Positions 1 through 64,000 are shown, counted from the first letter of the stretch. The stretch is 64,000 nucleotides of DNA from a virus (IMGVR_UViG_3300044730_000851:1-64000), one strand, 5' to 3'. Notes: a model not told the origin generated them from the letters alone. A program made the numbers and translations.

Positions 1-83
1 CGACCACCATGAAGTACCTCCACAAGGTGGAATCACAGCGAAACGTGGCCCGCGACATCATCCAGTCCTGGGGCGTCTCCTAA
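1..83 (+). CDS. 3' end of probable tyrosine recombinase/integrase (partial)
   Basis: Frame from nt 3 reads TTMKYLHKVESQRNVARDIIQSWGVS*. TTxxYxH matches the catalytic Tyr box II of tyrosine recombinases. Only 26 codons are visible. Confidence 0.55.
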   Translation, partial: TTMKYLHKVESQRNVARDIIQSWGVS

Positions 84-92
84 GTCAGCACA

Positions 93-131
93 AGGCCCCG
101 GTCGCAGGTATATGAACCACGACCGGGGCCT
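93..131. terminator. Probable bidirectional terminator hairpin between convergent genes
   Basis: 12-bp inverted repeat AGGCCCCGGTCG (93-104) / CGACCGGGGCCT (120-131), lying between the stop at 83 (+) and the stop at 145 (-). Confidence 0.65.
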
Positions 132-144
132 ACGTGCGGGACGA

Positions 145-411
145 CTACGCGTCGACCGATACCTCTACAGCGGCCGTGAGCGTGAAACCGTCCCCGTTGA
201 CGTCAGTCCAGGCCAGGCGAGAACGACCCGCCTTGGCGGCCAGGTGACGCTTGGCAGCCGCGGACGTCGTAAACGCCGCGTACTCGACGACCTCCGGGGG
301 GAAACCGTCATCAGTGGGGGCGTCGATGAGGTAGTAAGCCAGCCATGCGCCCTGAGGCTGCTGGTTCTTTACTGCGTTGAGGCGGTAGGTCGCCTTCTTC
401 TTGCGTGTCAC
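145..411 (-). CDS. hypothetical protein
   Basis: 88 aa ORF whose GTG start overlaps the RNR stop (GTGA). Confidence 0.7.
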   Translation of the reverse strand: MTRKKKATYRLNAVKNQQPQGAWLAYYLIDAPTDDGFPPEVVEYAAFTTSAAAKRHLAAKAGRSRLAWTDVNGDGFTLTAAVEVSVDA

Positions 412-2432
412 TTCTGGATCTCCTTGATCTCGCAGGCGTCTGTTGTGCAGTACATTTCGCCGATGGCGTCCGCCGCCATCCCCGCGTACACCGGAGACAG
501 ATCCACGGGCAGGATCTTCCTGCAGTACTCGTCGTACTCCTCTGCCGTAATCTGCGTGTAGGGCATCTGCGGGTAGACCTCGTTACCCTGGGGAAGGAAC
601 GAGATCGTCTTGAGTTGTCCGTCGTACATGTGAAGCACGCGGGCAACGTGATCCCTCTCGGTCTCCTGGTTGAACGAGACCGTGACGGAAACTGAATTGT
701 CGGACCAGTACCTCTGGGCCGTGGCCGCTAGCGCGGCCTTCTCGAAGATGGTGACCTCCTTATCCGAGCGCATGGCGTCGGAAGCCACCGGAAAGAAGAC
801 CACGCTGGTCGTGTCCGGACTCTCGCTGGCAGGCTCGACGGTGTACCCCGCGGCCCGGAACAGCGGGAGCATCGGGTCGGAGTTGCCGAACCGGATGGCC
901 CGTAGGAAGTACTGACCGCCCGGAGTCCAGTGCACACCCGGGGACTCCCCGGCCAGGATCGACACCGTGCCCGAGGGCTTGACGGTCGTGGTCTTGATGG
1001 ACTCGCGGATACCCAGCCATTCTGAGTAGATGTCGTCGTATGTCTTGATGACCTCGTACCCGTAGTCCATCCACTCTCGCAGGCGGGGCAGACCGTGCTT
1101 GTCTGCGAAGTTGGCGATGCCCGACATCGAGGTCCCAATGCGCCTATTGCGCTGCATGATCGCGTTCGTCTCCTCCCAATGCGTGGGCAGGAGGGTCACC
1201 GACTTGGCGTACAGGTAAGCGAACTTCAGAGTCCGATGGAAGTCCTCCAAGGACTCATGGCGGTTCAGGTACGTCTCGACGAGGGTGCACATCTCGTAGG
1301 ACTCCAGGGACTGCTCTGCGCAAGGGTTGTACCCGGCCACGCGCGAGTCCTTGTCGCTCGGGGGATCAATGAGCCGCCCGTACTGGCGGGAAACGTCCAT
1401 CCAGATGACGCCAGGCTCGCCGTTGAGGGCGATCCCCTCCACAATGTTGGACAGGTCGGACCCAACCGAAACCGCGACAGAGTTATTCGACATCCAGGCC
1501 CAGCCCGGAGCCTTTGGGTCGTAGGAGTTCCTATCCGGAAACGCCTCTGGGTTCTTGAGGTTGAGGAATTCCTTGTCGTCCACCTGACCGATCAGCAACT
1601 CAGCGCTGCGACGGACATTTCCGCTGACTACGCAGACGCCGATCAGATTTCCGATATCAGCGATATCAACACGCGTCAGATGGGCACCTGCCCGACCGTC
1701 GAAGACTTTCCGGATAGTCGCGTGTAGTTTCATTAGGGGGGCCGGTCCCGCTGCAGTCCCCCCGAATGTACGGATCGGCTCCCCTTCGGGACGGATCTGC
1801 GAGTAGTCGAATTCCCAGGTCGGCTGGTCCGGGCGCAGGTAGGAGTTGACGAGCATGCTGAGCGACTCCACCCAGCCCTCGCGGGTATCTGGGATCTGAT
1901 AAGTCTGAGGCTCGGCGGGCTCGTAGATAACGAACTCACGGTCGGCTCCACGGTTGTCGAACCCGACCCCGACGCCCAACATCGAGGCCTCCATCAAGAA
2001 GGCGAACGGCGCTGCTGGGTTGTGCTTGGACATATTCTTGGTGGACACGAACGCGCAGTTCTGCAGGGCCGCAGAGTTGCGCTGCTCGTTCACCAGGGGA
2101 GTGCCCATCATCCACAGCCCACGGCCCGGAGGCGTCCACTTCAGATCAAACAACCGGTCGAAGGCCTCCTTCGCCGAAGCCTGGGCCTTGTTCTCGTTCC
2201 AGGGCAGTCGGCTGCTCTTGCAGTGGTCCTTCTGCAGTGAATACATCCCGTTGATGACGCGCTCGCAGACGTCTACCCAGGTTTCTTTGGTTCCGTCGTC
2301 GCGTACCCGCGAGTACGTTCGAAGAAACGTGATCTCTCCGACGCTGTTCTTCCCCGCGTCTCGGTACCCAAAGGGCGCCGGAGTGGTGCGGTAGTTGTCG
2401 ACGAAATCAGGCGATAGACGGAACGACAGCAA
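408..2432 (-). CDS. nrdJ: Class II (adenosylcobalamin-dependent) ribonucleoside-triphosphate reductase
   Basis: TFLRTYSR, PPGRGLW, LQNC, VVSGNVRRSA, NPCAEQ (radical Cys), TTVKPSGTVS and C-terminal CTTDAC redox pair. Confidence 0.95.
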   Translation of the reverse strand: MLSFRLSPDFVDNYRTTPAPFGYRDAGKNSVGEITFLRTYSRVRDDGTKETWVDVCERVINGMYSLQKDHCKSSRLPWNENKAQASAKEAFDRLFDLKWTPPGRGLWMMGTPLVNEQRNSAALQNCAFVSTKNMSKHNPAAPFAFLMEASMLGVGVGFDNRGADREFVIYEPAEPQTYQIPDTREGWVESLSMLVNSYLRPDQPTWEFDYSQIRPEGEPIRTFGGTAAGPAPLMKLHATIRKVFDGRAGAHLTRVDIADIGNLIGVCVVSGNVRRSAELLIGQVDDKEFLNLKNPEAFPDRNSYDPKAPGWAWMSNNSVAVSVGSDLSNIVEGIALNGEPGVIWMDVSRQYGRLIDPPSDKDSRVAGYNPCAEQSLESYEMCTLVETYLNRHESLEDFHRTLKFAYLYAKSVTLLPTHWEETNAIMQRNRRIGTSMSGIANFADKHGLPRLREWMDYGYEVIKTYDDIYSEWLGIRESIKTTTVKPSGTVSILAGESPGVHWTPGGQYFLRAIRFGNSDPMLPLFRAAGYTVEPASESPDTTSVVFFPVASDAMRSDKEVTIFEKAALAATAQRYWSDNSVSVTVSFNQETERDHVARVLHMYDGQLKTISFLPQGNEVYPQMPYTQITAEEYDEYCRKILPVDLSPVYAGMAADAIGEMYCTTDACEIKEIQK

Positions 2433-2550
2433 CGGAGTCTCCCTCTGCGAGTTGGATGAATGGACTGATGCAAGAACAGCCTGTGGGTATTACGTCAGGG
2501 TGCCGATGTGGTGTGCGAAGTTCATGCTGAAGAAGAGAACGTCTCTGTGC

Positions 2551-2739
2551 TCACACCCCCCGCTGGGCGTTCAGTTCATCGGACAGCGCGAGCATGGCGC
2601 GCCATCCTGGGTCTCCGCTCTCCTGCAGGATCCGGGCGCTCTGCTCCGCCACCGACGCGAGGCTCAGACGCTCGCGGGCGGCAGCGTCCTTCTCGATCTG
2701 CTGGGTGTCCAGTTCCTGCCCGCACTGCCAGCACTTCAT
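2551..2739 (-). CDS. hypothetical protein (N-terminal CxxC)
   Basis: MKCWQCGQELD...; ATG at 2739 overlaps the stop of the upstream micro-ORF (ATGA). Confidence 0.6.
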   Translation of the reverse strand: MKCWQCGQELDTQQIEKDAAARERLSLASVAEQSARILQESGDPGWRAMLALSDELNAQRGV

Positions 2740-2846
2740 AGATCCGCCCAATCGTCGCAGTCGCCGCAGAACCACTCTCCGGCCTCGGCGTCGTAGTCCC
2801 AGGTCTTCTCCCCGCAACGGCGGCAGGTTCGAAACTTGGCACTCAT
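2736..2846 (-). CDS. 36-aa zinc-ribbon microprotein (not in ORF track)
   Basis: MSAKFRTCRRCGEKTWDYDAEAGEWFCGDCDDWADL*: two CxxC pairs, ATGA coupling to the next gene, and a promoter directly upstream. Confidence 0.6.
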   Translation of the reverse strand: MSAKFRTCRRCGEKTWDYDAEAGEWFCGDCDDWADL

Positions 2847-2867
2847 GACGTAATACCGACTAGCGGC

Positions 2868-2896
2868 ACAATAGACAACGCGCGGGCAACTGGCAA
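2868..2896 (-). promoter_or_regulatory. Sigma70/SigA-like promoter
   Basis: TTGCCA-N17-TATTGT on the minus strand, preceded by GCCTAC as at 22376. Confidence 0.55.
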
Positions 2897-2940
2897 GTAG
2901 GCAAGACGGTGATTCATGGTCCTAAAGTCCTGTTATCAAC

Positions 2941-4440
2941 TCAGTCTTCGATGGCCTGTTGAATGATTCGGGTAGCCGCAGACTCATCAAGACCGCCGTT
3001 CTCTAGTTCTCTCAACTGGGTAGCGCGGTCTCCGAAGATGGCGCTGAGGACGCCACCGCCGCCCTGTCGCTCGAAGGTCATCTTGACGAACTCGCGGTTG
3101 TCCTCCATCTTCTTCAACTGCTCGACCAACTTGAACAGGCGATCCATTTCCTGAGACGTATTCGGATCCGGATACCCGCCGTTGAGTTCCTCGGCGTACC
3201 TGGCGAAGGCCACACGGGCGCTTTGCATCTCGATAATGGTCGTTAGGAGGGCCATGAGTTGGTCCTTCGTCTTAATCTCAACCGGGAGACTGAAGGCGCA
3301 AGCGCTGCTCGGCTTGAACGCCGGACAGTTCGCAGCAACAAAACAGGTGTTGCACTGACGCAGACTGGCGCCCGTGGATTCAATGACGGGGGCTTCCCTA
3401 ATGACAGGACGACCGGACTCGTCGGTCTCCACCAGAGTCTTGGTAGTAACGCCGACTACGGGCAGGATCCCCTGCTCGGAGAGGTCTCGCGGGGCAGGGA
3501 TCCGCGACGAAGGTTTCCGCACCTCTGCGTCCCTGTTACCAACTTCTCCGGATAACATCTCCGCGATTTCCGCATCCGGGACGTCCACTGTTATCAACTC
3601 ATTACTGGGCTCTTCTTCACCGACCACGAAAAGTGGCGGGCGCCCATCGCGCTTAGACACTGAATCCTCCAGTTGCTGATACGACCAGATAGCGAGGCGA
3701 GTGACCTCTTTGGCGTCGTCGGCCACGATGGCCTCGTAGTCCAGGCCCGCACGCTCAACCACTGCCTTGTACCGACGGCGGGCCTGGTCTTTCTGCTTCT
3801 TCTGGTACCTCTTCAGAGACGTCCCGTCCCAGACGATGGTCTCCCCACGCATCATGGGACTAGCCCACGACAGGGTGCTTGCGGTCGCGAAAGGGATCTG
3901 CCGAAGGTTGTCGGGACGGCTAATTGAGAGCGCGTGCCAAGTCGTGCTGAAGATCCCCGAGAGCGACCGGGTCATGGCCGCCAGACTGGAGTCTGACTCG
4001 ATGGCCGAACTGGATATGGCCACTTCGGAGTAGTCGGAAGCCAACTGCTGCAGGTTGGCGGGAGTACCTCGACCGTCCCAAACGGGCCAGAACTTGGGGC
4101 CCGCCTGCTGGAAGAACTTCCGCTGCTCATCTCGCCAGCGAGGTCCCAAATCTGCGTGGTTGAACTCTACGAATCCAGCCAAGTCGTCAAGATGTGTGAC
4201 GACGAAGTCTTGGTAGTCAGCGGCTAGTTGCTCCAGATCGCCATCCACGGACTCCGTCAGGCCCGGATGGACCACGATGAGGGATCCCTCGGGGAAGTAG
4301 TCCCAGAATGAGAACTCCTTCGTCTTGGGAAACCCGCGCTTGAGGGCCCGCGTGTACGAAAACCCAAAGGCGTTCACATGAGAGTCAATCAGCAGTTTTC
4401 TATTTGAGGGGACCTCGGCACCCAAGTAAATGAGTTTCAC
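2941..4440 (-). CDS. TGT/queuine-ribosyltransferase-like fold protein (degenerate active site) with C-terminal Cys4 domain
   Basis: Motif order MKLIYLG..., PVWD, EVAI, WHAL, PFATASTLSW resembles phage TGT-like proteins (DSG, PVWH, HGFG, PFxSVDSxSW). C-terminal CNTC-x5-C-x8-C. Confidence 0.45.
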   Translation of the reverse strand: MKLIYLGAEVPSNRKLLIDSHVNAFGFSYTRALKRGFPKTKEFSFWDYFPEGSLIVVHPGLTESVDGDLEQLAADYQDFVVTHLDDLAGFVEFNHADLGPRWRDEQRKFFQQAGPKFWPVWDGRGTPANLQQLASDYSEVAISSSAIESDSSLAAMTRSLSGIFSTTWHALSISRPDNLRQIPFATASTLSWASPMMRGETIVWDGTSLKRYQKKQKDQARRRYKAVVERAGLDYEAIVADDAKEVTRLAIWSYQQLEDSVSKRDGRPPLFVVGEEEPSNELITVDVPDAEIAEMLSGEVGNRDAEVRKPSSRIPAPRDLSEQGILPVVGVTTKTLVETDESGRPVIREAPVIESTGASLRQCNTCFVAANCPAFKPSSACAFSLPVEIKTKDQLMALLTTIIEMQSARVAFARYAEELNGGYPDPNTSQEMDRLFKLVEQLKKMEDNREFVKMTFERQGGGGVLSAIFGDRATQLRELENGGLDESAATRIIQQAIED

Positions 4441-4925
4441 TCCCAGGTGCCCATCTCTGCAGGACGGACCCTCGGATCAGTGGCCTTGAGAGCCTGCTGC
4501 CGGGTCCTTTCTGCAACCACTTCGTCCCATGGGCGCACCGTCTTGCTCGCGTCGGGACGGAAGGCGTAGTGGGAATACTCGGACTCTACGAACAGCAGGG
4601 TCGTTAGCCCGCGGGCCAGGGCGGTGGCCGCACGCTGCGGGTCTGCCTCCACGTACAGACTGATCGGGCCTCGGTTGGCGGCGACCTCCAACTGACGGTC
4701 TCGTAGGTCGTCTTTGGGGTCGATCTCAACGGAGTCGCTCAGCAGGTCGTCGTAGTCGATCACGTTGTTGATGAGGAGCCAGCCCTCAGCACGTTGCCGG
4801 GACATCTCCGTCACCAGAACCACACGGCCCATGGCCTTCATGGCTCTGTAGACGATGAGTCCCTTTTGCACCAGATCCCCGGTGGGTCCGCAGAGGACAC
4901 CATCGAGGGAGACCACGATGTTCAT
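4437..4925 (-). CDS. HAD-superfamily-like protein (motif I degenerate)
   Basis: N-terminal IVVSLDGVL (DxD replaced by SxD), VVLVT motif II-like, LYVEAD motif IV-like. Confidence 0.55.
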   Translation of the reverse strand: MNIVVSLDGVLCGPTGDLVQKGLIVYRAMKAMGRVVLVTEMSRQRAEGWLLINNVIDYDDLLSDSVEIDPKDDLRDRQLEVAANRGPISLYVEADPQRAATALARGLTTLLFVESEYSHYAFRPDASKTVRPWDEVVAERTRQQALKATDPRVRPAEMGTWE

Positions 4926-4927
4926 GG

Positions 4928-5917
4928 CTAAGGCGCCGCCCGGTACATGGCAGAACGTCGAACGAGAGTATCGGTGTCAGGCAGTTCGACCCCGTATGTC
5001 TCGAATTCAGCCTGATCGTGAGCGTCCTTGAGGTACTCGCGAATCTTGCGGGAGGCCTGCACAACACCGTTCCGCTTCCCGGCCTGCCACCGGTAGTTGT
5101 TGAAATCCGCGTACCCGGATCCGGCGGGGCCGAATGCAGATCTACGTCCGTCGTGCAGTTCCTCATACAGACCGGCTGCCGCGTCCATAATCCTCTGAAG
5201 GTGCGTCTCGGCGTTGGCTCGGTGTGCCGGGTTGGTAGCAGCCTGAACCTGGCGCAACGCGGACGAGTACTCATCCACCAAGTCGGCTGCGAACTGCCGA
5301 TCCCGCTCAGCAGTCATCTCCCAAGCGGGGTTGAGAGTGGTAGCGCCGCGGGTCGGGACGACCGCCCACTCATCCTCCGTTACGTCGTAAGCGGCGTACG
5401 GGTTGATCGTCTTGATGTCGTCCCGGCGATTGCCTACGCCGCGGTTCACGTACGCTGTGACTTCGTATACGACGTCTTGCGTGTTGAACGGGAACTCGCC
5501 CAGCGGCGTGCTCAACTCGTCAAAGAAAAGTTGGTTGAGTGCCGCCGTAATCTCGCTGTCAGTCAGGCCCACGTATGCCGGATTGGCGCGACGCAGTTGA
5601 ACGAAGTCAACGCCCACCATCAAGTCGAGATCTCCGTTGGCCTGCCACTGGTATGAAACTCCGCTACCGGCAACCCAGATGCGCACCCACGACTCTGGAT
5701 GCAGGAAGGACCCGCTCAGCACAGACTTCAGAGGACTCTCACTGAGGACTGTGTGGATCAGACGGAGCATCCATTGACGAACCTCAGTCTTGAGGCTGTT
5801 GCCGTCAAAGAGGACCGGGTCCAGGGTCTCGGCGTGCTCGGAAAAGTACGACGTCGCAGAAGGACTGAGCATCACCGACTGTGCCACAGATGACAGCAGA
5901 TTCCTTGCGCGCGTCAT
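4928..5917 (-). CDS. Pol-beta-superfamily nucleotidyltransferase
   Basis: hGS...DLD signature (VAGSGVSYQWQANGDLDLMV) with a downstream acidic strand YEVTAYV. Confidence 0.7.
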   Translation of the reverse strand: MTRARNLLSSVAQSVMLSPSATSYFSEHAETLDPVLFDGNSLKTEVRQWMLRLIHTVLSESPLKSVLSGSFLHPESWVRIWVAGSGVSYQWQANGDLDLMVGVDFVQLRRANPAYVGLTDSEITAALNQLFFDELSTPLGEFPFNTQDVVYEVTAYVNRGVGNRRDDIKTINPYAAYDVTEDEWAVVPTRGATTLNPAWEMTAERDRQFAADLVDEYSSALRQVQAATNPAHRANAETHLQRIMDAAAGLYEELHDGRRSAFGPAGSGYADFNNYRWQAGKRNGVVQASRKIREYLKDAHDQAEFETYGVELPDTDTLVRRSAMYRAAP

Positions 5918-5922
5918 GGGAT

Positions 5923-6168
5923 CTATCCTCCCTCGTCGAGTCCGTCTGTGTCGTCGTTAAGTCGCGGCTTGACGACCTTCTTGCGGACAGCCGGGAGTTC
6001 AGTTGCGTCTAAAGGCTCTCCGTGCTGGTTTACCGGAGTCATGTACCCGCACGGTACGTGCGCGTTTGCGAACCGGTGCATCATCATCCAGAGCGCCGAC
6101 GACTCGTCCTCGTCACCGTCACAGTTGAAGTACGAGTCGCAGTGCCCGCACACCATTTCCACGTACAT
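5923..6168 (-). CDS. hypothetical protein (CxxC...HxxC metal site)
   Basis: CGHC near the N-terminus and HVPC; RBS GAGGAG upstream. Confidence 0.75.
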   Translation of the reverse strand: MYVEMVCGHCDSYFNCDGDEDESSALWMMMHRFANAHVPCGYMTPVNQHGEPLDATELPAVRKKVVKPRLNDDTDGLDEGG

Positions 6169-6170
6169 GA

Positions 6171-6455
6171 CTACTCCTCATCCTCAAGACGCTTGCTGAG
6201 GGCCTCGGACACGCGGTCCGCAGGGGTGGGGTCCGCTGACAAGTTGTCGTAGGCCTGCAGAGTCCCTGCCATCAAGACGCGGCCGACATTCCTTACCAAC
6301 TGCGAACCGTAAGTTTCGACGTCGTAGAGAGTGGCGGTACGGGAAACCGCAACAGCGGGTAGCGCATCGGTGTGGACACTGATGACACCGTTGTTGTCAA
6401 CGACCACCAAGAAGGCGGTCTGCACGGGGGTGGGCTCGATCGTGGGCTCACTCAC
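6171..6455 (-). CDS. hypothetical protein
   Basis: 94 aa, GTGA-coupled to the upstream gene. Confidence 0.75.
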   Translation of the reverse strand: MSEPTIEPTPVQTAFLVVVDNNGVISVHTDALPAVAVSRTATLYDVETYGSQLVRNVGRVLMAGTLQAYDNLSADPTPADRVSEALSKRLEDEE

Positions 6456-6997
6456 TTGTAGTCACCTCTCAGTTCGCGCATCTTGGTGGTGACGACGCTG
6501 TGGATCGGGCAGAACTGGCAGAGATACGTCTTGGGTCCTGGTGCGTTGGCGGGATCCACCAACCCCAACTCCTTGCGGTCCGCCTTAGTGTTCGGCAGAA
6601 GTCGCTTCGGTGGTGTGTTGTAGTCAGGGCATCCATCGGTAGGTCGCAGGTGCGCGTTGTAGCACTTCATCGCGTCTTCGGAGAATGTGTTTCGAGTTGC
6701 ATAGAACTCGGGGTCGAACTCGTCGATACCCGCGGAGCCCCCGCCCTTGATCTGCTCGACGATCTGCTTACGCGCGGCGGGGTTCTCCCACTGAAGTTGC
6801 GGAAGGCGGAAGAGGCGACCCACATGCGGCTCCCCCGACGGGAACTGGTGCCGGTCGACAAGAATCTGTAGAAGATGATCCTGCTCGGGAGGGCCGTCGT
6901 AGAGAGGTAGTTCCTCGATGCTGTCGCACACCGAGCAATGGAGTAGTCGAACCTCGGGGCCTTTAACCTCCGGAGGTTTCAAAAGCGGGACGGACAC
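6452..6997 (-). CDS. hypothetical Zn-binding protein
   Basis: HCSVC...H...H and C..H...C...CQFC ligand sets; AGGAG RBS. Confidence 0.8.
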   Translation of the reverse strand: MSVPLLKPPEVKGPEVRLLHCSVCDSIEELPLYDGPPEQDHLLQILVDRHQFPSGEPHVGRLFRLPQLQWENPAARKQIVEQIKGGGSAGIDEFDPEFYATRNTFSEDAMKCYNAHLRPTDGCPDYNTPPKRLLPNTKADRKELGLVDPANAPGPKTYLCQFCPIHSVVTTKMRELRGDYK

Positions 6998-7026
6998 AGA
7001 TACTCCTAGTAGTAGTCGATATACCG

Positions 7027-7055
7027 ACTCTAGGAGCGTTCAGCACAGCGGTCAG
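7027..7055 (-). promoter_or_regulatory. Putative phage-class promoter CTGACC-N17-TAGAGT within an RBS-sequestering hairpin
   Basis: Same CTGAC-N-17-nAnnnT geometry as four other intergenic sites; overlaps the inverted repeat 7003-7036. Confidence 0.5.
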
Positions 7056-7066
7056 GGCTTACTTTC

Positions 7067-7333
7067 TCAGAATGGGCCGACCCCAGCGCGGAAAGCGAGG
7101 TTCCTTGATTCGGGACCCACCTGGGGGTCGCTGGGACCGCGCATGCGATCAATCAGGCTTACTCCGGCGCGGATGGTCTGGCCTTCAGCGATTCCGCCAG
7201 CCACCCTAGAGACTCCCTGAGAAGCGCCCATCCGTGCGGCTCCAGCGGCGGCTCCGCGGCCCGCGGCACCGGCGATCATCGGTAGGGCACGTAGAGCAAC
7301 CATACCTGCCGCAGCAACAAGTGGAGCGGGCAT
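7067..7333 (-). CDS. small Ala/Gly-rich protein
   Basis: 88 aa ORF tightly packed in the operon. Confidence 0.65.
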   Translation of the reverse strand: MPAPLVAAAGMVALRALPMIAGAAGRGAAAGAARMGASQGVSRVAGGIAEGQTIRAGVSLIDRMRGPSDPQVGPESRNLAFRAGVGPF

Positions 7334-7335
7334 GA

Positions 7336-7557
7336 TCAGGCCTCGAAACTTTGACGGGTATTCGTGACCGGAGCCGGGTACTGGCTGTTGGGGAATCCGT
7401 ACCCGTGGAAGGGGTGCAGGCTGGAGCGCTCCTGGCGCACCATCTCCTCGCCCATGGCGGGGGCCAGGGTCGTGTCGGGGCGAGCCTTGCGGTAGCGACC
7501 GTCGGTCGCACCCTCGGCCAGGTCCGCGTTCATGGACCGGAACTGGTTAACAGCCAT
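7336..7557 (-). CDS. hypothetical protein (probable virion-associated)
   Basis: MAVNQFRSMNADLAEGATDGRY...; strong AAGGAGA RBS before ATG 7557. Confidence 0.75.
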   Translation of the reverse strand: MAVNQFRSMNADLAEGATDGRYRKARPDTTLAPAMGEEMVRQERSSLHPFHGYGFPNSQYPAPVTNTRQSFEA

Positions 7558-7565
7558 GATTCTCC

Positions 7566-7772
7566 TTAAGCCATTCTGTTCTTGACGCGCGAGGCGCCCT
7601 TCTGGGACGTGCAGTCGACGCAGGAGTTGCCCGCGTACATCACCTGAACCGGGGTCATGAGTCCACCGCAGCCCAGGCACGAAGCGGAGCCGTTGTACAT
7701 CGTGGCCAGGATGGCGTCCGGTGCACCACCGGACATCATCTCGACCATGCCAGCGCCGTCGCCGTCGTCCAT
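7566..7772 (-). CDS. small zinc-finger protein
   Basis: CLGC...CVDC; TAATG coupling. Confidence 0.7.
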   Translation of the reverse strand: MDDGDGAGMVEMMSGGAPDAILATMYNGSASCLGCGGLMTPVQVMYAGNSCVDCTSQKGASRVKNRMA

Positions 7773-8128
7773 TAGGCTCCCACCAGGCTGTTTCGTGATG
7801 TACCGCTGTACCCGGCAGGTCCGCCGCTGAACCAGGAGATACGAGGCTCGGAGTAGGTCCTACCTACATCCATGATGTCGAAAATCGTGGGAACCCGGTT
7901 GTCATACCCGTATCGATCTCTAAACGGAACTACCTGCGGAAGCGGTGGCCGAACCATCTCGGCCAACTCCGCCCCGGGCAGCACAGCGGCCTGCAGCGCC
8001 CGCTGTGTCATACGTTCTTCGTTAGACGCAAAGGGACCTAGGTACTGCCAGCGGGGAGCGATGGGCGAAGGAGAGACGCCCGGAGACCAGGGCTTGTGGT
8101 CGTATCGACCGTCAGGAATGTTCGCCAT
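7772..8128 (-). CDS. hypothetical protein
   Basis: 118 aa, TAATG coupled on both sides. Confidence 0.75.
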   Translation of the reverse strand: MANIPDGRYDHKPWSPGVSPSPIAPRWQYLGPFASNEERMTQRALQAAVLPGAELAEMVRPPLPQVVPFRDRYGYDNRVPTIFDIMDVGRTYSEPRISWFSGGPAGYSGTSRNSLVGA

Positions 8129-9456
8129 TAGAACTTCAACCTCAGTTCCTGCTGACCGTCCACCTGCTTGAACTGTGTTCCAGCCAGATGACCCCTAGTA
8201 AGTTCAGCCAGGTCACCCGCGTGGCCCTGTTCAGTCTTCTCTTGCCCCCACTGCGCAGACTGGTTACGACTCACCGAGGTCAGTCCGCGATCGTGTAGAA
8301 CCTGACGAAAGATGTGATCGTGCCAAGAGTGCACACCCTTCTTCCCTAGGTAGTCAGTCTCGGCGGGCGTATTGGCCAGGTGGGGAGCGAAGCCTGCCGC
8401 TCCGGTGTGCGTGTCCGAAACCAAGAAGTTGCCCTCTGGCTCATGGGGGGCGACCCACGCGTTGTAGTAGGGCTTGACCTTGTCAGCGTCGGTGGGCTTC
8501 CACACGTCCTTGACTTTGGCGCCCGCGCGCGCAGCGGAGGTCACGTCGGCTGCTCGTCCGAAGTTCTCGGGGTACCCCTGGTTGGGGTACTTGCGCGGGT
8601 CGTCCTTGCGCTTGACCAATTTGCCCTTGGGCCCGGGGACCTTATCCTCCGGAGGCACGTAGTAGTTGGGGTGCTTGACGTAAGCCTCGCCGGATAGCCC
8701 TTCCTTGCCCCAGTTGATGGCCGCGGTTGCTGTCTCGTCATTCGGGTAGTTAACGGCTCCGGTATTTTTGTTGGTCTGCACGAACCGCATCTGCGGGCTG
8801 GTAATGGCATTGGCCGCGGCCTGCACATGGAAATCCACATTGTTCTGGGCGGCCGAAGTACGCAGGCGCGTGCGCGGCAGCATGGCTCCCGACTGGCTCT
8901 GACCTTCCTCGCTGTAGAACGACGCATGCTGCCCACCCTCGCGGACATGGGCGCGATCCAACTGAGTAGAGATGGAACGGTAAGCGCTCTCGTAAGTGAC
9001 GCCATGTCGGGCGGCGTGGTCGGTCACACCCTTACGCTGCTTCTCGCTCATGTCCTCCCAGCGCGAAGGGTTGTCCATGAGTCGGGAATCTTCAAAGAGA
9101 GAGCCCTGCATGGGGTGATTAGCCGCGGTTTCTGCTCCACCGGTCCAACCCATTGCCCGGTATACGAGACCCGGAGACATCTTGCGGGTAGCGGCAGTTT
9201 GCCGTTCGATCTCCTGACCTGGGTCCAACCCAGCGCGCTTAATCTTGGTGTTCAGTTGGTCGTCCGACTGAGCATTGCGGCCGATGGCAGTGGCCAAATC
9301 ATCGAAACGCTGCGGGTTCTGCGCCTCCCACTCCTGACGTTGTGCGGTTCCCGCAGTCGCTGCTCGATTCTGAGCCCTCGTCTTGGCGCCCTTCTTGGCG
9401 GCAGCCTGCCTCTTGGCAGCCGCGCGCTCTTCCGGCCCCTTATTAGCAGCCACCAC
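8128..9456 (-). CDS. hypothetical protein with DUF7178-like/glycosylase-like motif set
   Basis: AITSPQ...N, KVKPYYN, LVSDTH and NQSAQW resemble the ALSPQ/KVxxFYxN/VTIDxH/QAxxW pattern of a phage family (recalled, unverified). Confidence 0.5.
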   Translation of the reverse strand: MVAANKGPEERAAAKRQAAAKKGAKTRAQNRAATAGTAQRQEWEAQNPQRFDDLATAIGRNAQSDDQLNTKIKRAGLDPGQEIERQTAATRKMSPGLVYRAMGWTGGAETAANHPMQGSLFEDSRLMDNPSRWEDMSEKQRKGVTDHAARHGVTYESAYRSISTQLDRAHVREGGQHASFYSEEGQSQSGAMLPRTRLRTSAAQNNVDFHVQAAANAITSPQMRFVQTNKNTGAVNYPNDETATAAINWGKEGLSGEAYVKHPNYYVPPEDKVPGPKGKLVKRKDDPRKYPNQGYPENFGRAADVTSAARAGAKVKDVWKPTDADKVKPYYNAWVAPHEPEGNFLVSDTHTGAAGFAPHLANTPAETDYLGKKGVHSWHDHIFRQVLHDRGLTSVSRNQSAQWGQEKTEQGHAGDLAELTRGHLAGTQFKQVDGQQELRLKF

Positions 9457-9999
9457 TTACCTCCAGTTCGGACGCAAACGCGCGAACTGGTCGACGCGAC
9501 GCGGGTTGATTTGGCCGGGGATCTTGTTGGGGATGTCGGCCTTGCCGTCGTTGACCAGGTGAGGTGCGGGTGCCAGTTCCATGATTGGAGCGGTGCGAAC
9601 GCCCTTTGTTTGGTTGGCAATGCCGGTTTGGTTGGACCACTGACGCGGCCAGACGTAGTCGTTGGGATCGATGCGCTCGCCCTTGTGGACGCCGCGCTGG
9701 TAGGAACGCTGGTTGACGCGCGTCTTGGTGCCGTCTAGTGCGGCCTCAGCAATGGAGTTGGGTCGGCCCTTGTCGTCACGACGAGAGCGGATGGTGCCTA
9801 GGTATCCGTCGGGGTACTCGGCCTGCGGTGCGCGGCCAACACCCATGCGCAAGAAGTCGAGCGGGTCCCGAGCACTGACGTCAGCAATGGTGTTTCCGCC
9901 GCCGCCACCCATGGAGTAGCCGCCATACATGCCACCGGCACCCAGCGACTGCCAGTTCTGGTTCGGTGACAGTGAGTTCCAGTTCTGAGCGACCGTCAT
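9457..9999 (-). CDS. hypothetical protein (probable virion-associated)
   Basis: 180 aa, Gly-rich N-terminus, TGATG coupled. Confidence 0.75.
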   Translation of the reverse strand: MTVAQNWNSLSPNQNWQSLGAGGMYGGYSMGGGGGNTIADVSARDPLDFLRMGVGRAPQAEYPDGYLGTIRSRRDDKGRPNSIAEAALDGTKTRVNQRSYQRGVHKGERIDPNDYVWPRQWSNQTGIANQTKGVRTAPIMELAPAPHLVNDGKADIPNKIPGQINPRRVDQFARLRPNWR

Positions 10000-10985
10000 C
10001 AGCCCCGTGCCTTATGGGCCTTTTGCATGGCTTCGTACTGCTCGACGGCGCCGAGGACCTGGTTGTGGAAGTACTCTGCGTTCTCGTCACCCCGTGGCGT
10101 CGCTCGCTCGGACTCCAGGCCAGCGCTGTGCGCAACCGGGGTTCTCTCAAACTGCGACGAACGCACCTTGCTGGGCCCAGCGGTCACCGGGTGCCATCCC
10201 TTGCTGGGATTGACAGTTAGGCCCGCGCCGCGGGCTTCGTTGGTTCGTCCGCGATTGATAGTGCGCAGTACGTTTCCGAGGCCGGTTCTCTTGGACGTTC
10301 CGTCGGGCTGTGCCACGCGGCGGTTCTGCCGGTTGGTCATGGACCAGGCGTCGTTGTCGACCTCGTTGAGGTTGAAGTCATTCGCGTTCTTGGAGCGCGC
10401 CCACGCGGAATCGGCCTGCACGGATGGGTCAGCCATGTCGCGGTAGATCGGGGTGTCCTCGTCGGGCCGCTTCGGTACCTGGGTAGTGGTCCGCTTGCGA
10501 GGGCCGTCTTCCCCGACTACACGGGGTGCTTCACGCTCAGCCTTGGGGGTACGTCCCAGACTGAGCAGGACATCGGCCCCGTAGGGACGGTTGAGGGTGT
10601 CCGTGGTCTCGGTGGAACTGACGCGCGTCGGAGTACCGGACGGAGAGGACGCACTGCCAAGTGCGTAGGTGGCTTCTTGAAGGTGAACGCGGCCGAGGCG
10701 ACGGGCTTCTGAGCCGATGGAAGCCTTCTCGCTGACGTCGAGGACGTTTCCCCAAGCCCCGAGGTGAGCCTCGCGGTTTCCCTGAACGGACGGGTAGTGC
10801 TTGTCAGCGAAGTCTTGAATGTCTCCGGGCGTGGGTGTCGATCCCGGGGTCTTGGTCTCGGCGCCGTGATGAGCGACCATGAAGCCAGGTCCCTGGGCCA
10901 TCTGACCGGTAGCCATGTTCATGGAAGCGCCGCCGTGCTCGGCGACGTAGTCAGAGAACTGCTGACTTGCGATACGATGGCTCAT
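9999..10985 (-). CDS. hypothetical protein (probable internal virion protein)
   Basis: Long ORF; likely start ATG 10985 (MSHRIASQQF) or 10994. Confidence 0.7.
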   Translation of the reverse strand: MSHRIASQQFSDYVAEHGGASMNMATGQMAQGPGFMVAHHGAETKTPGSTPTPGDIQDFADKHYPSVQGNREAHLGAWGNVLDVSEKASIGSEARRLGRVHLQEATYALGSASSPSGTPTRVSSTETTDTLNRPYGADVLLSLGRTPKAEREAPRVVGEDGPRKRTTTQVPKRPDEDTPIYRDMADPSVQADSAWARSKNANDFNLNEVDNDAWSMTNRQNRRVAQPDGTSKRTGLGNVLRTINRGRTNEARGAGLTVNPSKGWHPVTAGPSKVRSSQFERTPVAHSAGLESERATPRGDENAEYFHNQVLGAVEQYEAMQKAHKARG

Positions 10986-11052
10986 GTAATCCATTGTCCA
11001 AGTGCGAATTACACCTGTACGGCCTAAAATCACCACCCGAAGGGGGAACAAC

Positions 11053-11277
11053 ATGCTGGGGCATATAGCCGGAACGTTCGAAGGCGCAGACAACCGCCAC
11101 TACGCGTCCTGTTACTGCGGCTGGAGATCGCCGCAGGAGACGGACTCCTACCAGGAGGCCGCCAGGTGGGCGGTCGAGCACTCGGATCCAGAACTTGTGG
11201 ACCTCAGCGTGGCGGACATGCAGATGCAGTACCCGCACATGACCAGGGACCAGATTCTTGGACTGGATCGTACCTAG
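11053..11277 (+). CDS. small plus-strand protein (HxAxCxCGW motif)
   Basis: AGGGGG RBS before ATG 11053, TAAAAT -10 at 11025-11030; stop shares CTAG with the convergent gene. Confidence 0.65.
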   Translation: MLGHIAGTFEGADNRHYASCYCGWRSPQETDSYQEAARWAVEHSDPELVDLSVADMQMQYPHMTRDQILGLDRT

Positions 11278-12227
11278 TCGGCCACGAACTCCTGACCCGC
11301 GTAGAGAGCCCACCCGTCCTGAATGTGGATGGGGTCGAGGCTGTAGCGGGGATCATCCTCGCGGTACCGCAGGACCAGCATCCCGTTCTGCCAGTCCTCA
11401 TAGGACTTGATGGGACGGCCCGTGAGATCCATAGCCCCCTTGGCGGAAGGCACAGCCCCGTCGGTACGGCACAGACATCCCGGCGTAGCAGCGAACAGGC
11501 GCACCGCGCCCTGGCGGTCCTGCTGAGTCGTGTGGTGGATTTCGATGCGGTGGATATGCCCGAAGATGGTGGACGTCCGGTCACCGCGGGAGTACGCGCT
11601 GGCCGTGGATCCTCCGGACTTCACGATGCTTCCATGCACGCACTTGATGTGGTCGTTCAGCCAGTACTTGCGGGCTGGGTAACCGTCGAGCCAATGGACG
11701 TCGAGGTCGTTGATCCTCAACAGGAACGGCGCGGTCATGACAGGCCAGTCGTCGGGAATCTCTGCCCGCTTCAGCCCGGCGCTGGCAGCGTTGAACATCA
11801 TGATCCGGTCAGCGATGCGCTTGTCGTGGTTGCCCTCCAGGACCACGATCTTCGAACGCGGCGAGGTTGCTCGCTGGCGGGCTAAGAAGTCGTGTCCGGC
11901 GTTGATAGCGGCCTGCGTGGTGTTCTGCCAGGTGTTGTGCTGCTCGTACTTGGAGTGGGCAGGCAGGTCCAGGAAGTCGCCTAGATTGATGATCTCGTCG
12001 ACCAAGGTCTCCGAAGCCACCGCCGCCAGAATCTGCAGAGCCACCGAGATGGCCTTCTCGTCGTGGAATGGGTCCAACTCGTTATCGAGTTGCCGGTACC
12101 CAAACTGCGGGTCGGGGAGAATGACGGCAGTCTTCCAGCCCTTAAGCAGGGCGGGGACCTTCTTTGGGGGTCGAGCCGGTTTGATGACGGTTGGCCTGGC
12201 CGACCCGACGAACGTCTTGGTGGTCAA
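11274..12227 (-). CDS. Calcineurin-like metallophosphoesterase
   Basis: PDPQ, GDFLD, GNHD, HG and GHIH motifs in canonical order. Confidence 0.88.
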   Translation of the reverse strand: MTTKTFVGSARPTVIKPARPPKKVPALLKGWKTAVILPDPQFGYRQLDNELDPFHDEKAISVALQILAAVASETLVDEIINLGDFLDLPAHSKYEQHNTWQNTTQAAINAGHDFLARQRATSPRSKIVVLEGNHDKRIADRIMMFNAASAGLKRAEIPDDWPVMTAPFLLRINDLDVHWLDGYPARKYWLNDHIKCVHGSIVKSGGSTASAYSRGDRTSTIFGHIHRIEIHHTTQQDRQGAVRLFAATPGCLCRTDGAVPSAKGAMDLTGRPIKSYEDWQNGMLVLRYREDDPRYSLDPIHIQDGWALYAGQEFVAD

Positions 12228-12263
12228 GGGATGCTCCGTGTAGTAGTGGTGGTGCCTAGTTCA

Positions 12264-12512
12264 CTAGGACCCTTGGTCGAACCGGTAAATGCTTCCGCTG
12301 GTCTTGCGGCTGTAGGGCAGGGGCTTGTCGCCGCGACCGTGACGAACTCGCCACATGGTTGCCTGGTCGGACGACGACATGGTCTGGCCGGATAGGGGTA
12401 CTGGCGTCTCCACCTCAGGCTCACGGCCGATGGAAACACCCTCGCGGTGATACGACGGGGGAGTCTGCTGCTGCGCGAACTGAATGGACGCGACGTTGTT
12501 GTCTGCCATCAC
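12264..12512 (-). CDS. hypothetical protein
   Basis: 82 aa, starts MMADNNVASIQF. Confidence 0.65.
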   Translation of the reverse strand: MMADNNVASIQFAQQQTPPSYHREGVSIGREPEVETPVPLSGQTMSSSDQATMWRVRHGRGDKPLPYSRKTSGSIYRFDQGS

Positions 12513-12988
12513 TACTGCCGGTAGGCGTTACCCATCGCGTCGCCGAAGTTGCCCTCGCGGGTGATCGCCGAGGTGATGATGCGGCCGTTGGCCTGGGTGG
12601 GAGCGGCCTCGGGGCCCACGGGCGGCGGGACGTACGCGCTGACGCGGTACTGCGCGCCCAGTCGCTCCTGCGGGATGTTGGTGCGGTTGGCGGGAGTGCC
12701 GGGGCTGGCCGGGGGAATCGTCTGGTTCTCGTAAACGGCCCCGCCGGACTGCTTATTGCCACGCGGCATCAAGGTGCCACGCAGCGGGGCTCCCGAGGTG
12801 TTCACGAAGTCGTGCACCATTGAGGTACCCATCGGGATCCGGGGGCTGCCGACACGCGCCATACCGGCGAGGGCCTCCTCCGGGGTCGGGAGACTCACTC
12901 GCGGGCGCGGGCCCACCGAGTCGTAGTGATTGTTGGGTGCGCCGGAACGACGACGAACCGCGGGGCTAGAGACGCGCCAGTCAGACAT
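12512..12988 (-). CDS. hypothetical Pro/Gly-rich protein
   Basis: GGAAGGGAG RBS before ATG 12988. Confidence 0.7.
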   Translation of the reverse strand: MSDWRVSSPAVRRRSGAPNNHYDSVGPRPRVSLPTPEEALAGMARVGSPRIPMGTSMVHDFVNTSGAPLRGTLMPRGNKQSGGAVYENQTIPPASPGTPANRTNIPQERLGAQYRVSAYVPPPVGPEAAPTQANGRIITSAITREGNFGDAMGNAYRQ

Positions 12989-13011
12989 AAAGGTCTCCCT
13001 TCCTACCATCC

Positions 13012-13040
13012 AAGGTAGATACGCAAAGGCCCAGCGTCAG
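13012..13040 (-). promoter_or_regulatory. Putative phage-class promoter CTGACG-N17-TACCTT
   Basis: Intergenic; shares geometry with the sites at 7027, 33603, 34359 and 48211. Confidence 0.5.
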
Positions 13041-13042
13041 CG

Positions 13043-13345
13043 TCAAACAACGGAGATTACGAATAGGACTGCCGATATCTCGCCGTCCCGTGACGTGACT
13101 GTCGTGAACCCCGGCTTGCAAACCAGGTCGTACCCGCGAGGGGCCACGTAGCCCCGAGCGATAGCAATGCCCTTGACGGCCTGATTGACTGACCCAGCCC
13201 CCACGGCACGCAGTCGAACCGACTTGTGCTCGTAGAGGGCATGCGCAATCGCGGACGCGACGGACTGTGGATTGGAGCCCGCGGATACCCGCAGGGGTTG
13301 GTCGTCGGTAAGTCCGACGATTCCGGGTTCGGATGTTTCGCTCAC
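13043..13345 (-). CDS. spoVS: SpoVS-family (Alba-like) protein
   Basis: LRVSAGSNPQSVASAIA...AVGAGSVNQAVKGIAIARGYVAP.G.DL.CKPGF is the SpoVS consensus. Confidence 0.85.
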   Translation of the reverse strand: MSETSEPGIVGLTDDQPLRVSAGSNPQSVASAIAHALYEHKSVRLRAVGAGSVNQAVKGIAIARGYVAPRGYDLVCKPGFTTVTSRDGEISAVLFVISVV

Positions 13346-13413
13346 GGTGATCCTCTGGGAAACGATGTGTAGACGTCGTCTCCACGGTACGGAAGCCAGA
13401 AGCGCGCGTACCC

Positions 13414-13944
13414 CTAAACATTGGGGCCGTCGCGGAACTTGGGGTCGCTAAGGCGGTCAATGACGTCCTTCTCGTATGCCGTGGTGGCGTGACCGGCTGC
13501 AATCTTCGCTAAGACGTACGCATCCGAGAGGTTGTCGTCCAGAATCTCCACACCCCACTTCTTGTATACCGAAAGCATGACCTCGGGCTTCTTCGCGTTG
13601 CCACGACCCGTGGCGTACTTCTTCAGGGTGGTGGGGGGGACCCGAAGCGGGTACTTGCCTGGTCCGTTCAGACTGGTGTGGCAGGTCATCTTCACGATTC
13701 CGGCCAATTCGCCAAGGGCCGATGCGCTCAGGGATGCCCGCACGGTGTCTTCAACAGCAACATCGCCAATCGGCCGACCAATCTCGGCGAAGACATCGGA
13801 CAACTGGTATGACAAATCCAGCAGGCGATCGATGCCACGCTTGTTCGACTTCAGCAACCAGGTCTGCCAGTACTCTTCGCCAATGGCGGCCACACCGAAC
13901 CCAGTCAAACTGGGGTCTAGGCCGACGTAAGCCGAGGTAGCCAC
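13414..13944 (-). CDS. ruvC: RuvC-like Holliday junction resolvase
   Basis: VGLDPSLTGFG, VAVE, PTTLKKYATGRGNAKK and DNLSDA. Confidence 0.85.
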   Translation of the reverse strand: MATSAYVGLDPSLTGFGVAAIGEEYWQTWLLKSNKRGIDRLLDLSYQLSDVFAEIGRPIGDVAVEDTVRASLSASALGELAGIVKMTCHTSLNGPGKYPLRVPPTTLKKYATGRGNAKKPEVMLSVYKKWGVEILDDNLSDAYVLAKIAAGHATTAYEKDVIDRLSDPKFRDGPNV

Positions 13945-14486
13945 GGCAACTCCACGTAGTTTGTGAGCCTGTCGAAGTCAGTGATCGGATATAGGAACGG
14001 GTAAGGGACCACCCGGACCTCATTCCTGGGATCGGGATAGTGCGGTTTGTAGCCCTGATCCCAGGCGTCCAGCGCAGGGAGCCAGCCCATGATCTGACCC
14101 TGAGTGAGATCTGCAGAATCCACAAAGACTGAAACCACAACCCTGTCAGGTTTCCTCTGCAGATCGCGCTTCCTGACCGTGAGTGGGGCCTGCGCGCTGC
14201 GCGTTCGCCGGACCTCAACGTTCAGTCCCACATCGGGGGTGTCCCGGTAGATCTCATGGTCCTCGCGCTTCCAGACCTGGGCGCCCCAGTCCAGTTTCAA
14301 GAAGGTAGCCACCACCAACTCTGCAACGACAGATGCCCGTGAGGCGATGCGGTTGTCCTCCATGCGGTCCGGGTCGTAGTAGACCGCGTCACCTTTCCCG
14401 ATGTTCTCCCGGTCTCGACCATCCCCGACCGCGAATGCCTGGGCCAGTTGAGACGCGTCCAGGACAACAACAGGACGACTAGCCAT
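13917..14486 (-). CDS. hypothetical protein, possible PD-(D/E)XK-like fold
   Basis: AELVVA...PDVG.NVEVR; start taken at ATG 14486. Confidence 0.55.
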   Translation of the reverse strand: MASRPVVVLDASQLAQAFAVGDGRDRENIGKGDAVYYDPDRMEDNRIASRASVVAELVVATFLKLDWGAQVWKREDHEIYRDTPDVGLNVEVRRTRSAQAPLTVRKRDLQRKPDRVVVSVFVDSADLTQGQIMGWLPALDAWDQGYKPHYPDPRNEVRVVPYPFLYPITDFDRLTNYVELPWLPRLTSA

Positions 14487-14850
14487 CACCGGACTCCTGC
14501 CACGACCTGACAACGTCCAATAGGAGGTACCCAGCCAGATCGACGCGGGGATCCTCGGCGTCTCCGCCGCTGATGCCCATACCGCGGACGATGCGGTTGA
14601 TCTTGTCGTCCATCCGGACGGCCATCCGCTGCTCGGGACTGACCCCGCGAGCAAAGACTTCGATTGGCTCCAGCGCGCTGTTGCCGTACCGCTCGTTCTT
14701 ATGGATGAGCAGGCAAGTCATGCGGACACCCGCTTCGGCGATCAGTTTCCGAGTTGGGTTCGGGTAGTGAAGGGTCGTCCTGATGAACTCAAGCCCAGCG
14801 TCTGGGTTGAATCCGTTGGGCAAGCCTTCCCAGTCCGGGATGTGACTCAT
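14479..14850 (-). CDS. Nucleotide-modification-associated domain 1 (DUF1599/Nmad1-like) protein
   Basis: KNERYGNS...VRMDDKINRI...EDPRVDLAGY; ATG 14850 overlaps the upstream TGA. Confidence 0.7.
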   Translation of the reverse strand: MSHIPDWEGLPNGFNPDAGLEFIRTTLHYPNPTRKLIAEAGVRMTCLLIHKNERYGNSALEPIEVFARGVSPEQRMAVRMDDKINRIVRGMGISGGDAEDPRVDLAGYLLLDVVRSWQESGDG

Positions 14851-15200
14851 GCGGAGACGGCCACACGTTCGTAGACGTGGGAAGTCCAAACGGTGATCGG
14901 GCGTGAGCCGCCTCCTTGCCGGGAACTCTTGACGTAGTACCCAGAAGACGAGATCAGGCCGTCGCGGGCCATATGCCGGAGCATCGGTCCCAAAATCCGG
15001 TGGTCCACCTTGCCGTCGTTGACGATGGACCCCCGGAGGTACGCGCGGTCCAAGTGTTCCCAAATGGAATCCATGGAGAACTGGCGATTGCGGCGGGCCA
15101 CCCGGACCATAATCTTGAAAACCCCGGAAAGCCACTCCCGCTCGGACTCGCTACGGGAATGTGCAGTGATGAACGTGCTGGTCATCCGTGTTGCGTTCAT
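14847..15200 (-). CDS. hypothetical protein (winged-helix-like)
   Basis: AAGGAG RBS; FSMDSIW...LGPMLRHMARDGLI...VWTS pattern. Confidence 0.7.
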   Translation of the reverse strand: MNATRMTSTFITAHSRSESEREWLSGVFKIMVRVARRNRQFSMDSIWEHLDRAYLRGSIVNDGKVDHRILGPMLRHMARDGLISSSGYYVKSSRQGGGSRPITVWTSHVYERVAVSA

Positions 15201-15210
15201 ATTGTGCTCC

Positions 15211-15699
15211 TTATGCAGACCATCTACTTATGGGTGTCTTGTTTCGACTGGAAGTTCTTCGGGTCAACTCACGGCTGACCAGTTGCGAGTCGCGTTCGAT
15301 GTTGGCCAGGAGGCTTTCGACGACCTTGCGGTAGGCGTATCGCTGCTCGACCTCGGCCTTCAGGGCTGTGATGACCTCGTCAGAGGCGACCTGTGCTCTG
15401 GCATAGGTGACCCGGTCCCCGCGGTCTCCGTAGGAAAGCATCAGGAGACTTTCCTTCTGGGACAGTTCCTTCTCAGATGCCCGCTCGTCGACCTGAGCGC
15501 AGGAGACCTGAGTGGATACGAAGTCCGCCCACGCGGTCAGTGAGGAATACAGGACCATCAAGTCTTCGTCGTCGACTGCGGTGAGGTCCGGGGGTATCCG
15601 CGGAAGGTCACTATTGGGCCTGTCCCAAAGAGGTATTCCCTGAGAGACGGCCTGTGATACTGCGGACTGAGACTGCCGACCAAGAATGAGATTCTTCAT
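15211..15699 (-). CDS. helical protein, possible UvsY-like recombination mediator
   Basis: All-helical, ends SRELTRR, lies in the RecA/Cas4 operon; function inferred only. Confidence 0.45.
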   Translation of the reverse strand: MKNLILGRQSQSAVSQAVSQGIPLWDRPNSDLPRIPPDLTAVDDEDLMVLYSSLTAWADFVSTQVSCAQVDERASEKELSQKESLLMLSYGDRGDRVTYARAQVASDEVITALKAEVEQRYAYRKVVESLLANIERDSQLVSRELTRRTSSRNKTPISRWSA

Positions 15700-16550
15700 G
15701 AGGCATCCCCGAAGGATGCGCACTGCTTGCAGGATCCGGAAGTCTTTACGCAGTTCGGTACCTGCTGTGCCTCGACAGCGGCCACCACACGGGCGGCCTC
15801 CTGAATGGCGGGCTCGGAGATCGAAGGGTCGTACGGAACGTTGAATTCCTTAACGCTCTGATCAGCCTTCAACTCGTAGATGAAGACGACTTCCTCCGGA
15901 GCAGAGTCGATGAGATCCTTGTCGGCCATCCTGTGCAGGATCTCCAGGTACAACTGGGCCTGGCGCAGATGACTGGGGAAGGGACGTCGTGTGTCCTTCC
16001 AGGCCTGGAAGATGTCGCGGCCGTCTCGAAGTAGAGACGGGGCCTCAAATCGGAATGTGCCCGGTCCGATGGTCTTGATCTCGATGAGGAAGTCGTCGCC
16101 GAGGCCCTTGACCCAGCCGTCAGCCGAGCCCTCAATCCGAAGATCCAGGTCGTAGAGGGGAACCTCTCTGTACTTGACCTCCGACAGGTCAACGATGTCG
16201 CTGGACATGCTCCAGAAGGTGCTGTCGTCGGATGCCTTCCAGAGGCCGTAGAGGCAGCCCATCTCTGCGAGGTAGTTCTGCCACTTGGCATGAATGCAGT
16301 GGCCGTGATCGAAGATGGACTGCAGACGTAGTGCATGGCGCTCCACTGGTGGCGTGTACCCAAGAAGTCGGTAGTACGCCGCCCGTGGGCAGAAGTCGTC
16401 CTTGACCAATTCACTGGGGTGAAGAACGTCCTGTCGACGAGAGGTGTCGGCGGGTCTCTCCAGGAGATGCCGCTCGATGTCACCAATCAGACGAGTCGGT
16501 GCCTTCTTCGTCTCCATCCACTGCGCCAGAGCGCTTTGCTTTTTTGGCAT
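15696..16550 (-). CDS. Cas4/RecB-family exonuclease
   Basis: HPSE...CPR, GSADG, IEIKT, QAQLY and C-terminal C-x6-CxxC Fe-S ligands. Confidence 0.85.
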   Translation of the reverse strand: MPKKQSALAQWMETKKAPTRLIGDIERHLLERPADTSRRQDVLHPSELVKDDFCPRAAYYRLLGYTPPVERHALRLQSIFDHGHCIHAKWQNYLAEMGCLYGLWKASDDSTFWSMSSDIVDLSEVKYREVPLYDLDLRIEGSADGWVKGLGDDFLIEIKTIGPGTFRFEAPSLLRDGRDIFQAWKDTRRPFPSHLRQAQLYLEILHRMADKDLIDSAPEEVVFIYELKADQSVKEFNVPYDPSISEPAIQEAARVVAAVEAQQVPNCVKTSGSCKQCASFGDAS

Positions 16551-16875
16551 CTCCGCCCGGCCCCTTCAGGATCCATGCCTTGAAGGAGACTTGTGGGTGC
16601 TCCTTGCGGTACCGCTTGCGAAGGTGCGAGCGTTCACGGTGTGAAAGTCCTCCCCAAATCCCGTGTGTGTCCTGGGTCTCCAGGGAGTACCAAAGGCATG
16701 CACGACGGACAGGGCATTCACCTTGACCGTCCGTGCCCCAGCAGACGGCCTTGGCCTTGTCTGCGATGCCCTTGTAGAGGCGTCGGTCTCGGGGCGGATA
16801 GAAGAGGTCCGTGGGGACGTCGTTCTTCGCGCACTTGGCTTCGTAGCGCCAGGCCCATTCGGGCTCAGCCACCAT
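16480..16875 (-). CDS. whiB: WhiB-family transcription factor
   Basis: W...AKC...LFYP...AKAVC...CPVRRACL...GIWGGLSHRER. Confidence 0.92.
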   Translation of the reverse strand: MVAEPEWAWRYEAKCAKNDVPTDLFYPPRDRRLYKGIADKAKAVCWGTDGQGECPVRRACLWYSLETQDTHGIWGGLSHRERSHLRKRYRKEHPQVSFKAWILKGPGGDAKKAKRSGAVDGDEEGTDSSDW

Positions 16876-16953
16876 GCACCCTCCTGAGGTGTCCTGTTGT
16901 CATTTACGGCAAGAGGGCGCATTAGGTGGGTGACTCCCTTCACGATTGGTTGA

Positions 16954-16982
16954 ACTCTATGTAATCGGGATACGCAGTGCAA
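16954..16982 (-). promoter_or_regulatory. Sigma70/SigA-like promoter upstream of whiB
   Basis: TTGCAC-N17-TAGAGT. Confidence 0.6.
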
Positions 16983-16991
16983 GTTACGTCA

Positions 16992-17321
16992 CTAAGACGG
17001 CGTGTCAGCCGTCTTATCGAGGCCGGTGATGGCAACAAAGTCGTCCTCCAGCAGGACGACGTAGTCGCGCCCGTCCAGTGACACGCAGAAGATCGGAGTG
17101 CGTCCGACGAGCAGGGCCTCAGTCTCGACCTTCTTCAGTTCGGATGCTTTGAGCGAGAAAGACTTGGCAGCCGTGTACTTGTGCTCGGCCAGGTAGTCCT
17201 CCGACCGGACGTCGCCCTTGCGGGACCAGAAGGCTCCCGAAGCCGCGGTGCGGGAACCTCCGAGAATCTTCTCCAGGCGCTTTTCGTGTGCCTGTGACTG
17301 CTTCTGTCCGTGGGTCTTCAC
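16992..17321 (-). CDS. Small PD-(D/E)XK nuclease (Hjc-like resolvase)
   Basis: HEKR...SGA...KGDV...AEHKYT. Confidence 0.7.
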   Translation of the reverse strand: MKTHGQKQSQAHEKRLEKILGGSRTAASGAFWSRKGDVRSEDYLAEHKYTAAKSFSLKASELKKVETEALLVGRTPIFCVSLDGRDYVVLLEDDFVAITGLDKTADTPS

Positions 17322-18358
17322 GACACCGCCATCGGACGGTCGTCCATGGCCATCACCTTGGCGGTGAGTTCCTCAGCAAGGTCGATCTCCTCGCGGACGG
17401 ACTCAAGGACGGCTTCGAGGCCCTGCCACTTGCGGTCGCCGTAGTAGTACCAGGCTCCCTTGCGATCCAAGATGTCGAAGACGTTGCACATCGAAACGAT
17501 CTCCTTGGCGGTGTCGTATGAGCCGACCGGGATGTCGCCACCGTCGTCGAAGTAGTAGTCGACGTACGCGACCCTTTGAGGGGGTGCGGACTTATTCTTG
17601 AGGGTCCTGATCCGAACGGACTGGCCCACGCGCTTCTTGTTTTGGCCGCTGCCTATCTCGATCCACTCGTCCCTCTTGACCTCGCACCTAACGAAGAATG
17701 CGTAGTCCTTGCCCACGCCGCCTGGTGTGGTGCGCGGGTCTCCGTGCATGACGCCGATCTTGTAGCGCCACTGGTTGATGATGATTCCGAGAACCGGCCG
17801 TTCCTCTTCAACTAGAGAACGCTTCATGGCTGCTCCAACTTTGCGAAAGAACTTGTTGATGAGCAGGGCTCCACGACCGATGGTCATCTCTTCCATGGTC
17901 CTGTCGGCTTCGGGTGTCGGCACCAGGGCGGGTAGGGAGTCGACCACGATGGCGTCCACAGCCTTAGACTCGGCAAAGGCGATGACTGCGTCGAAGGCTT
18001 CCTCCATGACGGTCGTTTCTACGACGATGACTCGGTCGGTATCGACGCCGCACATCTGGGCGTACTGGGGAACCCACGCCTCCGCGGCGACCCACACAGT
18101 GGTGAAATCGGGATTCTTCGCCTGGTTGGCAGCGATGGTTTTGAGGGCCAACATAGTCTTGCCATGGCTGGGTTCCCCAATCAGTTCAGTCCACTGATTA
18201 CCAGGGAGACCGCCACCAAGGATGTAGTCCCAGGTAACCGAGCCTGTAGTGAACCGCGGGATGACCTCAGAGTGGATGTCGCTGCCGAGAACAACCACCC
18301 CACCTCCGAACTTCTTGTTCAGAAGAGCCACGATCTTCTTCGCGTCGTCGTTAATCAT
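17318..18358 (-). CDS. recA: RecA recombinase
   Basis: TGS...LGGGLP, Walker A GEPSHGKT, IVVDSL, INQWR and TTPGG. Confidence 0.95.
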   Translation of the reverse strand: MINDDAKKIVALLNKKFGGGVVVLGSDIHSEVIPRFTTGSVTWDYILGGGLPGNQWTELIGEPSHGKTMLALKTIAANQAKNPDFTTVWVAAEAWVPQYAQMCGVDTDRVIVVETTVMEEAFDAVIAFAESKAVDAIVVDSLPALVPTPEADRTMEEMTIGRGALLINKFFRKVGAAMKRSLVEEERPVLGIIINQWRYKIGVMHGDPRTTPGGVGKDYAFFVRCEVKRDEWIEIGSGQNKKRVGQSVRIRTLKNKSAPPQRVAYVDYYFDDGGDIPVGSYDTAKEIVSMCNVFDILDRKGAWYYYGDRKWQGLEAVLESVREEIDLAEELTAKVMAMDDRPMAVS

Positions 18359-18738
18359 GCGGGGGGTACTCCTTGAAGGTCTCGTCCATAGGTGTAACCG
18401 CAGGCGTAGCAGCGGGGAGCGGGTGCAACAGTTCCGCCGGATTCTGAGATGAGGCCCCCGGCGTTAGATCGGGAGAAGTACAGGTTGCTGCCGCAGTTGG
18501 GGCAGGATCCGGTCTCTCGCTGGGAGGCCTCGCCGCCGTGCCACTGCGTGGAGACCTCAGCGAAGTTCGAAGGCGTGACCTGAACGTTGGGGGCCACAGG
18601 AGGCGGGGTCGGAGCCAGGCGCGCAGGAGGCGGTGGCGAAGGTGGATACGACGAAGTCCTTGGTGAGGCGGGCTGTGGGTTCGGCGAACCCAGTCTCTTC
18701 TCCCACCACGATGAATTGCTCACTTGGCCTCTCCCCAT
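18355..18738 (-). CDS. Pro-rich zinc-ribbon protein
   Basis: CPNCGS...RCYACGY. Confidence 0.75.
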   Translation of the reverse strand: MGRGQVSNSSWWEKRLGSPNPQPASPRTSSYPPSPPPPARLAPTPPPVAPNVQVTPSNFAEVSTQWHGGEASQRETGSCPNCGSNLYFSRSNAGGLISESGGTVAPAPRCYACGYTYGRDLQGVPPA

Positions 18739-20669
18739 CTCTGTGCGCTGGTTACTTCTGCTTTCAGTGGAACCCCGAGGCGTGGGATGTAGACGCCTTC
18801 CATGGCCTCGGTCACGGCATGAATGGACTCCTCAACGAGTGCGTCCGGGGTCACTACGACCATTTCGTCATGGACGGTCAGGACGAGGTACGCGCCCTCC
18901 GGGAGCATCTGGTCAGCCCGTACGAGAGCAATCTTCATGACGTCAGCGGCGCTGCCTTGAATCAAGGTGTTGAACGCCTGGCGCTGGGCCTTGGCCCGAA
19001 TCCACCCGGTGTCGCTGTCAAGGTCCGGCAGATAGCGCCGACGGCCTGTGATGGTCGACACGAATGGTGGGTTTTGCATCCTGGCCTGCTTAATCGTCAA
19101 GGCCTTCAATTTGTTGATGCTCTTGAACTTGTCCCCGAAGTCGTCCAGAAGTGACTTGGCCTCGTCCGCAGCGATTCCCAGTTGACGGGATATCTTGTCG
19201 GGGCCGACGCCGTAGGCGATGGAAAGGACGAGGACCTTTCCTGCCTTGCGGTCCACGCCCATCCGGTCTCCGATGGCGGTGTAGATGTCCCCGCCGTCTC
19301 GGTACGTCTCCAACATGACGGCGTCCTGGGAGAAGCCTGCGATAAGTCGCGGCTCGATCTGGCTGTAGTCGGCGACGACAAGACTATGTCCGGGCGGCGC
19401 CACAAAGAGGTCTCGAATGAGCCTTCCGTAGTGGGTGCCGCTACTGGGGACATTCTGGAGGTTCGGGTTCCGCGACGAAAAGCGTCCTGTCTGCGCGCCG
19501 ATGGGATTGAAGTCGGTGTGGATAAGGCCGTTGTCAACCAGGCCCTTCTTGGCTTCGTCTCCGCGGTACGGGAGCACGTAAGTGGACAGCAGTTTGCTGA
19601 GGCCAGCGTGCTCCAAGAGCAGGTCTACCAGGTGGTCCTTCCCGCGGAAAACCTCTAAAGCCTCGGCACTGACCGAGTAGTCGGAGATCGTCAACGGAAT
19701 GCCTGCGCGCTTCTTCTCCTTACCCTTAGGAGTCAAAGTCGTTGGGCGCAAGCCTCGACCTCCCTGGTCCTTAGGTCCGTACAGCAGGGCCTGCTTGTCG
19801 CTGTTGGCGTTCAAGTTGAACTTGCGCCCAGCAGTCTTCTCAATCTTCGTTCGGACCACCTCGGCGTCGGCGTCCAGTTGATCCTTGAGCCGATCCAACT
19901 GATCGGTGTCGATGGGCGTGCCTGCCAGTCGCATCTTGGTGATGACCGGCAGAACGTCCATCTCTAAAGAGAAGACCTGGCTGAGCCGATCCGTCTGGAT
20001 CCGGTCGCGGAGCGCGACCCAAACGCTGGCCGATGCCTTAACGTCCAAGAGCACGTACTTGGAGACGACCTCGAAGGCGTGACTCTCAACTTCTGCTCCG
20101 ACGCCCTTCTCGACATCGATGTCGCAGTAGATCTTGGCGACGTCCTTTAGCCCGTAGCCGAAGGCACGACTGGAGTCGACCAGGAAGGAAGCCACCATCG
20201 TGCAGGCATAAGGTCCCGAGGGGATGTCGCCCAGATACTTGGCGACCGAACCAACATCGAAGGACAGGTTGTGCCCCACCTTCAGGACGTTGTCGTCGAA
20301 CATGAGGGGCTTCAAAATCCCGAACGCGGTGGTGCGGTCCAGGTGGGGCGTTGGGTCCGAAAACGTCCGAGTGATCTTCTTGCGGTCCACTGAGTAATCG
20401 CTCTTGCGGGGCTTAAGTCCGCGGGCCAGCCGCTCGCGGAGATCCTCAGTGTCCTTAAGGGGGAAGCCTTCCTCGATCAGATCCCCGTTGGGGAAGTTCA
20501 GGGGAACTGACCACTGGTGCTTGTCATCCCCGATCCCAATCCATACGACGTCGTTCCTCCAGGGATCTCCCCGGAATCCGATCGTCTCTACGTCGAAGCA
20601 GAAGAACTCTGCCTCGTTTTGCAAGTAGCCAACTGCGTCATACAACTGGTCGGCGTCGGTCACCAACAT
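18720..20669 (-). CDS. polA: Family A DNA polymerase (3'-5' exo + polymerase)
   Basis: FDVET, GHNLSFD, TGRFSSRNPNLQN, ADYSQIEPR, RKAGKVLVLSIAYG, NTLIQGSAAD and VHDE. Confidence 0.95.
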   Translation of the reverse strand: MLVTDADQLYDAVGYLQNEAEFFCFDVETIGFRGDPWRNDVVWIGIGDDKHQWSVPLNFPNGDLIEEGFPLKDTEDLRERLARGLKPRKSDYSVDRKKITRTFSDPTPHLDRTTAFGILKPLMFDDNVLKVGHNLSFDVGSVAKYLGDIPSGPYACTMVASFLVDSSRAFGYGLKDVAKIYCDIDVEKGVGAEVESHAFEVVSKYVLLDVKASASVWVALRDRIQTDRLSQVFSLEMDVLPVITKMRLAGTPIDTDQLDRLKDQLDADAEVVRTKIEKTAGRKFNLNANSDKQALLYGPKDQGGRGLRPTTLTPKGKEKKRAGIPLTISDYSVSAEALEVFRGKDHLVDLLLEHAGLSKLLSTYVLPYRGDEAKKGLVDNGLIHTDFNPIGAQTGRFSSRNPNLQNVPSSGTHYGRLIRDLFVAPPGHSLVVADYSQIEPRLIAGFSQDAVMLETYRDGGDIYTAIGDRMGVDRKAGKVLVLSIAYGVGPDKISRQLGIAADEAKSLLDDFGDKFKSINKLKALTIKQARMQNPPFVSTITGRRRYLPDLDSDTGWIRAKAQRQAFNTLIQGSAADVMKIALVRADQMLPEGAYLVLTVHDEMVVVTPDALVEESIHAVTEAMEGVYIPRLGVPLKAEVTSAQRWGEAK

Positions 20670-20692
20670 CTGGACTCCCTGAGATAAGTGAG

Positions 20693-20743
20693 GGCCGGGG
20701 GCCGGATCGGCAAGGGGGAAGGCGAGATCGACAGCCCCCGGCC
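20693..20743 (-). terminator. GC-rich hairpin between ssb and polA
   Basis: GGCCGGGGGC (20693-20702) / GCCCCCGGCC (20734-20743); no U-tract. Confidence 0.5.
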
Positions 20744-20754
20744 ACTCATAGAGA

Positions 20755-21447
20755 TCAGTCGCGTCGGGGGTTTCGCGACGTGATCTCCGCCTTGACCTCC
20801 TCCATCAACTTCACGTTGGGGGTAGGGATGATGGAATCAGAGAGAGCCTCAGCGCCGGACACGATTGCCTCGGCGTCCGCCACGGACATCTCCCACTCCT
20901 CTTCGAGGAATTGGGGGCGAACCTTTTCGACGTTGAAGAGCGTCTTGGGACCGGTGCCGGTCTTGCTGAGTGAGTAGTACATCCGGTCCAGGGGACCGGT
21001 GGCGCTGTCCATGTCGTAGCGGTGGAAGATCTGCGCGGTGGTGGGTGAGATGGTGAGAATCTCCACCTGGGGCTCTTCCGCGGACAGGTTCACCAGGGAG
21101 AAGCAGATCTTGCGGCGGGGCTTGTCGCCAATACTGCACAGCGGACAGGTCGCATCGTCGGTGCAGGTAAAGGACTTCTTACCCTGGCGCTCGTTGATCC
21201 AGTGCTGGTTGTAGACCGCGAAGGGCTCACGGCCCAGGAACTTGACCAACTGCTTGTCCTCGGTCCAGCGGAAGTCGTTCGTGTACTGGCCTGAGTTGGA
21301 CGACTTGAGGGCGGCATCCCAACCACTCTGGATGGCGGAGGATCGGGGTGCGCGAACGTTCTCATCGTCTTCCCGGTAGGGCTCTTCCATGAGGCCCTCG
21401 TCCAGGATGTAATCGGCGGTGTCTCGGCGGCGTGCGGCGGTAGGCAT
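20755..21447 (-). CDS. Single-stranded DNA-binding protein (gp32-like, Zn site)
   Basis: VKFL...QHW...C.....CPLC, SKTGTGPKT; sits upstream of polA. Confidence 0.7.
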   Translation of the reverse strand: MPTAARRRDTADYILDEGLMEEPYREDDENVRAPRSSAIQSGWDAALKSSNSGQYTNDFRWTEDKQLVKFLGREPFAVYNQHWINERQGKKSFTCTDDATCPLCSIGDKPRRKICFSLVNLSAEEPQVEILTISPTTAQIFHRYDMDSATGPLDRMYYSLSKTGTGPKTLFNVEKVRPQFLEEEWEMSVADAEAIVSGAEALSDSIIPTPNVKLMEEVKAEITSRNPRRD

Positions 21448-21459
21448 ATCGGCTTTCTC

Positions 21460-21909
21460 CTAGTTTTTGTCGTTCTTCCAGCGCTCGACTAGAGCGATGG
21501 TCAGATCTACGTGCTTCTTCCACTCGATGCGGGCGTTGCCGAGAAGGCCGCGAGATGAGAACTCTTCGACGGCGATCTCGATCATGGGTCGGGTGTAGAC
21601 CCGTTTGCCGGGGTGCTCCTTGCCTCTGGCATCGGTGTACCCCGGAAGTCGGTAGGGAGTCCGGGGCAGGTAGCCGCGGCGTTCCCACAAGCGAATGGTG
21701 ACGGCAGACTTTCCAAGTGCCTGAGCGAGAGAGCCCGGGAAGAAGTACTCCACGACCTCCCCGCCAGGACGCATCTTCTTGATGGGGCTGCTGTCCCAAG
21801 ACCTCTCAGCCATCTTGACCGGAGTCTCGGGAGCCTCGCGGCGGAGCCGCTTTGACCCTGGGTAGTACAGATCAGAGAAGAACGTGTCTACTTCAACTTC
21901 AGCGCCCAT
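21460..21909 (-). CDS. MerR-like HTH DNA-binding protein
   Basis: LAQALGKSAVTIRLWERRGYLP...RVYT. Confidence 0.8.
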   Translation of the reverse strand: MGAEVEVDTFFSDLYYPGSKRLRREAPETPVKMAERSWDSSPIKKMRPGGEVVEYFFPGSLAQALGKSAVTIRLWERRGYLPRTPYRLPGYTDARGKEHPGKRVYTRPMIEIAVEEFSSRGLLGNARIEWKKHVDLTIALVERWKNDKN

Positions 21910-22322
21910 GACACCTTCGTTTCGAACATCGCCTCAAGGTCGTCCTCGGTGAGCAGGTCTTCCTGCTTGGCCTCCCAGACTTCGGCCTCATCCACCTGAC
22001 GAACGAACTTGGTGCAGCGGGTCAGCAAGTCCTTCTCCTGGAGAATCTCCTGCGCGCGGTCCTCGTCCAACTTCTGCGAGACGCGGCGCTCCTTGACGAG
22101 TCCGCGCACTCCCTCGATCTGATCGGGCAGTTCGAGCCAGATGTGCCCGACGTCGTCGGGCTCGCCGAGCGCATCGACGGTCTCGATGATGGAGTCGCGA
22201 AGTTCCTTCTGGCGCGCGGCAAGTGCCTCAGCCTGCGACTTGACGAACTGGTACTCCTTCACCAGCGAGACGAACGGGTCCTCGCTGCGGATCTCCCGAA
22301 CAGTGTTGGCTACGCGTGCCAT
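21888..22322 (-). CDS. hypothetical protein (Gam/Gp157-like coiled coil)
   Basis: GGGAGGG RBS before ATG 22322; coiled coil followed by beta region. Confidence 0.65.
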   Translation of the reverse strand: MARVANTVREIRSEDPFVSLVKEYQFVKSQAEALAARQKELRDSIIETVDALGEPDDVGHIWLELPDQIEGVRGLVKERRVSQKLDEDRAQEILQEKDLLTRCTKFVRQVDEAEVWEAKQEDLLTEDDLEAMFETKVSWALKLK

Positions 22323-22347
22323 GGTCTTCCCTCCCTGTGTCTGCCCG

Positions 22348-22376
22348 ACCGTACATGGCAGAGACGTTCTCTGCAA
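22348..22376 (-). promoter_or_regulatory. Sigma70/SigA-like promoter
   Basis: GCCTAC-TTGCAG-N17-TACGGT. Confidence 0.6.
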
Positions 22377-22433
22377 GTAGGCCTGACGGTGTGTCGATTC
22401 AACAAGTAGAACGATAGACAGAGGGTCTGACAG

Positions 22434-24029
22434 TCAGCCCTGACCGCGAAGGAAGCCCAGGAGGCTACCCACTCCCAAGCGCACCCCTCCACGGGTATCT
22501 ATGCCCTGCCCGTCCACAACGGCACCGGCCACCGAGTTCTTCTGCCGCAGTAAGTCGTGCTGGCGGATCTCGATGCTGCCGTCCGTCAGTAGGTCCTGGA
22601 TCACGACGGTCGGCCAGCGGCTGGACGCGCGGCGGATGCGTCCGTTGCGTTGTACGGCTGTACCAGCCGACCACGGAAGATCGAAGTTGACGAGCAGGTT
22701 GGCCTGCGGCAGATCGACGCCGTACCCACCTGCGTCAGTCGAGACCAACACGCGCACATCGGGGTCTTCCTGGAAGGAGATCTTGGCGGCCTCTTTCTGT
22801 CTGGCGTCGAGGTCACCGGAGTACACGACACCGTCAAGCAGTTCAGCGATCCTGTTGGCGGACAGTCGGAACGAAGTAAAGACGACCACCTTGGCGTCAT
22901 CGTCTGAGTCCAGGTGATCTCGTACCAGTGCCTGCAGCGCTTCCATCTTCTTGTTCTTGGCCGACAGGAGTGACTCCCGGACTCCGTCCTCGGAGACAAG
23001 TGCGTAAGCGACGGGAGATCCGAGAGTGCGGGCGGAGTCGCCCTCAAGACGGGCACCAAACGCGTCGGCGGACTCGACCGCCAACTCCGGAAAGGTAGCC
23101 AACTGTCGCAGCAGCATGAGTCGGCTCATGATCGGTCCAAGGACGTCGTCGGGAGGTCCCTTCCTTTGTGATACGCCGTAGTGCGCCGAAACGTCCCACG
23201 AAGTTCCGTAAGCCTGCACCGCGGACTCCAACAGTTCGGTGAGTTCGTCTGCAACGGTCCGGTAGATACCGCGCACCGTGCGTTCCATCGGAACGATCAA
23301 CGGGTCTCGGTGGATAGTGTCAGGTAGGTACGGTGCGACGTCCGGGTCAGTCTGCGTCTTCCTGATGAGTACGCCAGAGATTCGCGTGTGTAGCCGATCG
23401 AGATTGGTGTACCTCTGAACGCCGCCCCACTGATTGCGGACGATGTAGGACGCGTCGAAGTGGTCAAAGCGACCTAGGATCTTCCCGTCTACGGCCTGCA
23501 GGATGCTGAAGATCTCCTCAGGCTTGCCGTTCTCCACGGGGGTTCCCGTTAAGGCGTACCTGACGTCAACGGACCGGGCGAGATCCTTGATCTTCTTGGA
23601 TCTCTTGCTGCGAAATCCCTTGATGGCCGTGGCCTCGTCGATAATGATCGCGTCGAGATCTAGGTCGGTAACGAACGACCAGTCATTCACGACGCTCTCG
23701 TAGTTCATCACCACGTACTGAATGTCGTTGTACTGCCAGTTAACCGCAGAGCGAATCTGAGAATGGCGTTTGGTCTTGGTCCCATCAACCACGATTGCGT
23801 TGCTGTCCGTGAAGTTGGATACGGACGTACCCCATTGGTACTTGAGGCTGGCTAGGGCAACCACCAGCGTGGGCTTGCGTATCTGCCCGGCGGCGCGCAA
23901 GTTCTCGACGGCAGACAGTGAAATAACGGTCTTGCCTAGTCCCAGGTCGTAGGCGACGAGGATCTTCTTCCTATTGACCATCGTCTCCACGGCCTCCCGC
24001 TGGTACGGGAGAAGTTCACCGGTGAACAT
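22434..24029 (-). CDS. SNF2-family helicase
   Basis: DLGLGKT, IIIDEAT, LTGTPVEN, STDAGGYGVDL and QRNGRIRR. Confidence 0.92.
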   Translation of the reverse strand: MFTGELLPYQREAVETMVNRKKILVAYDLGLGKTVISLSAVENLRAAGQIRKPTLVVALASLKYQWGTSVSNFTDSNAIVVDGTKTKRHSQIRSAVNWQYNDIQYVVMNYESVVNDWSFVTDLDLDAIIIDEATAIKGFRSKRSKKIKDLARSVDVRYALTGTPVENGKPEEIFSILQAVDGKILGRFDHFDASYIVRNQWGGVQRYTNLDRLHTRISGVLIRKTQTDPDVAPYLPDTIHRDPLIVPMERTVRGIYRTVADELTELLESAVQAYGTSWDVSAHYGVSQRKGPPDDVLGPIMSRLMLLRQLATFPELAVESADAFGARLEGDSARTLGSPVAYALVSEDGVRESLLSAKNKKMEALQALVRDHLDSDDDAKVVVFTSFRLSANRIAELLDGVVYSGDLDARQKEAAKISFQEDPDVRVLVSTDAGGYGVDLPQANLLVNFDLPWSAGTAVQRNGRIRRASSRWPTVVIQDLLTDGSIEIRQHDLLRQKNSVAGAVVDGQGIDTRGGVRLGVGSLLGFLRGQG

Positions 24030-24247
24030 CAGTCAATGACGTCCTCAGGGCACGGGGCCTTCAAGGTTGCACCGCAGCCCGCGCAGATGGCGTCCAGGAA
24101 GTAGAAGGCGACCTCACCCTGATCGAAGCGCGCCAAGATGTGGAAGACGTCGCACTCGCATAGCGGGCACTCATGGACTGCGCCCAGCCAGCGGAGGTCC
24201 TGGCCGTCGGCCTGCACAGCGAAGAGGTCGGTAATGGGCCTGGTCAC
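24029..24247 (-). CDS. small zinc-finger protein
   Basis: CPLCEC...CAGC. Confidence 0.7.
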   Translation of the reverse strand: MTRPITDLFAVQADGQDLRWLGAVHECPLCECDVFHILARFDQGEVAFYFLDAICAGCGATLKAPCPEDVID

Positions 24248-25155
24248 AACGCGGCCTCGCCGAGGACGCGCGACTTGGCGTTGCGGATACCGGACTCAAT
24301 CTCTTCGGCCGATAGTTCCCCGGGGTCCTTACGGGTGTCGTCGGTGTACGAAAAGAACCGCACGGCCTTCAGAACCCCGCGGGTTGCGTTCAACAGTTGC
24401 CGACTGGCCTTGCGTCCGGCTGCGTCGGCATCGAGCGCAAGAACGACCTCGTCGGCGGCGCTCATGAGCATGATCTGCTGTCGAGACACGATGGCCCCGA
24501 AGACGGCGACCCCTCCGGGGATTCCCTCAGCGTGCAGTCGCACAGCGTCTAGGGGACTTTCGACTACGACCATCAGTCCGCCAGCAAACACGCTGTACCC
24601 AAAGAGCGTCTCAGACTTCTTCACACCGACTGGGTGGTTGCGGAAGGTGCGGGTGCTCTGGCCCTTCACCTGCCAACCCAGCAGACCGCCCTGGGGATCA
24701 CGGATCGGGAGGATCCAGCAATCGTCGTAGGGATCCCAGAGAACTTCGTAATGCTCGCAGGACTGTGCCGTGAGGTTGCGCTCGCGCAAGGCCCACCGCG
24801 GTGGCTTGCCGAATCCCGCCAAAGAGGACTCGGGGAGTAGCGGCTTCGGATTGGGGGCGTGGTACGGACCGGGGATCGACTTCAGCGTGTTCTGCAAGGA
24901 GCCTCGCACCGCAAAGGTCTTGGCCTGCTCAACGTCGGGCGCTCCGCCCATGTCCACGATGAGCCGGTGAATTGAACCGGCGTACCCGCAACTGAAGCAG
25001 AGAAACAACCCAGTCCTGAGGTTGATGGACCAAGACGGGTGAGAGTCCTCGTTGCCGGTGCGCACGCGGTGCATAGGGCAGCGGGCGACGAACTCGTCAC
25101 CTGATGCGCGACCGGCCACGCCCAGTCGATTGAGCGTGGCCTCGACGTCAATCAA
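24244..25155 (-). CDS. DNA primase (CHC2 zinc finger + TOPRIM)
   Basis: CPMH...CFSCG, VVESPLD, LDADAAG and KDPGE. Confidence 0.9.
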   Translation of the reverse strand: MIDVEATLNRLGVAGRASGDEFVARCPMHRVRTGNEDSHPSWSINLRTGLFLCFSCGYAGSIHRLIVDMGGAPDVEQAKTFAVRGSLQNTLKSIPGPYHAPNPKPLLPESSLAGFGKPPRWALRERNLTAQSCEHYEVLWDPYDDCWILPIRDPQGGLLGWQVKGQSTRTFRNHPVGVKKSETLFGYSVFAGGLMVVVESPLDAVRLHAEGIPGGVAVFGAIVSRQQIMLMSAADEVVLALDADAAGRKASRQLLNATRGVLKAVRFFSYTDDTRKDPGELSAEEIESGIRNAKSRVLGEAAL

Positions 25156-25426
25156 CGTTCTCGGAGGACAGGCGGTCCTCTAGTTCGTCCAGGCGATCCA
25201 GGATCTGCTGGAGGGTCGACTCCAGTTGCTCGCGCAGTTCCGAGAGCCAACCCGAGTCCAGTGCATTCTGGTTAGTCTTGGTGGTAACGACCTTGACGTT
25301 ACTCCCCAGTACGTTCGAGGTTACCCGCGCCTTGTCAGGGAACTTGAACGACAACTGCTTGTGGTCCGCCCTGTTGTACGTCCAGGGGTTTTCGTAGTCG
25401 TAGTGGGGATTGTCATCGTCGTGCAC
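25148..25426 (-). CDS. hypothetical protein
   Basis: Start taken at GTG 25426; C-terminal coiled coil. Confidence 0.6.
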   Translation of the reverse strand: MHDDDNPHYDYENPWTYNRADHKQLSFKFPDKARVTSNVLGSNVKVVTTKTNQNALDSGWLSELREQLESTLQQILDRLDELEDRLSSENVD

Positions 25427-25664
25427 TGTCGGCTCCGCGGCGCAGGCGGTCCATGTCGGCGTCGTTCTGCAGGTACTGGATGGCGGCACCCAGACCTCCA
25501 GCGAAGTCCTGGTCCTTGATGACCAGATGCTCGACGACCGCGTCAACCACGACATCGGCGAGTTTGTGAAAGTAGACGCGGTCCTCCGGGAGGGCACGCT
25601 CCCAGGGGACTGGAGTGACTTCTTCGCTGTACAGAAGTTCCGCGATCTCGTTGACGAGACTCAT
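25413..25664 (-). CDS. hypothetical protein
   Basis: 83 aa, ATGA-coupled to dnaB. Confidence 0.7.
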   Translation of the reverse strand: MSLVNEIAELLYSEEVTPVPWERALPEDRVYFHKLADVVVDAVVEHLVIKDQDFAGGLGAAIQYLQNDADMDRLRRGADSARR

Positions 25665-27001
25665 GCCGATAGTTCCTCTCCGGTGTCGGAATGATCATCC
25701 AACTGCGTGTCGATATTACTACTCTTGGGAGCATAAGGCCCTCCGCGACTCGCCACAAGACATCCTGGGCAGTTTTCGGAGAGGTCGTCATCGTGGAAGC
25801 AGCCGGTATCCCATCTCCAGGTCAGCACGGCCTCCTCGGGGCCGCAGTTTCGGGACGCGACCACCTTCAGCAGGCGGGCCTCCGGCTCCTCCTCGATCTC
25901 CTCAAGACCCAGGATGACGTCGGAATCTTGGAAGAACGAACTGCTGTAACCGATCGAGTCAGCGGTGACCTTGCCTCCGCGCATCTTCCAGAGCAGGGTC
26001 TGTGTGGAGATGACGATCGGTATCTCCAGCCGCTGGGCCAGACGCTTCAAGGATCGGGTGATAGAGGTGAGGGCCTGCGGTGTGTTCGACTCACCGCTGG
26101 CCTCGTCGATCATGAGGTAGACACCGTCGACCATCACGACATCAGGGCGGCGCTGTTCGATCTTCGCGGCCAACGCCGACACCGTGATCCCGGTCATGGA
26201 GTCTGACAGAGTCAACTCGTTCTGCATACCGTCCATGTGCTCCAGCATCTTCCGATACGAGTTCTTCTCCGGCTCCAGCAGTGAACGACGGCGCATCCGG
26301 TTGTACGACACCTTCGATCGCATCGCGTCGTGACGGTCCTGGCACTCACGGTTAGTCATCTCGAATGTCGTGAAGAGAACTCCGTGCCCGGCTTCGTGGG
26401 TGTTGATGCCCATCTGTAGGAGAACCTGGCTCTTGCCTGTCTTCGGAGGAGCGATCACCGTAATCAACTGTCCGCCCTGCAGTCCCGCGGTGGCCTCGTC
26501 GATCTTGCTGAATCCGGTGGTCAGCCCAAGCAGTGACCCAGCGATCTTCTCTGCCTCGATGTACTCGTCGTAACGACGCAGTGGGTCACGGTGAAGCATC
26601 AGATCCGTAACTCCCGGCGTACCGTCCTTATAGATATCCGCCAGTGAGCGCTCGACCAGAGTCAGGGCCGCTTCGTGGTCGTTGGTCTTCGTCAGGATGT
26701 CGCCTGCGGACTGCAGCATGTCCTCTACGTGCACGTACCTGCGATACCCGATGAACCGATCCAGCAGGTACTCCAGGGAGTCCTCAACCTTGAGGAGCGG
26801 GAAGTTGGGGAACTCGTCCAGGACACTGGTTGCGGTAGGCACCTCGCCGTACTTGCCCCAGTGTTCCAGCAGCCAACGCCATAGCGTTCGCGCTTCCGGG
26901 TTGACCCACCAGTCAGTGGTCACGCGTGCGTCGATGAGAGGAATGATGTTCCTGTCACGCACCGCGCGACTGAGTAGTCGAATCTCGTTGTCGTGTGCCA
27001 A
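25661..27001 (-). CDS. dnaB: DnaB-like replicative helicase
   Basis: APPKTGKS, FEM, VDGVYLM, LKRLAQ and FQDSD. Confidence 0.92.
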   Translation of the reverse strand: MAHDNEIRLLSRAVRDRNIIPLIDARVTTDWWVNPEARTLWRWLLEHWGKYGEVPTATSVLDEFPNFPLLKVEDSLEYLLDRFIGYRRYVHVEDMLQSAGDILTKTNDHEAALTLVERSLADIYKDGTPGVTDLMLHRDPLRRYDEYIEAEKIAGSLLGLTTGFSKIDEATAGLQGGQLITVIAPPKTGKSQVLLQMGINTHEAGHGVLFTTFEMTNRECQDRHDAMRSKVSYNRMRRRSLLEPEKNSYRKMLEHMDGMQNELTLSDSMTGITVSALAAKIEQRRPDVVMVDGVYLMIDEASGESNTPQALTSITRSLKRLAQRLEIPIVISTQTLLWKMRGGKVTADSIGYSSSFFQDSDVILGLEEIEEEPEARLLKVVASRNCGPEEAVLTWRWDTGCFHDDDLSENCPGCLVASRGGPYAPKSSNIDTQLDDHSDTGEELSA

Positions 27002-27003
27002 GG

Positions 27004-27423
27004 TCAGAGCATCCCCGTCAGGTAGCCGATGTCGATCCCTGCGATCCCGTACCGTGCGCGGCGTTCTGGCGTGTCCAGCACCCCGATCACCTCCGGCCGA
27101 TACGGGAGCAACTCAACCAGCGTGTCTGGCGAACTGCAAGCAGAGGAGTAATTGAAGGGCTGAACGCCCTGCCTGTCAAGGTCGTCGAGGATGCGTGTCG
27201 CTTCGTCTACGTCGTCAGTAAAGACAACGAGTTCCATACGCAGAAATGCACGGAGGGAGACCCGCCACAACGTGGCCATGGACTCCCGGTCAATGATCCG
27301 TTCGGTGCGGGTTCCCACGCGGATACCGAGAAAGGTCTTGGCCTCAACGTATTCATCACTGATCGCGTCCAGAGTAACCAAGAGCCGCGGGGGAACCTCG
27401 TTGGAGAGATCCCCGCCCTGCAT
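27004..27423 (-). CDS. hypothetical protein (degenerate HAD-like)
   Basis: LLVTLDAI N-terminal strand, LVVFT and VLD. Confidence 0.6.
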   Translation of the reverse strand: MQGGDLSNEVPPRLLVTLDAISDEYVEAKTFLGIRVGTRTERIIDRESMATLWRVSLRAFLRMELVVFTDDVDEATRILDDLDRQGVQPFNYSSACSSPDTLVELLPYRPEVIGVLDTPERRARYGIAGIDIGYLTGML

Positions 27424-27716
27424 CAGACGACCTCAATCTTCCCGTAACGGATGATGAAGTCCCGGAAAGCCTCCGGGTCCGCCATCTGTTCGGCGATGTT
27501 GACGTCGGACGCAGATGACAAGACCATGACCGGGTAGACGCCGGTCTCTGCCATCTTGGCCTGCACCCAGCGGACATGACGGCAGTTGCGTCGCGACTTG
27601 AAGGTCGGGCAGTTGCAGCGGACCGCGGCGCCGTCGGTGGTCATCTCGACCTCAAAGATCCCGGCGCCCTTGGGGCTCAGGAAGATCTGCACGACCCGCC
27701 ATTCGCTCTTGGCCAT
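27423..27716 (-). CDS. SWIM zinc-finger protein
   Basis: CNCP...CRH. Confidence 0.8.
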   Translation of the reverse strand: MAKSEWRVVQIFLSPKGAGIFEVEMTTDGAAVRCNCPTFKSRRNCRHVRWVQAKMAETGVYPVMVLSSASDVNIAEQMADPEAFRDFIIRYGKIEVV

Positions 27717-27727
27717 TTCCGCCCCTC

Positions 27728-28318
27728 TCATCCGGACGTCTCCATGATCGCAAGTCGATGGAACATCTCACGGGCCAAGTCCGCACTGAACATCTCGGTG
27801 GGTTGGAAGTGTGCGGCCACCAGAGTCGGTAACCCGTCCTCGAAGCGTCTTGTGAGTAGCGAGCGGACGGTAGCCTTGCTCCAGTCCGTAGTCTGATTTG
27901 ACGGTCCGAGATCGGAGAGCACCAGCACCGAGCGCTCGCGCACGTTGGGCCGATCACGCGTCGTCTTGGGGGCGTCCTCGTCGCGGGGCCTGGACCAGTC
28001 CAGGTAGTCGTCAGCGTTCAGGTACAAGCCGGTGGTTCCCTCCTCCTCGGTGCGGATGAGAACCTCCTGCAGAACGGCGCTGAGGAGCGCCTGAGCCCGG
28101 GGGCCTGTCGCCCAGAGGCCAACACCACAGGTCTCGAACTTCCCGGCGGCGGCGATCACGTTCCCGGACGAGGCCTCGTCTAGCCAGCCGTTGACGGATC
28201 GCTCGGAGAACCGCAGGTCCTTGAAGTGGGGACTCTCCAGGGTCAGGCCCTGATACTTGGCGGGAATCCTGGCCGATCGGAGCCGTGACCGCAGTTGCGG
28301 CCGATGCTGTTCAAACAC
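27728..28318 (-). CDS. DnaC/IstB-like helicase loader, Walker motifs degenerate
   Basis: ARIPAKY, GLWATGPRAQ in place of GxxGxGKT, VLVLSDLG, RRFEDGLPTLV; follows the initiator gene. Confidence 0.65.
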   Translation of the reverse strand: MFEQHRPQLRSRLRSARIPAKYQGLTLESPHFKDLRFSERSVNGWLDEASSGNVIAAAGKFETCGVGLWATGPRAQALLSAVLQEVLIRTEEEGTTGLYLNADDYLDWSRPRDEDAPKTTRDRPNVRERSVLVLSDLGPSNQTTDWSKATVRSLLTRRFEDGLPTLVAAHFQPTEMFSADLAREMFHRLAIMETSG

Positions 28319-29144
28319 GTTTACCCCATCCGGGCTTGTTGGCGAATTCGTCTTCGAGTTCTTGCAGGAGGTCATCCCCGATCAGGGAGGCCCGGTAGTT
28401 CGACACGGCGTGCATGAAGTGGCCGACAAGACTCTTGCTTTCGGGGGCCCTGGGGGGCTTCTGGAAGAAGAGATCCATGGCCGCCAGCATGTCCGCGACG
28501 TTGGTGCCCTGTTCCCGCTGTGCGTCACGCAGGGCGTGCCTGAGGGCCTTTCCGTCGGGGTACATCGGCAGGGCGTGCCAGGTCTGGGCCCGGTTGTGCT
28601 CATGGACTCGCATGACGAACTCTCTGGCTACGTGCTCAATCGTCCAGACCTCGCGGGGGTCCTCACGCCAACCGCGCATGGCGGACCTGTGGGTGCCACC
28701 ACGTCGGCGGGGTGCTGGGTCGGGTGTCGGTGTCAGTTTGCCGGGCGGGAGATCATCAGCCACAGGGAACCCCTTTACTTCGTACACCTCCAGAGGGGGT
28801 TCACCCCCCTGTATAGAAGTACCGTTAGGTACTTCTATGCAGTCATGACTACTAGTACTAGTAGTCATATAGACATCGGTAAAGTCCGGAGAAAGGCTCA
28901 CTGGTGAGCCTTCAAGGCTCACAGTTGACCTTTCAGGGCTCACCCACAGAATTTCGTAACGACCACGGCTAAGCCGCTCGATGAGGCCCTTATCCACCAG
29001 CGATTGAATGGTCCTCTTGGCGGTGGCGACACTGACCGACATCACTTGGGCCAACTCGGTCGGACCACAGCGACCTGAGACCTCTTTCAGGTAGGAGGCG
29101 GCCATGAACTCACTCGGAGTGAGGCCGTGATCCCAGATGCCCAT
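28311..29144 (-). CDS. Replication initiator (N-terminal wHTH)
   Basis: ELAQVMSVSVATAKRTIQSLVDKGLI; upstream of loader/helicase; internal repeat array. Confidence 0.7.
   Translation of the reverse strand: MGIWDHGLTPSEFMAASYLKEVSGRCGPTELAQVMSVSVATAKRTIQSLVDKGLIERLSRGRYEILWVSPERSTVSLEGSPVSLSPDFTDVYMTTSTSSHDCIEVPNGTSIQGGEPPLEVYEVKGFPVADDLPPGKLTPTPDPAPRRRGGTHRSAMRGWREDPREVWTIEHVAREFVMRVHEHNRAQTWHALPMYPDGKALRHALRDAQREQGTNVADMLAAMDLFFQKPPRAPESKSLVGHFMHAVSNYRASLIGDDLLQELEDEFANKPGWGKRV
28792..28944. repeat. Probable replication origin: iteron-like GGCTCAC repeats plus stacked palindromes
   Basis: AAGGCTCAC-tg-GTGAGCCTT (28893-28912), AAGGCTCAC (28914-28922), GGGCTCAC (~28936); perfect 24-bp palindrome 28845-28868; 11-bp IR 28813-28838. 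Confidence 0.65.
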
Positions 29145-29176
29145 GGATGTCCCGTCTACGCGACTGCGCGTGCATA

Positions 29177-29665
29177 CTACGCCCTGGGCGGTCGCGAGCG
29201 AAACTTGGAGCGCCTGGTCGGCGCGTCGAACTCCTCGCGGAGGCTCTGCAGGACGTCGGTAGTAACGCGTCGCGTTATTAAATCGACCAGGTCCTCCAGG
29301 TCCACGTTCTTGTCCAGGACGACCTCGATGTAATCATCATCTGGATCCAGGACTGTGACACCAGACCTGTTGAGGACACGAAGTCGGTCGTAGGCCTCCT
29401 GGGACTCGTCCCACGATAGAAGGGCAACGTCGCCGGGCATGGCCCGAGACAGTACGTACTCCTCGGGATCCTTGGCGATGACGAGGTCGCCTATCGAGTC
29501 CAAAACGTCCTCATCCACCGACGTCTCAGCCTGCGTGACGAGCGTGATCGCGCTGCTGTCGGTAAGAAGATTGACAGCGGTGTGAGCGGACTCCACGACG
29601 TACACGCGCCCGTACTCGTCGTTGTCGAAATCGTCTTCGGGGGCGGAAAAGATGTGGAGGTTCAT
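29177..29665 (-). CDS. hypothetical acidic protein
   Basis: 162 aa ORF in operon. Confidence 0.75.
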   Translation of the reverse strand: MNLHIFSAPEDDFDNDEYGRVYVVESAHTAVNLLTDSSAITLVTQAETSVDEDVLDSIGDLVIAKDPEEYVLSRAMPGDVALLSWDESQEAYDRLRVLNRSGVTVLDPDDDYIEVVLDKNVDLEDLVDLITRRVTTDVLQSLREEFDAPTRRSKFRSRPPRA

Positions 29666-29666
29666 G

Positions 29667-29927
29667 TCACCGCCGACGCGTGGGCTCGTTCAATTTGGCC
29701 ACGATCTGCAACAGGAACATGGCCACGAAGGACGCCGCTAGGGTCTCGGCAACAACGACAGTGAGGGCGTGCTGGTGCCCCAGGAGCAGCAGCGCCACCA
29801 GCGACGAAACGACCGCGATGACGGCCCGTACCAGGCCGAGATCGACGAAGTAGTCGACCGCTGAGATGATGAATGCAGCAACGAGACCGGCAGCAAAAAT
29901 CGCGATGAGGTAATCCATACGGGTCAT
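29667..29927 (-). CDS. small membrane protein (about 3 TM; possible holin)
   Basis: Hydrophobic segments and basic C-terminus (PTRRR). Confidence 0.6.
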   Translation of the reverse strand: MTRMDYLIAIFAAGLVAAFIISAVDYFVDLGLVRAVIAVVSSLVALLLLGHQHALTVVVAETLAASFVAMFLLQIVAKLNEPTRRR

Positions 29928-30007
29928 TCTTGGTGACGTGGCGGCCTCTGTACGCCCATAGTTTGCGCGACTTCAACTACGAGAGCAGATACCTATGGGT
30001 GGGTGTG

Positions 30008-32041
30008 CTAGTTCCCATAGGGGACGTACTGTGACGTTCCCGGCACTTCATCGGACCAGAGCAACACTCGGGCCCTCACGTCCAAGGGCAGGTAGAAACT
30101 CAGGGTCTGACGCAGGCGGCTCAACTTCGACAGCCGGTTTGGGTACAGAGCCGAGTAGACGTGTGTTCCCTCCTCAACAGCCACCGCATCCTCATCTCCT
30201 GAGTCCGCGGTCGTGACATCGAAGTAGTACTGCTCTCGGTCCGTACGCTCCAGAATGACGTTGTCGATTGACGTCTCACCCTCGCCCGCGATTGTCACCC
30301 GAAGGGTTGCGGCGTTCTGTGGCGTCAGGAAGCGGGCCTGCACGCGCTCCCAGTCGCCGGAGCCGGTGTTGGACTGCGGAATGCCGACCTCAAGGATCGC
30401 CAGAGCGTCTTCAGAGGGAACTGGCAACTCGATACGCGCACCCGTGCCATCGAAAAATGACACGTAGAGTGCGGCGGGTTCGCTCGACCTGATTTGGGCT
30501 GAGACGGTCAGAACCGAGTCAGCCAGCGCAGGAATAGATTCCGACTGCACGACAAAGGACTGTCCTGACGCCCGCAAACCCGACAGTCCGTTGTAGGCGC
30601 TTGCCTCATTGAGCGCAATGCTGCCGGTCGTGGCTGTCCACTGGTTCACACCGCCGAGTCCGGGAACAGTCAGCAGATTGACTCTGGTGGGATGACAGAG
30701 AACGTCTACGGTCCGGGGATCTCTGTAGTACGAGTCAGACGTGGCGACCTGAATCTTGTCGAGGTACACGACCTTTCCGACACCACCGCTCACCAACACG
30801 GACAGCGCCAGGAATGCCGCACCCGCAGGTGCCTGGAAACTAGAGGTCCGACGACTCCAGTTGGTTCCGATGTTTGCTGATGCGCTGAGTTGAAGCCCCT
30901 GTACAGGCGCTCCCGTGGTGTCGAACCACTGAACTCCAATCCTCCCGGTCGTTCCAGACTGGGCGGCCTTCCAGTACATCGAGACGTGAACGTCTTCACT
31001 GGACGGTACGCAGTAGAGCCGAACCTGCGATCGCTGTGACGAGGACTCAGTTACCTGGTACGTACTACCCGGCAGACTCATGGTCGCGCTTGATGCAGTG
31101 AGTTCCAGACGACCCACGAACCCGTGCGCGAAACGGTCCAACTCCAGATCGTGCTCGCTATCAGGGACGTCGGCCTCGTCGCCGTCCAGTGATGCGGCCA
31201 GGGTCCCGCCGGAAACGTCCCAGAACCCAGTTCCCCCCTCAAAGGACGCATCCTGAAGCGACAGCAGGCGATTAGGACTGACCTCCACCGAGGTACTCCA
31301 CCCGGTCAGGGCCTCGGCGTATGTGATCAGACCCTCAAGCGTCCCCTTTTTGCGGTAGATGGGACCGGCATCACGGAACAGTCGGGACGTCGTACCCAGG
31401 CCAAGTGTGATTTCGACGGGCATGCCAACAGATCGACAGTGCGCATCATGCAGTCCCGCAAGAGTGGCTCGCGAGCGAGCGGCTGTAGGCAGCACCCGAT
31501 CGGTGAGGGTTTGGAGTTCGTCGAGGGTAACGGCCAACCCGTACAGGAATCGATACAGGTCGCTGGTCCTGCTGGGTTCATCCGTTGGGCTCATTGTGTC
31601 GGTCGTGAATACCCCAGGTAGCGTGTAGAGCATCGTCTCGACGGTCCCCCTATCTCGCGGGGCGACAACGTACGTGGCTGCGTCTTTGAGCCACCGACCG
31701 TTCTCGTCAAAGATGAAGAAGGTGTAATAGACGGGACCGCTAGGTACCGGGACGTCGTTGATCTGAGCGCCGTCTGCCAGGTTTGTCTCACCGTCAAGTA
31801 CGACTGTCTCGGGGGATTCAATGACGCCAGCAGCAATGGTGACGCCAGAAGAGGGTTCCTCGGCCGCACCTGTCTTGGTTCGTACCAACGCAAACTGCGT
31901 CCCGATACGGGACTCCGCGTAGATCTTGACGCGCACCAGTCCGTAGTCGATGGCCTGGGCGAGGAGGGAACCGGTGGCAGTCCCCCGCTGTACACGACCG
32001 TACAGTTCGGTTCCGTAGACGAATGTTCCAAAGCGTGCCAT
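30008..32041 (-). CDS. Baseplate wedge/tail protein (P2 gpI-like domain + carbohydrate-binding-like domains)
   Basis: LYRFL...IYRKKGTLEGL...LTGW, followed by two jelly-roll-like repeats (SFEGGTGFW...W.R). Confidence 0.7.
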   Translation of the reverse strand: MARFGTFVYGTELYGRVQRGTATGSLLAQAIDYGLVRVKIYAESRIGTQFALVRTKTGAAEEPSSGVTIAAGVIESPETVVLDGETNLADGAQINDVPVPSGPVYYTFFIFDENGRWLKDAATYVVAPRDRGTVETMLYTLPGVFTTDTMSPTDEPSRTSDLYRFLYGLAVTLDELQTLTDRVLPTAARSRATLAGLHDAHCRSVGMPVEITLGLGTTSRLFRDAGPIYRKKGTLEGLITYAEALTGWSTSVEVSPNRLLSLQDASFEGGTGFWDVSGGTLAASLDGDEADVPDSEHDLELDRFAHGFVGRLELTASSATMSLPGSTYQVTESSSQRSQVRLYCVPSSEDVHVSMYWKAAQSGTTGRIGVQWFDTTGAPVQGLQLSASANIGTNWSRRTSSFQAPAGAAFLALSVLVSGGVGKVVYLDKIQVATSDSYYRDPRTVDVLCHPTRVNLLTVPGLGGVNQWTATTGSIALNEASAYNGLSGLRASGQSFVVQSESIPALADSVLTVSAQIRSSEPAALYVSFFDGTGARIELPVPSEDALAILEVGIPQSNTGSGDWERVQARFLTPQNAATLRVTIAGEGETSIDNVILERTDREQYYFDVTTADSGDEDAVAVEEGTHVYSALYPNRLSKLSRLRQTLSFYLPLDVRARVLLWSDEVPGTSQYVPYGN

Positions 32042-32050
32042 CTACTGCTC

Positions 32051-32935
32051 CTAGACCTGTTCCAGCATGAAGTCGTCCACGGTGCTGCCCTGTCCCGAGC
32101 CAGACGGCGTGACGATGATTCCCGCTCTCTTGGTCGGTGAATCGACAGTCGCAGTCGTGCTGGCCACTGACTGCGTCTTGGCGGTGTTCGAGAACGCAGT
32201 GGCCGTGACCGTGTTACCGGACACTACCGCGCGCACTGCGGCAATAGCCGCTGACGCCTGAGCGCTGGCTACCGTTGTGACCGTCGTTGCCACTGACCTG
32301 AGGACTCGGATGAAGTTGGTCACCGTTGTGGTAGACCCGGTACACGTTTGGCAAGACTCGGAAGAGCATGTGTCGCAGACATCGTTGCCGCACAAGGATC
32401 GGCACACTTGGATGTACGTGGTGACATACTGCGAGCAGCACTCATCGCAGTACTCATCGCAAGCATCAGTGTTGGTTACTCCTGGAGGGCACACTCGGTA
32501 ACAACATGATGCGTAGGCCACGCAGATGAACTCAGGACTTAGGTAGCAGTCACAACCGTACGTGACATACCGGCAGTTGCAGGAAAAGTAGTTGGTGGTG
32601 CAGTTGCAGGAGAACGTAAACGACGTGGTCGTGCTGGTTTGCTGGGATGTGACTGCCCACCAGTTACTGCTGTCAGTCACCCAAAAGGCCACGCCCGCGC
32701 CATTGCTGACCGAGGCACTTAGCGACACAGCAGTGTTGCGCGTGTCAACGACCGCCATTGGGTACAACGATGGGGCAGCGCTACTGGAAGCCGCATTTGA
32801 GACAACATCGAACTGAGCAGATCCGAGTGCTCTCCAGGGATCGCCGAGCGTATTGGCATTGGAACGGTTGAAGAGGTCGGTGAAGGTCAGGAAACCGCGT
32901 CGCACCGCGTTGGCGACGGATGCAGTGGACAGCAT
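32051..32935 (-). CDS. Fibre-tip/adhesin-like protein with 20-Cys insertion
   Basis: TAATG-coupled to the fibre gene; FTDLFNRSN...VDDF beta-sandwich frame interrupted by a Cys-rich segment. Confidence 0.6.
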   Translation of the reverse strand: MLSTASVANAVRRGFLTFTDLFNRSNANTLGDPWRALGSAQFDVVSNAASSSAAPSLYPMAVVDTRNTAVSLSASVSNGAGVAFWVTDSSNWWAVTSQQTSTTTSFTFSCNCTTNYFSCNCRYVTYGCDCYLSPEFICVAYASCCYRVCPPGVTNTDACDEYCDECCSQYVTTYIQVCRSLCGNDVCDTCSSESCQTCTGSTTTVTNFIRVLRSVATTVTTVASAQASAAIAAVRAVVSGNTVTATAFSNTAKTQSVASTTATVDSPTKRAGIIVTPSGSGQGSTVDDFMLEQV

Positions 32936-33585
32936 TAGATTTCCGTCGTGTCCCCGAAGAGGACCCACTCGTCGGTTGACACTTTGATGAGTCCTGCCAC
33001 GGCATACTGAGCCCTTGTCTTTGCACCTGACGGTGCCCGCAGGATCACGCCACTTGCGCCAGCCACAGTGACCTGACCCGCGCCTGTCTGCACGATGTCC
33101 ACTCGCGTACCCACCGGAAGACTCAGTGAAGCGTTGGTGGGGAGGGTGATCGTGATCGCCGCTGCCGCCGCGCAGAGGACTGTTGTACCCGTCAACTCAG
33201 CGGCAAGCGTGAACGACGCTGTGCGGCTGGTAGTTGAGTTGGCTGGGTAGCGCCCACTGAATGACGCCGCAGTTACTGCGGCCGAGAAGGTGGCGCTGGT
33301 TCCTTCCAGCGCTCCCGTGAGAGTTCCTCCGGAGGTGTTGAACTTGGAGACGGCATGACTGGCAAGACCAGCCTCAATGTTGGTGAGCCGCGCAGTCAAG
33401 GTTAGGTGTGACGTCGGCTGGCCAAACGCCCCACTCCAGGTAGACACAAGGAGACCGGTGCCCAGAGCCCGCTCGACGGCGGTGACTTCGTCCTGGAGAA
33501 GGTTGACGTGGTCTGCGAGTACGGTGTCCACAAGGTCCGTCTTGGACGCGTAGACACGTACGGAGTTGGGGAACAGCGCTGGCAT
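32935..33585 (-). CDS. Short tail fibre protein
   Basis: ADHVNLLQDEVTAVE N-terminal anchor, SGGTLTGAL, C-terminal domain shared with the 1225-aa fibre. Confidence 0.7.
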   Translation of the reverse strand: MPALFPNSVRVYASKTDLVDTVLADHVNLLQDEVTAVERALGTGLLVSTWSGAFGQPTSHLTLTARLTNIEAGLASHAVSKFNTSGGTLTGALEGTSATFSAAVTAASFSGRYPANSTTSRTASFTLAAELTGTTVLCAAAAAITITLPTNASLSLPVGTRVDIVQTGAGQVTVAGASGVILRAPSGAKTRAQYAVAGLIKVSTDEWVLFGDTTEI

Positions 33586-33602
33586 GAAGACCTCCTCGAC
33601 CT

Positions 33603-33631
33603 ATTGTCTGGGGCTCAGGAGTCCGCGTCAG
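33603..33631 (-). promoter_or_regulatory. Putative phage-class promoter CTGACG-N17-GACAAT
   Basis: Upstream of the fibre gene RBS GAGGAGG. Confidence 0.45.
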
Positions 33632-33848
33632 CCGTAAAGGCGCCCTCCTGGAAAATCCACCCAGCGGCCAATTCAGGGGACTCGTCGGTGATCTCCACAA
33701 TGCTGCTGGCTACAAGGATCGACCCGAAGTCTTCGGATACCCATGCGGTGTCGGCTACCCGATCACCTATGACAAAGGCGAACCGGCGCGATAACAGTGG
33801 CACAGGTGCCGCTCGCGCCTGCTTGCGACGCTTCCTAAACAGCCTCAT
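33615..33848 (-). CDS. small protein, possible fibre assembly chaperone
   Basis: FAFV...GWIFQEGAF; similar layout to 34084..34323. Confidence 0.6.
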   Translation of the reverse strand: MRLFRKRRKQARAAPVPLLSRRFAFVIGDRVADTAWVSEDFGSILVASSIVEITDESPELAAGWIFQEGAFTADADS

Positions 33849-34059
33849 CGGTTCCCCACTTACCTATGGGGCATGCGGCGTTCGGCAAAGTCGTCTTGGC
33901 TGGCATGAAGCACCCACACTTCTTGCAGGTTTTGATTTGATGCTGGAAGTGTGGGCAGGACAGGCACTGAGCCATACGTCCATCTTTGACTTCTCGGGAG
34001 ACCTTACCAACGTGTGGGTTCAGAAGATCCCAAGGCCTAGCGGGCTTGAGGGGTTCCAT
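33835..34059 (-). CDS. small Cys-rich protein (DUF6171-like)
   Basis: R...CLSCPHF...CKKCGCFM.AKT.L..A.CPIGKW. Confidence 0.75.
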   Translation of the reverse strand: MEPLKPARPWDLLNPHVGKVSREVKDGRMAQCLSCPHFQHQIKTCKKCGCFMPAKTTLPNAACPIGKWGTDEAV

Positions 34060-34083
34060 TTGCTGTCGCCATCTTTTGAGGGT

Positions 34084-34323
34084 CTACTCCGCCGCGGGAG
34101 GTGTGAATCCGTCTCCGTCGTAGGTGCTGCCCTTGGGAATAATCACGGTGTTGGAGATCTGGACGAACGTCGGATTGCTGGCGAACACGGCGGCAGTGCC
34201 TGCGTCCACATTGAATCGTTGTACAGCGACACCCTCCACCACGGCCATGAATGCGTAGGGAGGAACATTTTCGGTGGTCTGGGTGGTGTCGAGATCGGGG
34301 ATCTCGGGCATGTCAGCGGACAC
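34084..34323 (-). CDS. small protein, possible fibre assembly chaperone
   Basis: AAGGAGG RBS; ends GSTYDGDGFTPP. Confidence 0.65.
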   Translation of the reverse strand: MSADMPEIPDLDTTQTTENVPPYAFMAVVEGVAVQRFNVDAGTAAVFASNPTFVQISNTVIIPKGSTYDGDGFTPPAAE

Positions 34324-34358
34324 GCGTCCTCCTTGTGGCCGATAGAAGTGCTGTCACG

Positions 34359-34387
34359 ATCGTCTCAAGTTCGGGGTTCGTAGTCAG
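34359..34387 (-). promoter_or_regulatory. Putative phage-class promoter CTGACT-N17-GACGAT
   Basis: Intergenic, same geometry as the other CTGAC sites. Confidence 0.45.
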
Positions 34388-34399
34388 CGCAAACGGTGT

Positions 34400-34768
34400 C
34401 TAGTGGGAGTGGCCGACGTTCGCCTTTCCGGACTGCAGCGCCGCGACCGCTACCTGAAGGGCCTGGATGGCCGCTTCGGCAGACTTGAGCCGGAAGAGGA
34501 GGTCTTTGGGGGATCCGAGGTCTGTGTTGCCTTCTCGGTACGTGCCTGTAGTCGATATCTTGCCCAGCCATACAGGGAAGTCCGTATCTCCGGACTCATA
34601 TGTGATCCAGACCTGCTCCCCGGGCTTCGGGAGCACCAGATAGCCGCACGGAACGACCGGCCAGCACCAACCGGTTACGGCCTTCCCGGTCTTGGTGGGA
34701 ATTCTTACCCGGAGCCGTCCCAACTTGTCTGGGTCGCGGTTGTCGTGGACGATGGCCCGCTCCAGCAT
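34400..34768 (-). CDS. Baseplate spike (gpV/gp5 OB-fold)
   Basis: DPDKLGRLRVRIP...W...PKPGEQVW..YESGD..FPVWLG; C-terminal HSH metal tip. Confidence 0.85.
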   Translation of the reverse strand: MLERAIVHDNRDPDKLGRLRVRIPTKTGKAVTGWCWPVVPCGYLVLPKPGEQVWITYESGDTDFPVWLGKISTTGTYREGNTDLGSPKDLLFRLKSAEAAIQALQVAVAALQSGKANVGHSH

Positions 34769-36327
34769 TACGAGACGCCGCCCGTCAGGTTGATCACCAG
34801 GTTGCTGTCCGAGACCACCAAGATCTCGTCCTCCGCGGCCACTACGACGCTGACCTCTCCCGTGGCGGCTTGGATGGTGGTCAGCCTGGTCACCTGGACA
34901 TCCGAGGCAACCGAACCCAGGGAGGAGATCAGGCTGACCAGGTCCGAGGGGTAGACGCTGGCACCGAACGGGACCCGGTCGTAGGCCATTCGGGACAGGA
35001 TTGTCTGCCGGATGAGGATATTAGCGTCCGACCGTCGAACGCTGTCCTCGACGACGACATCAAGGCTGATGTATGTGTCGACGTACACGGGAGGTACGAC
35101 GGAGATCTGCGCACCCGCCAGCGATACCGACTCCAGTGCAGACTGCACAGAAGTCTGTAGGTACGTCAGTTCAGTGGTAGCGGTCCAGTCCGTGCCTTCG
35201 AGCACGTACCCCGGCCTCAGTTCAATGTTGCCAAGTCCTCGGTAGGGTGCCACCGCCACCACAACAGTTGCCGGGGTCACCGACATCGCACTGGCCTTAC
35301 CGCACCCGGGAACCAGAAGTGCCGAGTTCTGGTAGTCCTCCAAGGTAACGGCGCGCGCCGTGGCTCGGTATGTGAGTGCTGCGTTGTTGCGGATCTGCTC
35401 GGTGGACTCTTGATCCGTGCCACCGTAGGCCGCTGTGTCGTTGAATACCGTCAGGCTTCCTGCCAGGACAGCGACCTCACTATCGAGCAGACCCGGAATG
35501 GCGTCGATTCTGTTGATCTTTCCTGATCGGATGTTCCCGAGTGTCCCGTCCGTACGCCGGTACCGCGCAGATAGAGAGTGCCCGAAGGCCGGGATGAGCC
35601 CACTGACGCCATCTCCAAGGCGGATCTGAACGGTACCGTCACCGACAGCCACCGGCTGAAAGACGCGCGCCTGCGGGCCGTGAAGTGCGAACTGATCGGT
35701 GCGGACCCACGGTATGTAATTGACGAGGTCATAGACGTAGACCTCTAGGGACTCCAGAACCAGGCGGTCGTCCTCAATGATGAATACCTGGCTGGGGGTA
35801 CCGTCGGAGGTTCCCAGGTGAAGGCCAAATCCGAATGTGCCGTCGTCGATGACTCCCTGAGTCGCCGTGACCGCAGCAATTTCCCCGGAGAGCACCTCGA
35901 CGTCGTCATCGGTTTCGAATGCGACTGTGATCAGGTTGTCACCGTCAAGGATGTCCCCACTAACGACAGTTCTCGCCGGAAGTTCGATGTCGACGTCCGA
36001 CTCATTGGAGAACGTCACGGTCACCGAACTGGACGTATACCCATCAGGAACGTAACCGAGGTCGCGCGCGAGGGCCACCACGCTGTCTCGACGCGTGGCG
36101 GTCGACAGCGTCGACTCGTTGGCCGCCCGGTCGATGTAATACGACAGAAGATCACCGAGGTACGCAAACTGCTCGACGAGTGCGACTCCAAAGTCAGCGG
36201 GGTCGTCGGCCGCCCAGTCAGGTATCTGCTGTTGCAGGCGCGCGATCAGATCGGTCCGGATGGACTCGTAGTCCCTGGATGTGTAGTCCACCTGAGGAGG
36301 GATAGATTCGGGGTAAGACGCGCTCAC
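34768..36327 (-). CDS. Baseplate wedge protein (gpJ/T4 gp6-like)
   Basis: DYTSRDYESIR, GDG..G.IP, GGTDQES...RAVTLEDY. Confidence 0.9.
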   Translation of the reverse strand: MSASYPESIPPQVDYTSRDYESIRTDLIARLQQQIPDWAADDPADFGVALVEQFAYLGDLLSYYIDRAANESTLSTATRRDSVVALARDLGYVPDGYTSSSVTVTFSNESDVDIELPARTVVSGDILDGDNLITVAFETDDDVEVLSGEIAAVTATQGVIDDGTFGFGLHLGTSDGTPSQVFIIEDDRLVLESLEVYVYDLVNYIPWVRTDQFALHGPQARVFQPVAVGDGTVQIRLGDGVSGLIPAFGHSLSARYRRTDGTLGNIRSGKINRIDAIPGLLDSEVAVLAGSLTVFNDTAAYGGTDQESTEQIRNNAALTYRATARAVTLEDYQNSALLVPGCGKASAMSVTPATVVVAVAPYRGLGNIELRPGYVLEGTDWTATTELTYLQTSVQSALESVSLAGAQISVVPPVYVDTYISLDVVVEDSVRRSDANILIRQTILSRMAYDRVPFGASVYPSDLVSLISSLGSVASDVQVTRLTTIQAATGEVSVVVAAEDEILVVSDSNLVINLTGGVS

Positions 36328-36707
36328 AGGTCCTCCCCGGGGATCTCCAGCACCAGAGTCTGCGGTGCACGGGCAGTCGAAACTCGCGTGTCGCGGTACG
36401 TGATCTCGATCTCGACGGTCCCGGACTCGGGGTCTTCCGTGAGAACGTCGAGCGCCTCGAAGGCTAGGCCGGGTAGTTCTTGGGCGAACGCGTTCACGGT
36501 GGCCGTCTCGATGTCATCGATCGCCTCATCGCAGGCATCGAAGAGTGTGGCCGCGATCGTTGTCCCGAAGGTCGGCCGCATTAAGCGCTCACCGAGCGAC
36601 GTCAGAAGCACTGAGCGTACGCGATTCTGGTTGATCCGGTCGAGGTCTGTGGTGGACGCCACTCGACCGTATCCGTCTATACGGAACGGGAGGCTAATCG
36701 CGCGCAT
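36324..36707 (-). CDS. Baseplate protein (gpW/T4 gp25-like)
   Basis: LLTSLGERLMRPTFG. Confidence 0.9.
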   Translation of the reverse strand: MRAISLPFRIDGYGRVASTTDLDRINQNRVRSVLLTSLGERLMRPTFGTTIAATLFDACDEAIDDIETATVNAFAQELPGLAFEALDVLTEDPESGTVEIEITYRDTRVSTARAPQTLVLEIPGEDL

Positions 36708-36743
36708 GGGGTCATTCTCCTGTGCTCGGGGGAGTGGGGAGGG

Positions 36744-37994
36744 TCATACTGCGACCCACCTGAAGGCATTGACGAGGTCGGAAGTCTTCCCCTCCACGGG
36801 GATCGTTTGATTGCGCTTCAACTGCGCTGATCGCTCGCGCCCAAGCCTGGACCGGCCGCCTCTGTCTGTGGGCAGAGGGATCGTCCGTAGGTCCTGAGGC
36901 CTTCCTTCCGAAGAATCTGAGAGGCTGTCCGTGGCGACGACACAGGTGCACGTATAGGTCGACGCTTCCCCAACGGGGAATTCGTGAACGACCGACTTGG
37001 TGACCCACCAACCTGAAGTCATGGTGTTCTGGAGGTCCAGGTAGACGGGGGCGTACGGCTTCAGTAATGGAGTTCCGGCGCACACCAGATTCGCGTCTAG
37101 GGCCAGGAGTCCGTTCTCGGCCACTCCCTGGGCCAACTTCTTGGCCTCCATTCGAGTGTGGGCTACCTTTCCTTTGACCGTCCGCACGTTTCGCGATGTC
37201 ACCTTGCGCCGCCTCTTGGTCGCTGACCCGGGCTTGGCGGACTCCACGGATTCGGCAGCCCCAACCGGGCTCAGCGAGTAGGCGGTGGCGGGATCCCCTG
37301 TGTAGAGACCGTTCTCGTTGGCGAGTCCGGCGGCCATCGTGAACGAGTCGACGCCCACGGTGTGCTTGAGGGCCCTGGCGTCTAGCCCCCCAAGACTCAT
37401 CGCCGTGGCCACGGGTGCCGCGTTGTAGCCAGCCTCAACCAGGGTCGATATTGGGGCGCAATAGAGGTTGACACCGTCTACCCAAAGTCCGTACCCGAGG
37501 GGACCAGTCAACTTTAGGAGGAATTCCCAGTACGACTCACCGTTCATGGTGGTGGTTGGTCTGCGAAATGAACCTGGCTCCACAATTGGGTTCAGTCTGA
37601 ACTGCTTAGCGACGTCGACCACGATGTCCGACACTGACTTGTTGATCCAGGTCCTTTGGGCCGTCAGCCGGAGCGCTTTGGACGCCCCTGCGACGATGAG
37701 GTCGAAGTCGTAGTAGGAGTCCCGCTTCATGTGCGGCCGCACGTAGGAGACGTACCCGAAGAACTTACCGCGGGGACTGAATTGTGAGGACCATTCGATC
37801 TCCACCGGAGTCCCCGGGGCCAGTGTGGACTTCCAGTTGACTAGACGGGAGCGAAATCGGACAGTCGCCAGGTCGTGCATTCGGGCAGACTGCTCAATAC
37901 GAAGACCCCTTGCCGTGAGCGCACCGCTATCGAAGGCCGCTTCCGGCAGAGTCACCCGAAACCGACCACGTTCGGTCAGGCCGCGTGTCTTCAC
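36744..37994 (-). CDS. Baseplate hub (gpD/late control D-like)
   Basis: SVSDIVVDVA...ESYWEFLLKL...GWWVTKSVVH; GTG 37994 overlaps the upstream TGA. Confidence 0.75.
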   Translation of the reverse strand: MKTRGLTERGRFRVTLPEAAFDSGALTARGLRIEQSARMHDLATVRFRSRLVNWKSTLAPGTPVEIEWSSQFSPRGKFFGYVSYVRPHMKRDSYYDFDLIVAGASKALRLTAQRTWINKSVSDIVVDVAKQFRLNPIVEPGSFRRPTTTMNGESYWEFLLKLTGPLGYGLWVDGVNLYCAPISTLVEAGYNAAPVATAMSLGGLDARALKHTVGVDSFTMAAGLANENGLYTGDPATAYSLSPVGAAESVESAKPGSATKRRRKVTSRNVRTVKGKVAHTRMEAKKLAQGVAENGLLALDANLVCAGTPLLKPYAPVYLDLQNTMTSGWWVTKSVVHEFPVGEASTYTCTCVVATDSLSDSSEGRPQDLRTIPLPTDRGGRSRLGRERSAQLKRNQTIPVEGKTSDLVNAFRWVAV

Positions 37995-38269
37995 GGTAGA
38001 TCCAGCCTGATACCGGGACGAAGGTCCAGTGGGTTGAGCACACTCCCATTGGTATCGAGCACGCGCCACCAGTTGCTCGGATCTCCGTACTCGCGCGCAC
38101 CTAGGAGATCCAGCCTGTCACCAGCCCTCCAGTTGTAGCGTCGAGTGGGGATGTCCTGGTCGCTGAGGGCGTCCACCGGGCGCATTACTGAAAGCGTGCT
38201 GTTGGATCTACGCCTCGTCACGACGGGAAAAACCTCAGCGTCCTCGTATCGGCTGCCGACTACGATCAT
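37991..38269 (-). CDS. LysM/gpX-like baseplate protein
   Basis: GDRLDLLGAREYGDPSNWWRVLDTN...L.PG..L.LP. Confidence 0.85.
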   Translation of the reverse strand: MIVVGSRYEDAEVFPVVTRRRSNSTLSVMRPVDALSDQDIPTRRYNWRAGDRLDLLGAREYGDPSNWWRVLDTNGSVLNPLDLRPGIRLDLP

Positions 38270-38273
38270 AAGT

Positions 38274-39806
38274 TCACCCGTTTCCTGATTGTGAGTACTG
38301 AACCGAGTCCGGCATGCGCGTGAAGGTAATGCTGACGGTCGTGAACATCGGGACCATGTCCTGCGTGAACGCGTTGTGCGTGTATTGCAGACCTGTCAGT
38401 CGACCGGTGTACCGCATGCCGCCGCCAAGGCTCAACATCATTGGGAGTCCGACAACCACTCCTAGGTCGGCTGTGGCCCCGCGCAGTTGGGTTACCCAGG
38501 GCCGACCAAGAGCAGTTCTGAACAGGAACTCCAAGTCATAGCCCGTACCTCGCTTAAGAATTCCCTGCAGATCTTCCTGCGGTAGTTCCCGACCCGCGTA
38601 GAGGCTTCTCCACGATTTGACCGTATTGCTCCCGGTCTTCTTCAGCAGAGACATGTCCTCGATTCGGTTGAGGTACAGGTTGAAACTGACAGACGCGCCT
38701 TCCGCGGCCACTGGGTACGCTTTATCCTTACCGGATAGCAGTAGTGCCGGGTCGAGCCCCTCGACAGGCATAGTTCCGAAACCAATTTCCGACGGGTTGT
38801 AGTGGAATCTGAATCCGTACTCAATTTTGGGGTCAAGTACTGAGGCGTCGGCATCCCAAGAGTCTGTCTTCTTGGGCTTGCCCTTCTTGTCGTACTGGGT
38901 CGTTACGGAACCGGTCCCTCCGGTGATCTTCCACTCGTTCTCGTTGATGATGTACTGACGGATGAGTCCTTTACGCATACGTCGCTGCCAGATGGTCCCG
39001 CTACCTAGAATGTCATTGCGACTAGTGGGTTCCGTGGGATCAAAGGCCCCATCCACGCTCACTCCAACGTACGCACCGGTTGCCGTGCTGATGAGTGGCG
39101 GGTTGGTGCGCAACTTGCGCTTCTTTGGCGGGCTGAATCCAACGTCCTTGTCTTCCTCTGTGGTCTCGTCATCCGTGGTCGACGTACCGTCTGGAGTCGT
39201 CTGGGCACCGCCTCCTGTGGAGGGGTTGTTGTCGTACCCAAACGGGTTGGTGGTGGGGAACGGGGTAGCCCCGCCAGGGCCTCTCCCAGGAGTTCCACTA
39301 CCCGTGCCTCCACCAACACCCGTCCAGCCGAAGTCCTGAGGGGACACACCCCCGTTGGGTGACGTTCCTACGGGGTATCCGCTCCCTCTGATAGGCAAAG
39401 CGCGGGGGAGGCTGACGCCCAATGCCGGGATTTTAGTTCCTGCCGGTATTGACTGAGTAGGCGTTGGTGGGCCAGCGGGCGTCGGGATTTCTCTGGCATC
39501 GCCAACGGCCCCCCAACCGTTAGTTCCCGGCGGGGCCATCGGGCCGGGGCTACTCCACCGGACTTCCCGGTAAAAGTACCTGAACTCGTACTGCCATCCA
39601 CCCGCAGCATCTTTGAGGTAGACGTCATAGAAGATCTCGTACCAGATGCCCCAGGAGGGAATTGTACCCGTTTGTGGCAGCGTCACCTGCAAACGAAGCC
39701 CTGGTGCCACCTTTCCTGTCGGTCCGCTGGAGGCAAATCCAATACGAACACCTGTGGCTACGCGTCCTGATCCACCCGCGTCGCCCGTCTTGGGGTAACT
39801 GCTCAC
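38274..39806 (-). CDS. Tail tube initiator-like protein with Pro/Gly-rich N-terminal half
   Basis: FRFHYNPSEI...VSFNLYLNR C-terminal domain; lies between tape measure and LysM genes. Confidence 0.6.
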   Translation of the reverse strand: MSSYPKTGDAGGSGRVATGVRIGFASSGPTGKVAPGLRLQVTLPQTGTIPSWGIWYEIFYDVYLKDAAGGWQYEFRYFYREVRWSSPGPMAPPGTNGWGAVGDAREIPTPAGPPTPTQSIPAGTKIPALGVSLPRALPIRGSGYPVGTSPNGGVSPQDFGWTGVGGGTGSGTPGRGPGGATPFPTTNPFGYDNNPSTGGGAQTTPDGTSTTDDETTEEDKDVGFSPPKKRKLRTNPPLISTATGAYVGVSVDGAFDPTEPTSRNDILGSGTIWQRRMRKGLIRQYIINENEWKITGGTGSVTTQYDKKGKPKKTDSWDADASVLDPKIEYGFRFHYNPSEIGFGTMPVEGLDPALLLSGKDKAYPVAAEGASVSFNLYLNRIEDMSLLKKTGSNTVKSWRSLYAGRELPQEDLQGILKRGTGYDLEFLFRTALGRPWVTQLRGATADLGVVVGLPMMLSLGGGMRYTGRLTGLQYTHNAFTQDMVPMFTTVSITFTRMPDSVQYSQSGNG

Positions 39807-39858
39807 GTCATCCCCCGTCGGCGTGGTCGACTATTGACTCTAAAACTTGTCATATCGA

Positions 39859-40059
39859 CTAAGACCCCCTTGCGTTGGTCAAGTCTCCGGGGAACTCGTA
39901 CAGGTAGTCGCTGGCGACATCGGTTCCAAGTTTGGCCGCGGAAGACGCGTCGGCGTTTGCGGCGGCGCGCCAGTACTCTGTGGACTCCTGGCGGTAGTGC
40001 ACAACAGACGACGGACGCAACGGCCGCAGAAAAGACTTGTCGATCTCTGACGTGATCAC
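39859..40059 (-). CDS. hypothetical protein
   Basis: 66 aa ORF 2 nt after the tape measure stop. Confidence 0.45.
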   Translation of the reverse strand: MITSEIDKSFLRPLRPSSVVHYRQESTEYWRAAANADASSAAKLGTDVASDYLYEFPGDLTNARGS

Positions 40060-40061
40060 TG

Positions 40062-43000
40062 TCAGGCGCTCCTCACTGCTGTTGCCCAGTTGTCTTCTTC
40101 CATCAACTTCTTTACCCTTCGTGCGAAGCGTTCGGCCTCTTCATCGCTGGCGCGCTCGATCTTGAGGTTGATGTTGACGGTTTGCTGGCCACCGCTTCCG
40201 GGCCCTGAGGCACTTCGCATCATCTGTCGGAACTGCTCAGCGACTGTCGCAGGAAGAACCATTTCGCCTTCGTGCAGTTTGGCTACACCTTCGTGCGTTC
40301 GGTAGGCACCCTCGGAGTACCCGTGGACATTGATCTTTTCGTAGGCGCTCAAGTACGTCGCGTCATTGCGTTCCGTGGCGGGGCCGTAGGTGTTTGCCCA
40401 GTTGCTGCTGCCCGGCCTGTCCCAAGTTGACCAATCGATGTAAGAGAATCCTCGGCTTGTCGTTCCGGTGATTCCCCAGTCGGTCCATTTGGTGAAGTTG
40501 TTACTGAAGTTCCTCAGCATCTCGAAGTTGTTGTCCGGGTCGACCATGGTGCTCATGTCACCGTTGAATTGCGCTCTGACCTTTGCAAGATGTTGGCTGT
40601 TGATCTGGAACAGCCCGACGTCGTAGTACCCTCCCCGCCAGTACTCCGAGCCTAGATTCATATCGTCAGGGATCTTTGGGTACTCGAAACGTCCTCGGGA
40701 CATGGCCGCAATCAGGTTTGGGGTGCCTCCCGACTCGCGTCGCCCGATGGTCCACACGGTCTTCAGTTGGTCTCCCCGCAGCCCCTTCGCGACCAGGAAG
40801 TCGTAGAGCCACTTGTCTCCGGCTCCAGATCCAGGGCTTGAGTGCGACGTGGTTGAGTTGCTGGAAGAGTTCCCTGTTGATTCCTCTTTGTCGCCAACTT
40901 GACTGGAGGAGACACCAGCAACGGCGCCCATGATGCTGGCGGCCTTGAGACCAAACCAAGAGAATCCGCCACGACCGACTCCTAGGCCAGAAGCGCCTCC
41001 GCTGAAGGAAGAGAATCCATTGACTGTCGCGCGTCCTCCCCGCAGCCCCCCGAGAAGTGTCAGAATTCCCGCCGATCCGTTGGACCGCATCGTGCCTTCT
41101 GGAGTTTCAGCAACCGGCGTCGACGACGGCCCCGGACCGCTTTCCCCTGGGGTGTGCCCGCCAACGCCCCATGTCTTTGGATCACGGATCTCGAAGTGCA
41201 TTTGGTCGGCAGCGCCCCCGGACCACTCGCCGCCCCACTCCAATTTTGAGAACCGCTGGAGGAGGGAGTTGACTGCGCTGAGTTCCTCCTTCGTCATGTT
41301 GGTAGTCCCAAGCGGGTACAGATCTGCTCGGAGGTCAATAGCAACTCCGGCTGAGTGGTTACTGATGCCACCTAGGGGACTTTCACGGAGTGAGTGCCCG
41401 CCCGACCATCCCTTGTTGAGGTCTGAGCGGCCCCCTCCTAGCGCGGGGTGTGCCTGCCAGGCGGCAGCGAGATCAGCAAGGTACTGGCCTATTCCGTCGG
41501 CTTCCCTGAGGGAGAGTCCTCCAGTTTCGATACCAGGAGCGCCAGGAACTGAGTACTTCTTGAGGCTGGTGTCGCCGTAGTCCACGGCGGTCCATCCGTC
41601 CAGGGTGGCCTGTCCGGCAAGGCCACCTCCTGCGAAGTGCCGGGTTGGGCTTGCGAAGCCTGACCCGAAGTTGTGACCTACTGAGTTGAGCGCGTTCAGT
41701 CGATCGACGCCGATCGCCTGCGCCGCCCGCGCGTTGATGACGTACTCACCTCGCGACAGCATGGCCGGGATGCTGTCTGAGGTACTGGTACCGACCGCGG
41801 CAGATATGTCTCCGCCCGCGGAGAAGCCTAGGAGTGACTTGAGTCCACCGAACACGCCTCCTGAGAGGAAGCCCATGATCGGTGACAGTTCTCCTAGGCT
41901 GCTGAGGGTCTGAAACGCTCCCTTGAGGTTCATCATGAAGTCGATGAACATGTTTCCGCTGTCAACGACTGATGTGATGACGTCGTTCATCCTGACGGCC
42001 GTATAGGCCATAGAGCGGTAGCCTTCAAGGAGATCTTCGGTTGACGCATCAATGGCGTTGCCCCGGCTGCTCTGTAGGGCCATATTGGTGAGTCCGGGGT
42101 CGTTCTCCGGTGTGAGGCCCGCCCCGGTAGCCGCTCCCATGGCGCTGCGAGTACCGGGGGCCATCGGCATCTTGGCAGCCCCGCCACCGTAGTTGCCGAG
42201 GTCTGAGTAGTCCAGGCGATCGCCGTTCTGCTGGGCCTTCATCAGAAGTGCTTGGGTGATCTGCTCCCGCAGTTCGGGAACGTCACCGAAGTTCTTGTTA
42301 ATGAATACCCCGAGCCAGCCACCGCGGATACTGGCCGCGACGCTCTCGTAGGGAATGGCACGGTTGGAACTGCCGTAGTGCCTGGACCAAATCTGATCAA
42401 CAAGGGCACCCAGACCTCGGGCGTTGCCCGTCTGGAAGTCTGAGACGTAGATGTTGTACTTGGCCATCCGGCTTGCGATGCTTCCGGAGTTCATGCTGGC
42501 TTGAGCCACCGCTGCGGTGGCGTTGTCTTGGCCGAAGATCGCAGACGTCACGGCGGTCTCGCGCATGACACGGCTGAAGTTTCCAGTTCCCTGGCCCTGA
42601 CCGGTCATCGTGAAGATGTTGGCGGCGGTCATCATCCCGAAGGGATCCGTCTGCATGTTCCCGAACAGCGCCTTGGAGTCCTTGTAGTAGTTCTGGTTGT
42701 AGCCGTTAGGGCCGAGGAATGAAGCCCGGAACTTCAATCGCTGTGCGACGTACGCGTCCTCGACCCCGGGGGTGACGTTGTAGGCGAACGTTGCAGCCGC
42801 CGCACCTGTTAGTGCCGCCGCCCGGGCCCATCCGGGCAGGCCCGACCCGCCGCTCGACTCGGAGTACTGCGCGGTGTATTTGGACATTCCAGCACCAGGC
42901 GGGCCTCCTCCGGTTGCGGAAGAGGTGACTCCGCCCAGTTGGGAACCAGGGCTCGGGGGAGGTGTGCTGAACGTGGGGGTCGGCGTGCCGTTGGCGGATC

Positions 43001-43160
43001 GCCCACCTTTACCGGGGCCTCCAGATACTGCCCCGACCGCCTTGGAATACGCCGTCGCGCCTTTGTCAATCTCCTTCTGGACCTTCTGGATGTCCTTGAG
43101 TTGGTTGAGGATCTTGGCAAGGTCTGCAGAGACATCACCTAGTGACTCCCGTAGTCCCAT
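40062..43160 (-). CDS. Tape measure protein with M15-like peptidase and lysozyme/transglycosylase-like domains
   Basis: Follows chaperones; SDSIPAMLSRGEYVINA; SNHSAGVAIDL...WGG.W...DQMHFE; RESGG...GLFQIN. Confidence 0.85.
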   Translation of the reverse strand: MGLRESLGDVSADLAKILNQLKDIQKVQKEIDKGATAYSKAVGAVSGGPGKGGRSANGTPTPTFSTPPPSPGSQLGGVTSSATGGGPPGAGMSKYTAQYSESSGGSGLPGWARAAALTGAAAATFAYNVTPGVEDAYVAQRLKFRASFLGPNGYNQNYYKDSKALFGNMQTDPFGMMTAANIFTMTGQGQGTGNFSRVMRETAVTSAIFGQDNATAAVAQASMNSGSIASRMAKYNIYVSDFQTGNARGLGALVDQIWSRHYGSSNRAIPYESVAASIRGGWLGVFINKNFGDVPELREQITQALLMKAQQNGDRLDYSDLGNYGGGAAKMPMAPGTRSAMGAATGAGLTPENDPGLTNMALQSSRGNAIDASTEDLLEGYRSMAYTAVRMNDVITSVVDSGNMFIDFMMNLKGAFQTLSSLGELSPIMGFLSGGVFGGLKSLLGFSAGGDISAAVGTSTSDSIPAMLSRGEYVINARAAQAIGVDRLNALNSVGHNFGSGFASPTRHFAGGGLAGQATLDGWTAVDYGDTSLKKYSVPGAPGIETGGLSLREADGIGQYLADLAAAWQAHPALGGGRSDLNKGWSGGHSLRESPLGGISNHSAGVAIDLRADLYPLGTTNMTKEELSAVNSLLQRFSKLEWGGEWSGGAADQMHFEIRDPKTWGVGGHTPGESGPGPSSTPVAETPEGTMRSNGSAGILTLLGGLRGGRATVNGFSSFSGGASGLGVGRGGFSWFGLKAASIMGAVAGVSSSQVGDKEESTGNSSSNSTTSHSSPGSGAGDKWLYDFLVAKGLRGDQLKTVWTIGRRESGGTPNLIAAMSRGRFEYPKIPDDMNLGSEYWRGGYYDVGLFQINSQHLAKVRAQFNGDMSTMVDPDNNFEMLRNFSNNFTKWTDWGITGTTSRGFSYIDWSTWDRPGSSNWANTYGPATERNDATYLSAYEKINVHGYSEGAYRTHEGVAKLHEGEMVLPATVAEQFRQMMRSASGPGSGGQQTVNINLKIERASDEEAERFARRVKKLMEEDNWATAVRSA

Positions 43161-43319
43161 TCCTCACCCCTCCCTTCTGGGGACTGCTGACGTGATGGCG
43201 TTGAATCTCTCTCTCGGAGTCAAATCGAGGATCTCGTTCCTCGTCCAACCCGGGTAGAGTTTCGACAGCGCCGTGATGACGGTGTGCAACTCTCTGTACT
43301 TCTTGGCCCTCGACTCGCT
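43139..43319 (-). CDS. Second tail-assembly chaperone segment (T4 gp51/gpGT-like), probably frameshift-expressed
   Basis: +1 frame after the chaperone stop reads SESRAKKYRELHTVITALSKLYPGWTRNEILDLTPRERFNAITS...*; no ATG. Confidence 0.6.
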
Positions 43320-43320
43320 G

Positions 43321-44136
43321 CTAGAACTGAAACAGGGCCGCTAGCGACAGCGGAACCTCCAGTTCGGTCTCACACTCCGGACAGTTCTTGACGACATCTT
43401 GAAGTCGCGGGCCAGGAGTTCTCTTGGCGATCTCCTCAGCCACCGTGCGACGGTCCTTGATGGACAGCGCCAGTACGTCGGCCTCACCCAGCACAGGTCG
43501 TCCATTGACTTCAATAACCGTGTTGGCCAGGAGAATCGTCGACAGTTCGGCGTACGTCTTGTTCCCGGCTTCCTGCAGCGCCTTTTGTGTGACGCCCGTG
43601 GGAAGGGTTGCCCGGATGACTCCAGCCTTGCCCTTGACCTCGAAGTAGACCTCAGATGGGTCGTCCAACTTCTTGACGGGGACGTCGTTGTCTACGTCGA
43701 TGGTGATGTCCACTTCGGATTCGCAGCCGGGGCAGTACCGCGTGAGTCCGATCTCTGATCCGAAGGTGACGGAGAAGACCTTCAGGAGTGCAAAGTCGCG
43801 ATCCCCAGAGAGCATCGCGTTGAGGAGTTCTTTGCTGCTCTCGGTGTCGCCCACACGGACGATCCCGCGTAAGAGGATGGCCTCGGAGATAGCGCTTGGG
43901 GTTTTGGCTCGGGAGATGATCTGCTCGTCGCGTCCCGTGAGTTCTCGAACCTCGATCTCAGTCTGAAGCGGTGAGCCGGGAATACTGAGTCCAGCGGGAA
44001 GTTCGAACACAGTTTCCGGGGGAACTACGATCTCGTCGTTCTGGTCCTCGATCTCGTCGTCAACGGGCTCCGCGAGAACGGACTGGATCATTTCGTTGAC
44101 GAGGTCAGGGTTCTCATCGGCTTTGATGGTCGGCAC
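43321..44136 (-). CDS. Tail assembly chaperone / T4 gp26-like hub assembly protein
   Basis: VRELTGRDE...GDRDFALL...CPGC...CPEC; between tube and tape measure. Confidence 0.75.
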   Translation of the reverse strand: MPTIKADENPDLVNEMIQSVLAEPVDDEIEDQNDEIVVPPETVFELPAGLSIPGSPLQTEIEVRELTGRDEQIISRAKTPSAISEAILLRGIVRVGDTESSKELLNAMLSGDRDFALLKVFSVTFGSEIGLTRYCPGCESEVDITIDVDNDVPVKKLDDPSEVYFEVKGKAGVIRATLPTGVTQKALQEAGNKTYAELSTILLANTVIEVNGRPVLGEADVLALSIKDRRTVAEEIAKRTPGPRLQDVVKNCPECETELEVPLSLAALFQF

Positions 44137-44157
44137 TGTTTCTCCAAATGATTGCTG

Positions 44158-44811
44158 TTACGGGTTTCCAAAATTGGGTGCTGATAGGACTAGGCCGCGC
44201 TCGGTGACGCTGCCCCATTCCACGTCGAGGCCCTCATGCACAAGGGTCATGCGCTCGACCATGAGTGCGTTGTCGCCTGCATTCAGGTCTGAGTAGACGA
44301 CGCTGGAGGGCCAGGCGTTGTACAGACGAAACCGCATGACGACCTTGTCGTCGTACGCGGCCTCAGCGCTACTGGATTCCGCCCGGAACCCGCCGCCGCC
44401 GTAGGGTACGGGTGTTTGTAGTACGGAGATGTGTACGTCGGACCGGAAGAGAACTTTGTTTCCCGAACCGCGACCCTGGACAACTCTGAGTAGCATCCGC
44501 ATCCAGTCCCAGTTCTGACGACTTCCGATCAGCACTCCCCGGTCCAGTTGGATCGCAGAGAAGTCGACCTGGGTCGGCACCTGGTGCAGTGTCGTGTTGT
44601 AACCGCCCTCGCGGATAGAGACGACATTTACGTTAAACGACAGACCGCTGACGCTGGTGAAGCCCATCATCCCGACAGGCTTCAACCAGGGCGTCGTCGT
44701 GCGGTCCGGCTGCTGAGGGTAAAAGTGCACCAGGAACCGGTAGTTGCCGATGGGGTCAGTGGTCGTGGAGCGGAACGCTCCAGAACCACCTGCACGACCA
44801 CTGACCGCCAT
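44158..44811 (-). CDS. Tail tube protein 2 (T4 gp19-like)
   Basis: DPIGNYRF, GFTSVSGL, REGG, LYNAWP, LVHEG. Confidence 0.88.
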   Translation of the reverse strand: MAVSGRAGGSGAFRSTTTDPIGNYRFLVHFYPQQPDRTTTPWLKPVGMMGFTSVSGLSFNVNVVSIREGGYNTTLHQVPTQVDFSAIQLDRGVLIGSRQNWDWMRMLLRVVQGRGSGNKVLFRSDVHISVLQTPVPYGGGGFRAESSSAEAAYDDKVVMRFRLYNAWPSSVVYSDLNAGDNALMVERMTLVHEGLDVEWGSVTERGLVLSAPNFGNP

Positions 44812-44827
44812 CGATCTAGTTCCTTAC

Positions 44828-45472
44828 CTAGTTTCCTACGGGCGTGAACCCGCCGTCCTCGGAGACGCGTGCCCAGGCGACATCGAATCCCTCATGCACG
44901 ACCGTCAACTGCTCCACGATGAGAGCGTTGTCACCGGCGTTCAGATCCGAGTACGCCACAGAAGTGGGCCACGCGTTGAAGATCGTGAAACGCATAGCGA
45001 CCTTCTCGTCGGTTACAGACGCGTCGTTGGCATTGACGGCGGAACCGGCTTGGTAGCCCTGAGTCTTGGACGCGTACCGAACGGGGTGCGCCAGGACATC
45101 GATCTGCACGTTGAACCGGAACGACGTCTTGGCACTGAGTGCTCCCTGGGCGCTGTTGTCGTTTACCCGGAAGAGCATTTCCATCCACTGCCAGTTCTGC
45201 TTGCTTCCCAGAACGACACCGCGCTGGAAGGTGATCGGAGAAAACGTGGTCTGGCCCGGGATCTGCCGAACCGTGGTGTTGTGATGACCCTCGCGGTACG
45301 GAATCGACTCGGTGGAGATGTTAAGTCCGGACACGGATGTGAACCCGATCTTGGGGTCGGGCTGCATTTGCCCGGTCTTTTCGGTCCCTAGCGGGAAGAA
45401 CGTGGCGAGGAACCGAAAGTTGCGGATCGGATCAGTGGCGAGACGACCGCGCTCGTACGTTGATGCTGCCAT
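44828..45472 (-). CDS. Tail tube protein 1 (T4 gp19-like)
   Basis: DPIRNFRF, GFTSVSGL, YREG, FNAWPT, VVHEG. Confidence 0.9.
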   Translation of the reverse strand: MAASTYERGRLATDPIRNFRFLATFFPLGTEKTGQMQPDPKIGFTSVSGLNISTESIPYREGHHNTTVRQIPGQTTFSPITFQRGVVLGSKQNWQWMEMLFRVNDNSAQGALSAKTSFRFNVQIDVLAHPVRYASKTQGYQAGSAVNANDASVTDEKVAMRFTIFNAWPTSVAYSDLNAGDNALIVEQLTVVHEGFDVAWARVSEDGGFTPVGN

Positions 45473-45487
45473 GGTTACCTATTCCTT

Positions 45488-46969
45488 TCAGGCGATCGTT
45501 CGCTGGGTCAACTTGATCTTGATGAACTCAGCCGGGTACTGCAGAGCGACCCCGACCTCGACGTTGACGACACCGCTGGCGATATCGGTGGCGTTGTTGT
45601 TCTCGGCGTCGACCTTGATGAAGTAGGCCTCCGACGGAGAGTTGCCGCGCAGTCCGCCATCGGTGAAGAACCCACGGAGGAAGTTGTCCAGGACCGTCGA
45701 GATCTCGCGCCAAAGGTCCGGGGTGTTGTTGCGGAAGATGGCGAATGCCAAAGCGGCTTCCATCTCTTTACTGAGGAAGTCCACTGTGCGGCGGATGTTG
45801 ATGTACCGCGTGGACCGGCTCTGGTCCATCGTCCTCGCGCCCATAACCACGGGACCGGCACCGGGCATCACCCGAAGGGCATTGACCGGATTGAGATCGT
45901 TGTTAAGTGCGTCCAACTCCTCGTTGGAGAGGCTCTTCTCCAAGGCCACAACACCGGGGATGGTGGCCTGGATCCCTGCGGGCGCCCGGAAGACTCCCTG
46001 TGTGGCATCGGTGCCAAGAATGACACCGGCCACCGCACCGGACGGCGAGACCTTGAGGATGGAGTTCTGCGACGCGGATGTGGTGTCCGCAATCCAGACC
46101 TGTGGGTAGTAGACGCCCAGACGGTCACTGTTGACCAGGGAGTCCGCGTAGGTAACGGCCTGCGCGGCGGTCAAACTGGGTGCTGTATCGGCCACCACGA
46201 AGGACTTGGTGTCCTGAGCGAACTCGACCAGGCTCTCGATGGTGTTGGAGTCGGTGACACCGGGGCAGAAGACTACGAAGGAACGCTCGGTCTCCTTGAG
46301 GCGGTTCAGAGCGGTCGAGTAAGAATACGTACCGGTCGTGCCGTCGCCGCCGCCCGAGAGCGTCAGGGTCGGCAGGTTGGCCGGGAGTACCACGGTGGTG
46401 TCGGAACCCCAGGCGACGTTGATGAACTGAGAGCGGACGTTGATGATGTCGGTGACCTCGGTGTTGCCGTGGGTGCCGACGGGAAGGTTGGTGAACGTCT
46501 CCAGAAGGACATCGTCGGTGATGTCGTTGGCGACACCGGCCTCCTGAAGAACCGCGACGTCGTACAGTCCGCGCGGGTTGATCGTGACGCGGACCCGCAG
46601 GCTGTTTCCGTAGGATCCGGACGACTTGGCCGTGAAGTTGAGGTAGACCTCATTAGCAGTGTTGCCGGCGTCGCTGCCGTCACCGAGGATCGCGGCCGAT
46701 GCGGTTGTGGCGTCGGAGCGGATCAGTCGGTTGACGAACAGTTCGCGACCGCCAGCACGGAAAAACATGTTGGCTGCAAACGTTGCCGGGAAGGAACGGT
46801 TCAGGGGACCGAAGACCTTCGAGAACTGGTACCACGACGTCACCGCAGTCGGTGCCGTGGGGCCAGACGGCAAGATGGCGAGCATGGCGCCGGTGGCTGC
46901 AGCAGGGGACTCCGTTGCCACCGGAACCGCAAGGGTCGTCTCCGTGATGGAGACTCCGGGTCGAGACAT
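45488..46969 (-). CDS. Contractile tail sheath protein
   Basis: MSRPGVSITE, YYPQV, PSGAVAG, GVFRAPAG, GARTM, YINIRR and PAEFI. Confidence 0.95.
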   Translation of the reverse strand: MSRPGVSITETTLAVPVATESPAAATGAMLAILPSGPTAPTAVTSWYQFSKVFGPLNRSFPATFAANMFFRAGGRELFVNRLIRSDATTASAAILGDGSDAGNTANEVYLNFTAKSSGSYGNSLRVRVTINPRGLYDVAVLQEAGVANDITDDVLLETFTNLPVGTHGNTEVTDIINVRSQFINVAWGSDTTVVLPANLPTLTLSGGGDGTTGTYSYSTALNRLKETERSFVVFCPGVTDSNTIESLVEFAQDTKSFVVADTAPSLTAAQAVTYADSLVNSDRLGVYYPQVWIADTTSASQNSILKVSPSGAVAGVILGTDATQGVFRAPAGIQATIPGVVALEKSLSNEELDALNNDLNPVNALRVMPGAGPVVMGARTMDQSRSTRYINIRRTVDFLSKEMEAALAFAIFRNNTPDLWREISTVLDNFLRGFFTDGGLRGNSPSEAYFIKVDAENNNATDIASGVVNVEVGVALQYPAEFIKIKLTQRTIA

Positions 46970-46989
46970 AACTTCTCCTTATCCTTTGG

Positions 46990-47658
46990 TCATGGGGTTC
47001 CGGCTAGTGCGGTCACCGATGCTCTGATGTGCTCGTAGCGGATCGGTGTTGGTCCATCTGGTGTTGGGCTTTGGGGTCCGGTGACGTTGACTTCCCGGAC
47101 GCGCTGGTACACATCGAGATCGAACGGAGACGCGATCTCAGACGAGACCCGTACCGTGAAGGCGTTCATGAACATCCGCTTTCCGGCTTCGGTTGTGTCC
47201 CTCTTGACGACATTGAGCAGGTCCAGACGCCGCACCGTGGTGTTCGGCACGTTGTTCACGATCCGCTCGGTGACCTCCAGGAACCCGAACCTCACAGGAA
47301 GACGGCCGCCCAGCATCTGCTCCAGGATCTGCCTGTCGTGACGTGGCTGTCGGGCGAAGGTGGTCACCTGGTAGTCGAGGTTGATGGGCGTTGGGTACCA
47401 GGTGTCCCATCCCTCGTCTGCAGACAGGTCGTCGGGCTTGAGGTACCACGGAGCGGACTTACCAGACATCACGCGTTCGGTGGCCTCGGACATATCGATG
47501 AGGTCGACGGTGACGAAAGGGAAGGACTGCGCCCGGATCTCAGGGTCTGGTTGCCCGAACCACACCCCGACCGGACGAATAGGGTTCTTGGAGTCGGAGA
47601 CGGTCATACCTGTCAGTCGGTCCCGTAGGGCCTCGTCCTCGCTGATAATGAAGGTCAC
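46990..47658 (-). CDS. Tail terminator/sheath stabiliser
   Basis: Immediately upstream of the sheath; FPFVTVDL...P.PINLDYQV. Confidence 0.65.
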   Translation of the reverse strand: MTFIISEDEALRDRLTGMTVSDSKNPIRPVGVWFGQPDPEIRAQSFPFVTVDLIDMSEATERVMSGKSAPWYLKPDDLSADEGWDTWYPTPINLDYQVTTFARQPRHDRQILEQMLGGRLPVRFGFLEVTERIVNNVPNTTVRRLDLLNVVKRDTTEAGKRMFMNAFTVRVSSEIASPFDLDVYQRVREVNVTGPQSPTPDGPTPIRYEHIRASVTALAGTP

Positions 47659-47957
47659 AGGAAGTCACCTACCGAATCGTGGATAGCACTGACGATTTCC
47701 GCGTCGATGACCTGGCGACGGTTCTTGAACTGCCGTACCGCCGGTGATGGTCGGTCTTCCATGCCGCCGTACTCAGCGGCCACGGCCGACTCGCTGCCGA
47801 CGACGTCCATTTCGGTGCCATCAGCGGTCACCAGTAGGGACGCCACAGCGTCCGCGGGCCACGCTGCCTGTGCCGCGTTGTACTGGAGTAGAGCCGTCAG
47901 TCGCGGGGAGGCATTAGAGGCCGCAGACTCCACAGCGTCCAGGGCCTTGTCGATCAA
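47655..47957 (-). CDS. Neck/tail completion-like protein
   Basis: AEYGG...P.PAVR; TTGA-coupled start. Confidence 0.55.
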   Translation of the reverse strand: MIDKALDAVESAASNASPRLTALLQYNAAQAAWPADAVASLLVTADGTEMDVVGSESAVAAEYGGMEDRPSPAVRQFKNRRQVIDAEIVSAIHDSVGDFL

Positions 47958-48145
47958 CGCTGCTTCTTCCCCCGCGTGGCCGCCGAGACTATTCCCCATC
48001 CGGCCAGGAAGGCAGTGATGGTGGCGGCTGCGGTTGCTGGTCCGCTGGTGGTCTTGGCGGGTCCGAAGACACCCTTGAGGAATTCAACTCGCTCTTGCGA
48101 CGAGTCGAAATCGGCTACACGCTCGTACCAAGGCTTCCAGGCCAT
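47954..48145 (-). CDS. hypothetical protein
   Basis: MAWKPWYERV...; GGAG RBS. Confidence 0.65.
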   Translation of the reverse strand: MAWKPWYERVADFDSSQERVEFLKGVFGPAKTTSGPATAAATITAFLAGWGIVSAATRGKKQR

Positions 48146-48210
48146 AGCAGACTCCAGCACTACCGCAGCAGGGTGACGTTTATCGGCCCCGCATGGACCG
48201 CGTCAAGTCC

Positions 48211-48239
48211 ACGGTACGAACAGGAGTCAGCCGCGTCAG
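48211..48239 (-). promoter_or_regulatory. Putative phage-class promoter CTGACG-N17-TACCGT heading the tail operon
   Basis: Intergenic, same geometry as the other CTGAC sites. Confidence 0.55.
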
Positions 48240-48258
48240 GGCTAACTTCGCTGTGATA

Positions 48259-48843
48259 TCAGGGGTACGAAACGACGCCGCCGTCGTAGATGGTCTCGGT
48301 ACCCGGAGGCTGATTCACGGGCCCTGCGTCCCAGCCCTCGGGGTCCGGAACCCCCATAGTGTCGTTGACCATCTCCTCGGGCTTGACCTGAGTGGACTCC
48401 ACTAGAACTCCCATGTACTCGAAGCCGATCTGCCCTCTCGGGAAGATTCGGTTGGGGGTGAAGATCGAGTCCCGGTACCCGATGCGGTCGACCAGGTGCT
48501 CGTCAGGGTGCGTCTCAAGGCTGGGAATGATCCGGACCATATCGTCGAAGTTGATCACAATGCGCAGGGTGTCGACCGTGTAGAAGCCGCGATCGTTCTG
48601 GAATAGGTTCGCCTGGTAGATCTCGGCGTTCACGACGGGAACCCGGAAAGGCTTCCTCCAAACGCGACCCACCGACGGGGAGCCCACGTCGTAGACCGGG
48701 TCCGTCCCAGACTCTTCCAGGTCGTAGATGTACCAGTCGACCTGTTGGCCCACAGGCCTCTGCAGGTCACGGGAAATGCCACGTCGAATGGACTTGACCT
48801 CAAACTCGGCGTCGAACCGGCCCAAGCCGTGTGATCCGCGCAT
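48259..48843 (-). CDS. Head closure/neck protein
   Basis: DPVYD motif, beta-rich; position before tail completion genes; GGAGG RBS. Confidence 0.6.
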   Translation of the reverse strand: MRGSHGLGRFDAEFEVKSIRRGISRDLQRPVGQQVDWYIYDLEESGTDPVYDVGSPSVGRVWRKPFRVPVVNAEIYQANLFQNDRGFYTVDTLRIVINFDDMVRIIPSLETHPDEHLVDRIGYRDSIFTPNRIFPRGQIGFEYMGVLVESTQVKPEEMVNDTMGVPDPEGWDAGPVNQPPGTETIYDGGVVSYP

Positions 48844-48853
48844 GCGAGGCCTC

Positions 48854-49420
48854 CTATTCCGCCCACCAGTGTCGCACGCGAGGGTGCTCTTCCTCAGGGG
48901 GAAGATCGTTCCAGAACGTCCTAACTGTGACCCTCAGGCCAGACTTAACGGAGGAGGTCTTGTGTAGGTACGGGATAGTTGACGGAAAGAACACGGTGCT
49001 GGGTGCTGTGGGTCGGTATTCAATACTGAGCCTAGGAAAGAAGAGAGACCCCCCTTCGTAGGACCCCGGATTGAGATACGAGACGGACGACGCAATGCGG
49101 TAGCGATCCCACTTCTGGTCGTAATGTTCCAAGATGACGCTTCCAGAGGACCCGCGCACAAGGAGCAACTCCTCGCGTTGTGTAAGGCGGCATCCAGCGA
49201 AGTCTCCGTAGTCCCGCGACAGTGTGGTTAGGTACTCGTCGTAGGCGTCCAGAACGTCTGCCCTTTCTGGTGGTGCTGCGGACAGATTGACGGCTTGGCT
49301 CGCGATTCCCTTGGGCTCTGCTGCGAGGTGCGCCATACCCAACAGGTCCTCAACGAGACTCGTAGGAATCTCATACTCGGCAACTCCGGGGAAGATCTGG
49401 TGTCGCCCAGACGCACTCAA
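48854..49420 (-). CDS. 2OG-Fe(II) oxygenase (prolyl-hydroxylase-like)
   Basis: HYD...YLN..YEGGSLFF...FFPS..PYLH...VKSGLR; TTGA-coupled start. Confidence 0.85.
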   Translation of the reverse strand: MSASGRHQIFPGVAEYEIPTSLVEDLLGMAHLAAEPKGIASQAVNLSAAPPERADVLDAYDEYLTTLSRDYGDFAGCRLTQREELLLVRGSSGSVILEHYDQKWDRYRIASSVSYLNPGSYEGGSLFFPRLSIEYRPTAPSTVFFPSTIPYLHKTSSVKSGLRVTVRTFWNDLPPEEEHPRVRHWWAE

Positions 49421-50148
49421 CGGAACACCTTCTGTTGGCGGTGCTGGTGCTGGTACCCCTGCTCCCACTCTGTTTTAAACACCTGGTCTCGGATCAGCAA
49501 CTCTTCCTGATCCTCAACAAACACCTCGGACGTCCAAGACTGTCGTAAGAACGGAACGACACGCGCGATGGGGGTTCCAGAGGCAATAGTCCCATCGAAG
49601 GTCTCCCGCAACAGAAACGCTATGTTGGTTGGGGACCGCCAGGAGTCGGAATCGACAATGGCGCTGAAAGTACGGAACATGTCCACACCAAAGCCTTCTG
49701 GGTGCGTGATCAGCACGCTAACCCCCCTTGGGGTGTGGATAGTCCAGGGGTTAATCCACTTGTACGCACAGTTCGTGTCGAAGCCGGGCGGCACTGGGTA
49801 CCTACCCAACTGCTCCCTGTCGAAAGTCCCAACCGCGCTGAGTACCCGCCGGGGCGCGGATGTAACAAATACGCGACCGCCAGACGCTCTACGAAAGTTC
49901 ACGTCTACAGGCAGCCTCAGGATGTAGCCAGACATCAACGAATCTCGCGTAGGGGAGCAGCGCTTCACAGTTGGGGCAGATCCTCGGCCCTCTGTTCCAT
50001 AGACAGCGGTTTCCCTCAGCCAGTTGGGTGCCATGGTGGCGGCGGCTGCGGGATGTGGTGCGTTATCGAAGTACCACTGATCGATAGCCCCAAAGCGCAC
50101 CAGACCTACCGGTTTGTCCTCAGGGGAGGGGGACGTAGTGCTGCTCAT
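49417..50148 (-). CDS. DUF6065-like/dUTPase-like-fold protein, paralog 1
   Basis: TVKRCSPTRD..MSGY...PW.I.TP.G.S.LITHP...VDSD...GTPIARVVPF.R..W. Confidence 0.65.
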   Translation of the reverse strand: MSSTTSPSPEDKPVGLVRFGAIDQWYFDNAPHPAAAATMAPNWLRETAVYGTEGRGSAPTVKRCSPTRDSLMSGYILRLPVDVNFRRASGGRVFVTSAPRRVLSAVGTFDREQLGRYPVPPGFDTNCAYKWINPWTIHTPRGVSVLITHPEGFGVDMFRTFSAIVDSDSWRSPTNIAFLLRETFDGTIASGTPIARVVPFLRQSWTSEVFVEDQEELLIRDQVFKTEWEQGYQHQHRQQKVFR

Positions 50149-50803
50149 TCTGTTTGTCCAAGGCTCTGAGCGGCGACACGTCATATGCGACCGTTATGCG
50201 GGGGCCTCCCCACGACCAGTCGCCCATGGCGTGCGGCCACTTGCTCTCTCCGAGGATTGCTCGGTTGTTTCTGTTTTCCACTACGACGATATCTCCGTCA
50301 ATGTTGTAGTGAGTCTGGGAAGGCTCGGCGGTCACCGCGTAGTACCCGTGAAACTGCGGCGCCCCCAGTGGTGAGTGTATGTGCCAGTCCAACTTTCCGG
50401 AATGTGCGTAATTGACGTTGAACCAACCCTGGACCATGAACCGCTGAGATCGGAAGTTCAACTCGTAGTAGTCGCACGCCTCACGCGTCATCTCTCCGAT
50501 AGCCAACAGCAGGTCATATACGTTTGATTCATGGAACTGGAACACGTTGTAGTCTCGCCAGGCAACCGTGGAAAGGGACCCTGAGTCTTCCCACAGGCGC
50601 TTTCCGGATTCGGCTCCCGGGGTTGGACGCCCAAGAGCGACTTCACTGTCCTGGGCCTCAAGGAGTCGGTACTTGGCGAGTAGAAAATCACTGAGGAACT
50701 GCGTATTAAGATCCAGGTCTCTAGTGAAGTGCTTGAACGGTTTGCTTGTCCGCGTGGGCAGCAGGGACCGTCGTCCGGTCAGCGGTACTTTTTGCTGTTC
50801 CAC
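50120..50803 (-). CDS. Putative 2OG-Fe(II) oxygenase (HxH type)
   Basis: GWFNVN...DWHIH...GYY...PH...RITVAYD. Confidence 0.75.
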   Translation of the reverse strand: MEQQKVPLTGRRSLLPTRTSKPFKHFTRDLDLNTQFLSDFLLAKYRLLEAQDSEVALGRPTPGAESGKRLWEDSGSLSTVAWRDYNVFQFHESNVYDLLLAIGEMTREACDYYELNFRSQRFMVQGWFNVNYAHSGKLDWHIHSPLGAPQFHGYYAVTAEPSQTHYNIDGDIVVVENRNNRAILGESKWPHAMGDWSWGGPRITVAYDVSPLRALDKQNEQHYVPLP

Positions 50804-51504
50804 ACGTTCTCCTTGTAGTAGCCGTAGATCTTGGTCCTCTTCTTCTCTAGGAGCATGGCCCCGCTCTCAGCCAACGCATGGTTGGTTTCCAACTTCCAGT
50901 CTTCCCGTTTAAACGGGAGCACTGTGAACATAGGGGTACCTGAGGGGATTGTCCCCTCAAAGTCCTTGCGCAGAAAGAATGTGATGGCGTTGGGAGCCCA
51001 CCATTGGTCAGTGTCTTGGACTCCGCTGTAGGTGATGAACGGAAGGTCATACCGGTTGAGTGGGTGCGTTATCAGACTCGAATACCCCGGAGGTGTTTTG
51101 AAGGCCCAGCGCATGTCCCAGATGTAGTGGGTGGGCCAGCAGCCAGCAGGTACTGGAACCTCGATGTAGCCCCGGGTTTCAATGGGGCGGACGATGGGGT
51201 CCTGCCAAGAGATGTGCGGTCCGTCGTCGTCCACGGCAACATCAATGTCTATAGGAGTGACGTAGTGATAACCGGTCGTCAGGGCGTCTAGAAACGGGGC
51301 GCAGTGCTTGAAACTCAGGTTGGCGGAGTCACGACCGTTCCTATTGCTGACCCCTAAGTCTCGCCTGTCATTCGATGTATGGAACAGGTACGCGTCTCGG
51401 TACCAGGCAGGTACCGACTCATAGGCCGGGCGCGGGGGTAGCGTGATGTCGCGGTACTGGTTGTTTGCGTACGTCTCGATGTGTAGAACTTCGTCCCCGC
51501 TCAT
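50779..51504 (-). CDS. DUF6065-like/dUTPase-like-fold protein, paralog 2
   Basis: FKHCAPFLDALTTGY...KTPPGYSSLITHPLNR...DTD...GTPMF...PFKREDW. Confidence 0.65.
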   Translation of the reverse strand: MSGDEVLHIETYANNQYRDITLPPRPAYESVPAWYRDAYLFHTSNDRRDLGVSNRNGRDSANLSFKHCAPFLDALTTGYHYVTPIDIDVAVDDDGPHISWQDPIVRPIETRGYIEVPVPAGCWPTHYIWDMRWAFKTPPGYSSLITHPLNRYDLPFITYSGVQDTDQWWAPNAITFFLRKDFEGTIPSGTPMFTVLPFKREDWKLETNHALAESGAMLLEKKRTKIYGYYKENVWNSKKYR

Positions 51505-52244
51505 CGGTACTCCTTTCTCGACCAGAAGTTGCTCCGGTATCCGCCTGTGAATACCGACCTAATCCGAGAAGCCTGTCCGTCAATTAGGTCTGCGTCGTAC
51601 TCTCCATGAATCGCGCTGCTCCAGGCCTCCCGAGCAAAGGGGACCACGACCGCTAACGGCGTGCCTTGCTTGATGACTCCTTGGACGCCGCGTCGCATGA
51701 GCAACGAGTACGCCCCATCCGGGGCGTACTGATCGGTGTCCATGACCGCGGGGAGGACCTGCCAAGGGACATCGATTGAGTACGGAGGGTGCGTGATCAT
51801 GACGCTGTAGCCGGGTGGGGTCAGGTATCCCCACAGCGGGTGAATGCGGAAGAGGTCCTCGCAGTATTGTGCCCGGTCAAACGGCAACTCCGATACTTGC
51901 TGCCTGTCGTGAAGGCTGACGACCTTCCAAGACACGTTGCCCTTGGGCAACTGCCATCGAATCCGGTCTCCGGTGGTGTCAATCGAGATATCGACGGGTA
52001 CCTTAAGTAGGTATCCGGTACTCAGTGCGTCGAGAACCGACGGGCACTTCTTGATGGTTTGATTGCCTTTACCGCCCTCGATCTTCATCGAGCCGCCCGC
52101 GTAGACGTCCTGTTCTCGCCACCATGCGGGGATGTTCTTGGACAGAGGCTCCGGCTTTGGGGCATACGTAGGGACACCGGGGGCCACCGGGAAGAACTGA
52201 ATGATTTTGGACGGCTTACTCGAAGTAAACCTAGTACTCAGCAT
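51501..52244 (-). CDS. DUF6065-like/dUTPase-like-fold protein, paralog 3
   Basis: TIKKCPSVLDALSTGY...TPPGYSVMITHP...DTD...IKQGTPLA..VPFARE.W. Confidence 0.65.
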   Translation of the reverse strand: MLSTRFTSSKPSKIIQFFPVAPGVPTYAPKPEPLSKNIPAWWREQDVYAGGSMKIEGGKGNQTIKKCPSVLDALSTGYLLKVPVDISIDTTGDRIRWQLPKGNVSWKVVSLHDRQQVSELPFDRAQYCEDLFRIHPLWGYLTPPGYSVMITHPPYSIDVPWQVLPAVMDTDQYAPDGAYSLLMRRGVQGVIKQGTPLAVVVPFAREAWSSAIHGEYDADLIDGQASRIRSVFTGGYRSNFWSRKEYR

Positions 52245-52983
52245 GGTCTGCGTTCTCGATTCTCGTTGGGGTTACGCGTAGTAGAGCGATTGGTGTGCCT
52301 CGCTTTATGACAACTGGATCATCTTCAGCACCCCGCTTCAGGAGGAACGGGAGGCCGAGAGGACCTGAAGGTGAGTGCGGCCAGGTGAGACGTGCATCTA
52401 ACGTCCTGAAAGGGAGAGAGTTGTCGTCAACTGGGCTACGCACAACGACATCGCAATCGACAGTGGGGCTCCAGTAGATGAGCCACCGGTAGTGTGCGTC
52501 GAAATACCGATCGACTGGGAAGTCTCTCCTGTATCTGACTCCAGTAACGCGTCCTGCGGGCTGGAGCACTGTTCGTGATACAAGGTCCGCGGACTCCGTC
52601 CATTCGGTTCCTACGTCGCTGGGAATTCTTCGTGGTCGGATGAAGACATCGGCAAACAGCCGGACTTCGTACTCACCCCCGGCACTAGGCTCTGGCGCCC
52701 AACTGATTTCAGATACGACTCGGTTGTGCGGCCAAAACTCGTCTCCCCGAGCAAGGGCCTGACGTTGTAGGTCTTCATGAATCTTTCGCTGCCAAGCCTG
52801 TTCCTGGCTGAGGTGAGGGCTGACTGGAAGTTCCCCGCGGACGGCGGTTGGTTGTTGAAACTCGTTGTCGTTGGCCGACATTCTCTTGGACGGACGACCC
52901 AGCATGCGCTCACTTGTCTGCGGGAAAATCGAGCGACGCCGAGTTTCCCCTCCAGGGTCGATTCGTTGGTGATCTGCAGTCAT
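52231..52983 (-). CDS. Divergent dUTPase-like-fold protein, paralog 4
   Basis: YRW...W...LPFRTL...LPFLLK...VIKRGTPIA; lacks the KxC motif. Confidence 0.5.
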   Translation of the reverse strand: MTADHQRIDPGGETRRRSIFPQTSERMLGRPSKRMSANDNEFQQPTAVRGELPVSPHLSQEQAWQRKIHEDLQRQALARGDEFWPHNRVVSEISWAPEPSAGGEYEVRLFADVFIRPRRIPSDVGTEWTESADLVSRTVLQPAGRVTGVRYRRDFPVDRYFDAHYRWLIYWSPTVDCDVVVRSPVDDNSLPFRTLDARLTWPHSPSGPLGLPFLLKRGAEDDPVVIKRGTPIALLRVTPTRIENADHAEY

Positions 52984-53000
52984 GGCGAACGACTCGTTAC

Positions 53001-53834
53001 CTATGCGTCTTCGGGACCTATGCCGTTCCACGTCAGCATGTGTTCGGTGAAAAAGAGGTCGTACGGTTCACAGCGAAGTGAGATCACCTCGGTACCTGAC
53101 GTGAGCGGGACCGACTCGTAAGTGAGGATGGGTTCCCAGTCATTCACGGAACCGTCGTAGACGAGATCGGAAGGCTCCAACGAGTCAGCGCGAGTCAGGG
53201 TGTAGACATCATTCCTTCTTACAAGAATGTAGTGACTCGGAGAGAACAGATCGCCATTGACGATATAGAGTTCGTCGACCGTAGACCTTGCGATGCTGGT
53301 GACTTCAGTCTCAACAAGTCCTAGGGACGTGAACGAATCGGACTCCCAGGCGAGGGATCCGGACATCGCGGCTAGAAGCGCAGCGTCAGCGTCCGTGCCG
53401 AGTTCTTCGATGTTGAGTGAATAGAGACGGTCGCCTACCTGGACGTCCTCGGCTCGGACGAGCCCCTCGGGCGTACGGACCATGGTGTCGGGGGCTACTG
53501 AGTAGTCGTGGTTGAACGAAAAGCCGAAGCCACCGTAGAAGCCGAAGCCACCGTAGAAGCCGAAGCCACCGTAGAAGCCGAAGCCAGGGTACACATAGTT
53601 CCAACGGCTGATCCCGACGGCCGACCCTCGCAGAACCACCGCTCCAGACGCGACTCCTTGGCTGATGACCTGCGTATCTATGCCGCTGTTGCTGGTGTTT
53701 GAGGTGGTCTCGCTACCCAGACTCAGACCGACGTTGGTCAGGGCCGTGATCGCGTTCGCACGGGTCTGTCCGACAATGTTGGGGACCGTGGTTTTGCGCG
53801 GTCCGCCGCGGTCAAGGTTGCGTGATGTCGACAA
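53001..53834 (-). CDS. PASTA domain - (YGGFGF)n repeat - Hint (intein-like) domain protein
   Basis: VPNIVGQTRANA...L...GL...VISQ...G.AV (PASTA); YPGFGF(YGGFGF)3; SVAPDTMVRTPEG...VQVGD...SPSH...VISL.CEPYDLFF...LTWN (Hint blocks A, B, F, G). Confidence 0.8.
   Translation of the reverse strand: MSTSRNLDRGGPRKTTVPNIVGQTRANAITALTNVGLSLGSETTSNTSNSGIDTQVISQGVASGAVVLRGSAVGISRWNYVYPGFGFYGGFGFYGGFGFYGGFGFSFNHDYSVAPDTMVRTPEGLVRAEDVQVGDRLYSLNIEELGTDADAALLAAMSGSLAWESDSFTSLGLVETEVTSIARSTVDELYIVNGDLFSPSHYILVRRNDVYTLTRADSLEPSDLVYDGSVNDWEPILTYESVPLTSGTEVISLRCEPYDLFFTEHMLTWNGIGPEDA
53521..53586. repeat. Perfect 18-bp tandem repeat (3.7 copies)
   Basis: AAGCCGAAGCCACCGTAG x3 + AAGCCGAAGCCA. Confidence 0.95.
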
Positions 53835-53862
53835 CTTCTTCTCCTACTGGTTGCGAGATCTA

Positions 53863-56800
53863 TTACGACAGGTCACCGGTCAGGACCCACACGTTGGCGG
53901 CCCGCTTCGTGAGCGTAGCCCCGGACCACTGCGCGCGAAGGTTCAAACCTGGCGTCGCATTGATGGTCACACCGCCAGCGGCGGCAATGTTGACGCCACC
54001 GGCACCCACCCGCAGGAGGTGGATCTGAGTACCCACCTTGAAGTTGACGGTAGCGTCTGCTGCAACCGTGAACGTAAGCGCGGAACCGCTGTTCATCTCA
54101 ATCATTCGTCCGGCGTCGCTCAGAACAAACTGATACGAAGCCGTCTTCTGGTCAATCACCACGGGGGCGTCCAGAACGTTACCGGCCGCCAGCGTGATGC
54201 CACCACCGGTCACTGACAAGCCGCCCGAAGAGATCGTGACAGTGGTGAGCGTCGGGGAGGTGCCGAACACCAGGGCCCCGCTGCCCGTCTCGTCCGAGAT
54301 CACTCCGGCCAGTTGGGCGGATGTGGTGGCCGCGAACTGATTGAGCCCGCTGGTGGTCAGGCCGAGGCCGGTCGTGGCGTGAACGTGGTCCGCTCGGGCG
54401 TACCGGAGCGACGTGCCCACGGCAGCGGTGCCGAGTGCCGCGGGGGTTGCCGCCGAGGCCTGGCCCACAACAAACGCCGTGGTTGCCAACTGGGTGGTGT
54501 TGGTGTCTGCAGCGGCGGTTGGTGCTGCAGGAATACCCGTCAGGGTGGGCGATGCGATCGGTGCCTTCGCTGCAAGATCCGAAACCAGGCCCGTGATCGC
54601 GCTCTGCGCAAGTGCGATGTTCGTGCTGGAGACGCTCGTCACACGACCCTTGGCGTCAACTGTGATGGCCGGTACCGCAGTAGCGGAGCCGTACACTCCA
54701 GCAGTCACTCCAGAATTGGCAAGTGTCAGAGTGATACCAGTCGTTCCCGAACCGGTGGCGTCACCAGAGACAGAGATACTCTGGTTGGCCGTCAGGTACG
54801 TATTTGTGTCTAGGGACCACGTATCGGCGGCCGTCTTCCGTAGGATGCCGCTGGTACCTGCGAGGGCCGCGATGGCCGTGAGGTCGGCATCCAGAGGCTG
54901 CTTACCGGCCAGCGAATTCGTGAGTGTGGTCGCAAACGACGCATCATCGTTGATCGCGTCCGCGAGTTCGCTGAGGGTATTCAGGGCCGCGGGAGCGGCA
55001 CCGATGAGGTCGCTGACGGCCCCAGTGACGAATGCTGTGGTGGCCACCTGAGTGGTGTTGGTGCCCGCGGTAGCAGTGGGCGCGGTCGGAGTACCAGTCA
55101 ACTCCGGAGACGCAAGCGACGCCTTACCCGCAAGAGCCGATGCCAGGCCAGTGACCTGCGACTGCGTGATCGCGATATCTACCGACGACGCTGCCGTCAC
55201 GCGACCCTTGCTGTCCACGGTGACCTGAGCCACCGAGTCGGCATCACCGTAGGTTCCCGAGTTTACGCCGCTGTTGGCTAGGGTGGCCGTGATGCTGGTG
55301 GCACCGGATCCGGTGATATCACCGCTCAGGGTCACTGTCTGGTTCCCGGTGAGGTACGTAGACGTGTCCAGCGACCATGTGTTGGCGGCCGTCTTCTTTA
55401 GCAGACCGCTGTTCGCCGAGATCTCGGCGATCGCGGTCAGGTCGCCATCGAGAGGCTGCTTTCCGCTGAGTGCCGTCTGCACCGTGGTGTGGAAGGACGG
55501 GTCATCGTTGATGGCCGCGGCCAGTTCGTCAAGGGTGTCAAGGCCAGACGGCGCTGAACCCCTGAGGCTGCTGATACTGGCATCGGTGTACGTGTTGGCA
55601 GCGCTTTCGGCGGCGTCGGCTTTGGAAGTTGCATCGGCAGCGGCGGTGGCTACTGCAGCACTTTCGGCAGCGTCCGCGTAGCCCTGAAGTGCGTTCGTGG
55701 CTGTAGCGATCTCTGCGTCAGTGTACCCGTTTGCAGCACTCTCGGCGGCGTCTGCCTTGGACTGAGCCCCGGCCGTGGTTTCAAGGAGCGACGTGTTCGC
55801 AATGCCGTGCACGTTGGTGGTGCTGGCGTTGTGGTTGCTCAAGGCCGTTCCAGCGCCATTCGCGGCGTTGGTAATCTGAGTGTTAAGGTTGGACATAGTG
55901 CTGTCGACGGCGCTGTTGATGGTGTTGTTTAGTACGACAACTTCCGCATCCGTGTAGTTGTTTGCTGCGGTTACTGCGTCGGTCTCCGCCTGATCCGCGT
56001 AGTCTTCAAGGTCACTTACTGCAGCCGCGAGATCACTTGCAGCCGTGCTGGCGACCGACGAAATCTGGCCCGCCACGGAAGTGGAGAACTCCGGGTCGTC
56101 ATTGATCGCGGCTGCCAACTCGTTGAGGGTGTTCAGGAGTGACGGCGCGGCGTCGACGAGGCCAGAAACTGCCGCGTCCGCGTACGCCTTGGCGTCCACC
56201 TCAGCCTGATCGGCGTAGGCTTCAAGGGCAGCCGTCGCGGTAACAATCTCCGCATCGGTGTAGGCGTTCGCAGTGTTCACGGCGTCGATCTCAACCTGGT
56301 CGGCGTAAGCCTCAGCGGCCTCTCGCTGCCCGAACGCATAGGTCTGAGCAGCACTCAGTGCGTCTGCCTCAGCCTGATCGGCGTACGCCTCAAGAGCCGT
56401 CGTGGCTGCAGAGACTTCGGCGTCCGTGTAGGCGTTCGCTGCCGTGACGGCAGCACCTTCGGCAGCGTCCGTGTACGCCTCTAGAGCGTCCACTGCGTTA
56501 GCGAGCGTGCTATCCGTGTACGTCTGCGCGGCTGATGTGGCCGCTGACTGCGCTGCGTTCGCCTTGGTTGTGGCGTCAGTGGAGGCCGCAGATATGGCGG
56601 CCGCCTGCGCTGCGTTCGCCTTCGATGTCGCATCGGACGCTGCGGTCGATACGGCTGCGGCCTGTGCTGCGTTTGCCTTCGACGTAGCGTCTGCTGCGGC
56701 AGTAGAGATGGCAGCCGCTTGGGCAGCATTGGCCTTGGATGTGGCATCGGTCGCAGAGGTGGCTACAGCGGCGGCCTGGGCAGCGTCCGCCTTGGAGGTG

Positions 56801-57540
56801 GCGTCTGCTGCAGCGGTTGATACGGCCGCGGCCTGGGCTGCATTGGCCTTGGATGTGGCATCTGCAGCGGCAGTAGCGACTGCGTCTGCCTCGGCCTGGT
56901 CTGCGTAATCTTCAAGATTGGCCACTGCGGTGGCGATATTCGTGGCGACGGTAGCCGCAAAGTTTTCGTCGTCGTTGATCGCAGCCGCAAGTTCGTTGAG
57001 AGTGTTAAGGGCTCCCGGTGCTGCCTGGATCAGGTCAGCGACCTGGGTGTCGGTGTACGCGTTTGCGGCAGCCTGAGCGGCGTTTGCTTTCGATGTCGCG
57101 TCGGCTGACGCGGTAGATACAGCCGCAGCCTGGGCAGAGTTAGCCTTAGACTGCGCTCCGGACTGAGTCTCCAGAAGAGCGGTGTTTGCAATGCCGTGGA
57201 CATTCGTGGTTGCTGAAGTATGCGTGTTGAAGTTGCTGCTCAGCGTGACGACGGATGAGAAAAACGCTGGGTCATCATTGATTGCGTCTGCCAGTTCCCC
57301 AAGGCTGTTAAGGACCGACGGGGCGTCCCCGAGAATCCCAGCCACTGCTGCGTTCACAGCGGAGGTCACGTCCTCTGGCCGAGCGTTTGCGTACAGGAGC
57401 GTCGTCCATGCCGTGAGACCGTCACCCACCTTAAACTTGCGAGTATCGAGTTCGATGCCGATCTCGCCCTGAGCCAGGATGGGATTCGCTGCGGTCCATG
57501 CAGCCGCGAGTCCTCGACGAATCTGAATCTGAACAGCCAT
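53863..57540 (-). CDS. Long fibre protein (Mtd_N-like N-terminus, coiled-coil and fibre repeats)
   Basis: IQIRRG.AAAW...NPILAQGEIG.E.DT.KFKVGDG...W; five AP..LxxLxELAxAINDD motifs; 19-aa repeats; ASP.LTG.P.APTA...NTTQ.ATTAFV twice. Confidence 0.85.
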   Translation of the reverse strand: MAVQIQIRRGLAAAWTAANPILAQGEIGIELDTRKFKVGDGLTAWTTLLYANARPEDVTSAVNAAVAGILGDAPSVLNSLGELADAINDDPAFFSSVVTLSSNFNTHTSATTNVHGIANTALLETQSGAQSKANSAQAAAVSTASADATSKANAAQAAANAYTDTQVADLIQAAPGALNTLNELAAAINDDENFAATVATNIATAVANLEDYADQAEADAVATAAADATSKANAAQAAAVSTAAADATSKADAAQAAAVATSATDATSKANAAQAAAISTAAADATSKANAAQAAAVSTAASDATSKANAAQAAAISAASTDATTKANAAQSAATSAAQTYTDSTLANAVDALEAYTDAAEGAAVTAANAYTDAEVSAATTALEAYADQAEADALSAAQTYAFGQREAAEAYADQVEIDAVNTANAYTDAEIVTATAALEAYADQAEVDAKAYADAAVSGLVDAAPSLLNTLNELAAAINDDPEFSTSVAGQISSVASTAASDLAAAVSDLEDYADQAETDAVTAANNYTDAEVVVLNNTINSAVDSTMSNLNTQITNAANGAGTALSNHNASTTNVHGIANTSLLETTAGAQSKADAAESAANGYTDAEIATATNALQGYADAAESAAVATAAADATSKADAAESAANTYTDASISSLRGSAPSGLDTLDELAAAINDDPSFHTTVQTALSGKQPLDGDLTAIAEISANSGLLKKTAANTWSLDTSTYLTGNQTVTLSGDITGSGATSITATLANSGVNSGTYGDADSVAQVTVDSKGRVTAASSVDIAITQSQVTGLASALAGKASLASPELTGTPTAPTATAGTNTTQVATTAFVTGAVSDLIGAAPAALNTLSELADAINDDASFATTLTNSLAGKQPLDADLTAIAALAGTSGILRKTAADTWSLDTNTYLTANQSISVSGDATGSGTTGITLTLANSGVTAGVYGSATAVPAITVDAKGRVTSVSSTNIALAQSAITGLVSDLAAKAPIASPTLTGIPAAPTAAADTNTTQLATTAFVVGQASAATPAALGTAAVGTSLRYARADHVHATTGLGLTTSGLNQFAATTSAQLAGVISDETGSGALVFGTSPTLTTVTISSGGLSVTGGGITLAAGNVLDAPVVIDQKTASYQFVLSDAGRMIEMNSGSALTFTVAADATVNFKVGTQIHLLRVGAGGVNIAAAGGVTINATPGLNLRAQWSGATLTKRAANVWVLTGDLS

Positions 57541-57545
57541 GGTGG

Positions 57546-57998
57546 TTACACTCCTCCGGCATCGACGACGACGGTGTGCTCTGACGTGGTGTCGCCGCCG
57601 CTCATTGTCTTGGCAAACGTAAACTGCTGGTTGGACGAACCTCCGTCGACGTTCGGGAAGTTGGTCGTTGTGGATCCGCCGTCAAAGGAAACGGCGCTGA
57701 CGCTGTACGGCGAGTCACCCGAGTACGAGACGGTCTGTTCTTGGATGTATAGGAATCCGTTGCGGAAGGCGATCTCCCCACCATCTAGCGATTCGGTTAG
57801 GCGCAGAAGGTCACTGTCGTTGAAGTCGTCGGAGGTATTTGTGCCTCCGCCGCCACCGGACACGGTGTTCCAGGTGGCACCGTCGAATACCCGGAGGGAG
57901 TGCGTAGAGATGTCATAGTAGAGGTCGCCAGCGTGCTCGCCGATGGGCTCGGAGCCCACCGCGAGTACGTTGAGAGGTACGTACGATCTCTTGGACAA
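57546..57998 (-). CDS. Fibre adaptor-like protein with repeated DGG motifs
   Basis: GDLYYD...VFDGATW N-terminus; LDGG, FDGG, VDGG, VDAGG. Confidence 0.6.
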   Translation of the reverse strand: MSKRSYVPLNVLAVGSEPIGEHAGDLYYDISTHSLRVFDGATWNTVSGGGGGTNTSDDFNDSDLLRLTESLDGGEIAFRNGFLYIQEQTVSYSGDSPYSVSAVSFDGGSTTTNFPNVDGGSSNQQFTFAKTMSGGDTTSEHTVVVDAGGV

Positions 57999-58014
57999 CT
58001 ATGACTTCCCAGTT

Positions 58015-59337
58015 CTAGCCAACGACCACGGCGCGGAAGGTGCCCGATGCGTGGAACGTGAGGGTTACGGTGTTGGCGTCGGTGCGGACGATGTCGCACT
58101 CAACCTCAGCGAACGTGGAGGCGTCGTAGACCTGGACGGTCACGTCTCGGTTGCCCAGGCTGTGCGTCAGGGTCTGGGTGACAGGTCCTGTCGTAACCGT
58201 GGCTGTGAAGTCCGAGAAGATCTTCTTGTAGGCCACGACAGTGGTGTCGACTGCCACCGCATCGGCGCTGACCGTGAGGCCGGTGCCGACGACGAGGTCG
58301 AGGCGGTTCCCGTCCTTGGTGAGTCCGTCCCCAGCGGTGATCTGACCGGCGCCCGAGAACTGGACGAAGTCGAGTTCGGTGGTGTCGAGGGTCACAGCGC
58401 CGTCGCTGACCAGGACCCATCCGGAGTCGGCGTTGACGGTGCCTTCCTCGACGAACGTGAACATTCCGGGTCCGACGTTGGCACTGCTGTTAGCGTCAGC
58501 GGAACGTGACCACGCACCCGCGGCTACGACGTAGATACCGTTATCCGCGGGATCGAACTGATCCTTGACGAGGACGCGGTTTCCAGCCGAAAGGATGACG
58601 CCGTCGATCGTCTGGGCACCGCTCAAGGTGATGGGGTCACCAGTGGTGGCAGCCCGAACGGACAACTTGACGTCGAGGCCCTGGCTGACGGAGTCAACGT
58701 AGCCCTTGGTGGCGGCGTCGGTGTCCGCCTGTGGCTCCGCGAGGTTGGTGATTCGGTTGTCGTTGGCATCGATGTCGGTGTTGGCGGCTGTGGTAAAGGA
58801 CTGCAGGGTCTTGTCGTCAACGTAGGACTTAGTGCTGGCGTCCTGCGGGTTAGTCGGCTCGCCAAGGGAGATGATTTTGAACCCGGAGATGTCCAGGTCG
58901 CCGTTGGCCGCCGAGAGGTCGCCGAGTGAGATGCCCGAGTGCTCGTCCGGACCATGTGCGTGCTTGTGGTCCGATCGGGCGTAATTGGTCGAGGTGCCGT
59001 CGACGTTGGTCCCGGTGTTATCGAGGGCAACCGGAGTACCGAAGTTGCTGACCTGGTCCCAGGACGACCCGTTGTCGTAGTACAGGACCTTGGTATCAGT
59101 AGCAAAAAAGAAGCGACCAATCGAACCCGCAGCGGGCCGCGCGGCGATCGCCGAGGCCACGATCTTTCCTACGGGCTGCCAGGTGGCGCCGTCGTAGACA
59201 AAGAGGGTGTCCGACTGCGTGTTGTAGTAGACATGGCCCTCGCCCCTAGGCGTCGGAGCCGAAGCAAGATTCTGGAACTTGACGTTCTGGATCTCAAGGC
59301 CATTGAGATCGATGGGCGTGTAGTACTTACGGGCCAT
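58015..59337 (-). CDS. Neck/head fibre or decoration protein
   Basis: ITNLAEP..DTDAATKGYVD, VRAATT..ITLSG.QTIDGV...RVLVKDQ...NGIY. Confidence 0.7.
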   Translation of the reverse strand: MARKYYTPIDLNGLEIQNVKFQNLASAPTPRGEGHVYYNTQSDTLFVYDGATWQPVGKIVASAIAARPAAGSIGRFFFATDTKVLYYDNGSSWDQVSNFGTPVALDNTGTNVDGTSTNYARSDHKHAHGPDEHSGISLGDLSAANGDLDISGFKIISLGEPTNPQDASTKSYVDDKTLQSFTTAANTDIDANDNRITNLAEPQADTDAATKGYVDSVSQGLDVKLSVRAATTGDPITLSGAQTIDGVILSAGNRVLVKDQFDPADNGIYVVAAGAWSRSADANSSANVGPGMFTFVEEGTVNADSGWVLVSDGAVTLDTTELDFVQFSGAGQITAGDGLTKDGNRLDLVVGTGLTVSADAVAVDTTVVAYKKIFSDFTATVTTGPVTQTLTHSLGNRDVTVQVYDASTFAEVECDIVRTDANTVTLTFHASGTFRAVVVG

Positions 59338-59349
59338 AAGTCAACTCTC

Positions 59350-59628
59350 CTAAGACAGGTACGCGTTTCCGCTGAAAGGTGCCGAGAAAATGACCCGTAG
59401 TCGGTACTTGGAGAGATGCTCAATCTCTCCTTCTGCGATTGACCCCGACGAATCCATTGTCGTGACATTGGGGTAGAAGCCGAGATTGTGCTCGATGTCC
59501 CAAGTATTGCTCGAAATTCCTTGGACGTGGTGGTAAGCGTATGCGGCGGGCAAAGTATTTGCCTCGACGACCGCAATCGTTACGATTTGCTCTTGCTCAA
59601 CTGTGATGGGGATGCTCTCTTCGGACAA
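59350..59628 (-). CDS. small structural protein (HNLG motif)
   Basis: WDIEHNLGFYPNV...F...FSGNAYL; similar to the C-terminus of 58015..59337. Confidence 0.65.
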   Translation of the reverse strand: MSEESIPITVEQEQIVTIAVVEANTLPAAYAYHHVQGISSNTWDIEHNLGFYPNVTTMDSSGSIAEGEIEHLSKYRLRVIFSAPFSGNAYLS

Positions 59629-60747
59629 CTAGACTCCTCCTCGCCAACTCACGGAGTACTGTTCCCAACCGGTCGGTGAGAAGTTGCCCTGCGGCGCCTG
59701 CTCCCGAGTGACCTGCCGCTTGCAGAAGACCGTGCCCGAGATGTACGTCTTGACGTTCTCGGAGTCATTGTTGGCGGTCAACTGAACGTCCCAGTACGCC
59801 CGCAGTGGCAGCCTCTTGGTCTGATCCGGGGTCAGTGACAGGCGAATCTTGCCCTGCGCGGCGTCTTCGATGCTGGTCTCGAACTGTGCCGCGTACACGG
59901 CCGACTCTGGGTACAGGCGGATCTGCGCCAGCGGGGTGAATCCGGTGACGTCGATCGAGAAGTCGAGCACGACACTGTAGGAGTCCCCCTGCGTAAGTAC
60001 GATGTCGTACCGTCCGGATGCCTCCCCAACGGGTGTCGTTCCGTATGTAGGAATAGGCAGGAAGAGCCGCTGTGGCTTGGATCGGTCGTCGACCTCCTGC
60101 GGCATGTACACGGGAACGTACCTGTTCGTCATGCGGCTGATCCTGCGGAAGGTGAGGACCTCGATCCGCTCGATGCCGATGTTGAGGGCCTTGCAGAGCG
60201 TCTCGTACTGCTGCCTACGCTCGACGATCATTTCCATGATCTGGCGATACCGCTCAGACCGGGGGATACCAACCCCGTCCGGGGTGGAGATATCGATGTC
60301 GAACGCGGCGTCGGTGGCCAATGTATAGAGGGCCTGCACCGTACTCAGCAGCGTCAGTGGATACTCTTCGACGGCCGGAAGGTTGGCCAAGGTCAGTACT
60401 CGGCCGAACTGGTCCTGTCGGTTATGGACGTGCTGCTGAACGGACGTGTCTATGTACGCATCGATCTCGGAGTCTGTAAAGAATCGGTAGTAGGTCCCCT
60501 GGACGGTAATCTCAGCACCCTCGGCGGGAGGGCTGTCCAGTGTGAGCACACCGCTGTGCTCCTCGACCTCGGTGTCGTCGGAGACGTCCACACCGTTGAC
60601 GAATACCTGTACTGAGGCCCCGTTCAGCGGAGAGTACGGTATTTCGTATCTCTGCAGACCCGCCGAACGGGTGCCCCAGACGAAGGACTTAGGGGGGTCG
60701 TTGAGTTCGGTTCTCACGCGAGAACGCAGTGCGTCAACCGTTGCCAC
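59629..60747 (-). CDS. Head-tail adaptor with C-terminal Ig-like (BppU-like) domain
   Basis: LRSRVRTELND...FFTDSEI; QGDSYS...AQIR...IRLSLTPDQT...YWDVQL; GAGGAGG RBS before GTG 60747. Confidence 0.7.
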   Translation of the reverse strand: MATVDALRSRVRTELNDPPKSFVWGTRSAGLQRYEIPYSPLNGASVQVFVNGVDVSDDTEVEEHSGVLTLDSPPAEGAEITVQGTYYRFFTDSEIDAYIDTSVQQHVHNRQDQFGRVLTLANLPAVEEYPLTLLSTVQALYTLATDAAFDIDISTPDGVGIPRSERYRQIMEMIVERRQQYETLCKALNIGIERIEVLTFRRISRMTNRYVPVYMPQEVDDRSKPQRLFLPIPTYGTTPVGEASGRYDIVLTQGDSYSVVLDFSIDVTGFTPLAQIRLYPESAVYAAQFETSIEDAAQGKIRLSLTPDQTKRLPLRAYWDVQLTANNDSENVKTYISGTVFCKRQVTREQAPQGNFSPTGWEQYSVSWRGGV

Positions 60748-60810
60748 AAGACCTCCTCGCACCCAGTACCTATAGTGAGGAACTGGGGCGCGGTTGTCTC
60801 CCTATAAGAA

Positions 60811-61182
60811 CTACGCGGTGTAGAGGTAACCCAGGTCTTCGAGATGATCGGCGAGATCAGTGGGGACCTTGTACTTCACACCGGCCTGAAACGAGTAGTC
60901 GTTTCCGTAGCCCCAGGTCATCATCTCGATGTCGGCGACCAGGCGCACGATTCGGGTGTTGTCCGCGAGATCGACGTCGCCGACCTCCACGATCTCGTCC
61001 ACGACCGTCGTGGGCGCGTCCACCTTTGGGTCGCGCACCTCGTTCTTGATTGCCACAGCCTCTGCCGCAGCAATTGTGGACAACTCTTCCTGACGAGCCG
61101 CCAACTCGTCAGCGTTCTTCTTGATGGCCCGAGAGCGTGCCACGCCTGTGGCATCGGTGGGCTTGGGACGGGAAATGGCCAC
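60811..61182 (-). CDS. Capsid-associated hypothetical protein
   Basis: Immediately after the capsid gene; AAGGAG RBS; Y.F..G.KYKVP..LA.HL...GY. Confidence 0.7.
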   Translation of the reverse strand: MAISRPKPTDATGVARSRAIKKNADELAARQEELSTIAAAEAVAIKNEVRDPKVDAPTTVVDEIVEVGDVDLADNTRIVRLVADIEMMTWGYGNDYSFQAGVKYKVPTDLADHLEDLGYLYTA

Positions 61183-61213
61183 GGTGATTCATTCTCCTTG
61201 TTCGTAGGTCGAA

Positions 61214-61250
61214 GGGGACGGGAGCAGCCTTGTGAGCCGCTCCCGCCCCC
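61214..61250 (-). terminator. Hairpin after major capsid gene
   Basis: GGGGCGGGAGCGGC-tcacaag-GCTGCTCCCGTCCC on the minus strand, followed by CTT. Confidence 0.65.
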
Positions 61251-61267
61251 GATAGTGCTGTTTGAAA

Positions 61268-62299
61268 CTAGTTGGTGAGGACCTTGTTGATAGCGATGTC
61301 GGTGATGATGCCCTGACCCCAGATGCCGTACCACGCAATGGCGTGCTCGCGGCCGAAGTCAAGAACGCCGCCGTCGCGCAACTCAACCGGGAGGCTGATG
61401 GCGTGACCGAAAGCGTTGTCACCGATCATGATCGCCTCGTAGACGTTCGAACCCGCGGTAGCGGTATTGTCAAACGTCGACTCCCACGGAGCCTTGCCGC
61501 CCTTGGCGAGGCCGTTGCGGACCTGCGTCGTCTCAATAAACACGACGTCGTAGAGACGGCCGATCTCACCGAGCATGAAGTTGCCGGGGGCGGCGTACTT
61601 CGTGACCTCGATGAACTCGGGAACGTCGCGCAGACGACGTGACTGGTGCGGGTGCACGAAGCAGACGTAGGTCTCGCCCAGACGCGGGATGTTTCGGGAG
61701 GCCAGGGTCTCGACCGAGTCCTTGACAGCCGCGGTCGTGAGGTAGAAGTCACCCGAGACACCGGTGACACCGGCCTTGGTGCCGACCGTACCTGCGTTGT
61801 ACCAGTCGTTGACGCCCGAGACGCCGGAGCGGTCGTAGCCATAGATCTGGCTTGTGGCGCCACCGAGGGTGTCACGCGACTGGTTGTCGAGGTACTGCGC
61901 CATGTTGCGACCGAGGAGACGCGAGGCCGAGGCCATGACGTCGTCGAAGGACGCGTTGAGCAGCAACTCCGAGACAGCAACGGCGTAGCCGTGCTCGGCG
62001 ACGGTGATCTGGATCTGCTCCGCCGTGAGGGCGCGCGTGGTCATACGCACACCTTCAGTCAGCGGAGTGTTCTCCGGCTGAAGGTTGATGTAGCGCAGGA
62101 AGTTGATCTGCAGACCGGGCGCAACTCCGAGTTCCGTCTTCTTGACGGCAAACTGCTCGAAGCGCAGGATGGGCATGGCCTGGAAGAGGATTTCCTTCGA
62201 CCAGATGACCTGGATGGCCTGCGTCAACTGGCTGTTGGTGCCAGAGTACGCGGTGGGGGCAGCGGCAAGATTGCCGGTGCCGGTAAGAGCGCTAGCCAT
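61268..62299 (-). CDS. Major capsid protein (N4-gp56-like, HK97 fold)
   Basis: PILRFEQFA, LTEGV, EHGYAV, YVCFVHPHQ, GEIGRLYDVVFIET, DFGRE..IAWY; GAAAGGA RBS. Confidence 0.92.
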   Translation of the reverse strand: MASALTGTGNLAAAPTAYSGTNSQLTQAIQVIWSKEILFQAMPILRFEQFAVKKTELGVAPGLQINFLRYINLQPENTPLTEGVRMTTRALTAEQIQITVAEHGYAVAVSELLLNASFDDVMASASRLLGRNMAQYLDNQSRDTLGGATSQIYGYDRSGVSGVNDWYNAGTVGTKAGVTGVSGDFYLTTAAVKDSVETLASRNIPRLGETYVCFVHPHQSRRLRDVPEFIEVTKYAAPGNFMLGEIGRLYDVVFIETTQVRNGLAKGGKAPWESTFDNTATAGSNVYEAIMIGDNAFGHAISLPVELRDGGVLDFGREHAIAWYGIWGQGIITDIAINKVLTN

Positions 62300-62337
62300 T
62301 CGCTAGTCCTTTCGTAAACGATGGTTTGGGAATTGAA

Positions 62338-63129
62338 CTAGCCGAACAGTCCACGTCCTCGGCTGGAAGCGCTATCACCAAGCAGCCTTTGTCGGTTCTT
62401 CATGTAGTCGGCCATCGACATTCCCCGAATGTCATCGGGGGTATACATACGGTTGTCCGGGTCGGTATCCAGTGGTCCGGCTGCAGGTGCCGTCACGCGG
62501 CTACCTGCCATGTCTCGGCGAGCAGACTGCATGGCCTGCTGCGCCGATTCCAGGATACGCTCAGAGCGCTCCCGAAGACTGTTAATGCTTGCGTCAATCT
62601 CCTCAAGTGAGGATCCGTCAACCAAGTCCAGAAGTTCGGGGATGATCGCATCCCGCTCCTGCTCGACGCGCTGCTGACGGTACGACTGCAGTTCCTGGAA
62701 TCGCTTCTCGGTTTCAAGAAGCGCGAACGCGCGCTCGCGCTCCAGCCTTTCGGCCTCCAACTGCGCAGTGAACTCCTGCTCCTTCTTAGAGAGAAGGTCG
62801 CGGACCTCCATCTCCTCCTCAGCCTTGCGGCGAGCCTCGGCCTCAGCCTGGGCAACTGCGGAGGCCTCCTCGACCTCGCGCTGCTCCTTTTCGCGCTTAA
62901 GGGCGGAAATCTCTTCCTTCATGCGCTCCAACTGTGGGTAAACCTTCGACTTCTCCTGTTCGCGGACGCGTGCAAGATCCTCGGCGGTGAAAACCTCGAA
63001 CTCAGGGGAGTTTGTGGTGGGAGCAACTGTCTCGACCACCACGGCACTTGCGGTATTGACGGCAGTGGGCTCCGGCGCGTTGCCAACAGCCTCCGTAGCA
63101 CCGTCTTGGAACGTCTGGTCTACTGACAT
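62338..63129 (-). CDS. Capsid scaffolding protein
   Basis: Charged coiled coil between portal and capsid genes; IRGMSMADY...R..L C-terminal motif; AAAGGA RBS. Confidence 0.8.
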   Translation of the reverse strand: MSVDQTFQDGATEAVGNAPEPTAVNTASAVVVETVAPTTNSPEFEVFTAEDLARVREQEKSKVYPQLERMKEEISALKREKEQREVEEASAVAQAEAEARRKAEEEMEVRDLLSKKEQEFTAQLEAERLERERAFALLETEKRFQELQSYRQQRVEQERDAIIPELLDLVDGSSLEEIDASINSLRERSERILESAQQAMQSARRDMAGSRVTAPAAGPLDTDPDNRMYTPDDIRGMSMADYMKNRQRLLGDSASSRGRGLFG

Positions 63130-63258
63130 ATTAGTAACATCCTTTGGCTTGTCGTCCGTGTGCCCGTAGGCGTGACTCAACTGATTGCACGACGTACGTG
63201 CACTTAGGTACAGACAACATCAGGCGAAATGTGTTGTCTCGGTAAAGTGTCGGAGGAT

Positions 63259-64000
63259 TTAGGAGTCAGGGTCAGTGGCGCGGTGCTGGGGGATCTTGGT
63301 CCCGTAGGTGTCCACCACCAACTGCTCGCGGATCTGCTGCTCACCAACCAACTCGCCGAGGGTGCTGGAGTCCGGCATTCCGTCTGCGGGAATCCCGTCG
63401 CCGATGACGTTTCCGTCTCCAGTCATCATGGGATCCAAAGGAGTTGCCATCCCGTCAGGCCCGGGCATCATGCCCGTAAGGTCCATGATCTGCTTACTGA
63501 GTTCAGTCTTCAGTAGAGTCAAAGAGGCCTCGGCTTTTGCATCTTCCATGAGTTCAGAACGAATCTCGGCCAACTTCTCCTCAGGGAACTCCTCGCCGAG
63601 GGTCCTCAGCGCGCCTTCCTTACTTTCCAGACCCATGCCCATCTTCATGGAGACCTCATTGAGGACAACCAGTTGGTCCAGCGGCAGCGGCGGCGGGAAA
63701 TGCGTGAAGGTCGTATACGTGATCGGATCCTGTGGGTTCAGCACGTCCAACTGAGTGGGCTTAATCGGCCCGTTACGGGTCGGGTCGTAGACGAGCAGTT
63801 CCGGCTCTTTGATTGCAATCGTGAGCAGAACCAGTTCGTTGATCTTCTGTACTCCGGTCCCATACTGGGCTGTCTTCTGGGAGTACCGGTTCATGAGTGG
63901 CTGGTACTGGATGGAGAGCGCTACACCGGAAGTGTTTGAGATCGGCTGCACCTGGCCCAGAGCAGTCTCCGGGATACCCATGATTTCGTGCATCGAACGC
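63259..64000 (-). CDS. Portal protein, C-terminal part (partial)
   Basis: IPETALG...SNTSGVALSIQYQPL...F.PPLP.D (SPP1 gp6-like); runs off the window edge. Confidence 0.85.
   Translation of the reverse strand, partial: RSMHEIMGIPETALGQVQPISNTSGVALSIQYQPLMNRYSQKTAQYGTGVQKINELVLLTIAIKEPELLVYDPTRNGPIKPTQLDVLNPQDPITYTTFTHFPPPLPLDQLVVLNEVSMKMGMGLESKEGALRTLGEEFPEEKLAEIRSELMEDAKAEASLTLLKTELSKQIMDLTGMMPGPDGMATPLDPMMTGDGNVIGDGIPADGMPDSSTLGELVGEQQIREQLVVDTYGTKIPQHRATDPDS

Follow-up and report, generated by a model that had tools for sequence, protein, structure and literature searches.

A BIL-type Hint protein encoded between a long fibre gene and a cassette of putative tailoring enzymes in aquatic phages

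Directly after a long fibre gene, an uncultivated myovirus encodes a 277-aa protein in which a PASTA domain and an aromatic/Gly repeat precede a C-terminal Hint domain, and after it come genes for dUTPase-fold proteins and 2OG-Fe(II) oxygenases. The arrangement recurs in many aquatic phages. Our leading reading, held tentatively and at somewhat less than even confidence, is that the 277-aa protein is an auto-processing accessory or adhesin of the fibre tip, encoded beside a cassette of tailoring enzymes for late fibre-associated proteins. The phages carrying the module are uncultivated myoviruses, probably from fresh water.

The window analyzed is a 64,000-nucleotide stretch of this phage (IMGVR_UViG_3300044730_000851). 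All genes of the module are on its minus strand, and neighbors overlap or are at most 30 nt apart. The order given in a preliminary description of the locus, a fibre gene, the PASTA-repeat-Hint gene and then the enzyme genes, was confirmed, with every gene at the coordinates given there. Judged by their spacing, the enzyme genes after the Hint gene look like one late transcription unit; scans for promoters and terminators gave no signal above chance. Scanning all nine genes against Pfam, NCBIfam, and PHROG returned PASTA, P4H-like, phrog_7084, and phrog_2696 families only. The gene at 48259-48843, previously labeled as encoding a head-closure protein, had no family match in Pfam or PHROG. Isolate phages yielded no match when searched with the nucleotide sequence of the cassette. 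The GC content of the module is 57.5% versus 60.4%, 2.9 points under the rest of the window, and is the lowest of any 5-kb stretch in it. The dip suspected earlier is real but small, far less than spot counts had suggested.

The 277-aa protein is encoded at 53001-53834 (minus strand). Its PASTA domain (aa 16-73; 53616-53789, minus strand) scores over the Pfam cut-off (PF03793, E 1.1e-7) and is modeled with a pLDDT of ~95. The low-complexity aromatic/Gly linker that follows (aa 80-111; 53502-53597, minus strand; pLDDT <50) holds the Tyr/Phe/Gly repeat noted before, a perfect tandem array of 3.7 copies of 18 bp at 53521-53586 (TRF 100% matches, score 132) encoding YGGFGF. A PASTA or FN3 domain, a variable aromatic/Gly/Pro repeat, and a Hint domain are combined in this way in at least 306 protein clusters. 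Most relatives carry FN3/PKD in place of PASTA while retaining the repeat and Hint domain, and their Hint proteins reach 944 aa. Across 138 loci, aromatic/Gly repeats are nearly exclusive to these Hint proteins. The repeat is hypervariable, its composition varying among relatives and its type differing between clades, and the copy in the window has recently expanded. While the window hexamer has Gly at each third position, the repeat periods of relatives are 4, 5, 6, and 8, making a shared periodic structure of the polyglycine-II or collagen type unlikely. Databases name family members 'hypothetical', 'PKD repeat' or 'chitodextrinase', and a protein search with the Hint protein returned only a marginal match in an Erwinia jumbo phage. 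In its build the 277-aa protein is modular and of the surface type, and it is no short precursor peptide.

The Hint domain (aa 112-270; 53025-53501, minus strand) is of the BIL type. It has Ser112 at position 1, S198-P-S-H201 as its block B (S198-x-x-H201), and W269-N270 at its end, with Gly at +1 and a 7-aa tail. The window's domain is under the Pfam threshold for every Hint model (Hint_2: E 0.049, 14.5 bits versus a cut-off of 28.4), and in one relative the region matches Intein_splicing with an E of 0.083. The AlphaFold model of aa 112-270, with a pLDDT >90, has as its top Foldseek match the BIL 2lwy (E 3.3e-8, target TM 0.81, probability 1.00). Further matches are to BIL2 6y75, the DnaB and gp41-1 inteins, and Hedgehog 1at0. 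The comparison with BIL and intein structures confirms the Hint fold proposed earlier, and the catalytic residues are kept across the family.

Conservation of these residues was counted over 65 distinct Hint domains with an overall identity of 30-40%. Position 1 is Ser in 53 of the 65, Cys in one, and Trp in five; the other six N-termini, of the Cys type, were not aligned by the HMM. The block-B His is found in 61 domains and the terminal Asp or Asn in 63, which puts the conservation of Ser1, of the block-B His, and of the terminal Asn/Asp at ~80-97%. The penultimate residue is His in 33, with Trp, Phe or Tyr there in about half of the family, and about half have Ser at +1. The full S1...TxxH...H-D|S signature is carried by about half; in known inteins it supports splicing or cleavage, and inteins ending in Asp are active. 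In the window, the junction is Trp269-Asn270-Gly271 with Trp replacing His before the terminal Asn. The Gly at +1 excludes splicing, though not cleavage, for this copy. One subclade with Trp at position 1 has lost both Ser1 and the block-B His while keeping the gene and its neighbors; catalysis is therefore not universal in the family.

From these residues, the Hint domain is probably self-cleaving. It might instead be a non-catalytic structural or chaperone module that aids docking or folding at the fibre tip, in a protein that stays intact. The sub-threshold Pfam score, the replacement of the penultimate His in about half of the family, a +1 residue in the window that is not a nucleophile, and the retention of the gene in the Trp subclade are all consistent with such a role, as is the conserved pairing of the C-terminal fibre domain described below with the Hint domain and not with the variable N-terminus. 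However, this divergent family retains Ser/Cys at position 1, the block-B His, and the terminal Asp/Asn in 82-97% of its distinct domains apiece, about half of it with the full signature, and we consider a purely structural role unlikely.

The fibre gene (53863-57540, minus strand) codes for 1225 aa with an Mtd_N N-terminus (Pfam E 3.4e-12), Ala-rich 19-aa (57-nt) repeats, and a conserved C-terminal domain. Tandem repeats of 57/114 nt are at 56539-56876, and ~20 of the 30 families matching the protein are tail-fibre PHROGs. The C-terminal domain, which we call GDL, spans ~95 aa (fibre aa ~1130-1225; 53866-54153, minus strand) and is 42-54% identical across eight relatives (alignment A8). In HMM searches it was found directly upstream of a tip gene every time. 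The Hint gene nearly always comes directly after a fibre gene with this C-terminus, and in most loci the GDL-bearing ORF is 10-40 nt upstream. A second GDL domain in the window (32938-33600) is followed by a Cys-rich tip gene (32054-33196), and the domain precedes a Cys-rich tip gene in loci L130 and L133 as well. The conserved fibre C-terminus is the apparent docking partner of the downstream protein, and we infer that the 277-aa protein is displayed on the fibre tip. Complex prediction with three copies of the fibre C-terminal domain and the 277-aa protein scored 0.02 against a mark of 0.32, a result that speaks neither for nor against binding. With the major head protein encoded on one side of the fibre genes and the sheath on the other, the fibres could belong to the head or neck instead of the baseplate.

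The enzyme genes had been described as four dUTPase-like paralogs interleaved with two oxygenases. Three clear dUTPase-fold paralogs and a P4H-like oxygenase are present, but the fourth paralog is degenerate and the second oxygenase is better called oxygenase-like. P1 (51501-52244), P2 (50779-51504), and P3 (49417-50184), all on the minus strand, match phrog_7084 with E values of 1e-28 to 1e-36 (4e-36, 9.5e-29, and 4.6e-28, respectively), and P2 and P3 are 36% and 30% identical to P1, which is DUF6065-related. P4 (52231-53031, minus strand) is only a remote relative, aligning by hhalign with the P family (alignment A2) over its C-terminal half (probability 93.9%, E 1.6e-7). It has neither the KxC nor the DTD motif of the family and, judged by its sequence, is probably non-catalytic, though its position after the Hint gene is conserved in the clade with Tyr/His repeats. 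The invariant columns of the P family are K, C, D, GY, W, G-S, D-D, G-P, P, and R.

The model of P1 (pLDDT 87.7) has the beta-barrel fold of dUTPases. Aligned with 3h6x using VIA-align, it gave a Z of 10.7 and an rmsd of 3.1 over 120 residues, and its top 22 structure matches, all with Z ≥6, are dUTPases, dCTP deaminases, and herpesvirus proteins with a dUTPase-related domain. The Foldseek match to a dUTPase has an E of 4e-4. By eye, DTD and GTP..Q in the alignment resemble dUTPase motifs III and IV, and motif V, the glycine-rich arm, is not recognizable in the P proteins. P1-P3 had no match to the Pfam dUTPase/DCD families, and the P family had no PDB sequence match to any solved dUTPase or dCTP deaminase. 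DUF6065 (PF19541) is matched by six of 24 aligned P relatives (best E 1.8e-5) but by none of P1-P3 at E ≤0.1; in the Atlas clusters, 12-23% of members carry it. No paper in the literature searched mentions DUF6065. As modeled, the fold points to a nucleotide as the ligand more than to a protein as the substrate, and it offers no precedent for peptide tailoring. In haloarchaeal myoviruses, homologues of P neighbor tail-fibre genes, and in cyanophage S-RIM44 one comes after the gene for a giant structural protein (PMC7230728). Those in bacteria adjoin porins, an ABC transporter or a PHP-domain protein, contexts not related to phages.

2OGa (48854-49468, minus strand) is a P4H-like 2OG-Fe(II) oxygenase (PF13640, 27.4 bits versus a cut-off of 27). 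Its metal triad, H115-x-D117 and H169, is invariant in 15 relatives. Compared with the PDB, the family profile matched the Bacillus anthracis P4H (2e-14) and also P3H1 and the PBCV-1 P4H, placing 2OGa by sequence in the protein prolyl-hydroxylase group; its closest solved relatives hydroxylate proteins. 2OGb (50120-50803, minus strand) belongs to phrog_2696 (E 3e-7) and conserves H141-x-H143, H152, H191, and R202 (alignment A3). It had no sequence match in Pfam, NCBIfam or the PDB, and profile comparison found no relationship between the two families. The nearest Atlas clusters carry PF13759 (2OG-FeII_Oxy_5), labeled 'cyanophage protein family' (feature score 0.96, TM 0.77), a possible link to PF13759 through language-model and structure neighbors. 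The metal ligands of both enzymes had been said to look intact. The HxD..H of 2OGa bears this out, and the HxH..H..H..R of 2OGb is conserved as well, but sequence families do not identify 2OGb as an oxygenase. The repeat in the window holds one Pro only, a poor fit for a prolyl hydroxylase. No collagen-like substrate for the P4H-like enzyme was seen by eye in the neighboring fibre proteins.

Gene neighborhoods were read from IMG/VR loci, with P-anchored loci collected using the P subfamily alignment. Enzyme genes follow within 6 kb downstream in 44 of the 47 distinct Hint loci, and each of the three exceptions is an additional Hint copy lying upstream. The same enzyme families follow the repeat and Hint gene in divergent phages, and the adjacency spans clades that are 30-40% identical, with enzyme order and content reshuffled. 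The converse does not hold. The cassette has at least 584 IMG/VR matches, a far wider spread than that of the Hint gene, and 29 of the 43 P-anchored loci with at least 6 kb of upstream sequence lack a Hint or repeat gene. Cassettes without Hint adjoin genes for a carbamoyltransferase, an endolysin, a nuclease, and an Asp/Arg hydroxylase. The P gene also comes after the unrelated Cys-rich tip gene, as in L130 and L133.

It is a serious possibility, though we would not call it probable, that the locus joins two unrelated neighbors, a Hint fibre accessory and a 'moron' island of P and oxygenase genes prone to insert after fibre genes, whose products act on nucleotides, DNA, components of the host envelope or small molecules and leave virion proteins alone. 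The breadth of the cassette, with two thirds of anchored loci lacking Hint, is in line with such an island, as are locus L066, where the cassette is found with a carbamoyltransferase, an endolysin, an SNase, and another hydroxylase, and S-RIM44, where a P homologue and tryptophan halogenases are in a known plastic region before the neck genes. The dUTPase fold with DTD at the position of motif III, the lower GC content, and the non-phage contexts of the bacterial homologues point the same way. However, chance insertion would not readily give adjacency in 44 of 47 loci with the enzymes reshuffled, and P follows a second, unrelated type of tip gene. An action on nucleotides or DNA is also at odds with the protein substrates of the solved relatives nearest 2OGa, with the grouping of the phage's nucleotide and DNA genes (RNR, TGT/DpdA-like, and PolA) 30-50 kb away from the module, and with the lack of sequence similarity between P and real dUTPases or dCTP deaminases.

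Co-variation of repeat composition with the enzyme set had also been proposed. Repeats average 8.0 Pro per 45 aa with 2OGa and 3.1 without, a trend from only three to five independent contrasts that is underpowered and not significant; none goes in the opposite direction. The preliminary description read the locus as RiPP-like, a reading that finds only partial support. In its strict form all six enzymes would tailor the aromatic repeat as a core peptide, the Hint domain would release or ligate it, and the fibre would carry it as a chemically modified adhesin. The active-looking Hint domain, its linkage with the enzymes, the adjacent fibre, the P4H-like enzyme, the recent expansion of a hypervariable repeat, and the Pro trend all fit. 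But the 277-aa protein, with its folded domains, has no defining RiPP feature. There is no leader/core architecture, recognition element, class-defining enzyme, protease or exporter, and the precursor would be 277-950 aa long. In addition, loci L028, L033, and L037 have no aromatic repeat yet encode P and 2OGa directly after the Hint gene, and the enzymes are common without a repeat gene, an outcome that the preliminary description had named as refuting and that is borne out in part. We regard the strict RiPP interpretation as very unlikely.

In the auto-processing adhesin that we tentatively favor, the binding domain at the N-terminus, PASTA in the window and FN3/PKD in most relatives, is followed by a fast-evolving aromatic/Gly/Pro tail and a BIL-type Hint domain. 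Most likely, the Hint domain would form an ester at the bond before Ser112 and cut itself off. What is left, the binding domain still bearing the sticky aromatic tail, would be the mature protein and presumably associates with the fibre C-terminal domain. The enzyme genes would constitute a mobile cassette, always behind this Hint gene but also traveling without it, and most plausibly their products would modify late proteins associated with the fibre, for instance by hydroxylating them; among possible substrates the repeat tail is the best candidate. A bolder version, which we think improbable, is an adhesin-tailoring pathway in which the Hint ester passes the aromatic tail not to water but onto the fibre C-terminal domain or another acceptor. 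The P4H-like and PF13759-like oxygenases would then hydroxylate the repeat, and the dUTPase-fold paralogs would be new nucleotide-dependent transferases, using for example nucleotide sugars, that act on the hydroxylated residues. This would give the fibre tip a chemically cured 'glue', its chemistry evolving in step with the repeat.

We found no description of this arrangement, or of a large Hint-terminated family of phage fibre accessories, in the literature searched. If the cleavage is real, it would be a new maturation step for phage receptor-binding hardware, and the hypervariable aromatic tail a new kind of host-range determinant. The many 2OG-Fe(II) oxygenases encoded in structural regions of aquatic phages are a long-standing puzzle. 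The linkage reported here provides a testable candidate substrate for these abundant enzymes, in cyanophages as well, and the same candidate for the DUF6065/phrog_7084 family, found from haloarchaeal viruses to cyanophages.

Several known systems share parts of this design. The plastic region of T4-like cyanophages, from giant structural genes to the neck genes, is rich in 2OG-Fe(II) oxygenases and resembles the module in its types of genes and in its location. In S-RIM44, a 3497-aa structural protein is followed by the P homologue, runs of hypothetical proteins of 200-250 aa, and tryptophan halogenases, all ahead of gp13. Neither a Hint gene nor a repeat gene was detected in that region. Like trimeric dUTPases and dCTP deaminases, the P proteins have the common fold (Z 9-10.7 over ~120 residues), but they are ~100 residues longer, have an invariant Lys-x-Cys absent from dUTPases, and come as two to four tandem paralogs. 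2OGa shares a profile with the P4Hs of B. anthracis (5hv0, E 2e-14) and PBCV-1 (5c5t, E 1e-9), including HxD...H and YLN..Y.GGE. Known viral and bacterial P4Hs hydroxylate Pro in repetitive peptides. The window's repeat has a single Pro, and the Pfam score of 2OGa barely exceeds the cut-off.

In T4/T2 gp37-gp38, S16 gp38, and lambda Stf-Tfa, a small gene likewise comes straight after a long fibre gene. These pairs are also modular and fast evolving, with Gly-rich motifs and a conserved fibre C-terminus as the apparent dock. The module protein differs in having Hint and PASTA/FN3 domains, and the likeness is one of gene position and design. Self-cleaving Hint or BIL domains have been described in inteins, in Hedgehog, and in surface and toxin proteins of bacteria. 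The phage domain has the fold of the Clostridium thermocellum BIL (2lwy), the Tetrahymena BUBL BIL2 (6y75), and Hedgehog HhC (1at0), with Foldseek E values of 3e-8 to 1e-4. With BILs it shares a nucleophile at position 1, a block-B (S/T)xxH, a terminal Asn/Asp, and an occurrence in variable surface-type proteins. Unlike them, it has Ser rather than Cys at position 1, in the window a Trp-Asn-Gly junction, and a place in a structural operon right behind a fibre gene, and an aromatic/Gly/Pro repeat always comes before it. In contrast to Hedgehog and BUBL, it has no sterol-recognition or ubiquitin-like partner. As in Hedgehog, however, the Hint domain is at the extreme C-terminus of its cargo, which points to N-terminal cleavage or to acyl transfer and away from splicing.

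The phage, contractile-tailed, is represented by a 76 kb record of which the window covers the first 64 kb. On the minus strand and in transcription order, a portal fragment is followed by the major head protein (61268-62299), three fibre-like genes (59629-60762, 58015-59337 and 57546-57998) and a 1225-aa fibre (53863-57540), which leads into the cassette reported here. Three unassigned small genes on the same strand separate the cassette from the sheath (45488-46969), after which come two tube proteins, a hub-like protein and the tape measure. The fibre genes are thus placed between head genes and neck/sheath genes, and not 3' of the baseplate genes (34768-36327). The fibre-like genes may encode head or neck fibres; for the product of 58015-59337, the matching PHROGs include a "head decoration" family besides tail-fibre families. 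Replication and nucleotide genes, including RNR, a TGT/DpdA-like gene, a UvsX-like recombinase, PolA and helicases, occupy 0-30 kb. A 499-aa protein from that region (2941-4440, minus strand) matches phrog_887, queuine tRNA-ribosyltransferase (E 5e-46). DpdA-type enzymes belong to this family, and the DNA of the phage may therefore be 7-deazaguanine-modified.

The gene run given in the preliminary description, from the fibre through a PASTA-repeat-Hint gene to the enzymes, was recovered as contiguous open reading frames that overlap or abut throughout 57540 to 48854. Promoter-like and terminator-like sites did not rise above chance across this interval. The cassette itself (48854-53834) has a GC content of 57.5% versus 60.4% for the window, and no other 5-kb stretch is lower (about 3 SD). 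The GC dip is real but far smaller than the earlier spot counts implied, and is a modest sign of a separate history.

The gene directly after the fibre (53001-53834) codes for a 277-aa protein in which a PASTA domain (E 1e-7) is followed by a low-complexity stretch, YPGFGF(YGGFGF)3SF, encoded in part by a perfect 18-bp tandem repeat of 3.7 copies. Its C-terminal domain fell below threshold against Pfam Hint_2 (E 0.049). In an AlphaFold model built on 30 homologues, the PASTA and C-terminal domains are confident and residues 84-108 are disordered. The best structural matches of the C-terminal domain are a bacterial intein-like (BIL) domain from Clostridium thermocellum (E 3e-8, target TM 0.81) and Tetrahymena BIL2, followed by mini-inteins and the Hedgehog HhC domain. 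Related loci and database proteins supplied 65 distinct domains for an alignment. Ser occupies position 1 in 53 of them and Cys in one; six more have a Cys-type N-terminus that the HMM left unaligned. The block-B His is kept in 61 of the 65, 63 end in Asp or Asn, 33 have a penultimate His, and about half have Ser at +1. With this fold and these mostly conserved residues, the proposed Hint domain holds up and looks catalytic in the family.

Catalysis is not universal, as position 1 is Trp and the block-B His mostly missing in one subclade (P0008, P0010-P0012 and L056, 9992-10810). Its members are probably unable to cleave, and they still have the repeat and P4-P-P-2OGb as neighbours (in the enzyme nomenclature used below). 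The copy in the window carries Tyr111|Ser112, S198-x-x-H201 and Trp269-Asn270|Gly271 plus six further residues. Having Gly271 at +1, it cannot splice. Its residues would permit N-terminal cleavage or acyl transfer from a Tyr111-Ser112 ester, possibly with Asn cyclization. Five loci (L117, 2-610; L078; L091; L112; L124) have a canonical Cys1...His-Asn signature with HMM-unaligned N-termini. In these the Hint domain comes after GV repeats, or after PFGVFGFS repeats and an extra Cys-containing segment.

A profile search placed at least 306 protein clusters in this family, all metagenomic and none with a functional name. The common architecture is FN3 plus a PKD/Ig-like domain, then the repeat, then Hint; the PASTA form is a minority. 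An aromatic/Gly/Pro repeat nearly always lies between the N-terminal domain and Ser1, and its unit is clade-specific (YGGFGF, HYGGFS, GFYHGF, NPGF, PFGFT, GAFGAF, PFGVFGFS, PPGFFA or FFPP). One clade (L028, L033 and L037) has instead a Pro/Ile/Val-rich linker. Across the 138 loci fetched, aromatic/Gly repeats are almost exclusive to Hint proteins. The repeat had been proposed to be the core peptide of a RiPP-like pathway. The domain architecture and the clade-variable repeat point to an exposed, fast-evolving virion or adhesion protein rather than a RiPP precursor, and a strict RiPP pathway is quite unlikely. In three loci (L025, 2502-5336 and 9536-10894; L027; L116) two Hint-terminated genes lie a few kb apart, the first encoding up to 944 aa with a long N-terminal extension, and the enzymes stand directly behind the second copy only. 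An FN3-type relative (L122, 7559-8137), located between a fibre with the C-terminal domain described below and a P gene, has an (A-P-x-Y-Y-A) repeat and a Cys-rich end that may be a frameshifted or replaced Hint domain.

Downstream in the window are three dUTPase-fold paralogs (P1, 51501-52244; P2, 50779-51504; P3, 49417-50184), a remote relative lacking the invariant motifs of the family (P4, 52231-53031) and two oxygenase-like proteins (2OGa, 48854-49468; 2OGb, 50120-50803), all on the minus strand. P1, P2 and P3 all fall within phrog_7084 (E 1e-28 to 1e-36). Only six of 24 P relatives touch Pfam DUF6065, and the family had no match among the sequences of solved proteins. The P1 model (pLDDT 87.7) has a dUTPase fold. 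In an exhaustive structural search its top 22 chains, all with Z of at least 6 (best 10.7), were dUTPases, dCTP deaminases or herpesvirus proteins with a dUTPase-related domain. The family has eighteen invariant columns, among them Lys-x-Cys, Asp, Gly-Tyr, Trp, Gly-x-Ser, Asp-x-Asp, Gly-x-Pro, Pro and Arg; such conservation speaks for a site that binds a ligand or is catalytic. On our reading of the alignment, D-T-D and G-T-P..Q may occupy the dUTPase motif III and IV positions. 2OGa is P4H-like; PF13640 is barely over its cut-off, the family profile matches the Bacillus anthracis P4H (2e-14), P3H1 and the PBCV-1 P4H, and the His-x-Asp...His triad is invariant. In 2OGb (phrog_2696) a His-x-His, two further His and one Arg are conserved; its tie to the 2OG-FeII_Oxy_5 "cyanophage protein family" comes from Atlas neighbours only.

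To the question of whether a repeat-Hint gene is consistently beside these enzymes, the answer depended on the anchor. Among 47 distinct Hint-anchored loci with enough sequence, 44 carry P genes, oxygenase genes or both in the 6 kb downstream, the run usually beginning 20 nt to 0.7 kb past the Hint gene. In the other three the anchor is an extra upstream Hint copy, and the second copy of the locus is followed by the enzymes. Clades have their own gene content and order (P4-P-P-2OGb; 2OGa-2OGb-2OGa; 2OGb-P-P-2OGb-2OGb-2OGa-2OGa; P alone; 2OGa alone) at 30-40% protein identity, so the linkage has outlasted much reshuffling. The P family is much larger, with at least 584 IMG/VR matches. In the best 80 of these loci, P occurs with an oxygenase in 67 and with a Hint gene in only 23, and 29 of 43 with at least 6 kb upstream have no Hint gene. 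Enzymes without a Hint partner, which the preliminary description had named as counting against its idea, are therefore found in many relatives. The dependence runs one way: the Hint gene requires the enzymes beside it, and the enzymes do without the Hint gene.

The enzymes might instead be an auxiliary island with no relation to the Hint protein, their targets being nucleotides, envelope components or small molecules. We regard this main rival as possible, if rather doubtful. The P loci without a Hint gene and the dUTPase fold would suit it. On the other side are the 44 Hint loci. The P cassette also recurs beside fibre or large structural genes. Among isolates, HF1-group haloarchaeal myoviruses have P homologues that end the tail-fibre region beside RNR or thymidylate synthase (PMC7230728), and in cyanophage S-RIM44 P homologues follow a 3497-aa structural protein, by tryptophan halogenases and before the neck genes. 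A different phage lineage (L066, 3897-17448) has a P-P-x-2OGa-2OGa cassette. On one side are the terminase region, a PA14-domain protein and a 486-aa protein with a signal-peptide-like N-terminus and a HEMWH (HExxH-type) motif; on the other are a NodU/CmcH-like carbamoyltransferase, an endolysin, an Asp/Arg beta-hydroxylase-like protein and a staphylococcal-nuclease homologue. The module is widespread among aquatic phages known only from uncultivated sources, and contigs binned into Lake Mendota MAGs carry close P homologues. The literature searched contained no description of the module.

Co-variation of the repeat with the enzyme set, which the preliminary description had proposed as a test, is a lead and not evidence. 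The 45 residues before Ser1 contain a mean of 8.0 Pro with 2OGa within 6 kb (n=25) versus 3.1 without (n=22), and Tyr/His-rich repeats accompany P4-P-P-2OGb. The Hint-domain tree offers three well-supported independent contrasts, five in all, too few for significance; the 2OGa change has the same direction in most and the opposite in none. The window is an exception, with one Pro in its repeat region and 2OGa present.

The reading we tentatively favour, with the matter near balance, is a fibre-tip accessory or adhesin with a mobile enzyme set. Hint-mediated self-cleavage would mature the protein, and the probably late-expressed hydroxylase-like and dUTPase-fold proteins encoded downstream would have the repeat tail or other fibre-associated proteins as their leading candidate substrates. 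The 1225-aa fibre has an Mtd_N N-terminus and 57-nt and 114-nt tandem repeats (56539-56876; 71-78% matches) coding for Ala-rich 19-aa units, diverged in contrast to the perfect 18-bp repeat of the neighbouring gene. Its last ~95 residues form a domain ending in GDL(S), with 42-54% identity among aligned relatives, and in most loci an HMM of this GDL domain matches an ORF ending 10-40 nt 5' of the Hint gene. The domain recurs in the C-terminal 95 aa of a 216-aa protein (32935-33585, minus strand; hhalign probability 99.4%), which is followed by a different tip-like gene (32051-32968, minus strand) coding for 305 aa with a Cys-rich insert. In L130 and L133 a GDL protein, a Cys-rich gene and a P-family gene follow one another directly. 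This recurrent order suggests that the tip-gene product may dock on the GDL domain or be needed for it, in the manner of gp37/gp38 or Stf/Tfa.
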